Positions 1-64,000 of a stretch of DNA of 64,000 nt are shown here, piece after piece. A program made the translations under genes and the position numbers. This stretch comes from a virus, in IMG/VR virus record IMGVR_UViG_3300030202_002990, positions 1 to 64,000 of that record. One strand, written 5' to 3'. Position 1 is the stretch's first letter; every line of letters starts with the position of its first letter. Under the pieces are notes generated by a model. It did not search any database and had not been told where the DNA came from. It worked only from the letters and a program-made list of their open reading frames with translations.

Positions 1-3000
1 CAGTTGTAGCTAAAGTTCCTCTGACCGTAACCTTTTCAAACTCTGCTTCACCATTGTTTGCAGAAGTAATCCTCCAACCTTGAACTCCACTTGCAAAATC
101 TGATGTTTGAATAATACCAGCAGAATCTATTACCAAGTTTTGACTTGTGATTTGATTAGGACTTAATGACCAACTTGCTATCTGATTTTTAGCGTCACTA
201 AGGTGTACAATCTCATCTGAAGCTGTAGTACCAGTACCATCAAATATTACTAATCCGAAATGACTTGCAGCAGTTGAATCGACCTCACCTATTCTTACTC
301 GTGTAGCACTTCCATCGGAAACTTCTATTCGGGCGGTAGAGGAATCAATATCTAAGTTTGTAGTGTCGAGTAAAAATGTGTCGGTCTTTATATCGACATC
401 AGTTCCATCAAATTTGACATGACGATTCGAACCATCACCCACATAGAATCGTGGAGTTCCACTATTATACTCCAACTGAATACCTTGATTTCCAAATGTA
501 GCATCATTAATAGTAAGTGCTTTATTCGCTGAGTTTAGTGAAATATTTGTACCACTTTTAATCTCGTCAGCATCTATGGTAAAACCACCAATCGTACCAG
601 CGTTAGCAGTAATCGTACCAGTCATGGTCACATCACCATCAGTCGTGGTGGTTAAATTACCAGCTCCTATATTTAAAGTACCATCGGATTTTAAGAAAAA
701 TTTAGAAGAACTTATTTCTATATTACCCTCTGAACCACTTACATATGCACTTCCAGTAGCTCCCATAAAAAATTGTGGAGTCGCTATCGTAACTGAACTA
801 CCACTTAATGTGGTGTCACCAGTACTAAATATTTTTAAACTTCCACCACTACCACTTATAAAATTATTTAAATCTCCTAAGAAAAAGTCAGGTGCCTTTA
901 ATGTAATCTCACTACCACTTATGTTTGCCTTTTGAGTTCTGATATCAATATTAGTACCATCAAACTTAAAAAACTCACTTGAACCATCACCGACATACAT
1001 TCTTGGTGTACCACCATTGTATTCTAATTGTATACCTTGATTTCCAAATGTAGAATCATTTATTGTTAGTGCTTTAGTGGATGAGTTTAAGGCTATATTT
1101 CCAGCGTTTTTAATTTCATCAGAATCAATTGTAAATCCACCGATTTCACCAGTTGTGGCAGATATGTTACCTGACATAATGACATCACCTTCGGCATCTA
1201 AATGAAAATTACTTGAACTAATTTCTATATTACCATTACTACCACTTACAAATTGAGCTGAACTACCTAAGAAAAATTTAGAAGCACTCATTATTAAGTT
1301 AGTATTATCGAAACTTATTCTATTTCCATCAGCATCACCAATTAATACTTTACCAGTTCCATCGGCGTAAAATCCTTTATTAGTGGTGAGTGAGGTTGGT
1401 GGTGTTGCCCCTAATGCTATTTTTCCATCATTAGTTCCACTATCTATTACTAATTTAGTAGTTGCTAAATCAAATGTTTCGGCTTTAATATCTAATCCAC
1501 TACCATTAAATGATATGTAATTATCTCCATCGGATGCTATCTCAAATTTGGCAGTTCCATTGTCGGTTCCAAATATAATACCATCTGTTGATTGGTCAAA
1601 GTGACTAAATGATGTCTTGTCTCCAACCACCAAATACCTATCCGTTCCATCGTCCTTTAAAGTAATCGCGTTTGCTGCACCAACTGTAATTGTTGAGGTA
1701 GAGGCTCCTACTAATTTAATTTTACCTTCACCCAAACTCATACTTGCCTGTGTGGAAGATAACTCTAAATTACTCGCGTCTAATTCAAATTTAGCAGATT
1801 TTATATCAACATCAGCTCCATCAAATTTCAAATGTTTATTAGACCCATCACCTACATAAAATCTTGGTGTTCCACTATTATAGTCGAGTTGGACTCCTTG
1901 AGCTCCAAATGTAGAACTATTAATTGTAATTCTTTTATTGGTAGAATCTAAAGATACATTAGTTCCTTTTTTAATTTCTGTCGGTGTAATATCCCAACCA
2001 GCAATTGAAGCAGATTTAAAAGTAGCTAAACCATTTTCATCTATGGATGAAGAAGCGTTTAGGTCGGTTGATGTTGCCCCACCAATACTTGCAGGTGTTC
2101 TAATTGTATTGGCCGTTATGTCACCTTGAACAGTCAGAGTGGAACCAACAAATTGTAAAAATTGACCTGCTGACTTGTCACCCAATATTACTGCTGAACC
2201 AGTTATCTGTCCACTTGACCTTAATATTAAGCTATCATCTGTCGAAGCAATTGTAGAATCATCAACATCGAATCCACCAATTGATGCAGATACAAACCTT
2301 GCAAATCCTTCTGATGTGATTGATGATGAGGCATTTAATGTCGTAGATGTTGTCCCACCTATTTGTGCAGGTGTTCTTAAATTATTTACTGTTAAATCGG
2401 CATTAATTGTTGCATCTGCTCCAATGATTAATGCGTCATTTGCTGGGTCTAAATGAAATAATGAGGAACTAATTTCGATATTAGAATTACTACCACTCAT
2501 AAATTGAGTGTTGGTATTACCAATAAAGAATGCTTCAGCAACTATATCAATATTACTACCATCGAACTGAACATGATTACCACTTCCACTTCCAATCAAT
2601 AGTTTACCAGTACCATCCACATAGAAACCATTACCACTATTATATGCTGTAGGTGGAACAGGCCCCATCGCTATCTTACCACTATTTACCGAACTATCAA
2701 TTACGATTGTTGAGGCGTCTAAGAAAAATGTTTGTGATTTAAGTGTTATGGTACCTGAGGTGGCATTATATTGAACCCTATTTCCACTACTACTTCCAAG
2801 TAGTAAATTTCCACCACCATCAACGAAGAAACCAGTTCCACTATCGAAAGCTGAAGGTGGTGATGCTCCAAGTGCAATACTACCCGTACTATCACTTTTC
2901 ATCACTAATGTCGATGCATCTAAATCAAATGTATCGGTCTTGAGTTCTATTGAATTTCCAGTAGAATCAAATTTAAAGAAGTTTGATGAGTTCCCAAAAA

Positions 3001-6000
3001 GTAGGAAGTCACCACTTCCACTCATAAAGATACCTTTATTTGTTCCTGCTATTGATGTGTTAGGTGTTGTACCAAGTGCAATACTTCCACCACCTGCCGA
3101 ATCAACATCAAAAGTAGAGGTATCAAGTTTAAAAGTATCAGTACTTATATCTAATCCAGTTCCATTAAATTTTATATGACCACCACTTCCTACCGCTGAA
3201 AATAATGGTGTTGTACCACTCGCAACTGCAAGTATTATTCCTGTTTCTCCAAAAGCTTTATCTGCAAGAGCTACACTTGGTTGTAATGCTATAAATGGAC
3301 TATTACTATTACCTCTTATAACAACTTCTTGACCAGTTCCCAAAGACATGGAAGCGTGTGTCGTAGATAGTTCAAGTGAAGGTGTATCTAATTCAAATAA
3401 AGTTGTCTTAATTGATACACCATTACTCGAATCATATCTTAAAAAGTTTTGGGCCCCATCACCAGCGTAAAATCTTGGACTTCCACCATTGAATCCTAAT
3501 TGTATTCCTTCATTTGCGAAGGTATGAGAGTTTATGGATATTTCTGAATTATCTCCATTAGCATTAAGTCTAATTCCACTACCATTACTTGTTAAATTTG
3601 TATCATTTATTGTCCAACCTGCTATTTCACCACCACTAAATTTAGCGTTAGAACCTGTTATATCACCATTCTGTTTTACATTAAATTTTGAGGTGCTAAT
3701 GAACATATATCTTGGGTCATCAACTCCACCCTCTAATGGACTACCACTAATGAATAGGTCACTACTGAATAAAGAGGAACTACCAATTGTAAATCCACCG
3801 ATTAAACCTGAACTTGCAGATATTGAACCTTGAAATGTAGCTCCACTTGCAAATAAAATACCATCCTTATCCACACCAAAGTTTGGCCCCATCTTTATGT
3901 AATAACCTGACGAGTCACCACCTTCAGGTGTAAAGTCTATATAATACTCATCTCTTAATTGTGGAAAGGCTGCTGAACTATCAGTATTAGGTCCTTGGTC
4001 TGATTTATAAAGTGCTGCACCATCTGCATCTAATGTAGCATTTGAACCTGATAATTTACTACCAAATATTTTCCAACCAGCTATTGAACCCGATTTAAAT
4101 GTTGCTAGTCCGTCTGCGGTTATGGAAGCAGATGCATTTAATACTGTAGAAGGTGAACCTGCTATAACTGCTGGTGTTGTAATTGAATCAACGGTGATAT
4201 CACCACGAACAGTTAATACATTATCTATGTATTGTAAATATTGAGCGGCAGATTTGTCACCGAGTAAAACTGCAGAACCTGTTATTTCTCCAGTATCTTT
4301 TAATTTTAATATTTCACCAACAGAAACCGTTCCCTCAGAAACATCTAATCCACCTACACTTCCACCTTCAAGTTGTAATGACGATGCTGATACCTCACCA
4401 GTTGCCCTTACTTGAAAGTTTGATGATGATATAAAGAAATCTGTGCCTGTTGCAGAACCACTTATAAAAAAGTTTGGTCTGTCATTGGGTCCTGAAAATA
4501 AAGAGTCGTTATTAAGTTTAAATGCACCTATTGAGGCAGATACAAACCTAGCAAAACCTTCAGATGTAATGGCTGCCTTTGCAGTTTGTGCATTAGTACC
4601 AGCTGGTGAGAATATATTATTAACACTTAAATCTGCATTTATAACAGCATCAGCTCCAATTGTTAATAAATCATTCTTTGGGTCTAAGTGAAACAACGAT
4701 GAACTAATTTCGATATTACCACCACTACCACTTATGAACTGTAATGGCTCTTGACCTATAAAAAATGCATCTGTTCTGATATCGAGTTCTGCTGGGTCTG
4801 TTCTAAATCTAAAGTAACTTCCACTATGTCCAACTAATTCTAATCCAACTCCACCGTTTGCATAATCATCTGTAATGTTTGATAACACCGAACCACTATA
4901 TAGTAGAAAACCAGGTCCTTGACTTGGATACGCTGAACCACTTGTAAATCCTTTGTATCCAATACTACGAAGAAATCCTGAACTAACACCTGCCATTTCG
5001 ATACCACCACCGATTGAACTACCGATGAACATGGAACCACTTAATACATTATCATCTCCAAGTATGTAAGAATTACCACCTTGAAATGTTGATGCCGAAG
5101 CAAATGATATTGTTTCTGCAATATTATTATTTACATCATAAAATTCCGCCAAGAACTCGTAATCATCAGGTCGCTCTTGAGTTAATGGTGGTACAGGTGC
5201 TATAACTTGTATAAAATTAGGTGAAAATCCAGTATCAGTAGCAGGAGTAATACTTACATCGGATACATGAAATCTTCCACCAAATACTACAAATTGTAAA
5301 ACTCCTGTTCCATCCCTTACTGGTGAAAAGGTCTCGTTTATTGTTCCGAAATCTTGTATATTACCATCTGTAACTTTTAAGAAGCCTGGTTTATTATTTA
5401 TATTAGTTAATTGAAATCCAAGTTGACTTCCAAAATCATGGTTGTTTTCAAAACCTGAACCCGAAATAAATATTGCTGCTAAACCTTGATTTGATATGGA
5501 TTCATCTATATTTGTTTTAGGTCCTGTGAAACCTAATACATTTGCACTTATTTCATATTCCGTATCTTTGAGGTAACTTATTGGTAATGAACCAGTTTGT
5601 TGGAACAATAGGAAGTCATCCTTACCTAAATTCGATCCTGAAACCGCTACTGAATTTAATATATATTGAGAGTCTTGAGTCAATAATGTATTTGAGCCAG
5701 ATGACCAATATAAATTTACATGGTCTTGACTGTGAAAGTAACCAATTCTTTGATTACCTGCTCCAAATACATTAAATAATAATTCAGGTGATTCAATTTG
5801 TTGGTCGGACACCATTTCAAAATCACCAAAGGCATCCTTATTTCTTGCGTAAACTTTAACCCTATCTATATCTCCACTAAATGTTCTTAACCTTGATAAT
5901 CTAATATCAGCATATGACCTAAAATTTACAGTCGATATTGATTGAGTTGGTAATGGTGAAAATGAAGCAGTAAACTCAAACCCTTCATTTGCTAGTGGAA

Positions 6001-6964
6001 CAATTACTTCCCTTTCAGGTGAATCTTCATCGAAACGAGTATCTATTATTGTAAATGGTGTACTTGGTATTAGTGTTTCGGCATTTTTAACATTCTCAAT
6101 GTCACTTTTATATGAAGTAGGAACTTCATGAAAATCTTTAAGTTCAAATTTAGAAGTATCAACTTGAGGATTTTTTATTGTTAATTCACCACCAATTAAT
6201 TTTGCATCAAATTCATTACCTGCCTTTTTAGTAATGGTGAATTTGTCTCCCTCTGGTGATGAGCGACGGGCTCTTCTTCTACCCTTCCTTACAAATGAAT
6301 TATTACCACCTCCACCGAATAGTTTAGTACGAAATGAATTTTTTTCTTTCTTTAGAAATTTACCAGGTTCTTCAATTTGTTTAGTATTTGTTGTATTACC
6401 TAACTCTTCAGGTGATGGTTCACCAGTAACATTACCTGTTTGTTGAACAGAACCACTTGGTGTAGTTGTAGTTATATAAGGTTTTACAATCTCTGAAACA
6501 ACCATTCTTGGTTGTTGATAAAAAAGTATTGGTTGAGTATTTACCCCAGCGGCACTAACATAAATTTTTCTTGTATATCTTACATTGTAAACACCTTGAA
6601 AATCAATAGGTACATCGGTCTTTGAGGGGTCAAGTTCACCAACTACGGTTAATGTTGAATCACCAAATAAATTAATATCTTCGTAAACTTCGACAGAAAC
6701 TCTACGAGAAGTACCTTCGAGATAACCAGCTACAGGCTCGGTATAGACTACAGCACCTGTATCATCATTCGTAATTTCGAATTTTATTTCAGTCTGAGGT
6801 TTTAATAGATTTGAACCACCGATTAAGAAAGAACTTTTACCTTGAGTTATTACCTCAGGTACTTCAACTACATTAAAATAGAGAGATATTGGTGCGTCAT
6901 CTTCAATCAAAACATCAATATTTGCTAAACCTTGTGGCTCATTAAATCGTCTTGGGACTGACAT
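1..6964 (-). CDS. Very large tail fibre / host-specificity-like virion protein (>2320 aa, 3' end outside window)
   Basis: Not in the ORF track. ATG at 6964 with AGGAG SD; reads MSVPRRFNEPQGLANIDV. The same frame gives FISGSGGNIEISSSLFHLD near 4738 and NNGEAEFEKVTVRGTLATT at the window edge. Gly/Ser-rich internal repeats. Frame spot-checked, not read at every codon. Confidence 0.8.
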   Translation of the reverse strand, partial: MSVPRRFNEPQGLANIDVLIEDDAPISLYFNVVEVPEVITQGKSSFLIGGSNLLKPQTEIKFEITNDDTGAVVYTEPVAGYLEGTSRRVSVEVYEDINLFGDSTLTVVGELDPSKTDVPIDFQGVYNVRYTRKIYVSAAGVNTQPILFYQQPRMVVSEIVKPYITTTTPSGSVQQTGNVTGEPSPEELGNTTNTKQIEEPGKFLKKEKNSFRTKLFGGGGNNSFVRKGRRRARRSSPEGDKFTITKKAGNEFDAKLIGGELTIKNPQVDTSKFELKDFHEVPTSYKSDIENVKNAETLIPSTPFTIIDTRFDEDSPEREVIVPLANEGFEFTASFSPLPTQSISTVNFRSYADIRLSRLRTFSGDIDRVKVYARNKDAFGDFEMVSDQQIESPELLFNVFGAGNQRIGYFHSQDHVNLYWSSGSNTLLTQDSQYILNSVAVSGSNLGKDDFLLFQQTGSLPISYLKDTEYEISANVLGFTGPKTNIDESISNQGLAAIFISGSGFENNHDFGSQLGFQLTNINNKPGFLKVTDGNIQDFGTINETFSPVRDGTGVLQFVVFGGRFHVSDVSITPATDTGFSPNFIQVIAPVPPLTQERPDDYEFLAEFYDVNNNIAETISFASASTFQGGNSYILGDDNVLSGSMFIGSSIGGGIEMAGVSSGFLRSIGYKGFTSGSAYPSQGPGFLLYSGSVLSNITDDYANGGVGLELVGHSGSYFRFRTDPAELDIRTDAFFIGQEPLQFISGSGGNIEISSSLFHLDPKNDLLTIGADAVINADLSVNNIFSPAGTNAQTAKAAITSEGFARFVSASIGAFKLNNDSLFSGPNDRPNFFISGSATGTDFFISSSNFQVRATGEVSASSLQLEGGSVGGLDVSEGTVSVGEILKLKDTGEITGSAVLLGDKSAAQYLQYIDNVLTVRGDITVDSITTPAVIAGSPSTVLNASASITADGLATFKSGSIAGWKIFGSKLSGSNATLDADGAALYKSDQGPNTDSSAAFPQLRDEYYIDFTPEGGDSSGYYIKMGPNFGVDKDGILFASGATFQGSISASSGLIGGFTIGSSSLFSSDLFISGSPLEGGVDDPRYMFISTSKFNVKQNGDITGSNAKFSGGEIAGWTINDTNLTSNGSGIRLNANGDNSEISINSHTFANEGIQLGFNGGSPRFYAGDGAQNFLRYDSSNGVSIKTTLFELDTPSLELSTTHASMSLGTGQEVVIRGNSNSPFIALQPSVALADKAFGETGIILAVASGTTPLFSAVGSGGHIKFNGTGLDISTDTFKLDTSTFDVDSAGGGSIALGTTPNTSIAGTNKGIFMSGSGDFLLFGNSSNFFKFDSTGNSIELKTDTFDLDASTLVMKSDSTGSIALGASPPSAFDSGTGFFVDGGGNLLLGSSSGNRVQYNATSGTITLKSQTFFLDASTIVIDSSVNSGKIAMGPVPPTAYNSGNGFYVDGTGKLLIGSGSGNHVQFDGSNIDIVAEAFFIGNTNTQFMSGSNSNIEISSSLFHLDPANDALIIGADATINADLTVNNLRTPAQIGGTTSTTLNASSSITSEGFARFVSASIGGFDVDDSTIASTDDSLILRSSGQITGSAVILGDKSAGQFLQFVGSTLTVQGDITANTIRTPASIGGATSTDLNASSSIDENGLATFKSASIAGWDITPTEIKKGTNVSLDSTNKRITINSSTFGAQGVQLDYNSGTPRFYVGDGSNKHLKFDGADVDIKSAKFELDASNLELSSTQASMSLGEGKIKLVGASTSTITVGAANAITLKDDGTDRYLVVGDKTSFSHFDQSTDGIIFGTDNGTAKFEIASDGDNYISFNGSGLDIKAETFDLATTKLVIDSGTNDGKIALGATPPTSLTTNKGFYADGTGKVLIGDADGNRISFDNTNLIMSASKFFLGSSAQFVSGSNGNIEISSSNFHLDAEGDVIMSGNISATTGEIGGFTIDSDEIKNAGNIALNSSTKALTINDSTFGNQGIQLEYNGGTPRMYVGDGSSEFFKFDGTNIDIRTQKANISGSEITLKAPDFFLGDLNNFISGSGGSLKIFSTGDTTLSGSSVTIATPQFFMGATGSAYVSGSEGNIEISSSKFFLKSDGTLNIGAGNLTTTTDGDVTMTGTITANAGTIGGFTIDADEIKSGTNISLNSANKALTINDATFGNQGIQLEYNSGTPRFYVGDGSNRHVKFDGTDVDIKTDTFLLDTTNLDIDSSTARIEVSDGSATRVRIGEVDSTAASHFGLVIFDGTGTTASDEIVHLSDAKNQIASWSLSPNQITSQNLVIDSAGIIQTSDFASGVQGWRITSANNGEAEFEKVTVRGTLATT

Positions 6965-7056
6965 TAAGAGATTTCTCCTATAAGATGTTTTAAATAAATA
7001 TCTAAATTTATGAAATTGACTATTTATGGTATGGATAAAGTAAGGAGATTATCGGT

Positions 7057-7230
7057 ATGAAAAAAGAAAAAGTTTCTTTTACCGTAGATAGAGATTTATA
7101 CTTGTGGTTTAAACTTCATGTGAAGGACGAAAGAACAAGTATGAGCGCACTTGTAAACAAATATATAATGGATTTAAAGAATAGTAGAGAAAGTAGACCT
7201 AAAAATCTACTAAAAACTAATCAAAATTAA
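7057..7230 (+). CDS. Ribbon-helix-helix (CopG/Arc-like) DNA-binding protein, 57 aa
   Basis: Hand translation MKKEKVSFTVDRDLYLWFKLHVKDERTSMSALVNKYIMDLK; alternating beta strand then two helices with SMSALV; AAGGAG SD upstream. Confidence 0.7.
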   Translation: MKKEKVSFTVDRDLYLWFKLHVKDERTSMSALVNKYIMDLKNSRESRPKNLLKTNQN

Positions 7231-10200
7231 TCTGACTATAACCTTTTTCTTTCTTGATTTCTAATAGGGAATCTACAGTATCTCTCATGGATTCAATATG
7301 AGATACAATGAAACAGAATTGAAATTGTGATTTTAAGTATTGAAATAACATATAGACAGAATTTAGGTTATCTGAATCCATATTTCCAAAACCCTCATCA
7401 ATAGCTAAAAAGTTTGGTCTTGGTAGATTACACACATTAATCAATCCAACACGAATAGCTAATGAACTAATGAATCGTTCCATACCACTTGATAACTCCA
7501 ACGGCCATACATTATCTTCATCATATGTCAGGTAAGTATTGATATTTTTACCATCCATTTCTAACACAATACCAAAATCAACCATCTGAGAAAGTATATC
7601 ATTTACCTCACCCTCAATTGTAGGTAGTGCCTTTTCAATCAATTCATAAGGTACTCCATCTCGTTTGATGGCGTCCATGTAGTATTTGTAAGCTTCTTGT
7701 TTAGTTTCTAAATCTTGAACCTCATTCATGGTATCTAAGATGGTTTTTTTCTTTGTTTCATTTACTTGTATTTCAGCATGAGCTGTTTGTATTTTAGAAT
7801 CGATAGTATCTATTTGGTATTCCAAGTCATCAATCTTATTCTTTAATTTATCTATATCGTTTTCGACTTTATTATTATATTCTATATCAGTTTCACTATC
7901 GTTATACTTCTGTATTTTTTCTTCTAATTGTTTTATCTTAAGTAAAGTAGTTTTTTTCTTTTCCTTAAGTAATGTTGACTCTGAATCTAAACGGTTCTGT
8001 GAGATTTCAATATCTCTTAACGCCTCAACAGTTCTATCATAATCTACTTTCTTATCATGATACTCCATTAACTCAGATACTTTATCATCTATACCATCCA
8101 ACTCACCTAATTTTTCTCTGGCCAATCCTTTATCATTATCAAGTGATTCCTTTGTACTTATAGCATCTAATGTAAATGGATTACTCATACAATAATCACA
8201 ATTATCATCCCATTCTAAATGACCAAGTTTTTCAATTTTATCAAGTTTATTTTTTACTTCGATTTTTAATTTATCGATATCAACTTTTATTTCTTTTTTA
8301 TGTTCTTGAAAATGAGTCAACTGAAGATACTTTCCATTTACATCCTCATCAGAATATACATTTATCTTTCGTTTAAACTCTTTTATCTTAGTCTTGTTGT
8401 CTTGTTGTGTTCCAACTAACGAACCCATACGAGTATCAATACCTAATAATTCTTCTTCTAATAAATCTCTACCACTTTCAAGTTTATCAATATCCATGAT
8501 AGATTCATCAATAGGTTTTAACTTTTTGGTCATCTGTATAACTTGATTACTGAAATCAGTTCTCCTATCTGTAAGACTTTTTTTCTGATTTCTTAAATCT
8601 GACTGTACTTGTTCGTATTGTTTGTTTTGTTTTTCTAAATCAGCAAGTTCAACATCATAATCTGTTCTATTAAAGTTTCTTAATATAGCAGAGACTTCGT
8701 TTATTTCTTCACTAGCTCTTGTATATAGTAAATCAAAAATACCCATTCCCATAAATTGAGCTAAAAGGTCTTTTCTTTCCTTCTGTGTTTTATCAATAAA
8801 AACAGTTGAGTTGTTCTGTAATGAAAGTGCCGTTAACACAAAATCTTCGTATGTACCAATTACCCTTTTGATATTCAAATTAGTAGTTCGTCTTTGGTCT
8901 CCATTTAACGACACAACCTCATCACTATCATCAATCATCCAAAAGTTAACATCTACCTTCACATGACCATTTCGTTGTTTTTTGGCCTTCCTTTCAATAA
9001 AATAATCGGTGTCATCTATCACCAAATGTGCTTTACAATTAAACTGACCTTTTTTGTTATTCAATACATTACCAGCTTTAAAGGCCCGTGAAGAAGTATC
9101 AAATAAACAGAATGATACGGCATCTAATAAAGATGATTTACCACTTGCGTTTGGTGCGAACATTCCAATAATCCCATTGAGTTTAGTGAAGTCTATTACA
9201 TTATCTTCACCATAACTAAACATATTCGACCATTCAAATCTTTTAATTTTCCAAAATATATTTCTATTTACATCATCATCAGGTAGGTCTGAATTTAATT
9301 CATCATTAATGTCTTTTATCTTTAATAATGTTTTCTCATCTACAATATGATTTCTACCTAAATAATCCTCTATTAATTCATACTGAAAATCAGGATTCTG
9401 TACATCTCCAACATCAACAATTTGACCATCTCTAACCCTTTCGGTCAATCTATCAGTTCTCGATACAGCTATCTCCTTTATACCATATTTGGTCTGTATT
9501 ATACTCAAGGCCTTCTTAAGTTGTACCGAGTCGGTATCTTGTACCCTTACTCTTAACCTGGCCTTTTCTGGCATATCCTTTACATTAGGAACTTTACCTT
9601 CTGTGATATCCATTGTGTAATATCCATAATCATTATGGATTCTAATATATTTAGATTTTCTCTTTGGAACATCCCATAGTAAATAACCGTGGTCTAAACC
9701 TTCACCATGATTCTGTTGAACCAATGAACCACAATAAGATATAGTTTCTTCCTTATTTAGATGTTGTCGTTTATGAATATCACCAAGTAATCCCATATCG
9801 TATCCATCAAATTTTGTAATCTTTACATCACTTGGTAATCTATATCCTAAATCAGTCTCACATCTATCTACGGTTCCATGAAACAATACAATTTTAGTAT
9901 CACCTTCTACTTGGTCTGATGTGATAAAGTCTTTTTCATCACTCCAACAATCCCAAACTACGAATTGTGTATCGGCACAAGTATAGATACCACTATCCTT
10001 TAGATAATGTAAATCAGGATGATTCAGATTTTCAACTATTGGAGTAAGCACATCCATACGAGAACGATTGTTTAAATTACAATCGTGATTACCAGCAATT
10101 ATTATTGTGGGAACTATGTCGGATAGATTCTTAAATAACCTTGATAGTTGGTCAACCAATTCAGGTGACATATCAGTTTTAGAGTGTGCAATATCACCAC

Positions 10201-10366
10201 CTATATAAGCAACAGCATTGTCTTTGTTTTCTCTGACCTTTTCGTAGAGACGATTGAATACTTCTTCGTATTCTGTGTGTCGCTTTAAGTTTCGGATTTG
10301 TATGTCCGAAATGTGATGTATGTGTTTAAGTTTTCGAAAAGGAACTTTTACAACATTTTTTATCAA
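7217..10366 (-). CDS. Fused Mre11/SbcD nuclease - Rad50/SbcC ATPase (T4 gp47-gp46-like)
   Basis: Phosphoesterase motifs SDIQ, GGDIAH, AGNHD, FHG, GDIHK; Walker A APNASGKSS; coiled coil with CDYC zinc hook; signature LSSGME; Walker B LAIDEGFG; IVSH. Confidence 0.92.
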   Translation of the reverse strand: MIKNVVKVPFRKLKHIHHISDIQIRNLKRHTEYEEVFNRLYEKVRENKDNAVAYIGGDIAHSKTDMSPELVDQLSRLFKNLSDIVPTIIIAGNHDCNLNNRSRMDVLTPIVENLNHPDLHYLKDSGIYTCADTQFVVWDCWSDEKDFITSDQVEGDTKIVLFHGTVDRCETDLGYRLPSDVKITKFDGYDMGLLGDIHKRQHLNKEETISYCGSLVQQNHGEGLDHGYLLWDVPKRKSKYIRIHNDYGYYTMDITEGKVPNVKDMPEKARLRVRVQDTDSVQLKKALSIIQTKYGIKEIAVSRTDRLTERVRDGQIVDVGDVQNPDFQYELIEDYLGRNHIVDEKTLLKIKDINDELNSDLPDDDVNRNIFWKIKRFEWSNMFSYGEDNVIDFTKLNGIIGMFAPNASGKSSLLDAVSFCLFDTSSRAFKAGNVLNNKKGQFNCKAHLVIDDTDYFIERKAKKQRNGHVKVDVNFWMIDDSDEVVSLNGDQRRTTNLNIKRVIGTYEDFVLTALSLQNNSTVFIDKTQKERKDLLAQFMGMGIFDLLYTRASEEINEVSAILRNFNRTDYDVELADLEKQNKQYEQVQSDLRNQKKSLTDRRTDFSNQVIQMTKKLKPIDESIMDIDKLESGRDLLEEELLGIDTRMGSLVGTQQDNKTKIKEFKRKINVYSDEDVNGKYLQLTHFQEHKKEIKVDIDKLKIEVKNKLDKIEKLGHLEWDDNCDYCMSNPFTLDAISTKESLDNDKGLAREKLGELDGIDDKVSELMEYHDKKVDYDRTVEALRDIEISQNRLDSESTLLKEKKKTTLLKIKQLEEKIQKYNDSETDIEYNNKVENDIDKLKNKIDDLEYQIDTIDSKIQTAHAEIQVNETKKKTILDTMNEVQDLETKQEAYKYYMDAIKRDGVPYELIEKALPTIEGEVNDILSQMVDFGIVLEMDGKNINTYLTYDEDNVWPLELSSGMERFISSLAIRVGLINVCNLPRPNFLAIDEGFGNMDSDNLNSVYMLFQYLKSQFQFCFIVSHIESMRDTVDSLLEIKKEKGYSQINFD

Positions 10367-10590
10367 CTATTATCCTTGATGTATTTTTTGACTTTTGTAA
10401 TGAGTTTGTTGGGTACTATTAAATCCCATGAAGTTTCTTCTTTCCATGTTCCACTTTCATAATAAGTAGTTGTGGAATTTCCAAGATTGAATTTTTTTAG
10501 CACTTCTTCTTTTAGTTGTCCACTTGTGATGTGAACTTTCCATTCTTCATCGTTAAATTTCCAAATCGATTCCTGCTGTTTTCTTGCCAC
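10363..10590 (-). CDS. Hypothetical protein
   Basis: 75-aa ORF packed between primase and SbcDC with overlapping ends. Confidence 0.6.
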   Translation of the reverse strand: MARKQQESIWKFNDEEWKVHITSGQLKEEVLKKFNLGNSTTTYYESGTWKEETSWDLIVPNKLITKVKKYIKDNS

Positions 10591-11500
10591 TTAATTTATA
10601 CCTCATCAGGTCTGAAAATTTCATCTTTGGTGTTTGTTTTATAACATCTACCATCTTACGAAACCCCAAATCTGAAGGGTCCTTCTCAGTTAGTTTTACA
10701 AAGTAGACATCAATATTGTGATTCATAAACTCTTCAACCATTTTTAATGAATCACTTATCGCGTCCGTGTCTAAAGATATATATATCTCTTTAACTTTAT
10801 TTTCGACTATTTTTCTTTTTAGTGACTTAAGAATTTGTTTACCGAACAGAGGAATACAATTTCTTCTAATTGCTATTGCATCAAAGGGACCTTCACAAAG
10901 TACTAATGGTTCAGACCAATTGATGAATAATTCAAATCCAACCACATCTTTTGATGTAGCAGAATTTTTATATTTCATTGGTGATTCATAGATGTCTCTA
11001 CCAACAAAAAAATTTAATTTACCATCTCTATCATAACTTGGAATCACTACACGATTACTAAACATACCACTTTCACAATAACCAATGTTATACTTTAGTA
11101 TATCTTCGTGTGTAATTCCTCTTTTTCTTAAATATGATAATGCATTTTTATAAAATGGATTTGATGACTTTTCCCACATTGGTTTAAATTCATCAGGTAG
11201 TTTTACAATACTTTTATCATCATTTTTAAATTTTCTTGGTTTACTATCAACCAAACCACCCAATTCATCAAATTGTGCTTTAGTGGCTCTCATACCTTTC
11301 AATAAGGTAAATAAACTTCTACCTTTCTTATCACATACCCAACAATGCCATACCGACTTTAAGATGTTTACTTCAAGTTTTGGTTTATAGTGATTACAAA
11401 AAGGACACATCCAAGCAAACTGACCTTGTTTTTTATGTCTTTTATGTTTACCACCTAATACTCTATCGAGTAAGTTTAATATTTTAGTTTCTTCAAACAC
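10553..11500 (-). CDS. DNA primase (zinc finger + TOPRIM; gp61/DnaG-like)
   Basis: CPFC...CHCWVC-type zinc finger, RVVIP, KYKN, TOPRIM motifs CEGPFD and LDTDA. Confidence 0.9.
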   Translation of the reverse strand: MFEETKILNLLDRVLGGKHKRHKKQGQFAWMCPFCNHYKPKLEVNILKSVWHCWVCDKKGRSLFTLLKGMRATKAQFDELGGLVDSKPRKFKNDDKSIVKLPDEFKPMWEKSSNPFYKNALSYLRKRGITHEDILKYNIGYCESGMFSNRVVIPSYDRDGKLNFFVGRDIYESPMKYKNSATSKDVVGFELFINWSEPLVLCEGPFDAIAIRRNCIPLFGKQILKSLKRKIVENKVKEIYISLDTDAISDSLKMVEEFMNHNIDVYFVKLTEKDPSDLGFRKMVDVIKQTPKMKFSDLMRYKLSGKKTAGIDLEI

Positions 11501-12668
11501 TTTTACTTGGACTTATATTTGTAGGTAACCAAACTTGGTCTCCATCTTTATTGTAGATACTGAGTAAATCATCTCTCCACTTTTCAACATCTGAATACTT
11601 GGATAAATACTCTCTTAACTCCCCTAAATAATTATTTCTATCTTCAACAGAAAGATTAGATATTTCAGCAACTTGTTTTTCAAATTGTTTTTGTGTTGAA
11701 GCTCTAAAAGGATACTTCATATCTTTACTCCAATCCTTGTGTAGTATAGGAATTTTACCATAATCTATAGACTGAAAAATACTATAACCAAAAGGCTCAC
11801 TTTCAAAACAACTGTGACTTATTCCCCATTCTTCACTTCGGAAAAACCTATCTATTTTTTCTGACCTATAATCAATGACCTTGAATTTATTTAATTTAAC
11901 ACTTTTTTTATAATCATTAAAACACTTCTCATAAATCTTTTCTAATGTTAAACCAATCGATTCAATTTTTTCTAAAAAATGTAGATTCTTTCTTGGTTCA
12001 CATCTAGCTGGGAATCCTACAACATTAGAACTATTGGCAGGTAGATTGTTTTTAAATTCATATGTGTTTGGTATTGCATAATCAAAATCACCCTCATTAT
12101 CAATACCAATCCATATAGAATTTTCTGAATCCTTAATCAAATAATTTTGATAATCAATAGATTTTTGTTGATAATTTATAACTTTTTTGGTGAACTTTCG
12201 TAACTTTTGTTGACACTTTAATGTAACAGATTCAAGACTATGAATACAGACCGAATCTATTTTTCTGTCGTAAACTTTCCTCATCCTTTTAGATGACCAA
12301 TTTTGAGAATTACCATACATCATTATCGGTAATGGATATGAAAGTAAATGAAACTTTCTTGCACCCTTTATAACCATATCTACTGTTCTTCTATCAGGTA
12401 ATGAAAAGTAATTAGATATTGGAAGACGAGACATTGTATATTCCCACTCCCATTCAGTACCTGGTCTATGGATTACATCTACATATTGTTTGGTATACTC
12501 AATCCATTCCTTATCTTGTTCAATTTCAACTATTAGAATTGGTTTAACAATCAAATGTGGAGATACATTACTTATCCAATCATCAATCCATTTTGAAACA
12601 CCACCATTTGAAACATCACCTACCTCAGTAGCTACATAAACATCATAAGGTTCGTTTAAATTTATCAT
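11493..12668 (-). CDS. Glycosyltransferase, GT-B/GT4-like
   Basis: N-terminal GGV; ARCEPRKNL; EPFGYSIFQSIDYGKIPI resembles the GT4 E-x-F-G motif. Confidence 0.7.
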   Translation of the reverse strand: MINLNEPYDVYVATEVGDVSNGGVSKWIDDWISNVSPHLIVKPILIVEIEQDKEWIEYTKQYVDVIHRPGTEWEWEYTMSRLPISNYFSLPDRRTVDMVIKGARKFHLLSYPLPIMMYGNSQNWSSKRMRKVYDRKIDSVCIHSLESVTLKCQQKLRKFTKKVINYQQKSIDYQNYLIKDSENSIWIGIDNEGDFDYAIPNTYEFKNNLPANSSNVVGFPARCEPRKNLHFLEKIESIGLTLEKIYEKCFNDYKKSVKLNKFKVIDYRSEKIDRFFRSEEWGISHSCFESEPFGYSIFQSIDYGKIPILHKDWSKDMKYPFRASTQKQFEKQVAEISNLSVEDRNNYLGELREYLSKYSDVEKWRDDLLSIYNKDGDQVWLPTNISPSKSV

Positions 12669-12997
12669 TTTATTAAATCTATAAAATCTTTAATTTCCAA
12701 CACCGCGTAAGTTTTACTACGATTTCTCTTAAATATTAAAACAGGTTTACCCTTTTCACTATTGGATTCTGCCTGTTTTAATGATTCCCATATGTTTAAT
12801 TTTTCTTGATTCTTACATTCAATAGCATATGGTATCAATTTACGAGCAGCAGGTGAAAGTTGTATATCTTCACCACTTTCTCCCATCGTAGTAGATTTGA
12901 TGTCATCGGGTTCTAATTGTTTGAAGTTTTCTAATAACTGGTCACGAATTTGATTCTGTAACCTTTTACCTTTATTTTTAGCAGAACGAGTTTTCAT
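12665..12997 (-). CDS. PD-(D/E)XK nuclease, Holliday-junction-resolvase-like
   Basis: SAKNKGKRLQ, GEDIQLS, IECKNQE, PVLIFKRNRS. Confidence 0.75.
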   Translation of the reverse strand: MKTRSAKNKGKRLQNQIRDQLLENFKQLEPDDIKSTTMGESGEDIQLSPAARKLIPYAIECKNQEKLNIWESLKQAESNSEKGKPVLIFKRNRSKTYAVLEIKDFIDLIK

Positions 12998-13025
12998 ACT
13001 AATAAGTATAACCTAAATTTTGAAA

Positions 13026-13412
13026 CTATTTAAAAATCTTGCTCCATTTTCTTCTGTATTCTTTTTGTGCCCACTTTTCAGCTAATTCTTCCCACTTGTT
13101 GTCATCGTGTGGGTCTCTACCTTGGTGGACTGCCATATTACCAGCTTGATTGTATTTCTTGACGAACTTTCTAACACCCAATCTTTGTGCATCTAAAGCA
13201 TGTTTGATTTCGTGTAATACAGAAATAATGAATTCTTTAACATTTGGATAGGAACGATTTAATAATATGGTATCTTTTTCAGGTATGTAATCACCATAGT
13301 CGTGTTTAGCACCAAACTTTACCTTACTTTTTAACTTGTACTTTTTTACAAGTGCATTTGCAGTTTGTAAGTAATCAATCCGTTCTAATAGTAATTGTGA
13401 TAATTTAATCAT
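13026..13412 (-). CDS. HExxH metallopeptidase-like protein
   Basis: VLHEIKHALD with downstream WEELAE; N-terminal MIKLSQLLLE. Confidence 0.65.
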   Translation of the reverse strand: MIKLSQLLLERIDYLQTANALVKKYKLKSKVKFGAKHDYGDYIPEKDTILLNRSYPNVKEFIISVLHEIKHALDAQRLGVRKFVKKYNQAGNMAVHQGRDPHDDNKWEELAEKWAQKEYRRKWSKIFK

Positions 13413-13758
13413 CTAAAATATCCGATATCTCATAATTTGTTGAATAATCCTCACTACCATACTTATCCCAACTTCCAACATCCTCTTGGAAATTATCGTA
13501 CTTGACACCAGTATTCTTCACTTTTTTAATCACTTGAATTCGTTGTTGGGACTTATCGTTCTTGTCATAAATATTACCTGCCTTTGGAAAACTCCATTGA
13601 ACATAGCCACCTTTTTCAAACCAAGGCTCAGGTTTGTTAGATTTGATACCTAACTTTCTAACCTTTCCTTTTGGTAGGAAACCTGTATCAGGTTCACCAG
13701 CATCATTGTAGGCTGAATTTAAACTGGTTTCTCTGAGTAAGTCCATAAGTTTAATCAT
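13405..13758 (-). CDS. Hypothetical protein with MIKLxxLLxE leader
   Basis: ORF track; starts MIKLMDLLRE. Confidence 0.65.
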   Translation of the reverse strand: MIKLMDLLRETSLNSAYNDAGEPDTGFLPKGKVRKLGIKSNKPEPWFEKGGYVQWSFPKAGNIYDKNDKSQQRIQVIKKVKNTGVKYDNFQEDVGSWDKYGSEDYSTNYEISDILDD

Positions 13759-14684
13759 TAAATAGTTATCTCACCTTCTCGTTTTAAATACCACTTACGA
13801 AATTGTGCAGGTGTTCCAATGGTTATCTTACTCTCAGGTACATACTTTAATAATTCTTTCTTGTGTGCTATTTCTTCATAATCAGTACCCGTATATGAAT
13901 CTTTTTGAAAATAATAATCATCCCAAACCCTTTTCAATACAAATACATCTATTACCTTAGTGTTGTAAACAATTATTTCGTTCCACCAAGCTGATGTTTC
14001 TTTAGATGGATGTGTAATGCTTTTCTTAACATCATCTTTATGCTTCTTTAATAGTTTATTGGTGGTATCGATATATTTTTTTATTTGTTTTTGAGCGTAT
14101 GGGCCTAAGTTCTGTCTAATAATTTTCATCTGTTCAGTATATCTTAAATCTTCATACTTAGGGTCATTTTCAACCTCATCTTGAATCTTTCGTTCTAAAC
14201 TTCTCCATGAATCATAATCGTGTAATTTTGCCTTTTTAATGGCAGTCTTTACAATCATATGGTCTCCATCAAATATATGAAACCCCCTTACCCATCTTCT
14301 ACCAGTTCTATCGGGTACCGTATCAAAATCCATATACTTTCGTGCTAACAACTCACCCGATACATGAAATATAACACCACCACTTTTCGTTTGAACACCA
14401 CGACCTTTCGCTAACGGAGAGGATTTATTTGCCTTGGTAAATGTAGAGATTGATTTTTTCTTACCCAATACATCCTTTAAGGTTTTTATATAACTCGGTC
14501 CTGTAACATGAAATGAGTTTATCGGTATCTTACCAATCACCTTTTCCATTGTCTTTGGGTAAAGTGGAACATAGTCTTGTGTGAGTGTCCAAGATAGGGC
14601 ATCCTTTGTGTGTGCTGGATACCATTCGTCTCTTAACCTACCCAAGTAAGTACTTTCGTTCAGTAAGTCCTTCAACTTAATCAT
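13758..14684 (-). CDS. Hypothetical protein with MIKLxxLLxE leader
   Basis: 308 aa; starts MIKLKDLLNE. Confidence 0.7.
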   Translation of the reverse strand: MIKLKDLLNESTYLGRLRDEWYPAHTKDALSWTLTQDYVPLYPKTMEKVIGKIPINSFHVTGPSYIKTLKDVLGKKKSISTFTKANKSSPLAKGRGVQTKSGGVIFHVSGELLARKYMDFDTVPDRTGRRWVRGFHIFDGDHMIVKTAIKKAKLHDYDSWRSLERKIQDEVENDPKYEDLRYTEQMKIIRQNLGPYAQKQIKKYIDTTNKLLKKHKDDVKKSITHPSKETSAWWNEIIVYNTKVIDVFVLKRVWDDYYFQKDSYTGTDYEEIAHKKELLKYVPESKITIGTPAQFRKWYLKREGEITI

Positions 14685-14983
14685 ATCAAATCTTCTATCT
14701 GTTCTTCTATTTTTTTATGTAATATTTTTAGTTCTTTTAAACCTTTTTTAATCATAGCTGGTTTCTCAGCGTTTACACCTTTAAATACCTTACCCATATT
14801 GACACTCCAACTCTGACCCCAAATTTTCAACATAAGAAATCCTTTCTTAGTATCACTCATTGGTGCTTCATTTTGTATTTGTTTTGGTGTTTTAAAAGGC
14901 GGGTTATCCTTTTCGGTATAAATTTTACCCAACACTAATTTATTATCAGACCACTCTTTGAGTAAATCTTTTAGTTTTACCAC
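14681..14983 (-). CDS. Hypothetical protein with MIKLxxLLxE leader
   Basis: Starts MVKLKDLLKE. Confidence 0.65.
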   Translation of the reverse strand: MVKLKDLLKEWSDNKLVLGKIYTEKDNPPFKTPKQIQNEAPMSDTKKGFLMLKIWGQSWSVNMGKVFKGVNAEKPAMIKKGLKELKILHKKIEEQIEDLI

Positions 14984-16644
14984 TTACGACAACTCCAATA
15001 ACGGGCTTTATGTCTTGGCCCTGGTGAATCACAATTATGTCTTGCTCTAAAATTAGCTCTAGCTTTAGGATTAGATTTCCTAATTCTCATAGTTCCACCT
15101 TTGGCATCTCCACCTTGTCCAAAGTTTACCTTTACGACATTACCTTTTGGATTTTTAACATATACTTTAAATTTCTTTGAGTCTCCTTGCATCGGTTTTC
15201 CAAGTTTAACCTTACGACCTTGATACTCAGCTTCTACCAACCCAGTCATGGTGTATCCCCAAGAACCATCTTCCATCCATAAATCATAAGACTCGTTTAA
15301 CTCATCATCGTGTAATGGTTTTACACTTATACCAGGATAACCTTCCTTCTTTTTCTTCTTTTTACCCTTTTCTTCATATCCACTAGCAAATGCTGCTCGT
15401 CTCTGAGCGTCACTTGAGAATCCTTCCTTCACACCTTCTTTCTTAGATTCGGAAATTTGTATTCTTTTTTGAATATTTGTCTCAAAAGTTTTGTATGCTG
15501 TATCAATATCTGATAATACTTTATCAAAAATAGATTTGTTCAATGATTTTATTTTAACAACATTTGATTTTACTTTTTTCAAACCTTTAATCATTTCTTT
15601 TTTATCTTTAACTTGATAATAGGTATCTACATCCATTACATCACTCATCATTTTTTCTATTTTATTGTTATGTTTAATACCAAAACTTAAATCTGCCGTA
15701 TCACCTTCTAATGCATTAAGTAATTTATCTGTAAATTTTTCCATACTCATTTTTAATTCATTTAGTTTAACTTCATCTACGGATTCTTTTTTAGATTTAT
15801 TACCCCAATTCTTAGCACCTACCTTACGACACTTTACTAATGCTCCACTTGCATATGCTGATGGCCATACATCATAACGAGCTTTGACCTTGTGATAACA
15901 GGCATCTTTTTTACCTGCCTTCTCATCAAATTGTTCTTCGGTCATCATTTGAGATTCACGAATTTTTTTGATTTCAGTACGAATCAGATTTCTAATCATG
16001 TTTTCAACTTTATCACTTTTCATAATACTCTCCTCTTGGTCTTTACCCTTTTTAAATCTGTGTTCTCCATCAGGATTATTCTGTGGAACATTCCCAACAT
16101 TTCTTAAATAATTTGGTGGATTCAACATTTCCTTTTTAATAAATCTTTTTACTAATTGTAAAGCTCTTTTGTGTAAAGGGTCTTTTTTATTCTTAAGAGC
16201 AGTACCGACCTTCTTAGTTTTAGTTAATTGTTTCTTCAACAATTGATTATAAGCTTGGGGATTTACTACTGCCATATTTGGTACTAATTCATTAATTTCC
16301 ATATGTTCTCTCTTTTTTCTCCCTTGACAATGAGCCTTTTGACTAAACCCCTTTGGGTTATTACAATCAATAGACTTTTTATATTTTTTACTCCATCCCT
16401 CTTCTACATTTTTATCATAATAGTCTTTGGGATGAAATTTCATGTGAACTACCTTACCAGCTTTAGCGACACTCTTACCATCGACTATGATTTCTACTGG
16501 ATATGGTTTATCAGGTTTGTTCAACCAATATGCCATTTTGTATCCACCTTTGTCGAGTAGTTTCATCAGAACACCTCTCTTGTATTCCTTGTCTTCAGCT
16601 TGAAGTACTTTTAATTCTCCTCTTGGTAGTATTAAATCAGCCAT
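14977..16644 (-). CDS. Basic multi-module phage protein (possible head-internal polyprotein)
   Basis: Chain of short Lys/Cys modules: WSKKYKKSIDCNNPKGFSQKAHC, KKDACYHKVKARYDVWPSAYASGALVKC, FSSDAQRRAAFA, EAEYQGRKVKL...RARHNC...ARYWSCRKW. Confidence 0.75.
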   Translation of the reverse strand: MADLILPRGELKVLQAEDKEYKRGVLMKLLDKGGYKMAYWLNKPDKPYPVEIIVDGKSVAKAGKVVHMKFHPKDYYDKNVEEGWSKKYKKSIDCNNPKGFSQKAHCQGRKKREHMEINELVPNMAVVNPQAYNQLLKKQLTKTKKVGTALKNKKDPLHKRALQLVKRFIKKEMLNPPNYLRNVGNVPQNNPDGEHRFKKGKDQEESIMKSDKVENMIRNLIRTEIKKIRESQMMTEEQFDEKAGKKDACYHKVKARYDVWPSAYASGALVKCRKVGAKNWGNKSKKESVDEVKLNELKMSMEKFTDKLLNALEGDTADLSFGIKHNNKIEKMMSDVMDVDTYYQVKDKKEMIKGLKKVKSNVVKIKSLNKSIFDKVLSDIDTAYKTFETNIQKRIQISESKKEGVKEGFSSDAQRRAAFASGYEEKGKKKKKKEGYPGISVKPLHDDELNESYDLWMEDGSWGYTMTGLVEAEYQGRKVKLGKPMQGDSKKFKVYVKNPKGNVVKVNFGQGGDAKGGTMRIRKSNPKARANFRARHNCDSPGPRHKARYWSCRKW

Positions 16645-17015
16645 TACTTCTTAGGTTTGGTTGATACATAAATTGGTTTCTTACCTTGTCCTGCAGATTG
16701 TTTACCACCTCTTCCAGCTTTATTTTGTGCTGACCTCTTCCTACGAGTAGCACTAGCTTTTTGTTTCTTTGTCATACCTGCAGCTTTAGACTTTGGAACA
16801 CATTTAGCATATCCTCTTTTCTTTCCACTTGAACCACATGGTGGATGTCCACCACCTTTTTTCTTCTTACCGATGTTTACCCATTTATCTTTAAACCACT
16901 TTCGTAAGTTTTCGTGGACAGGTAAACCACACTCGATACATAAGTTATCAAGAAGTTTATGTGTCTGTTCTGTAGTTAATTTTTTTAGTATTTCGTTAAG
17001 TTTAGTCATCTGCAT
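16644..17015 (-). CDS. Basic phage protein
   Basis: LRKWFKDKWVNI...CGSSGKKRGYAKCVPKSKA; Lys/Arg-rich. Confidence 0.7.
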   Translation of the reverse strand: MQMTKLNEILKKLTTEQTHKLLDNLCIECGLPVHENLRKWFKDKWVNIGKKKKGGGHPPCGSSGKKRGYAKCVPKSKAAGMTKKQKASATRRKRSAQNKAGRGGKQSAGQGKKPIYVSTKPKK

Positions 17016-17322
17016 GTTCTAATAATTTAACATCATCTTCAGCGTTGTTGAACCAAAAGTCAATTACCTTGGCAAATGAACCAACGAATCCACCCAACAT
17101 CAGTAGTAATATTTCTTTCCATCCACTCTGAACATCTACACCATTACTCATAAAGTAAATCATAAGAGCAAGAATTGTAGAGAAAAGTGCTACTACAGAT
17201 ATACTAATATACCATTTCTTGTTCTGTCTAAACTTTATGATATCAACTAATTGTTGATTGATAGCATGTTTTTGGTCTTGTATATGGTAGTCTTCTTTAA
17301 CTACTTTTCTTAATTCAGCCAT
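17002..17322 (-). CDS. Two-TM membrane protein (possible holin-associated)
   Basis: Two hydrophobic helices; AGGAG SD; lies next to the holin. Confidence 0.65.
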   Translation of the reverse strand: MAELRKVVKEDYHIQDQKHAINQQLVDIIKFRQNKKWYISISVVALFSTILALMIYFMSNGVDVQSGWKEILLLMLGGFVGSFAKVIDFWFNNAEDDVKLLEHADD

Positions 17323-17331
17323 TTTACTCTC

Positions 17332-17457
17332 CTAACCGTTATTTATACATTTTTTAAAGCGTTTATAGACTCTTTGAACTATATGTTCTTTACCTTGATT
17401 TCTCCACATCATTAATAGTGCTTGTTGTCTTATAATAGCCTCTTGTTTTTCACTCAA
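17332..17457 (-). CDS. Small hypothetical protein, 41 aa
   Basis: TTG start, MSEKQEAIIRQQALLMMWRNQGKEHIVQRVYKRFKKCINNG; fills the gap between neighbours. Confidence 0.5.
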   Translation of the reverse strand: MSEKQEAIIRQQALLMMWRNQGKEHIVQRVYKRFKKCINNG

Positions 17458-17470
17458 CCTTTATTCCCCC

Positions 17471-17896
17471 TTATTTTGCTACTTGTTTAACCTTTTCGAT
17501 TGAACGACCAGCAAAGTATGCTGCGTAAACTGTCATTAATAATGTTTGATACACAGGAACATATGCTGCTCCTATTGTAAATGCCTGTTCACCTATTTTT
17601 AAGTTTCCATCAAATATACTTAAAACGGTAAATATAGCAGTTAAAAACACCAATGTTAATGGTCTGATATTTTTACTCAACCAACTTCCATGTTTCATAT
17701 CAGCTTCCCAACGAGCAGATACTTGAGCTTGTGCTGCTTGTTCGGCTGTTGCTAAAATTTGTGTAATTTTTTGTCTGGCTTCTTCCTTTTCTTCTCCTGA
17801 AGTATGTAAGTTATCTATGATATTCCCTACATCTTTTATTGTATCACCACCTAATAAACTACCTGCTCCTTTGGCGATTGTACTTAGTAACCCCAT
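17471..17896 (-). CDS. Holin (GTA 3TM-holin-like)
   Basis: IIDNLHTSGEEK, RWEADM..SWLSKNIRP, hydrophobic helices, YFAGRSIEK. Confidence 0.8.
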   Translation of the reverse strand: MGLLSTIAKGAGSLLGGDTIKDVGNIIDNLHTSGEEKEEARQKITQILATAEQAAQAQVSARWEADMKHGSWLSKNIRPLTLVFLTAIFTVLSIFDGNLKIGEQAFTIGAAYVPVYQTLLMTVYAAYFAGRSIEKVKQVAK

Positions 17897-18020
17897 TACT
17901 TTCTCCTTGTTGTTTTTTCAACCACTTTTTGTATTGTTTTTTTGTACGACCTTTTTCTTTCAACTCTTTATTTTTCTTGAGTCTGGTCTGTTTTCTTAAT
18001 TTGGCCTTTTTACTTGGCAT
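17859..18020 (-). CDS. Small highly basic protein, 53 aa
   Basis: MPSKKAKLRKQTRLKKNKELKEKGRTKKQYKKWLKK...; preceded by the ATATTTAT motif. Confidence 0.55.
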   Translation of the reverse strand: MPSKKAKLRKQTRLKKNKELKEKGRTKKQYKKWLKKQQGESNGVTKYNRQRSR

Positions 18021-18053
18021 ATTTTTTATCCATTAAATATAAATATCTGTTAT

Positions 18054-18707
18054 TCATTTTTTACTACTGCTAACAAGATTATTGGATACTTGTGCACTTA
18101 ATAAAGTTTGAAGTGTGAAGTATAAAGATGGATTCCTTTTTAATAATTCTTTAAATTCTCTCTGTTTCCAAACTAAACACTCACATGGATGTTTGACTAT
18201 ACAAGTCGCAGTTGCTGATTTTTCTGTTAAAAATGACATCTCCCCTACAAACTGACCATCTTTTAATTCAGCTACTTTATTACCATCTACTGCAACATCT
18301 ATTGTTCCATTGTATATCAATACTAAATCTGGTACAAGGTGTGTTTGTCTTGTAACAAATTCACCAGGTTGAAATGTTTTCCAAATGGCAGCCTTACTAA
18401 TTTTTAAATATTCTACAGGTGTTAAATCTTTAAATAGGGTTTCATATAACTCATTGTTTTTATCGTCCATGTGGACAGGTCGTTTTTCATAGATAAGAAC
18501 TGCTATGTGGTATACATTTACGAGTACAAAAACAATATTCCAATTTATCGCCAACCACATTGGTTCAAGGGGGATGTAAAAATTATAAAATACAGAAAAT
18601 AAACTTGCTAGTATGGATAGGATTCTAAGGTATAAAATATCCTTTACTAAAAAAGAAAATGCTATTAGACCAAATGCCAGATGTCCTGCTATCGTTGCGA
18701 TATTCAT
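18054..18707 (-). CDS. Popeye-like membrane protein with cyclic-nucleotide-binding domain
   Basis: Three N-terminal TM helices (KDILYLRILSI, AINWNIVF); LYETLFKDLTP; cNMP motifs LIYNGTIDV, GQFVGEMSFL, ATATC. Confidence 0.85.
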   Translation of the reverse strand: MNIATIAGHLAFGLIAFSFLVKDILYLRILSILASLFSVFYNFYIPLEPMWLAINWNIVFVLVNVYHIAVLIYEKRPVHMDDKNNELYETLFKDLTPVEYLKISKAAIWKTFQPGEFVTRQTHLVPDLVLIYNGTIDVAVDGNKVAELKDGQFVGEMSFLTEKSATATCIVKHPCECLVWKQREFKELLKRNPSLYFTLQTLLSAQVSNNLVSSSKK

Positions 18708-18710
18708 ACA

Positions 18711-19127
18711 TTAAAACACATCTTCGGCCAATACATCATCTATTGCCGACTTGATTTCCTTATTACTTAAATCAAGTTCTCCGTCCATATCGGCTTTCCA
18801 TGTTTCCTTTTTAGAACCATCATAGAATAATGCCATTGATGGAAAGTTTCTAAATCTAAGTTTCTTAACAACCTTTGGTGCTTCTTCACTCTGTACTCTT
18901 AAAATTTCACAATCTTGATATCCACTAACACCTTTGATTAGTTTCTCATCAAATTCGGTTTCTTGCCATTCTGCTGTAAATACCACAACAACAATTCCAC
19001 CATTTATTTTTTCTTTAAAATTCTTATCGTTAACACCTTGACCAAATGTCATGGAGAAAAATAATATCAATCCTAACAAATTTCGCATAATGTAACTCCT
19101 ACTTGTCCTTTTTTCTCGCAACTTCAA
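18711..19127 (-). CDS. Exported thioredoxin-fold protein lacking CxxC
   Basis: Signal-like MRNLLGLILFFSMTFG (likely true start); NDKNFKEKI, VVVFTAEW, FRNFPSMALFYDG. Confidence 0.7.
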   Translation of the reverse strand: MKLREKRTSRSYIMRNLLGLILFFSMTFGQGVNDKNFKEKINGGIVVVVFTAEWQETEFDEKLIKGVSGYQDCEILRVQSEEAPKVVKKLRFRNFPSMALFYDGSKKETWKADMDGELDLSNKEIKSAIDDVLAEDVF

Positions 19128-19785
19128 CCCTTAAGTTAGCTACAAGTTTTTCTAAATCTTCAATTGCCTCTTCATACTCATCTATTATTTCATAGACGGC
19201 ATCCATATCTTCTTGTAAACCACCTACTTGTGATTTATATTGTTCATAAGAACGAGGCCAGTTATGTCCATCTGGTTTGGATGGATACTCATCACCAAAT
19301 ATAGATTCTATAGATGGTGGTTCAGGTAAATTTTTTGCTTCTTCTATTTCTGATAGTAACATATAGTAACCACCGACACCTGCTGCTATTACACTAACAA
19401 GTGCAATAATGGTCTGAATAGACATTGTAAACTTTGTACCCATAACTTTATCTTCCGAAAGTTCTATTGGTTCTTCTACTTTTGGTTCTTCTACTACAGG
19501 TTGTGGGGTAGGTTGAGCTACAACAGGCTTCGATTCAACTACTGGTTTTGGTATGGGTTCTTTGTGAATCTCTTCGTGCTTTTCTTCGTGTTTTTGGGTA
19601 TCCGAAGAGTGATTCATCATAGCATCGGTGATGTCCTCAAATGTGCAAACACCCATGTCTACAAGAATCTCACCAAGTGTACCTTTACGACCCTTGACTT
19701 GTTCTTGTAAGGCTTTACTTAGTTGTCGTTTTGTGATAACATCTGCATCACATAGCAACTGACCTAATTTAACCCCATCACTCAT
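19099..19785 (-). CDS. MshEN-like (GspE/PilB N-terminal) domain + Pro/Glu linker + TM + coiled coil
   Basis: KLGQLLCDADVITKRQLSKALQEQ...TLGEILVDMGV resembles the tandem MshEN motif; TM TIIALVSVIAAGVGGYYML; no ATPase domain. Confidence 0.75.
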   Translation of the reverse strand: MSDGVKLGQLLCDADVITKRQLSKALQEQVKGRKGTLGEILVDMGVCTFEDITDAMMNHSSDTQKHEEKHEEIHKEPIPKPVVESKPVVAQPTPQPVVEEPKVEEPIELSEDKVMGTKFTMSIQTIIALVSVIAAGVGGYYMLLSEIEEAKNLPEPPSIESIFGDEYPSKPDGHNWPRSYEQYKSQVGGLQEDMDAVYEIIDEYEEAIEDLEKLVANLRVEVARKKDK

Positions 19786-19788
19786 ATA

Positions 19789-20376
19789 TTATTCACCTGT
19801 ATAAAATGTTCCTTCAGGATCCATTCCGATTTCTATATTATCAAAAACCAATAATGCTATCTGTAATTCATCTCTATATGGATTGTAGAACTGACCATTG
19901 ACCACACCTGAGATTTTGTTATCTTTAACTTCTGTTATTTCTGCTTGACCAAAATTTGTATAATCAAAACTACCTATAATTTCTAAGTCTATTGTTTTAT
20001 CCCTATAAACGGTATCTTCAACTCCGTAATTTAAGTACAAACCTTCATCTATTAAATTATCATTATCCTCACCATCTTTATCATACCATATAGTAGCATA
20101 ATGTTCTAATTCAGGTAAAACTCTACCAACTTCCCTTTGAAAGTGAAAAACCAATAGTTTCTTTATCTTACCATCCTCACCAACTTGTTTACTTCCAAAA
20201 GTTGTTATTGAACCATAGTAAGTAAACGGGTCTATTGGGTCACCATTTACCCACATTTGCATAGAAGGTTCTATTGTTTCTTCTACTCGTGTGTCTTCAC
20301 AACTAATAGATAAAATTAAAATAATCCAAACCAATGGATTAAGGTACTTTTCTTTTATATCAAACCATTTTTTCAT
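19789..20376 (-). CDS. Putative lipoprotein
   Basis: Hydrophobic stretch ending in lipobox-like LSISC. Confidence 0.65.
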   Translation of the reverse strand: MKKWFDIKEKYLNPLVWIILILSISCEDTRVEETIEPSMQMWVNGDPIDPFTYYGSITTFGSKQVGEDGKIKKLLVFHFQREVGRVLPELEHYATIWYDKDGEDNDNLIDEGLYLNYGVEDTVYRDKTIDLEIIGSFDYTNFGQAEITEVKDNKISGVVNGQFYNPYRDELQIALLVFDNIEIGMDPEGTFYTGE

Positions 20377-20377
20377 T

Positions 20378-31474: not shown

Positions 31475-32593
31475 TTATTTTACTACTTTGAATGATGGTA
31501 GGTAATTGAAAAACTGTATTGTCTCATCTGCAGTACCACTACCACTTATAATTTTATAATCAACACGATAAAATCTATCAGCTAATAATGGTTTTAAATG
31601 TAGATTAAAATAATTACCGGTAGAATCACAACTAACTTTTGAACCACTACCATATGGTATGATAATATCATCTGTAAAAACATCAACCACTTGATAAAAT
31701 GTACTACCACTCGGTAACATTTTTGCAGTATTATATCCTGTTGAATATCCAGCTGTGGCTGAAAAAGTTTTTTCAGGATACAATGGTCTACCAGCAACTC
31801 TAAACTTTACTTTCGAATCTTCTTTATATTGGTCTCTCAAACTTCTTGGATATAATTTAACATCTTCAAGTTCCGTTGAAGTCAAATATTCTAATGAACC
31901 ACTATTCCATTTAGAATCATCCCAAACAGCCTCTAACTTAGGTTGGTAAATCGTATGGGTTTCTCTACTGAAAAATGAAAAGTTACCAAGTGCCTTAGAT
32001 GTACCTTCATCAAGTGTAGAGTCTAAATTACCAATACTTCCACTTCTTTTGACCATAAAACCATCATTCTCTATGTTTCCATGTAACCACTGCCAAACAA
32101 TGTTAGAAACATCCATACGAACATCAGATGCTTGGTTAGAAAAAGATTGTGAGGCTTCGTATTGATTGTACCAAGTACCACCCGAACCAGTCATAGAACC
32201 TGTCCACATGGTTTTGACATCATTGTTATCACGGAAATTATAACTGGCACCATCTGTAATTATTGGGAAACTATCTTCCCTACCAAATCCATTGTCCCAA
32301 GATTGACTTACTGGATATGCATATAAATTTTGATTAACATTTAAACCATTAGAATTTGCATCATATAAATTTAAATAAAATTTTGTGTACGAACTTGAAG
32401 GTATCAATCCACTTGATACAGAAGATGAAATATAAGTTGTATCAAATTTTATCAACACTCGACTTATACCTTGTACAACACCAGCTGCACTTACATCCTT
32501 TACTACTTCTATTATCTCATCTATACCTGTATTTTGACTTCCACTACGAGAATATAGTGTTGTGTCTTTTTCAGCGTATTCAAAATAATGCAT
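31475..32593 (-). CDS. Virion structural protein (DNRLRE-like N-terminal domain)
   Basis: [44 protein letters not shown]. Confidence 0.65.
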
Positions 32594-32603
32594 CTATGGT
32601 CTC

Positions 32604-34589
32604 CTACAATTTATTCCCAATTGAATCGCCAATTGACCGTGCCTCCACATCAATATTTGGGTATTTCAATTCGAATATACTTGGGTCAAGTGATGGATAA
32701 ACTATACCATCTTTGGTTGCGTAATTTATATCGTAAATATTACCTGAGTAACCATCTGCAGTACTGAACTTGTTAGTAATCAATACTGGTACATTTTTAG
32801 GATTATCAACCGTAGGTGGAACTATCGCACCTACACCTTCAACGATAGATAATTCATATGCCAACTCTTGTAAAACAATTGGTTGGTTAACTTGCCACCT
32901 ATCTATTTGGAAAAAATCTTTCACCTTTTGTATAACTTGTAATGATACTTGGTCTTTATTGAATCCAGTACGACATATAAAATTTACTTTTAATCCAATA
33001 TTAATAATATATGCATCTTTTATATTGACCGCATCCGTCATTAATCTATATTGTGAAAGATATGTTTTTAAATTTTCTTTTACTGCTAAATTTAAAGTAG
33101 TTAATTTTTTACCAGCTGTATATCCAAGAGTGTATAAATTAAGTGCATTTGGATTAGGTAATCTATTAGAAGAAGCAGCATCTTGTGACTTAAGTTGGTC
33201 AAGGTTTCTTTCATCCATAAAAAGATTAGACTTGACTTCTTTTTGCATTGTTGGTATATTCAATTGTTCATCTTGAACAATGTATGCCTTTGCTATAGCT
33301 CCAAATTTAGGTGGTAATGCATATACCCTTGTTATGTAATCTTCACGAGTTACACTCCTACCTTGAGCCTGAAAGTAAGCTAAAGCATTTTCTTTTAGTT
33401 CTTCTGTTGTTTCTGCACCTTTACCACCATTAGCTGGAAATGGATTTGTTACTGCTACAGAATCTTTAACTGTTGCGACCAATCCAGCATTTAAACTTGT
33501 TTCATCTAATGTTAATGATATTTCTGATAAATTAGAAATACTATCTTGGGTAGCGTTATCACCTAATCCACCACCATGAGAATATTTTATTGTAAGTATT
33601 GTGTTTGATGGTGATTGACCATAAGCTTCTGTTTTTAAAAAGTTAGATGGGTCAAAGTATGTATCTAAATAAGTTGGACTACCAGGTAATGATGAACCTA
33701 CATTACTTGGATTTGGTACTATTTCTTCATCAAACGAATCACTTACACCTGCCCCAAATCTTAATTCAGTTCTACTATCAGCCCTTATAAAAGTTTTAAA
33801 TCGTCTTGGAGTTTTTAGAAGTTTTAAAAGGTATGGTGCTTCATCACTATATTGTGATAGTTCAGAATCATTAGCTGCAGTATTTTGTACAGAATCAAAC
33901 AATGTGTCTTGTGCTAAAAATGGAACCTCTTTCCAAGTATTACCATCACTATCTGTACAAGATATTATTTCTAATACATTCTCACTTCCTAATATAATCC
34001 TTTGATACTTTTTAGCACTTCCAAAACTAAATTGTTCTTCAACAACCGTTCCACTTACAACACCTACCGTTTTCTTTAGTAGATAAAAAGTTGGGGCCGT
34101 TCCTGATGTTTCATAAATACTTACCGTGGTTGGGTCAAAAGAACTTGAGTAAGAAAAGTTGACATTTTCTCTTATCCTAAATGTAGTTGTACCAGTAGAA
34201 GCCAATGTTCCTTCATTAACTTGTAGTGCATAATTGTAATTAGGTCTCACATTAACACCCGTACCAACTGCTGGTACTATTTGAAATATATCAAGGTTGG
34301 TAAATGACGGAGACGACAACTTAGGTTTGTATCCAAAGGATTGTGCCATTTCAAATAAAGTTTTTGTGTCTTCTGCATAAGCTAATAATTGTTCTTTGAA
34401 TTGTGAATCTACATAGTAAGACAACACATCACCAACATAAGATGCCATCTCAATAAACATCATACCAGGTGATGCTTCATTAAAATCATTATATGTGTTT
34501 GGATAGTATTGTTTTGCAAAATCGATTAAATCAGAACGAAATCCTGAAAAATCTTTGTTTAAATATCTTACTTCTTTTTGTGCTGGCAT
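32604..34589 (-). CDS. Baseplate wedge subunit (T4 gp6 / baseplate J-like)
   Basis: YLNKDFSGFRSDLI, SYVGDVLSYYVD, LRFGAG, GGKGAET, AQGRSVTREDY. Confidence 0.88.
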   Translation of the reverse strand: MPAQKEVRYLNKDFSGFRSDLIDFAKQYYPNTYNDFNEASPGMMFIEMASYVGDVLSYYVDSQFKEQLLAYAEDTKTLFEMAQSFGYKPKLSSPSFTNLDIFQIVPAVGTGVNVRPNYNYALQVNEGTLASTGTTTFRIRENVNFSYSSSFDPTTVSIYETSGTAPTFYLLKKTVGVVSGTVVEEQFSFGSAKKYQRIILGSENVLEIISCTDSDGNTWKEVPFLAQDTLFDSVQNTAANDSELSQYSDEAPYLLKLLKTPRRFKTFIRADSRTELRFGAGVSDSFDEEIVPNPSNVGSSLPGSPTYLDTYFDPSNFLKTEAYGQSPSNTILTIKYSHGGGLGDNATQDSISNLSEISLTLDETSLNAGLVATVKDSVAVTNPFPANGGKGAETTEELKENALAYFQAQGRSVTREDYITRVYALPPKFGAIAKAYIVQDEQLNIPTMQKEVKSNLFMDERNLDQLKSQDAASSNRLPNPNALNLYTLGYTAGKKLTTLNLAVKENLKTYLSQYRLMTDAVNIKDAYIINIGLKVNFICRTGFNKDQVSLQVIQKVKDFFQIDRWQVNQPIVLQELAYELSIVEGVGAIVPPTVDNPKNVPVLITNKFSTADGYSGNIYDINYATKDGIVYPSLDPSIFELKYPNIDVEARSIGDSIGNKL

Positions 34590-34599
34590 CTATGTTCTC

Positions 34600-35016
34600 C
34601 TATTCACCTACAAGAAAATTCAGAGTTATCACTTCGTGTACTGTTGGTTGTATTGCTAAAGCAAATTCAATAAGTATGTTTAATTGGTGTGGTTCGGCCT
34701 CATCCCTTTCCACACTTATATTATTTATAGTAACATGAGGTAACCAAAAGGCTATCGACTCTTCTATTTCAGACCTAACAGATTCTAATAAATCATCACT
34801 CATCGGTTCGAACAAAACTTGTAACAAACCACATCCAAATTCAGGTTGTCCAACTCGTTCACCTTTATTAGTAAGTAATAAATTTCTTATATTACTACTT
34901 GTTTGAGTTAGGGTTGTTGATGTGCCAGGAAAGAAACCTGAACCATTTATGTGATCCATTGGTAGAGATATACCAATTTTCACATCAGGGTTTAAGTCTT
35001 TTTCTAATACGGACAA
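34600..35016 (-). CDS. Baseplate protein gp25/GPW family
   Basis: NIRNLLLTNKGERVGQPEFGCGLLQVLFEP...WLPHV. Confidence 0.9.
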   Translation of the reverse strand: MSVLEKDLNPDVKIGISLPMDHINGSGFFPGTSTTLTQTSSNIRNLLLTNKGERVGQPEFGCGLLQVLFEPMSDDLLESVRSEIEESIAFWLPHVTINNISVERDEAEPHQLNILIEFALAIQPTVHEVITLNFLVGE

Positions 35017-35026
35017 CTAATTTCTC

Positions 35027-35557
35027 CTATGGACGATAATTCGTCCCACCATCTTTCTTTTTATTTATTGCTTTCATCAAACCACTATAATCCCTTGTGA
35101 GTGCATTTACAACATCGTCACCTACTTGTTCAGAACTTACACCTTGTGCCTTTAACGATTCAACCGCTCCAACTTGTCTTCTCTTTTCTTTACCTTGTTC
35201 TGTATTCGCCATCATTGGATTTCCACCCATCAATTCATGTACTCTATCAGATGTATAAGTTCCACCACCCATTGTTGGATATTCGGAATCACCTTGTGGA
35301 ATACCACCGGCCGTTTCGTTCAAGATTCTATTGAGAGATTCATTCTTCGTATATTCTTTATACTCCCTTTTCTTGGGTTTTGGTTGTGTGTATTCTTGTT
35401 CTGCTATTTGAGTTAAAGAGGATGAGATTTCATCTTTTTCTACGGAACGATTAGCTAAAGCTTTCTTTCCTTCATTAATAAATATCTCATTTACCTGTTT
35501 ATTAACTTCTTTACGAACTAATCTCTCTATTATCTTTATTAGTTCTTGTTTCTTCAT
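35027..35557 (-). CDS. Hypothetical phage protein
   Basis: MKKQELIKIIERLVRKEV..., LNRILNETA, ALTRDYSGLMKA. Confidence 0.7.
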   Translation of the reverse strand: MKKQELIKIIERLVRKEVNKQVNEIFINEGKKALANRSVEKDEISSSLTQIAEQEYTQPKPKKREYKEYTKNESLNRILNETAGGIPQGDSEYPTMGGGTYTSDRVHELMGGNPMMANTEQGKEKRRQVGAVESLKAQGVSSEQVGDDVVNALTRDYSGLMKAINKKKDGGTNYRP

Positions 35558-35571
35558 TATAGACTCCTATT

Positions 35572-36144
35572 CTATATTATTGTACTACTGATTATACCTG
35601 GTATAACAGCTGGTGGTTTGGTAACCACTCCTGTAAAAACTGTAGCTAAAAAAGATGCAGTAATTATGGTTGCCATACTATCACAAACATCTTCTATACT
35701 TCCACCACCCATTCCAACTGCTACGGCTGGTGCTAATATTGGTGGAACTGACATTAAACTTGTTCCTACTGCTGAATGAGCTGGTGTTCCAAAATTTATC
35801 ATTAAAGCTGCGGCAGATATGATACCTGTTGTTATCTGTGTCATCGTTGGGTCTTCCACATTAAAACTACCCAATATTGCTGCCTTTAATGGGGCCTTAG
35901 CTCCTCCAACACCACTTACCTTTAACTTCAAACCTAACGATGTAGGATCGGGTACAGGTACCGCAGGTGGAGCAGGTGTTAATGCTGGACTACCAATTGG
36001 TATTATCTCAGCATCTTTCATAAAATCTATTATGGCCGTTGACATTCCCTCGGCCGATTCTGATTTACTTGATTCACCATCTTGTGCTAGTTTACTATAA
36101 TTATCAATTAATCCTTGTTTAAGTTTTTTTTTATCCAGTCCCAC
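35572..36144 (-). CDS. Hypothetical baseplate-associated protein
   Basis: Pro/Gly/Ala-rich ORF directly after the spike-like gene. Confidence 0.6.
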   Translation of the reverse strand: MGLDKKKLKQGLIDNYSKLAQDGESSKSESAEGMSTAIIDFMKDAEIIPIGSPALTPAPPAVPVPDPTSLGLKLKVSGVGGAKAPLKAAILGSFNVEDPTMTQITTGIISAAALMINFGTPAHSAVGTSLMSVPPILAPAVAVGMGGGSIEDVCDSMATIITASFLATVFTGVVTKPPAVIPGIISSTII

Positions 36145-37709
36145 TAAACATCCACTTTTGTTAATATGTTACATATTCTTGCCCGTATGGTCTCCACTCC
36201 AGCCTCCCATGCAGCCATTGCTGGTTGATTTGTTGGGCCACTACTGATTGGGCCACTTGGGCCTGCACCAGTTGCTATACCTGTCAAACTAAGAATTGTG
36301 CTTCCTAATTCAACAAATGAATTACAAACACTATCCAATAAATCTGCTAACTCCTCACCATAAACCAAATGTTGTTCCTTAACATCATCACGACCTTTTA
36401 TGTATATAACAGCTTCATCATTACTACCACCTATTTTAAAGTAACTTCCGTTGTCGGTGTATAATCCTGCACAATCATCAAGGTGAACATTTGCACCTTT
36501 ACAACTTTCTAAATGTGCTTTATCATCAAGTGTTAAAAAAGATGGACATTCACTTGACAAATATATTACATCAGGTCCTCCTTCTTTACCACCCTCTCCC
36601 AAATCTAATCTTGAATTACCAGGTGTTATCAAACTAATACCACCAGGTCTCATATCCATTGATGTGGCACCACCTGTATTAATATTCATTCCATCATCAG
36701 CATCGACTGTAAATGCTTTCTTGGTTGAGAATCCAATACCATCGTGACTAAATCCAAGTATCTTTCCTCGTTTAGTATTGAATGTAATTCTATCTGAATT
36801 TATTGTTATTTGTTTACCACCAAGATTTGGTTGGTCATCTTCATGAAATGATGACATATAAGAATGGTCATCAGCATTAGTTTCCTCTATATCAAGATTT
36901 ACCTTTTGGTCTGTAGTCATCCATATTGAACTACCATCTGAATTTATGTTTTCTTCTGCAGGTTTGAAGTTTGTATCTTCAAGTTCTTGCCTTAAATTTT
37001 GTTCATCGAATAACTGAGCATCTGTTAGTTGTCCAACTCTCATCAATATGTTTGGAGAGTCTTGAGTAGATGTATCGTCTCCGTGTGCACCTTCAACTAT
37101 TGCACTTCCAAATCTTATTGTATTACCAAATCTACCTTCAAGGGTCACATCACCTTCTCTTGGTATTAATCTTCGTACTTTTTCATCATTACCAAAGTCT
37201 TTGTTTGCCTCAAAAAAGTCATATATGAAATCATCATCTATCATTTTTTGGTCTCTAAAACCACTTGTACCTGGTATTATATTTGCATTAACACTACCTA
37301 ACATTGATACAACAGGTAAATAATAATGATTATTTAAATATTTTACAATAACCACATGCTCATTTCTTAATGGCATCTTTGTCATGTTCATATCAAGAGG
37401 TTGATATATTTTTAATTTTGCAACAATCTTATCTTTTTCAGATTGGTGTGGTCTTGCCTTGATACAACCCAACAATCCCCAAATCTTTTCACCTTTGTCA
37501 TTTTCAGGTAATTTTTCTTCGGAATCAAAAACTTCTAAGACTTCTGCTATTTCAAGTTCATAGTATTCCCAACCTTTGGGGTTTTGTGTATTTGACTTTA
37601 CTATCTGTCTAACACGACCTTGTGTTGGCACTCCACTACCATCTTTATCATATGTAGTTTTTTTAGGGCCCGAATCAGAATATTCCGAGCTTGGTGTCCA
37701 ATGACCCAT
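36144..37709 (-). CDS. Baseplate hub / central spike (gp5-like)
   Basis: N-terminal OB-like PLRNEHVVI; EGDVTLEGRFGNTIRFGS; GKQITINSDRITFN; beta-repeat C-terminus ending ATGAGPSGP. Confidence 0.7.
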   Translation of the reverse strand: MGHWTPSSEYSDSGPKKTTYDKDGSGVPTQGRVRQIVKSNTQNPKGWEYYELEIAEVLEVFDSEEKLPENDKGEKIWGLLGCIKARPHQSEKDKIVAKLKIYQPLDMNMTKMPLRNEHVVIVKYLNNHYYLPVVSMLGSVNANIIPGTSGFRDQKMIDDDFIYDFFEANKDFGNDEKVRRLIPREGDVTLEGRFGNTIRFGSAIVEGAHGDDTSTQDSPNILMRVGQLTDAQLFDEQNLRQELEDTNFKPAEENINSDGSSIWMTTDQKVNLDIEETNADDHSYMSSFHEDDQPNLGGKQITINSDRITFNTKRGKILGFSHDGIGFSTKKAFTVDADDGMNINTGGATSMDMRPGGISLITPGNSRLDLGEGGKEGGPDVIYLSSECPSFLTLDDKAHLESCKGANVHLDDCAGLYTDNGSYFKIGGSNDEAVIYIKGRDDVKEQHLVYGEELADLLDSVCNSFVELGSTILSLTGIATGAGPSGPISSGPTNQPAMAAWEAGVETIRARICNILTKVDV

Positions 37710-38102
37710 TTAGTTTCCTTTGACTTTTTCTACTTCGTCTGTTATTTCGTCTGTCTTACTTTGTAAATCTACTACAACATCATCAATACTTTTCAGTAAT
37801 TGCTCTTTTTCATTATCCGATAATCCAAACTCCGCCTCTGCTCCACCCTTATTTTCGTTGGCTATTATTCTCTGAACAATACCAGCAAGTTTAACGAGTT
37901 GTTCATCATTTTTCACATTTATTTCTAAATATTCTTTAATCATTGGGATTAGTTGAACGGCCATATCCCCATCTTTGATGAATCCTGTAACTTCCTTTAC
38001 CAATACCTCGAGCTGGTGTTTATTATGTTTGGAATTATTATATATATCTTCAAATAGTGATGATAGTGATTTACCTTTAAACAGTTCATATTCAGTTGAC
38101 AT
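37710..38102 (-). CDS. Hypothetical phage protein
   Basis: Helical 130-aa ORF heading the structural operon, after the CTATTTAT motif. Confidence 0.7.
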   Translation of the reverse strand: MSTEYELFKGKSLSSLFEDIYNNSKHNKHQLEVLVKEVTGFIKDGDMAVQLIPMIKEYLEINVKNDEQLVKLAGIVQRIIANENKGGAEAEFGLSDNEKEQLLKSIDDVVVDLQSKTDEITDEVEKVKGN

Positions 38103-38307
38103 ATCTAATCCTATGTTGTTTATTGGTACAATAACTCATAAATAAATAGTAAAAACTCCCAAAGTTGATTCATATATATAGCTTAATGAAAGTTTTTAAA
38201 TTAGAATATTTATATATACTCGGGCAAAGTGTCCGAGTACAGAACTGAGGAAGTTAAATATCCCTTTTCTGTTTAGTGATAAGAAACAACAACGGGAGAA
38301 AACAACA

Positions 38308-38529
38308 ATGAAGGAAATCATAACACTCGTCAAAGGTTGGGTAGATGATTTAGCTCATCTATTAATGTCCTTTGTTGCCATTGGTGCTATATCCGAAGTA
38401 ATATTCGGTACTGGTGTCTTCGGCGTTAATGTTATTGGTAACCTAACACTAATCATAAATAAATTCGGCGAATCCGGTTTCGCTGGGTTAGTCGCTTTAT
38501 TGGTGTTAGTGGGTTTATTCCGTAAATAG
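38308..38529 (+). CDS. Small hydrophobic membrane protein
   Basis: GGGAG SD; two hydrophobic segments; own promoter motif and terminator. Confidence 0.75.
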   Translation: MKEIITLVKGWVDDLAHLLMSFVAIGAISEVIFGTGVFGVNVIGNLTLIINKFGESGFAGLVALLVLVGLFRK

Positions 38530-38546
38530 CTATTATCGGTGCACAG

Positions 38547-38577
38547 AAAAGGGGGAATTCATTTCCCCCTTTTTTTT
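38547..38577 (+). terminator. Rho-independent terminator
   Basis: AAAAGGGGGAA-TTCAT-TTCCCCC followed by a T run. Confidence 0.85.
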
Positions 38578-38629
38578 GCTTTAAATTATGTATATTATGA
38601 GTTTATAAGGATATTTATTAACGATTGAT

Positions 38630-38866
38630 ATGTTTATCAATCATAACGCGTTATTAATGGAGAGTATTATGAAAACAATACTTACAAGTATACTTTCTTT
38701 ATTTATCTTTTTTGGTGCTGTTCCAACTGCTAATGCTTCAGATATGAACAATAGTGCTGGAATGGAAGAAGTCAAGAAGAAGAAAAAGAAAGGTAAGAAG
38801 ATAGGTGGTAAGAAAGGGAAGAAATCTAAGAAAGGTTTTTTCTCTAAAATCTTCGGAAGTAAATAA
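38630..38866 (+). CDS. Signal-peptide protein with Lys-rich tail (start probably at MKTIL)
   Basis: MKTILTSILSLFIFFGAVPTANA then KKKKKKGKKIGGKKGKKSKKGFFSKIFGSK. Confidence 0.65.
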   Translation: MFINHNALLMESIMKTILTSILSLFIFFGAVPTANASDMNNSAGMEEVKKKKKKGKKIGGKKGKKSKKGFFSKIFGSK

Positions 38867-38875
38867 TCTTAAAAC

Positions 38876-38906
38876 AAAAAGGGGAATAAAAATTCCCCTT
38901 TTTTTT
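38876..38906. terminator. Bidirectional Rho-independent terminator
   Basis: AAAAAGGGGAAT-AAAA-ATTCCCC plus T run, between convergent genes. Confidence 0.85.
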
Positions 38907-39019
38907 ATTGTTTAGAATTTAAAAAAATCCTTGTAGTCATCAGCGTAAATTTTACCAACAGAATATAATACTACAAAAGTAATCCCTAATCCTATATATA
39001 AACCAATCATAATAACCCC

Positions 39020-39337
39020 TTATTTTAGTTGTAATTTCTGTACCCAATCAGGTACATTCTTTTCCATGTAATGTTGTATGACAAATGCTTCTACTATATG
39101 AGTAAAAAACCAAAAGAATGTTAATAGTGGAACAAATATCTGATAATCCATATCTAACTTACTTATACCCAACCAAGTTAAAAATATCATACCAATTGAT
39201 TTGGTTAAAAATCCCATTCCACTAAATCCCAAACTCATTATACTTCCTCGTTGCATCACGATATAAATTCCTACACATAGATGCATGAGATTTAGAAACA
39301 CTGGTGCTAAAACACCTAAAACAATATATTCAATCAT
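39020..39337 (-). CDS. Small multi-TM membrane protein (AtpI-like topology)
   Basis: Three hydrophobic helices; FLTKSIGMIF and FFTHIVEAF; family assignment tentative. Confidence 0.55.
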   Translation of the reverse strand: MIEYIVLGVLAPVFLNLMHLCVGIYIVMQRGSIMSLGFSGMGFLTKSIGMIFLTWLGISKLDMDYQIFVPLLTFFWFFTHIVEAFVIQHYMEKNVPDWVQKLQLK

Positions 39338-39347
39338 CAGTACTCCG

Positions 39348-39683
39348 TTATTTAAAAACTATCGGTAAAGTGTACTTTACTGTGACAGGTTTACCATTTT
39401 GGATTGCTGGATGATAAGAACTACTTCGTACTTTATCTAACACTACTTCATTAAGGTCAAGATTAAAAGTATCTCTGATAACAGGATTCTCTACTTCTCC
39501 CTTTTCATTTATAAAAAAATCCACAACTATTTTACCTTTTGGATTTTTTAAAAGTATATCTTCTCTAATGTCGTAGTATGTAAGTACGAATGGTACTTTG
39601 GGTTGGGGTAATTGACTCTCACCATTTGGTAAGTCTTGGGCTGTCAATAAGCCCATTAGCATTAGGTATGCTAGTGCTCTCAT
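39348..39683 (-). CDS. Stand-alone TonB C-terminal domain protein
   Basis: Short signal-like N-terminus; GKIVVDFFINEKGEVENPVI...YHPAIQNGKPVTVKYTLPIVFK. Confidence 0.85.
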   Translation of the reverse strand: MRALAYLMLMGLLTAQDLPNGESQLPQPKVPFVLTYYDIREDILLKNPKGKIVVDFFINEKGEVENPVIRDTFNLDLNEVVLDKVRSSSYHPAIQNGKPVTVKYTLPIVFK

Positions 39684-39823
39684 CGGTTTTCTCCTTTATT
39701 TAGTGATAAGACTATGTTTCCGGTTTCTTGAAAAGTATTTCTACTTTTCAAAACATAATTATCTTATATATTTAGAAAAAACACTTTTATTTACTTATTT
39801 TGTGATAGTTTTTTGTTAGATTG

Positions 39824-40453
39824 TTAAACTTTTTTCATTTTATATTCTAACTGAGATAATAAATTATTTATCTTTTCTAATTTGGGATGATTGGGGTTTT
39901 TTTCTAAAAGTTTATCTTTTGTATTCATCAACTTACCATAGGCCTTCTGTAAATCTATTAGAGCAATTCCTTTCATACTTCGTCTGTAATATAGATGGTC
40001 AAGTGCTTCATCTTCTGCTTCAGCACCACGAACACCAGCAACTGCTGTTATCTGTTCTACTTCTCCGTATATGGTATCTTCTACATCTTGTATTTCTTGC
40101 CATACAGTATTATCCCACATGGCATCTAAATCTAAATTATCCATCTCTGCCAATGCTTCTTGTGTATCTATACTATCTTGTTTGGCCCGTTCTATTTTTC
40201 TGAGTCTATCCCTTTCAGCAAATTCTTTATCTAAATTTACAGAACGGATTGAATCACATTCAGATATCCACCCACCATAACCTTTCCAAGCAGGTGAACC
40301 TTTATAATCTCTATATTCCGTATCATCACAATCTTGTCCAAATGCAACATCTCGTTTAAACTCAGATGTTCTTGTGATACCTTGGTCTGTAAAGACTTGT
40401 TCGTCTACTTGTGAATACATAACACTTACTAACAATAATGGTAAGTATTTCAT
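39824..40453 (-). CDS. Exported hypothetical protein
   Basis: Signal-like N-terminus; acidic; TAVAGVRG motif. Confidence 0.65.
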   Translation of the reverse strand: MKYLPLLLVSVMYSQVDEQVFTDQGITRTSEFKRDVAFGQDCDDTEYRDYKGSPAWKGYGGWISECDSIRSVNLDKEFAERDRLRKIERAKQDSIDTQEALAEMDNLDLDAMWDNTVWQEIQDVEDTIYGEVEQITAVAGVRGAEAEDEALDHLYYRRSMKGIALIDLQKAYGKLMNTKDKLLEKNPNHPKLEKINNLLSQLEYKMKKV

Positions 40454-40572
40454 TTTTCTCTCTGTTGTTCAATTCTTTTTTTCTTCTTGTATTTCTTTAT
40501 TGTTTGTTTCTCGTCTAATTCCCAAATAAGACAAGCTCCTAAACAAATAATGATTAGAGGTGCCCAACTCAT
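40450..40572 (-). CDS. Small single-TM protein, 40 aa
   Basis: MSWAPLIIICLGACLIWELDEKQTIKKYKKKKRIEQQREK; overlaps both neighbours by 4 nt. Confidence 0.55.
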   Translation of the reverse strand: MSWAPLIIICLGACLIWELDEKQTIKKYKKKKRIEQQREK

Positions 40573-40994
40573 AATATTTCTATTTCGGTTCCTATACCTC
40601 TCTTATCATATTGTGTTCCAACTACTATCGTATAAAAACCTGGTTCTATGTTAGATGACCATTCCGTTCTATATAATTTCCATGTATATGTTTCGATTCT
40701 TTTTCTTCCATCTCTATGTGGACTTAGAGAGATAGGTGTTTGATGTACACTCTTTCCATTTCCATCAAACATAAATAACTTGGTTTTTTTTCTTTTTACT
40801 TCGTATCTGACCTTTACACAAGGTCCTCCTTTTCTATCATAGTCCAACCAAGCAACAATTGGATGTTCATCGAAATCTACTAATGATGGGGTTACTACTG
40901 TAGGTTTAGAATCTTTTTCGGGTGAGAATATCACATATGCTAAACATATAAAGATTCCACCATACAAAAGTAATTCTTTTATTTGATTACTCAT
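40569..40994 (-). CDS. Membrane-anchored protein with FlgD-like Ig domain
   Basis: N-terminal TM; KLFMFDGNGKSV...YTW...IEPGFYTIVV pattern. Confidence 0.55.
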   Translation of the reverse strand: MSNQIKELLLYGGIFICLAYVIFSPEKDSKPTVVTPSLVDFDEHPIVAWLDYDRKGGPCVKVRYEVKRKKTKLFMFDGNGKSVHQTPISLSPHRDGRKRIETYTWKLYRTEWSSNIEPGFYTIVVGTQYDKRGIGTEIEIL

Positions 40995-40995
40995 A

Positions 40996-41442
40996 TTATT
41001 GTGCTATATATCTAATTGGTTCCTCAGATAATTCAAATGATGTAGAATCATATGTATAATAATAAATTTCATCGTCACGCCTGTGATGAAAGATAGCAGG
41101 TTCTTCAGCATCAATCAAACTAAACTGCCATTCGTTATCCTCATCAGGTACACCCAATGTTAAATTTATCTTGATATTACGAGTTCTACCCATGACTGTG
41201 AGTGGATTATAAGGCCATGATTCATTTCCAGTTTCGATTAGCTTATCACTTGCGTAAGTTTCACACCCTGCCCATATTGTATCTACAGTCGTCTTTTCAG
41301 CTGATACTGCTGCTGAGTTTAAAACAGATGTCATCTTAGGGACAGCCACTGCTGATAATATTCCTAAGATGACCATAACCATTACTAATTCTACTAAAGA
41401 AAAACCTTCATTCATTTTCTCTTTCAGTATTTTTTTTATCAT
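40996..41442 (-). CDS. Type IV pilin-like protein (prepilin N-methylation motif)
   Basis: EG|FSLVELVMVMVILGILSAVAVPKM. Confidence 0.9.
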   Translation of the reverse strand: MIKKILKEKMNEGFSLVELVMVMVILGILSAVAVPKMTSVLNSAAVSAEKTTVDTIWAGCETYASDKLIETGNESWPYNPLTVMGRTRNIKINLTLGVPDEDNEWQFSLIDAEEPAIFHHRRDDEIYYYTYDSTSFELSEEPIRYIAQ

Positions 41443-41444
41443 TT

Positions 41445-41915
41445 TTATTGTCCTTCCAAATCTCGTCTATATACAACTTGATTTGGTTGATATGGTGGAT
41501 TGGAATATCCAATCTCACCCGTTGATGAATTATAAGTCCAAACTGCTAAACTATCTTCTTTCCTACGATGAACTATTGAATTTTTAAAATCATTACTTGC
41601 TTCACCAGTAAAAATCCAATCACTATCGTTCATCTCTACCATCAAAGTGGTATTTGATTTGTCGTAGGATTGTGGTACTTTATTAAGTGCGTCAAATGGA
41701 TTGTTTGGCCACTCTTGGACACCATTATCGATAAACTCTTCTTGACTATAAGTATCTAAAGCAGCGACCAAATTAATCAAAACTCCTTGTTCGGAAGCTG
41801 CTTCGGATTGTCGGACAATATTTGTAAATCTCGGTATCGAAACTGCGGCTAAAATTCCAATGATTACCATTACCATAATCAGTTCGACTAAGGTAAAACC
41901 ATTCTTTCTATTCAC
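41445..41915 (-). CDS. Type IV pilin-like protein (prepilin N-methylation motif)
   Basis: NG|FTLVELIMVMVIIGILAAVSIPRF. Confidence 0.92.
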   Translation of the reverse strand: MNRKNGFTLVELIMVMVIIGILAAVSIPRFTNIVRQSEAASEQGVLINLVAALDTYSQEEFIDNGVQEWPNNPFDALNKVPQSYDKSNTTLMVEMNDSDWIFTGEASNDFKNSIVHRRKEDSLAVWTYNSSTGEIGYSNPPYQPNQVVYRRDLEGQ

Positions 41916-42357
41916 TTGACAGACTTTCTCGGTTTCCTAAGAATCCAGTAGTGTCTGCATCTGTTCCTGTGTTTACTCCTGCGTCATACTCCCACTTAAA
42001 CCTTGAGTTGTCTGAGCGTTGATGAGTAATGTAAGCTGGGTCACCATCTACAAATGTCCACTCGTTATCTGTGTCGGCGTTTGTACCATCATCAGTATAA
42101 GTTTGTGGTTTGTCTTTAAGTGCGTCAAAGGGATTATCTGGCCATATAGCTCTTCCACTATCTATGAGTTTATGAACTCCATAGTTTTCGAGTGCTACAC
42201 CAATATTACTGACGACAGCATCTTCAGAAGCTTCTTCAGCTTTTGTAATGGTCTCCAAGTATCTTGGGATAGCGACAGCTGATAATATACCTAATATTAT
42301 CATTACCATGATTAATTCAATCAAGGTAAATCCGTCTTGGTTATTTAGTTTCTTCAT
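41908..42357 (-). CDS. Type IV pilin-like protein (prepilin N-methylation motif)
   Basis: DG|FTLIELIMVMIILGILSAVAIPRY. Confidence 0.92.
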   Translation of the reverse strand: MKKLNNQDGFTLIELIMVMIILGILSAVAIPRYLETITKAEEASEDAVVSNIGVALENYGVHKLIDSGRAIWPDNPFDALKDKPQTYTDDGTNADTDNEWTFVDGDPAYITHQRSDNSRFKWEYDAGVNTGTDADTTGFLGNRESLSSE

Positions 42358-42388
42358 TTTCTTGTCCTTTCAGGTTTGTTATTAAGAA

Positions 42389-43057
42389 TTAAGGTACTAA
42401 AGTTTTATGTAGTTTAGATGGGTTCTCAGTATCTATCACGACAAGAACAGGTGCCTGTGCTGATGTACCACTACCACTTCCTGGTATAATTAGGTAAGCG
42501 TATGAACCATCCTGAAATGGTGAGGTTAAACCATTGTTACCAAAATCTTGTTTGAAGTCAAGAGCACCAATTTCAGAGTTACCATCGTAACCAACTGATG
42601 TTTCAAGACTCATCCAATCGTTTTGTAAAGCGTCATCATCATCGGAAGATGGTGAGAACACATATACGAATTCACTAAGGTCATCTGTATAAGATTCTTT
42701 TTGGTCAAGGATAGTTTCTACATATGCTTCAAGTGTTTCGTCTGTAGATGCATCTTCGGATAAATCAACACCACCAACGGCGACATCATACTTTTCTTGT
42801 CCTGGAAATCTTCCTTTTCCTTCTTCAGATAATGTTTGGTTATAAAAGTTGTTTGCTACAGTTAAGATTTTATCAATGTTTGCCATTGTCTTTTTCTCTT
42901 TAGCACCTGCACCAACTGCACCAAATTTTGGAGCGGCTGTTGTAGCTAATGTAGCCATCATTGCAGTAGTAACAGCGAATTCAGCTAGTGAATTACCATT
43001 AGTACTCTTGAGTTTTCTCATAAAAGATTTTACGAGTTTCTTTATTGTTTCGAACAT
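42389..43057 (-). CDS. Atypical type IV pilin-like protein
   Basis: Basic leader then NG|NSLAEFAVTTAMMATLATTAAPKF (Gly-1, Glu+5, Pro22 kept); GRFPG; SPFQDGSYAY; AAGGAG SD. Confidence 0.75.
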   Translation of the reverse strand: MFETIKKLVKSFMRKLKSTNGNSLAEFAVTTAMMATLATTAAPKFGAVGAGAKEKKTMANIDKILTVANNFYNQTLSEEGKGRFPGQEKYDVAVGGVDLSEDASTDETLEAYVETILDQKESYTDDLSEFVYVFSPSSDDDDALQNDWMSLETSVGYDGNSEIGALDFKQDFGNNGLTSPFQDGSYAYLIIPGSGSGTSAQAPVLVVIDTENPSKLHKTLVP

Positions 43058-43119
43058 TTCAGTTCTCCTTCTTTTGTATTTTTCTAATAGATTCGAATAA
43101 CCTATTCCTACCTATATGG

Positions 43120-43136
43120 TACAATAACTGTACCAA
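43120..43136 (-). promoter_or_regulatory. Candidate sigma54 (-24/-12) promoter of the pilin operon
   Basis: Minus strand TTGGTACAGTTATTGTA vs consensus YTGGCACGRNNNTTGCW; correct spacing, but GT replaces GC at -12. Confidence 0.55.
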
Positions 43137-43198
43137 AGTACCCCAATTTTTAAAGTTTTTTTTATGTTACAATATTGTTGTACTTAGAAGTAGGCAAT

Positions 43199-43226
43199 AA
43201 AAAACCACTTGAATAAGTGGTCTTTT
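43199..43226 (-). terminator. Intrinsic terminator after the sigma-factor gene
   Basis: Minus strand ACCACTT-ATTC-AAGTGGT followed by a T run. Confidence 0.65.
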
Positions 43227-43242
43227 ACATTGTGTATTGTTT

Positions 43243-43259
43243 TGTTACTCTATGTAACA
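43243..43259. promoter_or_regulatory. Palindromic TGT-N11-ACA site, candidate enhancer-binding-protein site
   Basis: TGTTAC-TCTAT-GTAACA about 110 bp upstream of the candidate -24 box. Confidence 0.45.
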
Positions 43260-43277
43260 GTTTGTAATATCATTTTG

Positions 43278-43997
43278 TTACAAAAACGAACCTGTACTTT
43301 GGGTATCAATCATACCATTATTTAGATATTCAGTAGAAAGATTCTGATGATATTTTTTCATCGTGTTGACAATTCGAGTAATGTGTTGTGTTTTGGAACC
43401 ACTCATCTCACGAATCATAATGTACAATGCCTTCTTGTTGAAGTTTTCAATATGTTCAGACCTTCTGAATATTTCCAATACAGAATCAGCAACCAATATA
43501 TCTTTCTTTCTTGTAAAAACATTAGTGATATTGTTTTCCCAATACTCAATAAATTGATTTACATACTCTTTGACACTTTCATTTTCTTCAGCCGTATTCA
43601 TCTCTTCTTTATTTTTCTTATTCCAATCTAACACATCCAAACCATCATGTGATTTATAATGAGCATAATTTTTATTATTGTGTAGAATTAGATAATTCTT
43701 AGCAACAATACTAAAGTATGAGAAAGCCTTTCCCTTACCTTCTTTGAATTTATGCATATTTAATACCAAAAATGATATTACTTCTTGTTTAACTTGTTCA
43801 CTTGAAACATCAAAGTAATAAAACTTAAATGTATGAATTATATTTTCACATAATTTATCAAACGCCCTTCTTATATGGTCGTTGTAAATTCTTTCTTTCA
43901 TGTAAGCCCGTTCTTCTTTATTGTAACGGATTATTGCATCTTCAGTTCCTTGTGTGAAATAATATCTTGGTGAACTTTTTTTAGCTTTTCTTGGCAT
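43278..43997 (-). CDS. Phage sigma-factor-like protein (T4 gp55-like late sigma)
   Basis: YYFTQ..EDAIIRY; KLCENII; HKFKEGKGKAFSYFSIVAKNYLI resembles sigma region 2. Confidence 0.7.
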   Translation of the reverse strand: MPRKAKKSSPRYYFTQGTEDAIIRYNKEERAYMKERIYNDHIRRAFDKLCENIIHTFKFYYFDVSSEQVKQEVISFLVLNMHKFKEGKGKAFSYFSIVAKNYLILHNNKNYAHYKSHDGLDVLDWNKKNKEEMNTAEENESVKEYVNQFIEYWENNITNVFTRKKDILVADSVLEIFRRSEHIENFNKKALYIMIREMSGSKTQHITRIVNTMKKYHQNLSTEYLNNGMIDTQSTGSFL

Positions 43998-44256
43998 TTG
44001 TGTCCTCTTCTATGTATTGGTTTAATTCTTCAATTGTTTCTTTGATGGATGTAAATATACTACCGATTTCGTCATCTGATTCAAAATGACCAGTAGAATC
44101 TATCGTTTGAATTTCTTCATAAGTACTAGCTACTCTGTCACTAAAGTCCTCGACCCAAGTTTCTAATAACTCTACCTTGTTAAGTAAGTTCCAAACAACA
44201 TAACTCTCGGTAATAAAAATTACAACCATTAATCCTAAAATAATTTCTAATATCAT
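43981..44256 (-). CDS. Single-TM hypothetical protein
   Basis: N-terminal TM; IDSTGHFESDDEIG. Confidence 0.65.
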   Translation of the reverse strand: MILEIILGLMVVIFITESYVVWNLLNKVELLETWVEDFSDRVASTYEEIQTIDSTGHFESDDEIGSIFTSIKETIEELNQYIEEDTNAKKS

Positions 44257-44462
44257 TCTTCCACCACCCCAACAGAAACTTCAACTTCATTAGCTGGTCT
44301 CCATTCACTATCTCCATCATCCCAATCAATATCCTCTACCCATTCAGGTTCATCAATATCACCAGCTTGGAACTTTCTATATTCTTCAGCTTGTTCTTCT
44401 GTTATTTCAACATTAGTCCAAACATCATTTTCTTGTATTGTGTATCTTTGTAAATACGGCAT
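44253..44462 (-). CDS. Small acidic hypothetical protein
   Basis: 69 aa, very Asp/Glu-rich. Confidence 0.6.
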   Translation of the reverse strand: MPYLQRYTIQENDVWTNVEITEEQAEEYRKFQAGDIDEPEWVEDIDWDDGDSEWRPANEVEVSVGVVEE

Positions 44463-45248
44463 TTAACTTTCTCCAAAAAGTTCGTCAAACAAATCTTGAT
44501 GTTTAGACTTCTTTTCTTCTTTTTTAGGTTTAGGTTTATCAGTACCCACACTTATGTTCTTGATTTTATCTAACCGAGCTTCCATCTCTTCTTTCTCATC
44601 TTCGTCACCTCGTTTCCATTCATCATATTCAGCTTGTGTAGCCATATGGTCAGCCCAATGTATGATGTATGGCATATGATTTTTTAAGGAACGACTTGCA
44701 TCAAACACTTTCATATAGTAGGTGTTTGCTTCGTCATATAACCCATCAGATACCTTGATAGCAAGAGTTTCTTTCATATTAACCTTAATACCAAAGTGTT
44801 GTAATATAAACAACGCTCTATCCGTTACCCTCATATTATCTATATCTGTGTTGTGTGTAAAAACCTCACCGAGAGTCTTTCTTCTCCAATCATTATCTTG
44901 AGGAATATAATACTCTGAGTTTAAATCTCCAACCTTACCCAAGTCATGGTGCATAGCAGAAAAGATTAATTCTTCATCTGTCCAATCTTTATAACCACCA
45001 ACCTTTTCATATGTCTTGGATACTTCTAATGCTGTTTCAACCACATGAAGAACATGATTAACATAACCACCAGCGTAACAATAATGGTATTCTTCTTTAC
45101 CACTTGCTGGAGCTACAACCATTCTATCTTCAAAGTATTTGTACATCTCCAAGAGTTTTTCCTTTCGGTCACCCTCAAATGTATCTTCTACGAGTTGTAA
45201 CAGCTTTTCCCAATTACCAAGTAATTGTTCTTCTGTTAATTGTTTCAT
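44463..45248 (-). CDS. HD-domain phosphohydrolase
   Basis: APAS..YH..YAGGYVNHVLHV, MHHDLGK, HWAD. Confidence 0.85.
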   Translation of the reverse strand: MKQLTEEQLLGNWEKLLQLVEDTFEGDRKEKLLEMYKYFEDRMVVAPASGKEEYHYCYAGGYVNHVLHVVETALEVSKTYEKVGGYKDWTDEELIFSAMHHDLGKVGDLNSEYYIPQDNDWRRKTLGEVFTHNTDIDNMRVTDRALFILQHFGIKVNMKETLAIKVSDGLYDEANTYYMKVFDASRSLKNHMPYIIHWADHMATQAEYDEWKRGDEDEKEEMEARLDKIKNISVGTDKPKPKKEEKKSKHQDLFDELFGES

Positions 45249-45467
45249 TTATAACCTTTTTAATTTCTTCTTATCTATAGTCATCTTGTGTTGATAACAA
45301 CCTTCCGTTTGAACTACGGTATATTTTTTACCACCATCAATAACTTCTGTACATTGATATGCCGGTTCGAACTTTCCAATCTGAACATTAGTAGGATACA
45401 CCCAATCACCAACTTCAATTGGTTTATCTGAATATCTGTATGCCTTTTTTCTGCCTCTTTTAGCCAT
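45249..45467 (-). CDS. Hypothetical protein (SH3-like barrel?)
   Basis: 72 aa with AGGAG SD; IEVGDWV. Confidence 0.6.
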   Translation of the reverse strand: MAKRGRKKAYRYSDKPIEVGDWVYPTNVQIGKFEPAYQCTEVIDGGKKYTVVQTEGCYQHKMTIDKKKLKRL

Positions 45468-45481
45468 TTTTGACTCCTTAT

Positions 45482-46030
45482 TTATGATTTATTATTTTGT
45501 ATTAATTGTAAATTGTCTGTCCAATTCATCTTGTAGATATGGACATTTTCATATTTGTATGGTATTACATTTTCTGATTCTAAAATATCCACAACATTGA
45601 CCCACTTTGGATTCATAGTATCTCTTACTTGATATACTCCATCTTTATCTTTTGTTCCCTTGATGTATATAAAATCTCCATAGTCAAATCCACCACCCCA
45701 TCTCTTCAATAGATTTCGTGATAGAGCTACAAACTTGTATTCACTTGCTTTATGAATACGAATCCTTGTTCCATCTGCTGTAACATCAGGTGTATCATCA
45801 CATTGAATAGTATTTGGTTGATACATAGTTACATCTACCTCTACTCCAAACCTATAAAACTCGTGAAGTTCTTTGTGTAGTTTTTGATTCATTACCATTA
45901 ACGAATCACTTGATTGTTTATACATACTTGAATGTTTGGTCATCATACTTGTTGAGATGTACCCATTCATAAAAGTTACAAACACCATCCCCGCAATAGC
46001 TGTAGTTGTACTTATAGTTTTGTTTAACAT
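45482..46030 (-). CDS. 3D-domain (cell-wall lytic-like) protein with N-terminal TM
   Basis: VTMYQP...CDDTPDVTADG, FVALSR, YGD, VRDTM, VDIL. Confidence 0.8.
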   Translation of the reverse strand: MLNKTISTTTAIAGMVFVTFMNGYISTSMMTKHSSMYKQSSDSLMVMNQKLHKELHEFYRFGVEVDVTMYQPNTIQCDDTPDVTADGTRIRIHKASEYKFVALSRNLLKRWGGGFDYGDFIYIKGTKDKDGVYQVRDTMNPKWVNVVDILESENVIPYKYENVHIYKMNWTDNLQLIQNNKS

Positions 46031-46056
46031 ATTATTATACCTCGTTTTGATATTAG

Positions 46057-46085
46057 AAATTACAAAATAAATTCATAAAAGTCAA
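46057..46085 (-). promoter_or_regulatory. Sigma70-type promoter
   Basis: TTGACT-N17-TAATTT. Confidence 0.6.
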
Positions 46086-46086
46086 G

Positions 46087-47538
46087 CTATTTTTTATAAA
46101 AAATAAAAATAGGCTCATACTTTAAATAAGTTCCATTAACCTTTACCGAGTTTTTGACATTAGATTGGTCAACTCCGACCATTGAAGTCATCAACATTTT
46201 GAGTTTACCTTGATATTCCCCACCGAGGTTTTCGATTATATCGATACTATCTTGTTCAAGATGGTGGTATTTATCTTTACCGATTTTGATATCGGCGATG
46301 TTCCACAATAAATATCTATCATTCCTTAAACTTTGATATGCATTAGTTAATGTAGGTTTAAGGAAGTTGTCTCTCCAATCATCATACTTAGGATATGCCT
46401 TAAATGATTGTTCTTCATCTTCACTATATTGTTCTCTATCAAAGTAAGGTGGTGATGTAAACACCATATCTAACTTACCTTTGTATTGTTGAAAATCAGG
46501 ATGGTTTCCAATGTGTTCACTACCTTCTTGAAAATAGTGAAATGTATTTTTTTCTTCTTCCCAAAAATTATTACTTTCTAAAACCTCATTGTTAAAGAAA
46601 TTAGCAACATATTCATACCTTGATATACCTACCTCATCGATAAAATTATCTGTGTTTGGGTCTGTTCCAATATAATGTATTCTTTTTAATGAAGACATAG
46701 CACCTAATATTCTACCACCCCAACCACTTGATGGGTCGTAGATATTTAATTGTTTGGGTTCGAGTTCATTGATATTAATATGGTCTGTAAATCTTTCATA
46801 CAAATATCTGGCTGTCAATGGTGGAAAGTTTACAGCAGGTTGTCCTAATCCTAATCTAAAAGCTTGTATACCAGCTGGGAATAACTTCAACTTAATTTGT
46901 TTGGGGTTTCTTAAAACATTCCTAACCAAGAATTTATATGTATCACCATCTAATTCTTTTGGTAGATTGGTTTTATGTTTATCATCTAACTTCTCTACTT
47001 CCTCAACTGATAAAGTCTTATACATACTTTCTACAGCGTTATGTTTGTGTTGTACGATAAAGAAGTTTTCAGGTATCTCTTCACCATCTAAGACACACTT
47101 TGACCAATTATACATTGAATCTCTTTTTAATATTCTCAGTATAACTTTTTCAAACTTATGTTTATACTCATCAGTAAACCAATCATAGATACTACCATTC
47201 TGAACACGAGTCTTTAACATCGTGGGAAAGAATTGATTAACACTACTAGCATGTTTATTATAATTCTTAATTACATTTTTATTACCATCATCATCGTGGA
47301 TTAAAAATTTATTGTGAACATCATACTCTCTAAGTTTTTTAAAGTTCTTTTTTATAACTTTGGTATTGGAACCGATAGTTGGTGGAATACCCTTATCATC
47401 CCATTCAGATATAATAAAACTTCTAAGTTTTTCAATCCATTCAGAAGTTTCTTTTTCGTTCATATATAGTAATTCCTCAAAGTTGATGTTTACATCACTT
47501 TCAAGCAAATTACTTCTTTCATAATAGTATTTTTTCAT
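46087..47538 (-). CDS. DNA amino-methyltransferase (N4-C/N6-A)
   Basis: YDPSSGWGGRILG (SAM-binding) and FTSPPYF (catalytic). Confidence 0.85.
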   Translation of the reverse strand: MKKYYYERSNLLESDVNINFEELLYMNEKETSEWIEKLRSFIISEWDDKGIPPTIGSNTKVIKKNFKKLREYDVHNKFLIHDDDGNKNVIKNYNKHASSVNQFFPTMLKTRVQNGSIYDWFTDEYKHKFEKVILRILKRDSMYNWSKCVLDGEEIPENFFIVQHKHNAVESMYKTLSVEEVEKLDDKHKTNLPKELDGDTYKFLVRNVLRNPKQIKLKLFPAGIQAFRLGLGQPAVNFPPLTARYLYERFTDHININELEPKQLNIYDPSSGWGGRILGAMSSLKRIHYIGTDPNTDNFIDEVGISRYEYVANFFNNEVLESNNFWEEEKNTFHYFQEGSEHIGNHPDFQQYKGKLDMVFTSPPYFDREQYSEDEEQSFKAYPKYDDWRDNFLKPTLTNAYQSLRNDRYLLWNIADIKIGKDKYHHLEQDSIDIIENLGGEYQGKLKMLMTSMVGVDQSNVKNSVKVNGTYLKYEPIFIFYKK

Positions 47539-47544
47539 ATATAG

Positions 47545-47573
47545 AATTTACAACTTTTTATAACCATTTACAA
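47545..47573 (-). promoter_or_regulatory. Sigma70-type promoter
   Basis: TTGTAA-N17-TAAATT, 6 nt before the MTase ATG. Confidence 0.5.
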
Positions 47574-47592
47574 GTGTTTTCTTGCTGTTTTG

Positions 47593-48005
47593 TGGAGGTG
47601 TGGGGATTCGAACCCCAGTCCTGTTTATTATTAATATTAAGTCATTCACAGTTTAGTTAGGTTACTACCCTCTGAGAAGTTACCTACAAACCACCAACTA
47701 TTTTCTTGGATAGCTCCGTATGTTCTTTTATACTCATAACATGAGGAGTTGATGTCTAACTTATTTTATGACCGAGTGTTAGACAACTCAGTAACTTATG
47801 CGTAAGCGTAAGTTGGTTGGTCATTCTGAACAGGAGTGACAAAGTTGTCAAATCCCATTTCAGCATTGGCTAAATGCCAATCAATGTCCAACCCTTCAAG
47901 CGATTTATCGCCATTTGAGTTTCGTTGGGTTTTATTTAAGAGTTTACCCAAACTCTACTGCACTTAAATATCAACCAATACCAGTCGATTTCCAAGTTCA
48001 CCCCC
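47593..48005 (-). ncRNA. ssrA: tmRNA
   Basis: 5' GGGGGTG pairs with 3' CACCTCC-A including G3:U; T-arm GGGGTTCGAATCCCC; 5' ...GGAAATCGAC; PK1 AGAGTTT-GGGT-AAACTCT...ACCC; tag ORF 47912-47796 ending YAYA-stop. Confidence 0.92.
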
Positions 48006-48015
48006 ATATTAAATA

Positions 48016-48156
48016 TCATTGTTCTTCATCAAAATATTCCGAGAAATCGTCTCCCTCTCCCTCGTATCGTAGGGTTTCGATAAGTTCACGAACTAAATCC
48101 CAATCTTTACTTTCAAGGGCCTGTCTTAAAGCCTCGATTATTTTTTCTACTGACAT
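48016..48156 (-). CDS. Small acidic protein, 46 aa
   Basis: MSVEKIIEALRQALESKDWDLVRELIETLRYEGEGDDFSEYFDEEQ; AGGAG SD and ATACTTAT motif. Confidence 0.6.
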   Translation of the reverse strand: MSVEKIIEALRQALESKDWDLVRELIETLRYEGEGDDFSEYFDEEQ

Positions 48157-48188
48157 ATGTGTATCTCCTAATACTTAATGTATAAGTA

Positions 48189-48503
48189 TTATGCCATATA
48201 GTTTTTCTTTATAGAATCAAGCACTTGATTCCAATCTATTGGCTCATCGTTATTCTGTTGTGATTTAATATTTTCCATCGTTTGCTTAAAGTCAAACTTT
48301 GTATTTCTTATATAAAATATCATTAACCACAACCCAAAGGATTGAATTAATGTAATGTTTGGTAATCCAAATATAGTTGGTATCAACCAATTCCACATTA
48401 AATAAAATGGAATACTTGCCACTAATACTATACAAAATAATGTAAGTAATATAAAAACTAAAGCAAGCACATAAGATAATATACTTTTTAAAATGTTACC
48501 CAA
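48189..48503 (-). CDS. Membrane protein
   Basis: Hydrophobic; LMWNWLIPTIFGLPNITLIQSFGL. Confidence 0.7.
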   Translation of the reverse strand: MGNILKSILSYVLALVFILLTLFCIVLVASIPFYLMWNWLIPTIFGLPNITLIQSFGLWLMIFYIRNTKFDFKQTMENIKSQQNNDEPIDWNQVLDSIKKNYMA

Positions 48504-48741
48504 CTAAAACCTCTTTCTTTGGTTTATCTCTGACATAACCATCGTCTTCAAAATGTTTTTCTAAAACTAATAGGTTCTCTTCTGCTTCTGATAATTTAGA
48601 AGTCCACTCGTTTATCTCATTTAATATCTTTGAGTGTTCCCCTATACCTACTGATTTTTGAAAATACAACTCTAATGTTGCTATTGCTTCATCTTTTTGT
48701 GCTGTCCAATAAGAAACAGCTGCTTTATAAAAATGACTCAT
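48496..48741 (-). CDS. Hypothetical phage protein
   Basis: SVGIGEHSKI motif; GGAG SD. Confidence 0.7.
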   Translation of the reverse strand: MSHFYKAAVSYWTAQKDEAIATLELYFQKSVGIGEHSKILNEINEWTSKLSEAEENLLVLEKHFEDDGYVRDKPKKEVLVG

Positions 48742-48751
48742 CTTTTACTCC

Positions 48752-49279
48752 CTAATCCATTAAAAATATTTCTTGTGAGTCTATCAATGTAGACTCTATA
48801 CTCCAATATAATTTCATCCAACTACCACTACCCTTATTTTGCATTACTTTTACAGGTGTTAATGTGTTGTAGAAATAACCTAAACTATCAACCATAGAAA
48901 CTTTATCTGTTGTCCATCTCAATGTATCTACATTTACATCCATCGTATCTCTGTTACCAAAGTTATCATACCATATAGCTTTATTTCTTCTGTTTGGTAA
49001 TAATTTGTAATGTCCACTTGAATCATCCTCATCCCAATACATATTACTCCACCAATGAACAACTAATCTATCAACAGGTACACCATCTCCTGATTCTAAA
49101 TGTCCCCATATTGGTGCTGGTGTAATCCATAGATTGTCTTGTATTTCAATTCTATTTACTCTTAACATCGTTACGATTATATTGGCTTCATTTGGTTCTT
49201 CTATTCTATCATCACAAGTAACCGTTAATGTAGTTAATATCAGAACAATCCAAATTATTTTATTCAATTTATTCTCCAA
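48752..49279 (-). CDS. Putative lipoprotein (paralog of 56354-56914)
   Basis: Hydrophobic N-terminus ending LTVTC; shared W-x-S-x-x-YW and NT-x-x-PV motifs. Confidence 0.6.
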   Translation of the reverse strand: MENKLNKIIWIVLILTTLTVTCDDRIEEPNEANIIVTMLRVNRIEIQDNLWITPAPIWGHLESGDGVPVDRLVVHWWSNMYWDEDDSSGHYKLLPNRRNKAIWYDNFGNRDTMDVNVDTLRWTTDKVSMVDSLGYFYNTLTPVKVMQNKGSGSWMKLYWSIESTLIDSQEIFLMD

Positions 49280-50465
49280 TCAAATGTGGTCTCGCCTCTA
49301 ATTGTCCTGCACTTGTTACTTCTACAAACTCTACTTTACTATGAAACTCAGAAAGATTGTTAGCACCAACATAACTGAAACTGCTAGAAATTCCATCTTT
49401 AATATCTGATAATATTCTATAGACTTTCCCCTTATACGGTATAACTTTATGATTCCCTTCAACATTCTTATCATTTCCTTTTGAGTCCCTTGAGGCGGAA
49501 CCCCTATACTTTTTAAATAATTTTTCGTTAGGCCATTGTCCTTGTTTTTCTATTTGACCTGGACTTTCTTTGGTGCCCGAAAGTAACGAACCAACCATGA
49601 TGGTGTCAGCTCCACAACCAAGTCCTTTAGCCACATCACCCACATTCCGAATACCACCATCAGCAATGATAGGAATATCCCAATCGTCAGCAACGGAACA
49701 AACATCAATAAGAGTAGTAACCTGAGGTAATCCAACACCAGTCCTGATTCTTGTTTCACATAGTGAGCCGTTACCGATTCCCACTCTGATGGCGTCAGCA
49801 CCCTTTTCAGCCAGAAATCGTGCCCCATCACTTGTTGCGATGTTTCCTGCGACAACCTCGACATTCGATATTTTACTTTTGATTTTCTCAATGGCTTCTC
49901 CTACATTCTTATGATGTCCGTGTGCTACATCAATAAGTAGTACATTACAACCGTTTAAAACTAATTCTTTAGCCCTCTCTAAGTAGTCTCCCTTGACTCC
50001 AATAGCTGCACATAAGGGTCTTTTACTCCAATACTCTTCATCTTTCTTAGCCTCATCTGCAAACCATAGTAATTCTTCTAAATCTTCAAAATCAGATTTT
50101 GTTGGTGGATGGTTCCAAGACATTACACCTCTGTACCAATCTTCATATACTCTATGGTGGTCGGTTCTATCTTCATCCTTGTCGCCTATGTTATACCAAC
50201 TATCCCATTGTCTCCAAACTCTTTTCATTTGTTCGGTTTGTTTTTCAATACTTTGAAATCTATGTATAACACCAACACCGCCTTGGTCTAACATTTCAGA
50301 AGCCATCTTGTATTCTGTAACCGTATCCATAGGAGACGCCACTATTGGTACACTCATTGTTGTGTTTTTTGTAAACCTTGTAGAGAGGTCTATATCTTCA
50401 CGAGATAAAACTTCTGAGTATTTTGGGACGATGTTTACATCATCATATGTTAAATATTTTTTCAA
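49269..50465 (-). CDS. IMPDH/GMP reductase family oxidoreductase (GuaB/GuaC), probably GMP reductase
   Basis: [55 protein letters not shown]...NVEG. Confidence 0.9.
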
Positions 50466-50735
50466 CTATGCCATTCCTAATTCACTATTTTGGGTGAGTT
50501 TTTCAAAATATAAATCTTCTGCCAGGTCTACCAATTCACTAAATTGGTCACCTGTTAATAATTCTTTTTGACCTTGTAGACTTTGAACATTAAAATGTTC
50601 CATTATAAAATCCACAATGATACTATCGATGGGTGATTTTGATTTAGTTTCTATCTCTTTTACTCCTATTGTCATTAGAGGTTTTTTCATTCTTTTCTCC
50701 CTTTTTACCGAAAATCTTTTCCCAATTATCGGCAT
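50466..50735 (-). CDS. Hypothetical protein
   Basis: ORF track; co-oriented and abutting the next gene. Confidence 0.55.
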   Translation of the reverse strand: MPIIGKRFSVKREKRMKKPLMTIGVKEIETKSKSPIDSIIVDFIMEHFNVQSLQGQKELLTGDQFSELVDLAEDLYFEKLTQNSELGMA

Positions 50736-51189
50736 ACTTTTTGAGGTTTGTTATTCTATTCTTGTCACCCTTGCCGGCGTTAGAATGTTTTGGTTGTGTT
50801 TTTTTACTCATATTTTTAGAACCATAAAATATACATATAACCTAAACCCATGAGAATAATTATTATTAATTTGAAATACTCCCACATCTCATCACTTCTT
50901 GTAAAAGTTACTTTATTATTTTTTTTATCCATAAAGCTCAAATGAAACCACCCACATGGCTATCATATATCCTAATCCTATTCCAATGAATATACCAATT
51001 ACAATATATTGTATTTTTTCATCATCTGGTATATTTCTAATCATACATTCCACTTCTTATCATCTTGATATTCTTTTTTCTTGGTTATACCATCATACAA
51101 CCATTTAATATACCATCTTACTCTTGCACCAAGTTCCATATCATTAGGGTATTTATCAACCATATCTCTTATTATTTGTCTTACACTTT

Positions 51190-51777
51190 TCATAAGCAAC
51201 ACCTTTTATATTTTTTACCACTACCACAATAACAAGGTTCATTACGACCAATCGATTTTTTTGTTACTATTGGTTTTGGTTTATTCTCTCTATCATGAAT
51301 AGTATTACCCATTAGGTGGTCAATTTCGTGTTGGACACATATAGCCTCTAACAATCTTTGTTCTTGGTCTTGCTTCTTACCGTCTTCTTCCCAAGTTCCT
51401 TTAACTTCTTTACCAGTTTCTACTCCACTAAAATACCATTCACTTTCTTCTTGTTCTGTTTTAATAATTATGTTCTTGTATCTTTTTGTGTGTAAACCTC
51501 GTTTTGGATAACTTAAACAGCCTTCGTAGTAATCTACTTCGTCCCATTGTTCCTTGATTTTTGGGTTAATGAGAACCAAAGGTTCAATAACATTGACAAC
51601 GGCCACTTGTGCATCAATTCCCACTTGATTCGCTGCCAACCCAATACCGTCCCCTCTTTTGTTAAGTATCTGAAATAATTCTGTGGCAATAACTCTTCCT
51701 TCTTCAACCGACACCTCTTTTAATTTTTTATTAATTAAGATATTACTATTTTTTGTACAATCGATTACTTTACGCAT
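51190..51777 (-). CDS. def: Peptide deformylase with C-terminal SEC-C motif
   Basis: [24 protein letters not shown]; [18 protein letters not shown]. Confidence 0.93.
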
Positions 51778-51873
51778 AACATCCCATATCTACTTCGTCA
51801 ATATATTCAACTTTGTCTTGTTGAGTATTACACGAGTTCATCTGTAAAATAAGTAGTAATATAAAAATATTCT

Positions 51874-52155
51874 TCACTTTTCTTTATAACCTGATGTTTG
51901 GTTTACATCTATTTCCGAAATGTATTGTTTAAATCTACCACACTCATCACAAAAAATTGGTTCAATAGAAATCGTTGATGAGTAATCACGAAGCTTTTGT
52001 TCTATATAACCCTCTATCAATTTCCAATCTTCCTTATTACCTTTCATCATGGATGTGTGATTTTTTGATTCTCCACAACATTTAGTTTTGTTTTCACTAT
52101 CATCGTATTTTGGATTTTTCTTTTTCTCAAAATATGCCCTATCAATTTTTACCAT
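51874..52155 (-). CDS. Hypothetical protein with Cys motifs
   Basis: KCCG and FCDECG. Confidence 0.55.
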   Translation of the reverse strand: MVKIDRAYFEKKKNPKYDDSENKTKCCGESKNHTSMMKGNKEDWKLIEGYIEQKLRDYSSTISIEPIFCDECGRFKQYISEIDVNQTSGYKEK

Positions 52156-52476
52156 TTACTTCCTCAATACATTTTTCATTTTAATTAAACTATAAAATTC
52201 ATATAACTCATTACACATCTGTAGTTCTTTCTTTGTCAAAGTCTTACCATCACCTAACATAAAATCTAACTTAGATACAAACTTTAAATCATCTTTCCAC
52301 TCTGATATAAACTCACCCCAACCTTGAGGTTGTGACATTCGTGGTGGTATGATATAATCAGTACCAGGATTACCAGGATTGGTTGGATATTTGTTATCCT
52401 CTGCCCATACAATCATAGTATGGTTCAAATGTTTTATCTTCTTATGAATTTCTGTCAATCTTCTTTCTTTACCCAA
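52156..52476 (-). CDS. Hypothetical protein
   Basis: ORF track; packed minus-strand run. Confidence 0.55.
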   Translation of the reverse strand: MGKERRLTEIHKKIKHLNHTMIVWAEDNKYPTNPGNPGTDYIIPPRMSQPQGWGEFISEWKDDLKFVSKLDFMLGDGKTLTKKELQMCNELYEFYSLIKMKNVLRK

Positions 52477-52685
52477 ACACCTCTAAGGTATTCTTTTAAC
52501 AATCCGTTTTCTGCCCTTCTACGAGTTTTATAATCCTCAAAGGATTCATTCTCAAGTCTTTTAGGTCCTTGTAAACCAGCTGATATTTGGTATCTTTCTT
52601 CTAAATACAATTCCTTTGTAATGTATTTTTGTCTTTCCTTACCTTCACCTGGTTTTGTAATTGGTTTCATTGGTCTCATTGTCAT
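52455..52685 (-). CDS. Hypothetical protein
   Basis: GPKRLENESFEDYKTRR; GGAG SD. Confidence 0.6.
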   Translation of the reverse strand: MTMRPMKPITKPGEGKERQKYITKELYLEERYQISAGLQGPKRLENESFEDYKTRRRAENGLLKEYLRGVWVKKED

Positions 52686-52689
52686 TATG

Positions 52690-52872
52690 TTACTCCCATA
52701 TCCTTGCTAGTCTACGAACAAAACCAAGTGTGGCTCCGAACCCAAACGCTATTCCTGCTATTTGTAATTCACCCCAATACATTGCTATTGAAGCAAGTAA
52801 GTATGCGGTAAATCTAAAAACTCCATAAATTGAAAACTCACTTTGAGCTTGGAGTGCTTCTCTTCTTGTCAT
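52690..52872 (-). CDS. Small membrane protein
   Basis: Two hydrophobic segments; AAGGAG SD. Confidence 0.6.
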   Translation of the reverse strand: MTRREALQAQSEFSIYGVFRFTAYLLASIAMYWGELQIAGIAFGFGATLGFVRRLARIWE

Positions 52873-53509
52873 TATAACTCCTTAAAAGTTAGGTTTATTA
52901 TTATTTTTTGAAATCTCATTTGCTATGTATAGTAAAATACACACCACTAAAAACTCAAACATCTTTTTTCCGTTGTATTCGTTTGGCTTCGATATCTATA
53001 AGATACCACATAACCAAACATCCTACAAACATAATGGTAAACATTATCACTCTTTAACTTCTTTTAAAGAACCTAAGTGAATACCAGTATGTTTTAGATA
53101 CAATTTAGCATCTTCTTTATCTTTAGCTAAAAATGTATAACCTTCATCGGTTGTCCACTTTTTCATATGTGACCAACCCTCTTTATTTTTCTTTGACATT
53201 TATTGTCTCCTTGTATAATTCATCGATTGATTTTGCATCACCACCTTGTTTTATCAAGGCCTCTTTTCTTGTCATTATTGTCATTGGAACATCGGATAGA
53301 TTTAATGGTCTACCATATAAATCACACATAACCTTTTGTTCTAACCATTCTTTTTTAGACATTTATTTTATCCTTTATGTAATGTATTATATCACTAATG
53401 TAAATTGCTATTATTGTAAAGAGTCCAAACCCACTTACTAAAACACTTGGGTGTGATTCTCCACACAACCCTAAAAAGTGTTTAAAGAAATGTATTAAAG
53501 ATTCGAACA

Positions 53510-53956
53510 TTACTTATCTCCGAATTGATGGTTTAAGAAATCCTTTTGTTTCTTAACTGCTTTCTTTAGTTCTGCTCTTTTTTCTGCTTCACGGGCTACA
53601 AGAATCTCTTGTTTACTTCTCCGTTTGGTTTTCTTCTTCTTAGGTGGTACTACCTTAGTAGGTTTCAATGTACCCTTTAACTTAGGTTGTTCCTTACCCA
53701 AGTGATAAACCGTTCCATCTTTATCTACAAACTCTTTCATCCAATGCCATCCAGCTGGTCTACCAGTAGGTGTATATGATGGTTTAGAAGTTTCAGGAAA
53801 TTTCTTGTGAAGCATTCCTGTCAAAGCTCTACTACCAATAACAGACTTACAATCTGTACTGACATTTTTTACTGATTCACCAGTAATTTTACAATCCATG
53901 TACGCTACTCCACCTATGAAGTAACCACCATTTTTTTCAAATGTACTTTTAGCCAT
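53510..53956 (-). CDS. Basic hypothetical protein
   Basis: GRPAGWHWMKEFVDKDGTVYH..GKEQPKLKGTL. Confidence 0.7.
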   Translation of the reverse strand: MAKSTFEKNGGYFIGGVAYMDCKITGESVKNVSTDCKSVIGSRALTGMLHKKFPETSKPSYTPTGRPAGWHWMKEFVDKDGTVYHLGKEQPKLKGTLKPTKVVPPKKKKTKRRSKQEILVAREAEKRAELKKAVKKQKDFLNHQFGDK

Positions 53957-54298
53957 TTAGTTTTCCTCTCTGTTGTTATTTAATTCTATGTAAGGTATAT
54001 TTCTATCGAATAGTATTTCATAACTTAATTCGATATCCCTTTCTTGTTTAATATTCTCTAACCTATTAGATATAGCAGTTTCAATCTTTTTAGCCTGTGG
54101 TGTAAAATCATATCTACTATATACACTTGACCACACAGGAAAATCCTTTGGTACTTTTTTTATTTTAACAATTACCTTACCCTCATCGTAATATTCTTTG
54201 AAGGTTGTTACAGATACTCTGAATCCCATTTTGTTCATCATCGGTGAAAGTTCTTTACGATACTCTGTCGCAAAAGATTTAGCTTCTTGAAAATACAT
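53957..54298 (-). CDS. Hypothetical protein
   Basis: ORF track; abuts both neighbours. Confidence 0.6.
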   Translation of the reverse strand: MYFQEAKSFATEYRKELSPMMNKMGFRVSVTTFKEYYDEGKVIVKIKKVPKDFPVWSSVYSRYDFTPQAKKIETAISNRLENIKQERDIELSYEILFDRNIPYIELNNNREEN

Positions 54299-54546
54299 TA
54301 TTTATTCCCTTTAGTTAGTTTTTCAAATTTTTTATTTTGTATTTGAATTATATGTTTACATTTAGATATTTTATGTCTTCTACGAAAAGTAAATGCTGGA
54401 CAACTACAACTCCATTCAACTCTACTTCTATCAAATGTAATCTTATATGGTTTTCCCTCTATACTATGAACCTCTCTATCATAGTCATCAAGGATAATCC
54501 CATCAAACTTATCTACTATGTAATCTATTAATTGTTGATTTGTCAT
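54298..54546 (-). CDS. SWIM zinc-finger protein
   Basis: WSCSCPAFTFR...CKHI. Confidence 0.8.
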   Translation of the reverse strand: MTNQQLIDYIVDKFDGIILDDYDREVHSIEGKPYKITFDRSRVEWSCSCPAFTFRRRHKISKCKHIIQIQNKKFEKLTKGNK

Positions 54547-54551
54547 ATACG

Positions 54552-54580
54552 AACTTACGAATAATATTTGATAAAGTCAA
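54552..54580 (-). promoter_or_regulatory. Sigma70-type promoter
   Basis: TTGACT-N17-TAAGTT. Confidence 0.6.
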
Positions 54581-54588
54581 GGCTTTTT

Positions 54589-55536
54589 TTAAAAAAATTT
54601 ATTATCTTCATTACTAACATTGTCCAACCATTCTTTTCCCAAGTTACAAAACTTAGAATCTAATTCACCAATTATAAAATTTCTATTTAGATTTTTACAA
54701 CTTACAGCTGTACTACACGAACCACCAAAAAAGTCTAATACAATATCACCTTCATTTGTACCACACTCTATTATTCTATTCATCAGTTTTAATGGTTTTT
54801 GTGTTGGGTGAAATTTAATCTTTCTATATTCTCTATCATAGAAATTAATATCATCAAATACATCAGTTACACCAGTTGGTGTATTGAATTTATACACGAT
54901 ATCTTCATACTTTGGTAATCCACCAAATAAAGTACTTAGTTTTTCCCAATCTACTTTCGTAGGTTCTTGTAAGGTTTTTTGTCTCAATCCTGCTATACTA
55001 CTCCAAGTACCACCACCATTACTAGCCTTTCCAAGATACTCATTAATTTCTTTTGATGTTAGGTTTAGCCTTTCTCTGTGAGATTGTAGTAACTCTCTTA
55101 TGTAGTTTTTACTATCTACATAATAGAAGTTACAATGTTCAGTTGTGGTTGGATACATTTTTAATTTATCTGATATCCTACCAGCTGCACTTTGTAATCC
55201 TTTCCAAATAACTATATCTTGTTTGAATGTAAAACCATTATTCTCAAAATTATTTATCAATTTCATCAATTGATATGAAAAACCAAATATGTAAAATGAA
55301 CCACTCCGTTTCAAAACTCTCTTAGATTCACTTATCCACTCTTCACACCATTCAACATAATCATCAATAGTTTTCCATTGTCTATCCCACTTTTCATTTA
55401 CAACATTCATATATGGTGGGTCAATAACAATACAATCTATCGACTTGTCAGGTAGTTGATTTAACAACTCAATACAATCGGAGTTGTGTATTTTGTTTAT
55501 ATGTTTATCTACTGAGTTCACCTCGTTCCTTTCCAA
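54589..55536 (-). CDS. Beta-class DNA amino-methyltransferase
   Basis: IDPPY precedes HPTQKP and VLDFFGGS. Confidence 0.92.
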   Translation of the reverse strand: MERNEVNSVDKHINKIHNSDCIELLNQLPDKSIDCIVIDPPYMNVVNEKWDRQWKTIDDYVEWCEEWISESKRVLKRSGSFYIFGFSYQLMKLINNFENNGFTFKQDIVIWKGLQSAAGRISDKLKMYPTTTEHCNFYYVDSKNYIRELLQSHRERLNLTSKEINEYLGKASNGGGTWSSIAGLRQKTLQEPTKVDWEKLSTLFGGLPKYEDIVYKFNTPTGVTDVFDDINFYDREYRKIKFHPTQKPLKLMNRIIECGTNEGDIVLDFFGGSCSTAVSCKNLNRNFIIGELDSKFCNLGKEWLDNVSNEDNKFF

Positions 55537-56305
55537 ATGATTTTTTATTCATGATTTCTTCCACAGATAGTTTATAGAATTTCTCATCACCAATTTCAGG
55601 TTCTTTGTTCTCTGTATTTAAATAGTTTATTTCAACTCCATCCTTCGAAATAGTTGCGTCAAGATGAAGACATGGTGAAGACCTATAGAAATCTTGTCCA
55701 AGAGGCATAAAATTTATACCATTACTTTTTGGTGAATTGAATTGTCTTGTGGCGTATTCGGTCAAGTATTTATCTTTGGTTTCTATGAACCAACTTCTCA
55801 GGTGAAACACCCTACATTCAGAATCAAATGTTTCAGGTTCTAATAGAGTCAATCTATAACCTTTCATCTCATCAATATACTCAAGGTGAGACTTTGATGC
55901 GATACCGAATCTTGAATCCTTTGAGTATTTACCCAAATCCTCTGAACCACAAACTGGACATTTAGAAAGGAAGAACATAACCTTTTTATAGTTCCAAATT
56001 TTCTTACCATTTTTATTAACACGACCATCCCAAGTTTTACAACTATTACAATTTCTTGATTGTAAACGATTTGAGAATTTACTTTCCCCCTTGTCGTATG
56101 TATCCCAACCACTTCCACCACTTCCCATACATAGAGTGTCATACATACATGCGTGTAACATCTCTGTGAAACTATCCCCTAACGGGTCAAATGGTTGGTT
56201 GTATCTTTGGTGAAATTTTATACCAACTTCGATATCACCAAGTTGATATTCGAGAAGTTCTTTAACTTCTTGTTTTTTATCTTTCATAATAACCTCATTA
56301 ATCAT
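55505..56305 (-). CDS. Putative restriction endonuclease (MamI-like PD-(D/E)XK with zinc ribbons)
   Basis: GSGGSGWD..DKGESK..RLQSRNCNSC, CPVCGS, DSRF; overlaps the MTase gene. Confidence 0.6.
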   Translation of the reverse strand: MINEVIMKDKKQEVKELLEYQLGDIEVGIKFHQRYNQPFDPLGDSFTEMLHACMYDTLCMGSGGSGWDTYDKGESKFSNRLQSRNCNSCKTWDGRVNKNGKKIWNYKKVMFFLSKCPVCGSEDLGKYSKDSRFGIASKSHLEYIDEMKGYRLTLLEPETFDSECRVFHLRSWFIETKDKYLTEYATRQFNSPKSNGINFMPLGQDFYRSSPCLHLDATISKDGVEINYLNTENKEPEIGDEKFYKLSVEEIMNKKSFGKERGELSR

Positions 56306-56310
56306 ATATG

Positions 56311-56347
56311 AATATAATACTAAAAACCTATACGAGTCAAGTCTTTT
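56311..56347 (-). promoter_or_regulatory. Sigma70-type promoter, copy 1 of a 19-bp direct repeat
   Basis: TTGACT-N18-TATATT; TATACGAGTCAAGTCTTTT at 56329-56347. Confidence 0.6.
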
Positions 56348-56353
56348 TTTAAA

Positions 56354-56914
56354 TTATTTTAAAATAATTTTTATTGAATCGGTTTCCCAACTTGTATACC
56401 AACCACCCCAACTATACCAAATTGTCATCGTATCTCCAATCATGGATTGTACAGGTGCTATCATTGTATTTACTTCACCATCTGAATTACTATAACTGGC
56501 TGGATTGATTGTAGGTACTTCTTGTCCATCAAAACCAACAACATAGGATGTATCATAGCTAACCCATTCTAAATCATCGGTCAAACCTTGTCTAATCCAA
56601 AAACCTAATGTGTCTCCGAGAGTCCAATAATGTGAAGATTCCCATTCTACCCTACAACTCACAACGGGCTGATTTGTAGCAGAATCTACAATAGAACCAC
56701 TTAGTCTATGTAGTGTTTGCCAATTAGTTGTATCGATATTCAAATGATAATAACCATTTCCATCTTGTTCTAATCTTGGGTTTTCATCAAACCAAAATGT
56801 TTGTGAAAATGGTTCATCAGGTGTTTCAATAACCTCATCAACAGGTTCCAACATAAAGTTAGAATCACTACAACCAATTAAAAATAAAAATAATATTGGA
56901 ATAAACCTAAACAT
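56354..56914 (-). CDS. Putative lipoprotein
   Basis: MFRFIPILFLFLIGC lipobox; Ig-like pattern. Confidence 0.7.
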   Translation of the reverse strand: MFRFIPILFLFLIGCSDSNFMLEPVDEVIETPDEPFSQTFWFDENPRLEQDGNGYYHLNIDTTNWQTLHRLSGSIVDSATNQPVVSCRVEWESSHYWTLGDTLGFWIRQGLTDDLEWVSYDTSYVVGFDGQEVPTINPASYSNSDGEVNTMIAPVQSMIGDTMTIWYSWGGWYTSWETDSIKIILK

Positions 56915-57245
56915 AATACTCTCCTATTGTTTCTTGTAAATTACCATACATTAAAAGTGCTGTTAAAAGTTCCTCATCATTATCTGTCCATTCATCATTG
57001 GGTTTATCTTCCCAAAGAATCTCACCAGTATCATGATTGTAAATTTGATGAACCATAACATCCCCATCATCTTCATACCAAACAACAGACAATGTAAATA
57101 TTTGAGTATACTCATTTTCAGGTATAAAACCTAACTCATTCATAAGGTCAATCAATGGAACATTTAATATTTTATGTTTCCCATCAACATAGACATCCTT
57201 ACCGAGTAAGTATTGTTTTCCATATAGTGTTTCTTGATAATTCAT
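56907..57245 (-). CDS. Hypothetical acidic protein
   Basis: AAGGAG SD; 112 aa. Confidence 0.65.
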   Translation of the reverse strand: MNYQETLYGKQYLLGKDVYVDGKHKILNVPLIDLMNELGFIPENEYTQIFTLSVVWYEDDGDVMVHQIYNHDTGEILWEDKPNDEWTDNDEELLTALLMYGNLQETIGEYYV

Positions 57246-57272
57246 TTTTTAACTCCTTTTAATTTCTACAAG

Positions 57273-57309
57273 AATATACGGTAAAAACTATATACGAGTC
57301 AAGTCTTTT
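57273..57309 (-). promoter_or_regulatory. Sigma70-type promoter, copy 2 of the 19-bp direct repeat
   Basis: TTGACT-N18-TATATT; TATACGAGTCAAGTCTTTT at 57291-57309. Confidence 0.6.
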
Positions 57310-57311
57310 CT

Positions 57312-57698
57312 TTACTTTTTTTGATATTTTGATAAATCCAAATTAGGTAAGGGTTTTTCTATTTTTAAATCCTTGAGTTTTGAATTTGCTACAACTAATT
57401 TTGCACCACCTACTATTTGTCCATTGACAACATGATAGATAAAGAATACAGTTTTCCACAAACCGACTCTTACGATACGGCCGGGCTCACCATCGACTTC
57501 AACGACATCATCTTCGTTGTAATCATTTCCAAGAAAAACCATTATACCATCAACGGCTTCTCGTATGGTGTTTTGAAATAATAAGACCACGATACCTGAA
57601 GCAAATAACCAACCATACTCACCGATTAGGGCTTGTAATTGAGCTTCCATTTGAGTTCCTCTGTTGCTGGTTTTATGACCTTGTGGGAGAACACCCAC
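57312..57698 (-). CDS. Minimal MscS-like protein (TM3 + beta domain; start likely MEAQLQ)
   Basis: LLFQNTIREAVDGIMVF...DDVVEVDGEPGRIVRVGLWKT...VVANSKL. Confidence 0.7.
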   Translation of the reverse strand: MGVLPQGHKTSNRGTQMEAQLQALIGEYGWLFASGIVVLLFQNTIREAVDGIMVFLGNDYNEDDVVEVDGEPGRIVRVGLWKTVFFIYHVVNGQIVGGAKLVVANSKLKDLKIEKPLPNLDLSKYQKK

Positions 57699-57717
57699 TA
57701 ATATATAAATATCTAAG

Positions 57718-57984
57718 TTATTTTTTAAAACCTAACAATTTTAAATTATGTGATATAAAACCACCTATCTCAGGTTTACCACATTTACTTCTATATATGT
57801 TTTCTAATCTCGTCCAAGGACAATCCAATGTCCTACTGAATCCCAAGTGCATTATCCAAGCACATATTGGAAATGATATCCAAAATGGTTCATTCAATAA
57901 CACTAAAGGTATTGTTACTATGGTTGATATTAAGAATAACCAATGTAATAATTGAATTATAAATAATATTATATGATTTATCAT
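57718..57984 (-). CDS. Membrane protein (DUF2784-like)
   Basis: LLHWLF; CPWTRLENIYR; GFISH. Confidence 0.6.
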   Translation of the reverse strand: MINHIILFIIQLLHWLFLISTIVTIPLVLLNEPFWISFPICAWIMHLGFSRTLDCPWTRLENIYRSKCGKPEIGGFISHNLKLLGFKK

Positions 57985-58943
57985 TTGTTATGTACTATTG
58001 CCCCTCGACCAAAAGTTTTAGTTGGTTTTTCTTCGGGTTCGAATACTCCACCACCTGGTTCCTCTTCTTCTTGTGTAACCTTTTTAGACTTTTTTACTTC
58101 TTCCTTTTCAGGTTTAAATGTTTCCGTTACAACCTTCTCTATCATAGATTTACCTTCTTTATATAATCCAAGTCGTTTAGGTTTCTTTTTCTGTTTTTCT
58201 GTTTTTTCAGATTCATCAGGGCCCTGTTCATCTCTCATCCTAACTTGTAGCGTAAGGTTGTAAGATATGACCAATACAACAGCAAGTGGGTCGAATACTG
58301 CTATTAACATAAAGATAAAATACTTAACAACCGTATCCACATCTGTGTTGAATACTCTCGCAAGAAATATTGCAGGTCCTACATCAACACCAGTTTCTAC
58401 CAAGGCTATCTTCAAGTCACCAACCTCTTGTTTAAGATTCATCATATCCTCATTGATTTGATTTATCTTTGGTTGGTATTCCTCTCTGAGTTTTCTTTTA
58501 GCAGTTCTGTAATTATCTGGTAGTTCGTCAACAGCCGCTTCCAACTCTTCTTTTAAGAATTTTTTATCTTCTGTTAGTTGGTCTAACCTATCTTGTTTAT
58601 ATAATAGGGCAGTCGATTCCTTTTCGAATGATGCTGTAGCACCTTGATAGGCATTCGATAGAAAGCCAAAGATACCAGCACTCGTTATCACCACAAGAGT
58701 TACCACTCCTATGATTAAATAAGTTTTCATGAATCGATTTATATCATCCCAATATCTGTATAGGAATGATGCTGTTACCAACTTGGCAAACTCAAGTGAA
58801 CCAGCCATGATTACTACTGCTAAGGCCGCTCCACTAAAGAGTTTTGATAAACCAAATACTGAATAAAACGCTGCTGAACCTGCGACTAAAAATGCCGCAA
58901 GGCCAACTAAATATGGAAATAACCTACTATTCTTAGTTTCCAC
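57981..58943 (-). CDS. Multi-TM coiled-coil phage protein
   Basis: AAFYSVFGL, LEFAKLV, TSAGIFGFLS, coiled coil, VDVGP, FDPLAV. Confidence 0.75.
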   Translation of the reverse strand: METKNSRLFPYLVGLAAFLVAGSAAFYSVFGLSKLFSGAALAVVIMAGSLEFAKLVTASFLYRYWDDINRFMKTYLIIGVVTLVVITSAGIFGFLSNAYQGATASFEKESTALLYKQDRLDQLTEDKKFLKEELEAAVDELPDNYRTAKRKLREEYQPKINQINEDMMNLKQEVGDLKIALVETGVDVGPAIFLARVFNTDVDTVVKYFIFMLIAVFDPLAVVLVISYNLTLQVRMRDEQGPDESEKTEKQKKKPKRLGLYKEGKSMIEKVVTETFKPEKEEVKKSKKVTQEEEEPGGGVFEPEEKPTKTFGRGAIVHNK

Positions 58944-58959
58944 ACTTTTTCTCCGTTAG

Positions 58960-59142
58960 TTAATCTTCTATTTCTATTAGGTTTTGTATTCTCTCTACAA
59001 GTTGTTCGATATTTGACATTTCCCTAAAGAAAATATCAGGTGGAATTGTTGCACCATTTGGGCCTATATAATTCGCCTTCAATCGTTCAACTTGTGTTTG
59101 TAACTGGTCGAGTTTAGTTTCGATTTGGTCTTTTCTTAACAT
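58960..59142 (-). CDS. Small coiled-coil protein
   Basis: ORF track. Confidence 0.55.
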   Translation of the reverse strand: MLRKDQIETKLDQLQTQVERLKANYIGPNGATIPPDIFFREMSNIEQLVERIQNLIEIED

Positions 59143-59155
59143 AATTTACTTTACT

Positions 59156-59338
59156 TTACTTTGCTTCTTCAACTGAAGCTTTACGATACTCAGTAACAAG
59201 TTTCTTAATTTCACCGATAGATTTTCTAGCTCTTCCACCAGCCGCTTTATTACCCCTTTCAGCATTTACTTTATGGTTTTCTTCAAATGATTCCCATAAT
59301 TCACTTAACTGATTGAATAATTCATTACTTGTTGCCAT
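59156..59338 (-). CDS. Histone H1-like (Hc1-like) nucleoid protein
   Basis: GNKAAGGRARKSIGEIKKLVTEYRKASV. Confidence 0.8.
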   Translation of the reverse strand: MATSNELFNQLSELWESFEENHKVNAERGNKAAGGRARKSIGEIKKLVTEYRKASVEEAK

Positions 59339-59888
59339 TTTCTTTCTCCTTTACACCCATAACATTCAATATGTGTTTTTTAAGTTGAGGTCGATTCTCT
59401 TTTTCTGAATGAACCCACAACCACGCGAATGTTTGTTTTATTTCACTAATTTTAGATTCTATATTGTTTATACTTTTTTCTAAAAATACAGAATCATTAT
59501 CCTCAACATCAGTAATATCAATTTCAAGTTCCTCAGCTATCTGAGTAACTCTTGACCAATCTTTCTTTTCAACTGATTGTTGAGCTTCTTTATATAGTTC
59601 CACTAACCTATCACTATCATCATTGTTGATGTTCTTATCAGGATGGGTTTTTGTGGCTATCTTTTTAAATACTTTGTTTACTTTTTCTTTAGGAATATCA
59701 AATTCTATATCTTCATCTACTCTTGATACTTTTTTAGTTTGGTCGAAGTCTTCTAAATATTCAACAAAATCGTTTTGAAATTCAACAAGACTATTCCGAA
59801 ATATCCATTGTGTTTCTTCGAGTTCTACTCTTAGATAATCTGATTTTAATTTAAGTTTTTTATTTTTTAATTCCTCTTGAAAGTCCAC
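59325..59888 (-). CDS. J-domain (DnaJ-like) protein
   Basis: KVFKKIATKTHPDK with the HPD motif. Confidence 0.75.
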   Translation of the reverse strand: MDFQEELKNKKLKLKSDYLRVELEETQWIFRNSLVEFQNDFVEYLEDFDQTKKVSRVDEDIEFDIPKEKVNKVFKKIATKTHPDKNINNDDSDRLVELYKEAQQSVEKKDWSRVTQIAEELEIDITDVEDNDSVFLEKSINNIESKISEIKQTFAWLWVHSEKENRPQLKKHILNVMGVKEKENGNK

Positions 59889-59889
59889 A

Positions 59890-60093
59890 TCATGCCTGTG
59901 CTATCGTATCCTTGTTTAACCAACAATATAAACTATCCCTTTCATCCTTTGTTAACTCATCAAAAAATTCAACTGGTAAAGTATATTCCTCAATCCGTTC
60001 ATCATCTGTTTCGTGTAATACTTTAGGTTCAATTTCAATTTCTTTGAGTTTTTTAATCAAATTATCAAATAATTTATTTGGTTTGTTTGGCAT
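59890..60093 (-). CDS. Hypothetical protein
   Basis: GAGGAG SD and CTATTTAT motif upstream. Confidence 0.6.
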   Translation of the reverse strand: MPNKPNKLFDNLIKKLKEIEIEPKVLHETDDERIEEYTLPVEFFDELTKDERDSLYCWLNKDTIAQA

Positions 60094-60129
60094 TTAATTC
60101 TCCTCAGTATATAAATAGTTGAATTTTCT

Positions 60130-60324
60130 TTAAATGTCCGTAAATTCAGCATCGAGAATAGTTCTCACAAAGTAAAAATCATTACCATTTCTCAATACAG
60201 CATCGACATTCCAACATTGTTTCCAATATTCTGTACCCTTTTCATTAGTTGATTCTACGGATTGTACACCAATGCACTCATATAGGGTATCATTAACTTT
60301 TATTAATTTGTTAAATCTACCCAA
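60130..60324 (-). CDS. Hypothetical protein
   Basis: TTG start with AGGAG SD. Confidence 0.6.
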   Translation of the reverse strand: MGRFNKLIKVNDTLYECIGVQSVESTNEKGTEYWKQCWNVDAVLRNGNDFYFVRTILDAEFTDI

Positions 60325-60424
60325 TATAAGTTCTCCTATGGATTAATGAGGCCACCCTTACGCTACACACTTTCCCGTTGCTTTGATTATATGTGAAAAG
60401 AACGGAAAAACACCTCCTCATTAA

Positions 60425-60898
60425 TTATGAGATTTTTACTGAAGTCCTCTTTGGAAGTTCAGGTTCGGTTTTAGGAATATCAATGGATAGTAAACCATCT
60501 TTAAAAGATGCTTTAATATTATCTCCATCCAATAGTTCACCCAATTCGAATGAACGCTTAAATGATGAATGTTTTAATTCCCTACGAATAACCTTGGCTC
60601 CCTCATCATCAAACAAACCATGTTTGTCACCTGAGATAGTTAATACACCATCTTCGACTTCTACTGATAAGTCTTTTTTATCCAAACCAGGTATCTCTGC
60701 TACTACACCGATTTTATCATCGTATTCGTATACATTTACCTTTGGATATGCTGAACCTTGAAATGGTTTAACACCAACGGACTTGTTAATATCAGGAAAG
60801 TTACTTTCCACGATTTGGTCAAACATCCTATCAAATGGTGTTAAAAAAGAATCCCTATCGATTATAGGGAATGCACGATTTAAAACTACTTTAGTCAT
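60425..60898 (-). CDS. Small heat-shock protein Hsp20 / alpha-crystallin family
   Basis: YPKVNVYE, AEIPGLDKKDLSVEVEDGVLTISG, FKRSFEL, ASFKDGLLSIDIPK. Confidence 0.93.
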   Translation of the reverse strand: MTKVVLNRAFPIIDRDSFLTPFDRMFDQIVESNFPDINKSVGVKPFQGSAYPKVNVYEYDDKIGVVAEIPGLDKKDLSVEVEDGVLTISGDKHGLFDDEGAKVIRRELKHSSFKRSFELGELLDGDNIKASFKDGLLSIDIPKTEPELPKRTSVKIS

Positions 60899-61297
60899 TT
60901 TGTTTCTCCTTGTTTTGTTTACTTTGTAGTCAAACTTGTATCCTCATTTGAGCGATACAAATATCGAGATACTCTACCACAATTGTGCGTATTATATCTC
61001 AATAATAATATATATATAATTAAATCATAAAAAACATATTTTTTTTGCTAAATTCTGTATTCTCGTAGTATCTTTTTTGGAATAAACCAAATACGGCCCA
61101 TAGTGTCTTTAACCCTAACATGACCGTTAGGTTTACTCTCGTGTTCAGTTACTAACTCACCTTTATATAATATACCCTCTGCTGTTGGGTAATCTTTTAT
61201 AACCGTATACTTCATTCATCCCACCTATAATACCTATACATTTGTGTTGTTGTAGAGGTTTTGTATGGAACAACTATTTCATATATCATACTTATCC

Positions 61298-61789
61298 TTA
61301 CGAGTTTTCCTCGGCTGGTTTATCAACCAAATCTTCTTTCTTAGCTGCCTTTTCTGTTTCAATCTCTGATACAAACGCCTTCTTCTTACCACCATCATAT
61401 TCATAAGCGTGTCCTTCGTTAATTAATATATCATTTATACTAACTAATCCATCAGAAGACTTATCAACATTCTCTGATACTTCATGTCCTACTGCATCTG
61501 GTGAAACAAATATCTCACCCAACACTCTACCGAATTTACCAGTTCCATGTGAAACAATTTTAAAAGTTCCAGCCTCTAATAACTCTTTGTTACGAGCTTT
61601 AGCCGCCAAACCTTTTTCTTTTTCAGCTAAATCTCTTGTTCTACTTTCCCAAGTATCAATACCCATGTATCGAATTCTCTTTTTAATTTTTAAATCGAAA
61701 CCCAAATCAATATAACAATCTATTGTATCTCCATCTAAAACTCTAACTAATGTGCCGTTATACTCAAACGACGCTGGTTTTTTTGCCAT
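61298..61789 (-). CDS. Thermonuclease (SNase-like) family protein
   Basis: RVLDGDTID, RIRYMGIDTWESR, GKFGRVLG, INDILINEGHA. Confidence 0.88.
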   Translation of the reverse strand: MAKKPASFEYNGTLVRVLDGDTIDCYIDLGFDLKIKKRIRYMGIDTWESRTRDLAEKEKGLAAKARNKELLEAGTFKIVSHGTGKFGRVLGEIFVSPDAVGHEVSENVDKSSDGLVSINDILINEGHAYEYDGGKKKAFVSEIETEKAAKKEDLVDKPAEENS

Positions 61790-61827
61790 TTTTTTCTCCT
61801 ATACCGATAAGAGAAAAACTATTCAAA

Positions 61828-62127
61828 TTAACCTACTCTTAAATTTCTTAATCCAAGTACCTTTGCAATAATCATAATATCATCATCCCAAAGTAATTTT
61901 TCCATCTTATCGAAAATCTTATCAATTGTACTACGAGTCACACCTAAGTCAAGTGTAACACCATTGTGATAATAATTATCTGCTGGTTGACCTTTTACGA
62001 CATTTTGTACAACACTCTTCAGTACCTTATAATCTAAAAACGCTGGATAATCACTTCGTATATAATGTTTTGATTTGTCTCCCATTACAACGAATTTATC
62101 AAACTCTGACCATCTTTCTTTTTTCAC
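61828..62127 (-). CDS. Hypothetical protein
   Basis: ORF track; GAGG SD. Confidence 0.55.
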   Translation of the reverse strand: MKKERWSEFDKFVVMGDKSKHYIRSDYPAFLDYKVLKSVVQNVVKGQPADNYYHNGVTLDLGVTRSTIDKIFDKMEKLLWDDDIMIIAKVLGLRNLRVG

Positions 62128-62287
62128 TTCTAACCTCTATTTGTTTTTTTATTTTTTTTAAAATATATCTCATGTAGGCAATCTAAACATAATTGTCCAA
62201 CACCTTTGATATAACCTATTCTAAATTTTATATGTTCCCAAGTATCGTAGATACTATCTACTCCACAAGTTACACATTTGTCTTTCA

Positions 62288-62803
62288 TTAAAAGAATTTA
62301 TTTATATTCGGTTCAAGTATAGTCTTGTCTTTGAATATCATATCGAATATTTCATCACCAAGTCCATCTGTTGAGTAGCTTGTAATTAAACCACTATCCA
62401 CCAACTTATCCAATTGAGACCAATACTTATCTTTTAGTCCATTATATATTAAATGTATTTCACAATTCGGAAATTTATTTCTAAAACATTGTGCCTTTAA
62501 TGCTATATCGGTTGCATCTTTTGATGCACAACCAGTAGATTTACAATCAAAGAATATCGGTACAACCTTATCATCTTGGAGAGTTTCAAAGACAAAATCC
62601 CAATGTACTGATTTATCTAAGTTTGAAAGTGGTATATCGTTTAGGTCGGAATAGTTAGCTGTATACTTAATTCCAACATCGGTGTTTCGATTTTTACCAT
62701 CGATACTCCAACCACTTTTATCTTCTACATAAACTCTAAGGTAATCTTCATTTACCTTACCTTGTGCACTTTCTTGTTTGAATGCGTGATTACCGTTCAT
62801 CAT
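62288..62803 (-). CDS. Putative PD-(D/E)XK nuclease
   Basis: QGKVNE...WDFVFE...FFDCKS spacing. Confidence 0.5.
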   Translation of the reverse strand: MMNGNHAFKQESAQGKVNEDYLRVYVEDKSGWSIDGKNRNTDVGIKYTANYSDLNDIPLSNLDKSVHWDFVFETLQDDKVVPIFFDCKSTGCASKDATDIALKAQCFRNKFPNCEIHLIYNGLKDKYWSQLDKLVDSGLITSYSTDGLGDEIFDMIFKDKTILEPNINKFF

Positions 62804-63191
62804 TAATATCCTTTACTAATATTTTTTCATCACTACCTACAGCTCTTTTGTAAATAGTTTTACCACCATCAGAGGATTCATATATCCACTCGGTTCCATC
62901 TCCATCAGGTCTCGTATCACTTATCTGTTCCACTAACCTATCCTTCTCTTTGAGTATTACATCTAAACCAGGAAAAGAATGTCTTTCCATATCTTCTTCC
63001 CAACGACCTTCGTGGAACCCATCTGCAAAATGTTTTGTTTCATTATTATCAGTTGGAAATTTTCTGTAATGACCTCGTTTCTTTAACTCTGTTGATATCG
63101 TGGAAGATATTAATTCTCTTGCTCCATCTGATTCGAGGTTCATTTGAGAACCACTCATACCATCCAATACTTCTTTTATTATTTCTTTCAT
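62790..63191 (-). CDS. Hypothetical phage protein
   Basis: WIYESSDGGKTIYKR motif. Confidence 0.65.
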   Translation of the reverse strand: MKEIIKEVLDGMSGSQMNLESDGARELISSTISTELKKRGHYRKFPTDNNETKHFADGFHEGRWEEDMERHSFPGLDVILKEKDRLVEQISDTRPDGDGTEWIYESSDGGKTIYKRAVGSDEKILVKDINDER

Positions 63192-63958
63192 TAGATACTC
63201 CCTATTTGTATAGACCTTGTTTGTTTTTCACCACCTCGGTGTACCTTTCGTTTATCTTGTGGTATCCATCCTATTCTGATAATCATTTCATCCCAAGGTA
63301 AACCTTTTGTATTACCATTTACATTCAAGTATGCATCATCCCATAAATCACATTCTTGTTTAATAGCGTTATTGAATGATATTCTCTTATTCATCAGACC
63401 CTTTACATCATCTATTTTTGTATGGATGTAAGTAAGAACTTCTGTTGGGTATCCGTTCTGCCAATTTTTAAGAACTTGTCGTAAAAATCTTGCTATATAA
63501 TCTTTATCGTGCTGTAACTCGGTTTGATAACATTGTCCTGTTTCATTAAAAAAATATTTAGGTGGTTGTGCCCCTTTATTACCCCTAACTTTCCAGCCGT
63601 GTTTTGGTTTGTTTTCCCAAGTGTTCTCAATCCAATCTTCAAATAGAGTATAGGATGATGGTGAATAAAAACTACCAGGATAAGTTACTATTTTCTTATG
63701 TCCTTTTTTGGCTGCAAATTTACAAATCTTTTTTGCGAGTTTACCTACCCTACTTGAATCCATAAAATATGGTTCCATCACTATCAATCTTTTTGTAACA
63801 TCACTTTCACTATTTGAAATCCAAGTCTTATTTATTGCCTTTAAACAGGAATGTATTAAATCATCATCAGAATTATCTTTACTATACTTCCTTGAATTTA
63901 ACCTACCTCTTAATTTTTCTTCCACATCTGCGTCTTGACATTTAACAATGTTGTTCAT
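63191..63958 (-). CDS. Hypothetical protein (true start may lie further upstream)
   Basis: 255-aa ORF near the right edge. Confidence 0.6.
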   Translation of the reverse strand: MNNIVKCQDADVEEKLRGRLNSRKYSKDNSDDDLIHSCLKAINKTWISNSESDVTKRLIVMEPYFMDSSRVGKLAKKICKFAAKKGHKKIVTYPGSFYSPSSYTLFEDWIENTWENKPKHGWKVRGNKGAQPPKYFFNETGQCYQTELQHDKDYIARFLRQVLKNWQNGYPTEVLTYIHTKIDDVKGLMNKRISFNNAIKQECDLWDDAYLNVNGNTKGLPWDEMIIRIGWIPQDKRKVHRGGEKQTRSIQIGSI

Positions 63959-64000
63959 AAAGAAGTTTTTTGAATTTGAAAGTAATACCTCTCTACCAAA

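What the first reader, a model, noticed from the sequence alone, without database searches (positions are those of the whole stretch)
40996..43057. Phage-encoded operon of four type IV pilins
Seen: four tandem genes with prepilin-peptidase sites (G|FSLVE, G|FTLVE, G|FTLIE, atypical G|NSLAE) in a genome with baseplate, primase and sigma-like genes. Three are paralogs sharing WPxNP and D.(E/D)W.F...I.H.R.D. No peptidase, ATPase, platform or secretin gene occurs in the window. Known: such leaders are processed by host PilD-type peptidase, and type IV pili are common phage receptors. Inference: phage pilins enter or poison the host pilus, giving superinfection exclusion, receptor switching or altered adhesion. 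Co-oriented downstream exported proteins (39824-40994) may belong to the same unit.
Basis: partly seen in the sequence, partly recalled or inferred. Interest (0 to 1): 0.88.

Follow-up and report, generated by a model that had tools for sequence, protein, structure and literature searches.

The report
Host-derived pilin cassette in marine phage
A large uncultured marine phage carries four type IV pilin genes copied from the pilus locus of its probable host, the SAR406/Marinimicrobia bacteria, and must rely on the host's machinery to build them into pili, most likely to change the surface of the infected cell.

Summary
Four tandem minus-strand genes (40996-43057) have prepilin-type N-termini. 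Three pass Pfam N_methyl. The fourth (p222, G|NSLAEF) matches no family model, but its profile hits pilin N-termini in PDB (E 8.5e-5).

The block is not a chimera. The order p222, 1-3 pilins, p141, p209 recurs in dozens of IMG/VR phage loci, and independent contigs bridge both junctions.

The cassette derives from the host. Marinimicrobia genomes hold p222 homologues (42% identity, N-terminal helix nearly identical) followed by 9-16 tandem pilins of the same family. These sit inside a full pilus locus: PilD, MshE-like ATPase, sigma-54 activator, PilC and secretin. The phage record and five larger relatives show no peptidase or assembly ATPase.

A sigma-54-type element (TGGTAC-N5-TTGT) lies upstream of p222 in 43 of 50 phage loci. 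Host p222 genes carry TGGCAC-N5-TTGC/T.

All six genes are under purifying selection, and RNA-library contigs from three studies cover the cassette.

Best reading: the phage pilins are processed and assembled by host machinery and remodel the host pilus, probably to block phage adsorption. That purpose is inferred, not shown. Prophage FimU, phage PilA-like genes and archaeal SNJ2 pilins are published precedents, so I class this as a new variant of a known kind. It also gives a host lead for an abundant phage clade.

The parts
43166..43281 (-). Four GTTAC/GTAAC half-sites (43281-43277, 43258-43254, 43248-43244, 43170-43166). They are candidate activator-binding sites upstream of the promoter-like element. 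Three lie at the 3' end of, or just behind, the upstream gene.
   Evidence: Read. In phage loci such half-sites average 2.37 per 150 nt upstream of the -24 element, against a background of 0.31. The loci are related, so this shows conservation and is not an independent test.
43198..43222 (-). Hairpin plus T-run, an intrinsic-terminator-like site that closes the upstream gene (43278-43997) and sets the cassette apart.
   Evidence: Sequence. The same inverted repeat is listed at 43204-43221.
43109..43135 (-). Sigma-54-type promoter-like element TGGTAC-N5-TTGT, followed by a conserved TATATAGGTA. Standard -24/-12 spacing would put the start near 43109.
   Evidence: It is present in 43 of 50 distinct phage upstream regions and 6 of 7 host ones. 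It is the only match in the window that lies in an intergenic stretch on the coding strand.
42389..43057 (-). p222: an atypical type IV pilin-like protein. It has a 21-aa basic leader, G|NSLAEF, E at +5 and P at +22, and a roughly 180-aa C-terminal domain.
41908..42357 (-). pilA149: a canonical prepilin (G|FTLIE). It sits in a clade with Marinimicrobia pilins that are 60-65% identical.
41445..41915 (-). pilB156: a canonical prepilin (G|FTLVE). Its nearest host paralogues are 50-53% identical. Its start overlaps the end of pilA149 by 8 nt.
40996..41442 (-). pilC148: a canonical prepilin (G|FSLVE). It belongs to a clade found only in phage loci and is present in every cassette architecture.
40569..40994 (-). 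p141: an N-terminal membrane anchor plus a roughly 100-aa beta-rich domain. It is phage-specific and conserved directly downstream of the pilins.
39824..40453 (-). p209: a signal-peptide protein with two invariant Cys residues and a conserved AVAGVRGAEAEDEAL motif. It is phage-specific and conserved in the module.

Best explanation
The block is a pilin cassette that a clade of large marine myophages captured from the type IV pilus locus of their host. The probable host is a family-level lineage of Marinimicrobia (SAR406).

The cassette holds one atypical pilin (p222) and, in this phage, three canonical GFxxxE pilins. Two phage-specific exported proteins (p141 and p209) follow.

It is read from a host-like sigma-54-type promoter, so it probably needs the host's RpoN and an activator.

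The phage has no peptidase, ATPase, platform or secretin. The prepilins must therefore be cut by the host PilD and polymerised by the host's MshE-like ATPase and PilC machine. They would end up in the infected cell's own pili, mixing with or replacing host subunits.

The most likely benefit is a changed pilus surface that stops further phages, rivals or siblings, from adsorbing.

Shown here: gene identity, host origin, conserved synteny, lack of machinery in the phage, purifying selection, and presence in RNA libraries.

Inferred: processing, co-assembly, sigma-54 dependence and the anti-adsorption purpose. I put about 0.85 on the first set and about 0.4 on the specific purpose.
For: (1) Pilin identity.
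- N_methyl and TIGR02532 are passed by 3 of 4 proteins.
- The p222 profile hits pilin N-termini in PDB: Geopilin E 8.5e-5 and 7.5e-4, MshA E 0.018.
- The pilA149 model (pLDDT 84) has a long N-terminal helix (residues 12-67) and a 4-strand sheet.
- Its best structural match is the Shewanella MshA pilus (Z 6.5, rmsd 3.4, 107 aligned). 17 of the top 20 rows are pilins or pseudopilins.
- For p222, the seven best rows that cover residues 47-222 are all pilins or pseudopilins (Z 4.3-5.2).

(2) Not a chimera.
- p222 lies directly upstream in 60 of 65 loci, and p141 or p209 lies downstream in 62 of 67.
- The loci come from many different metagenomes.
- DNA contigs of a separate study bridge 39300-41548 and 42968-43517 with 0 differences.

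(3) Host origin.
- Contigs titled Marinimicrobia or Neomarinimicrobiota, and long contigs of the same lineage (583 kb and 220 kb), hold two p222 homologues followed by 9-16 tandem pilins. Identity to pilA149 is 60-65% and to p222 42%.
- Around them lie PilD, a T2SSE/MshEN ATPase, a sigma-54 activator, T2SSF, a PilM-like gene and a secretin. rpoN is present in the genome.
- p222 residues 21-60 are 33 of 40 identical to the host protein, against 57 of 152 for the rest.
- Full-length p222 occurs in 30 of 54 genomes of that GTDB family. In an 81-genome sample of the phylum it occurs only in G001.
- GC is 33-35% in both phage and host loci.

(4) Repeated exchange. The tree needs at least 3-4 host/phage changes. 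The pilA149 type groups with 5 host rows (99*). The pilC148 type is a phage-only clade of 32 rows (100*).

(5) No machinery in the phage. No A24 peptidase and no T2SSE match above threshold were found in this record or in 5 relatives that are 52-72% complete.

(6) Promoter.

(7) Functional genes. dN/dS is 0.06-0.23 in the 16 of 18 pairs that could be computed.

(8) RNA libraries. Contigs of three studies cover the cassette, for example a 1,711-nt contig over 40888-42601 and a 1,820-nt contig over 40990-42812.

(9) Precedent. Prophage FimU is built into the pilus and blocks phage adsorption. PilA-like genes occur in non-temperate phages (PMC12952977, abstract and section 17). SNJ2 provirus pilins hijack host machinery (PMC12426801, abstract and Discussion).
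Against: - Nothing here shows cleavage, assembly or any phenotype.
- The fold evidence is modest. Foldseek gave no significant match for either model. The VIA Z scores of 4.3-6.5 are in a range the tool itself calls common.
- p222 has N or Q at +1 and fails the N_methyl model.
- The -12 element reads GT, not the consensus GC. Sigma-54 dependence and activator availability during infection are untested. The phage encodes no activator: the 387-aa AAA+ protein that touches the Sigma54_activat model looks MoxR/CobS-like.
- The host assignment rests on gene homology, GC content and promoter likeness only.
- One member of the p222 cluster is labelled as a Flavobacteriaceae MAG.
- The phage tmRNA has no DNA match in the two host genomes.
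- The nearest cultured phages infect Microcystis and Flavobacterium.
- pilC148, p141 and p209 have no host counterpart in the 14 host loci examined. The cassette may therefore do something the host locus does not.
- RNA-library contigs cannot exclude DNA carry-over, and they show no transcript start.
Confidence: 0.55

Rival explanations
1. Maintenance or boost of a useful host function, in the style of an auxiliary metabolic gene. The phage supplies fresh pilins so that the infected cell keeps or increases its pili during infection, for attachment to particles, DNA or nutrient capture, or position in the water column. Blocking other phages is not the point.
For: - The cassette mimics the host operon, including the promoter type.
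- PHROG 3433 'pilin' is filed under 'moron, auxiliary metabolic gene and host takeover'.
- The genes are under strong purifying selection.
Against: - Phage pilins are only 35-65% identical to host ones in their exposed parts, and pilC148 forms a phage-only clade. That fits a changed surface better than simple replacement.
- Nothing shows that host pilin supply limits anything during infection.
Confidence: 0.2
2. Dominant-negative poison. The phage pilins, perhaps together with p141 and p209, enter the host machine but stall or cap assembly. The infected cell loses its pili, and with them a phage receptor.
For: - pilC148, p141 and p209 are phage-specific and always travel together.
- Truncated phage PilA-like proteins have been proposed to inhibit assembly (PMC12952977, section 17).
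- Known phage proteins block PilB or PilC (PMC12426801, Discussion).
Against: - All four proteins are full-length with conserved globular domains.
- A single small inhibitor would be cheaper than four pilins.
- The copy number varies from 1 to 3, which looks like repertoire change rather than a fixed inhibitor.
Confidence: 0.15
3. Assembly chimera or host contamination: the pilin block is host DNA wrongly joined to a phage contig.
For: - The genes are clearly of host origin.
- The phage record is a linear fragment, 45% complete.
Against: - The same gene order, flanked by phage genes (methyltransferase, HD protein, baseplate genes), recurs in dozens of IMG/VR contigs from different samples.
- Independent DNA contigs bridge both junctions with 0 differences.
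- Composition across the block is flat.
- Phage copies form their own clades.
Confidence: 0.02
4. A pseudopilus or secretion role. The pilins act as a type II secretion-like piston that exports p141, p209 or other phage proteins. They do not build a surface fibre.
For: - The best NCBIfam row for the three pilins is GspG, at 34-42 bits against a cut-off of 88.85.
- Exported proteins follow in the same unit.
Against: - The GspG scores are far below the cut-off.
- The host locus carries an MshE-type ATPase with an MshEN domain and a PilM-like gene.
- The best structural match is the MshA pilus.
Confidence: 0.05

Closest known systems
Prophage-encoded FimU (P-FimU) and phage PilA-like proteins of Pseudomonas and Xylella phages (Sztanko et al., Cell Rep 2026, PMC12952977; abstract and section 17 read)
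   Same: - A phage gene copies a type IV pilus structural component and relies on the host machine.
- It is built into the pilus and protects against phages that bind it.
- The paper notes PilA-like genes in non-temperate phages as well.
   Different: - Here there is a four-gene cassette, including an unrecognised pilin class, plus two phage-specific exported proteins. P-FimU is a single minor pilin.
- The host is an uncultured marine phylum, and the phage is large and T4-like.
- A host-like sigma-54-type promoter is kept.
- No function has been tested here.
- Their Table S3, which lists phage PilA-like proteins, is a supplement I could not open.
SNJ2 provirus pilins PilA1/PilA2 of Natrinema (Xiang et al., Cell Rep 2025, PMC12426801; abstract and Discussion read)
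   Same: - Tandem virus-encoded type IV pilins without machinery.
- They are assembled by the host secretion system.
- They were acquired from host chromosomes several times.
   Different: - SNJ2 involves an archaeal pilus system and a temperate pleolipovirus.
- The SNJ2 pili serve as a receptor for a second virus.
- The present case is bacterial and probably lytic.
PHROG 3433 'pilin', for example the gene annotated 'pilin' in Synechococcus phage ACG-2014f
   Same: These are pilin-like genes of marine myophages. They share the N-terminal methylation region.
   Different: - Similarity to this window covers only the first 42-48 residues or so.
- They are single genes, with no p222, p141 or p209.
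MSHA-type type IV pili (MshA pilin, MshE ATPase)
   Same: - The host locus has a T2SSE ATPase with an MshEN domain.
- The pilA149 model is closest to the Shewanella MshA pilus subunit.
   Different: - Sequence identity to MshA is about 8% in the structural alignment.
- The host array of 9-16 paralogues plus p222-type genes is not the textbook MSHA operon as I recall it.

Membership tests
Type IV pilin (class III signal peptide) | Short basic leader ending in Gly at -1 | tested here: met
   4 of 4 proteins...NG|N...DG|F...NG|F...EG|F. G21 is invariant in 35 p222 sequences. G is invariant in 48 pilin rows.
Type IV pilin (class III signal peptide) | Glu at +5, followed by a hydrophobic helix of about 20 residues ending at Pro +22 | tested here: met
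   E at +5 in 4 of 4 proteins. P at +22 in p222 (P43) and in the three pilins (P31 of pilA149)..
Type IV pilin (class III signal peptide) | Match to Pfam N_methyl (PF07963) or TIGR02532 above the cut-off | tested here: met
   Met for the three GFxxxE proteins (27.6-35.0 bits, cut-off 21.2). NOT met for p222 (no hit). The p222 profile does match pilin N-termini in PDB at E 8.5e-5.
Type IV pilin (class III signal peptide) | Alpha-beta pilin fold: a long N-terminal helix packed on an antiparallel sheet | tested here: inconclusive
   - pilA149 model: helix 12-67 plus 4 strands, pLDDT 84.
- VIA best match is MshA at Z 6.5, and 17 of the top 20 rows are pilins. Foldseek's best E is 0.17.
- p222 model: pLDDT 73.5. 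The best pilin rows have Z 4.3-5.2. Foldseek found nothing.
Type IV pilin (class III signal peptide) | Cleavage and N-methylation by a prepilin peptidase, and polymerisation by a PilB/PilC-type machine | not testable with these tools
   The machinery is absent from the phage and present beside the homologous host genes.
Flp/TadE-type (type IVc) pilin, considered for p222 | Match to the Flp or TadE family models. The G/xxxxE(Y/F) motif is recalled from the literature, not from a call. | tested here: not met
   p222 reads G|NSLAEF, which resembles the recalled motif. No Pfam family matched at E <= 0.1. The p222 profile matches type IVa/MSHA pilins instead.
Sigma-54-dependent promoter | GG at -24 and GC at -12 with fixed spacing (TGGCAC-N5-TTGC; consensus recalled) | tested here: inconclusive
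   - The window has TGGTAC-N5-TTGT: GG and the spacing are kept, but -12 is GT.
- Host p222 genes have TGGCAC-N5-TTGC or TTGT.
- The element is conserved in 43 of 50 phage regions, against 0.0175 expected per region.
Sigma-54-dependent promoter | Host has RpoN and a cognate enhancer-binding activator | tested here: met
   Sigma54_DBD is found in both host genomes. A Sigma54_activat/HTH_8 activator sits inside the host pilus locus. Actual dependence is not testable here.
Phage pilus-component mimic giving anti-phage defence (P-FimU type) | Incorporated into the host pilus and blocks adsorption of pilus-binding phages | not testable with these tools
   This rests on analogy with PMC12952977 only.

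The most novel reading that the evidence does not exclude
The cassette makes a 'viral pilus'. A whole clade of abundant ocean myophages reprograms infected SAR406 cells to display fibres built from phage subunits. These include a pilin class found only in this host lineage and its phages (p222) and a phage-only pilin (pilC148), together with phage-only partners (p141 and p209). The cassette is switched on through the host's own sigma-54 and activator circuit. The new fibre changes what the infected cell sticks to, such as particles or neighbouring host cells, and so raises transmission, rather than merely hiding a receptor.
Probability: 0.12. Interest if true: 0.85.

Novelty: new variant of a known kind. 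Interest (0 to 1): 0.6.

Why it matters
**Host lead.** Marinimicrobia (SAR406) are abundant and uncultured. The one paper I read on this point reports only viral fragments from single cells for this phylum (PMC4611503, passages read). The cassette gives a concrete, testable host lead for a widespread clade of large marine myophages.

**Scope of pilin mimicry.** It extends phage pilin mimicry from single genes in Pseudomonas and Xylella prophages and an archaeal provirus to a conserved multi-gene, promoter-bearing cassette in probably lytic ocean phages.

**A new pilin class.** p222 is a pilin class that current family models miss. It forms 552 clusters at E <= 0.001 among 1.84 billion representatives.

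**Pilin arrays.** The large arrays of paralogous pilins in the host suggest that pili are a front line between these bacteria and their phages.

Tried and rejected
**Complex prediction.** pilC148 (residues 14-148) with p141 gave 'no answer' (score 0.00). This counts neither for nor against binding.

**Foldseek against PDB.** No significant match for the p222 model or the pilA149 model.

**p141 and p209.**
- No hit in Pfam, PHROGs or NCBIfam.
- No PDB sequence hit with their profiles.
- The Atlas gave only viral clusters and a weak Big_14 lead for p141, and nothing for p209.
- Their function stays open.

**tmRNA as a host link.** No DNA match in the two host genomes. This is uninformative.

**Phage-encoded sigma-54 activator.** The Sigma54_activat match (26.2 bits) in the phage record is a 387-aa MoxR/CobS-like AAA+ protein without the activator architecture. 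The family's control also fired in 14 of 14 control genomes. I rejected it as a phage-encoded activator.

**General phage promoter.** I considered that TGGTAC-N5-TTGT might be a general phage promoter read by the upstream 'sigma-like' gene. I rejected this. Of the 6 matches in the window, only this one lies in an intergenic stretch on the coding strand, and ATATAGGTA occurs once.

**RNA-library cover.** In the three RNA runs laid, no contig covered 43141-43640 or 39300-39800, while the DNA run covered all 30 bins. Two RNA contigs run about 26-28 unlike letters beyond 43071.

**Joints.** Joints that skip 41150/41154 to 42387/42388 occur in one DNA and one RNA contig, with short sides of 22-26 letters. 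They probably come from relatives with the one-pilin architecture. I did not use them.

**Literature.** I found no paper on pilin cassettes in Marinimicrobia phages. For most hits I saw the listings only. Supplements were closed, so Table S3 of PMC12952977 may list relatives.
Full report
**What is there.** The window is the first 64 kb of an 82,353-base linear IMG/VR virus record that CheckV rates 45% complete. Almost all ORFs lie on the minus strand. GC is flat at 31-37%. It carries phage genes such as a baseplate wedge subunit (PHROG 219, E 5.5e-17), an SbcC-like nuclease and a DNA methyltransferase. By baseplate wedge protein, the nearest cultured relatives are Microcystis phage Mel-JY01 (46.3% identity over 98% of the query), an uncultured 484-kb phage (39.0%) and Flavobacterium phage immuto (38.6%).

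- p222, 42389-43057
- pilA149, 41908-42357
- pilB156, 41445-41915
- pilC148, 40996-41442

**Are they pilins?** The three shorter proteins pass Pfam N_methyl (34.7, 35.0 and 27.6 bits; cut-off 21.2) and NCBIfam TIGR02532, and they hit PHROG 3433 'pilin'. They are paralogues, 42% and 37% identical to the first, and share WPxNP and the D..W.F / I.H.R motifs.

An AlphaFold2 model of pilA149, built on 48 sequences (pLDDT 84), shows a helix over residues 12-67 and four strands. Foldseek found nothing significant; its best hit is the N. gonorrhoeae pilus at E 0.17. The exhaustive aligner put the Shewanella MshA pilus first (Z 6.5, rmsd 3.4, 107 residues aligned), and 17 of its top 20 rows are pilins or pseudopilins.

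p222 matches no Pfam, PHROG or NCBIfam model. Its mature N-terminus nevertheless lines up position for position with a pilin: G at -1, E at +5, P at +22, K/R-F at +23/+24. Three further results bear on it:
- A profile of 35 homologues hits pilin N-termini among PDB sequences: Geopilin E 8.5e-5 and 7.5e-4, MshA 0.018.
- Its model has pLDDT 73.5 and gave no Foldseek match.
- The seven best rows of the exhaustive search that cover residues 47-222 are all pilins or pseudopilins, at a weak Z of 4.3-5.2.

I read p222 as a real but divergent pilin with N or Q at +1.

**Not a chimera.** A scan of IMG/VR returned 80 loci. The order (late-region genes), p222, pilins, p141, p209, TonB_C protein, baseplate genes recurs across them.
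- p222 lies directly upstream of the first pilin in 60 of 65 loci that have enough upstream sequence. Several of the 5 misses still show p222 nearby.
- p141 or p209 lies within 1.5 kb downstream in 62 of 67 loci.
- The 56 complete cassettes hold 1 (21 loci), 2 (19) or 3 (16) pilin genes. These loci were not dereplicated, and the counts come from ORFs plus BLAST, so the divergent middle pilin may be undercounted.
- 14 DNA runs hold half or more of the sampled words of 39300-44300; the 20 runs that hold any of the stretch come from 10 studies.
- Contigs of one such run bridge 39300-41548 and 42968-43517 with 0 differences.

**Where the genes came from.** A scan of one genome per prokaryote species found near-full-length relatives of pilA149 (55-66% identity) almost only in contigs titled Marinimicrobia or Neomarinimicrobiota, or in unnamed marine MAGs. 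One 2.7-kb 'bacterial' contig (L085) is itself a phage-type cassette.

The unnamed contigs belong to the same lineage as the named ones:
- L093 (Neomarinimicrobiota) is 93.7% identical to L092 over 1,507 nt.
- L091 (a Marinimicrobia single-cell genome) is 90.5% identical to L089 over 3,521 nt.
- L096 aligns to L087 at 74% over 8.2 kb.

In the two long contigs (583 kb and 220 kb) the host locus reads as follows:
- PilD-type peptidase
- T2SSE ATPase with an MshEN domain
- sigma-54 activator
- T2SSF platform
- Mrr-like gene
- two p222 homologues (42% and 35% identical to the phage p222)
- 9 (L092) or 16 (L087) tandem pilin genes of the same family
- further N_methyl proteins
- an 829-aa laminin-G protein
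- an AAA_22/PilM_2 protein
- a secretin a little further on

Both genomes have rpoN. GC of these loci is 33-35%, like the phage.

Between phage and host p222, residues 21-60 are 33 of 40 identical, but the rest only 57 of 152. This is the pattern expected of subunits that must pack into the same fibre core yet show a different surface.

Full-length p222 occurs in 30 of 54 genomes of the host's GTDB family, often in 2-5 tandem copies. In a sample of 81 genomes of the phylum it occurs only in G001; 8 others matched only the N-terminal part. In 1.84 billion cluster representatives the family has 552 members at E <= 0.001 and 89 at E <= 1e-30.

**History of the cassette.** In a tree of 117 non-redundant pilins from these loci:
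- pilC148-type genes form a phage-only clade (32 rows, support 100) that is present in all three architectures.
- pilA149-type genes sit in a clade with five host genes (12 rows, support 99).
- A further divergent pilin type is shared by other phages and the host (10 rows, support 100).
- Starred branches force at least 3-4 host/phage switches.

The tree has few columns and many unresolved forks, so I do not claim a direction or an order of events. All six genes of the unit are under purifying selection: dN/dS is 0.06-0.23 in 16 of 18 pairs, and 2 pairs were saturated.

**How it is probably expressed.** The upstream gene is followed by a hairpin with a T-run (43222-43198). About 60 nt before the p222 start lies TGGTAC-N5-TTGT, followed by TATATAGGTA.
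- A match to TGG[CT]A[CT]-N5-TTG[CT] is found in 43 of 50 distinct phage upstream regions and 6 of 7 host p222 upstream regions. The background is 0.0175 per region.
- The host versions read TGGCAC-N5-TTGC or TTGT, the classic sigma-54 form as I recall it.
- The pattern occurs 6 times in the window against 1.18 expected. Only this copy is intergenic on the coding strand. ATATAGGTA occurs once.
- GTTAC/GTAAC half-sites are enriched upstream: 2.37 against 0.31 per 150 nt.

The loci are related by descent, so these figures show conservation and are not independent tests. The comparison with the host is new here.

The phage has no activator of its own. The one Sigma54_activat match is a MoxR/CobS-like AAA+ protein.

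RNA-library contigs from three studies cover the cassette, among them contigs of 1,711 and 1,820 nt that span pilC148 to p222 at about 95% identity. Contigs cannot show strand, start or level, and DNA carry-over is not excluded.

**What it most likely does.** The phage record and five relatives that are 52-72% complete contain no prepilin peptidase and no pilus ATPase above threshold. The proteins can only work through host PilD and the host MshE/PilC machine.

Two published cases show that this happens. Prophage FimU is built into the P. aeruginosa pilus and blocks phages that bind its tip, and the same paper lists PilA-like genes in non-temperate phages (PMC12952977, abstract and section 17). 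The SNJ2 provirus pilins are assembled by the archaeal host machinery (PMC12426801, abstract and Discussion).

By analogy I favour pilus remodelling that prevents further adsorption. Maintenance of pilus function, dominant-negative poisoning and a secretion role remain open. The phage-only parts (pilC148, p141, p209) are unexplained. A complex prediction for pilC148 with p141 gave no answer.

**Weak points.**
- The host assignment rests on gene homology, promoter likeness and GC only.
- One p222-cluster member sits in a MAG labelled Flavobacteriaceae. This is probably a mis-binned phage contig, but I did not check it.
- The tmRNA gave no link to the host genomes.
- The structural matches are modest.
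- No step of processing, assembly or phenotype has been shown.

**Verdict.** Phage pilin mimicry is in print, so this is a new variant of a known kind. What is new:
- the multi-gene, promoter-bearing cassette copied from a Marinimicrobia pilin array
- the unrecognised p222 pilin class
- the host lead for an abundant uncultured phage clade

Noticed in passing
window 47590-48005 (-): Rfam finds a full-length tmRNA (RF00023, 85.3 bits, model positions 1-374 of 374). ARAGORN reported no tRNA or tmRNA anywhere in the window. It has no DNA match in the two candidate host genomes.
   Followed up: partly
window 39348-39683 (-): A small protein (111 aa) with a signal-like N-terminus and a TonB_C domain (42.1 bits). 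It lies just downstream of the pilin unit and is conserved there in many related loci.
   Followed up: no
L087 7789-20035 and L092 4910-12580 (Marinimicrobia contigs): The host pilus locus holds 16 and 9 tandem pilin paralogues, preceded by two p222-type genes. In L087 a block of one p222-type gene with its upstream region is duplicated (identical upstream sequences at 8696 and 11178). Such large pilin arrays in a streamlined genome of about 2 Mb are striking.
   Followed up: partly
G000 contig about 64.6-65.8 kb (L163 1009-2172, -), outside the window: A 387-aa AAA+ protein passes the Pfam Sigma54_activat cut-off (26.2 bits). By its sequence it looks like a MoxR/CobS-type ATPase, not an enhancer-binding protein.
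   Followed up: partly
window 2-6964 (-): An open-ended ORF of at least 2,321 aa runs off the window. It was not analysed.
   Followed up: no
window 41150-42388: One DNA contig and one RNA-library contig join 41150/41154 to 42387/42388, skipping pilA149, pilB156 and part of pilC148. The sides are short (22-26 letters). The likely source is co-occurring relatives with the one-pilin architecture seen in L061-L083.
   Followed up: no
protein cluster of p222: One member of the 90%-identity cluster of phage p222 is deposited as a hypothetical protein of a Flavobacteriaceae MAG (14.5-kb contig). It is either a mis-binned phage contig or a hint against the Marinimicrobia host.
   Followed up: no
window 38308-38866 (+): These are the only plus-strand genes near the cassette: two small membrane or secreted proteins, each followed by a strong GGGGAA...TTCCCC terminator.
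   Followed up: no
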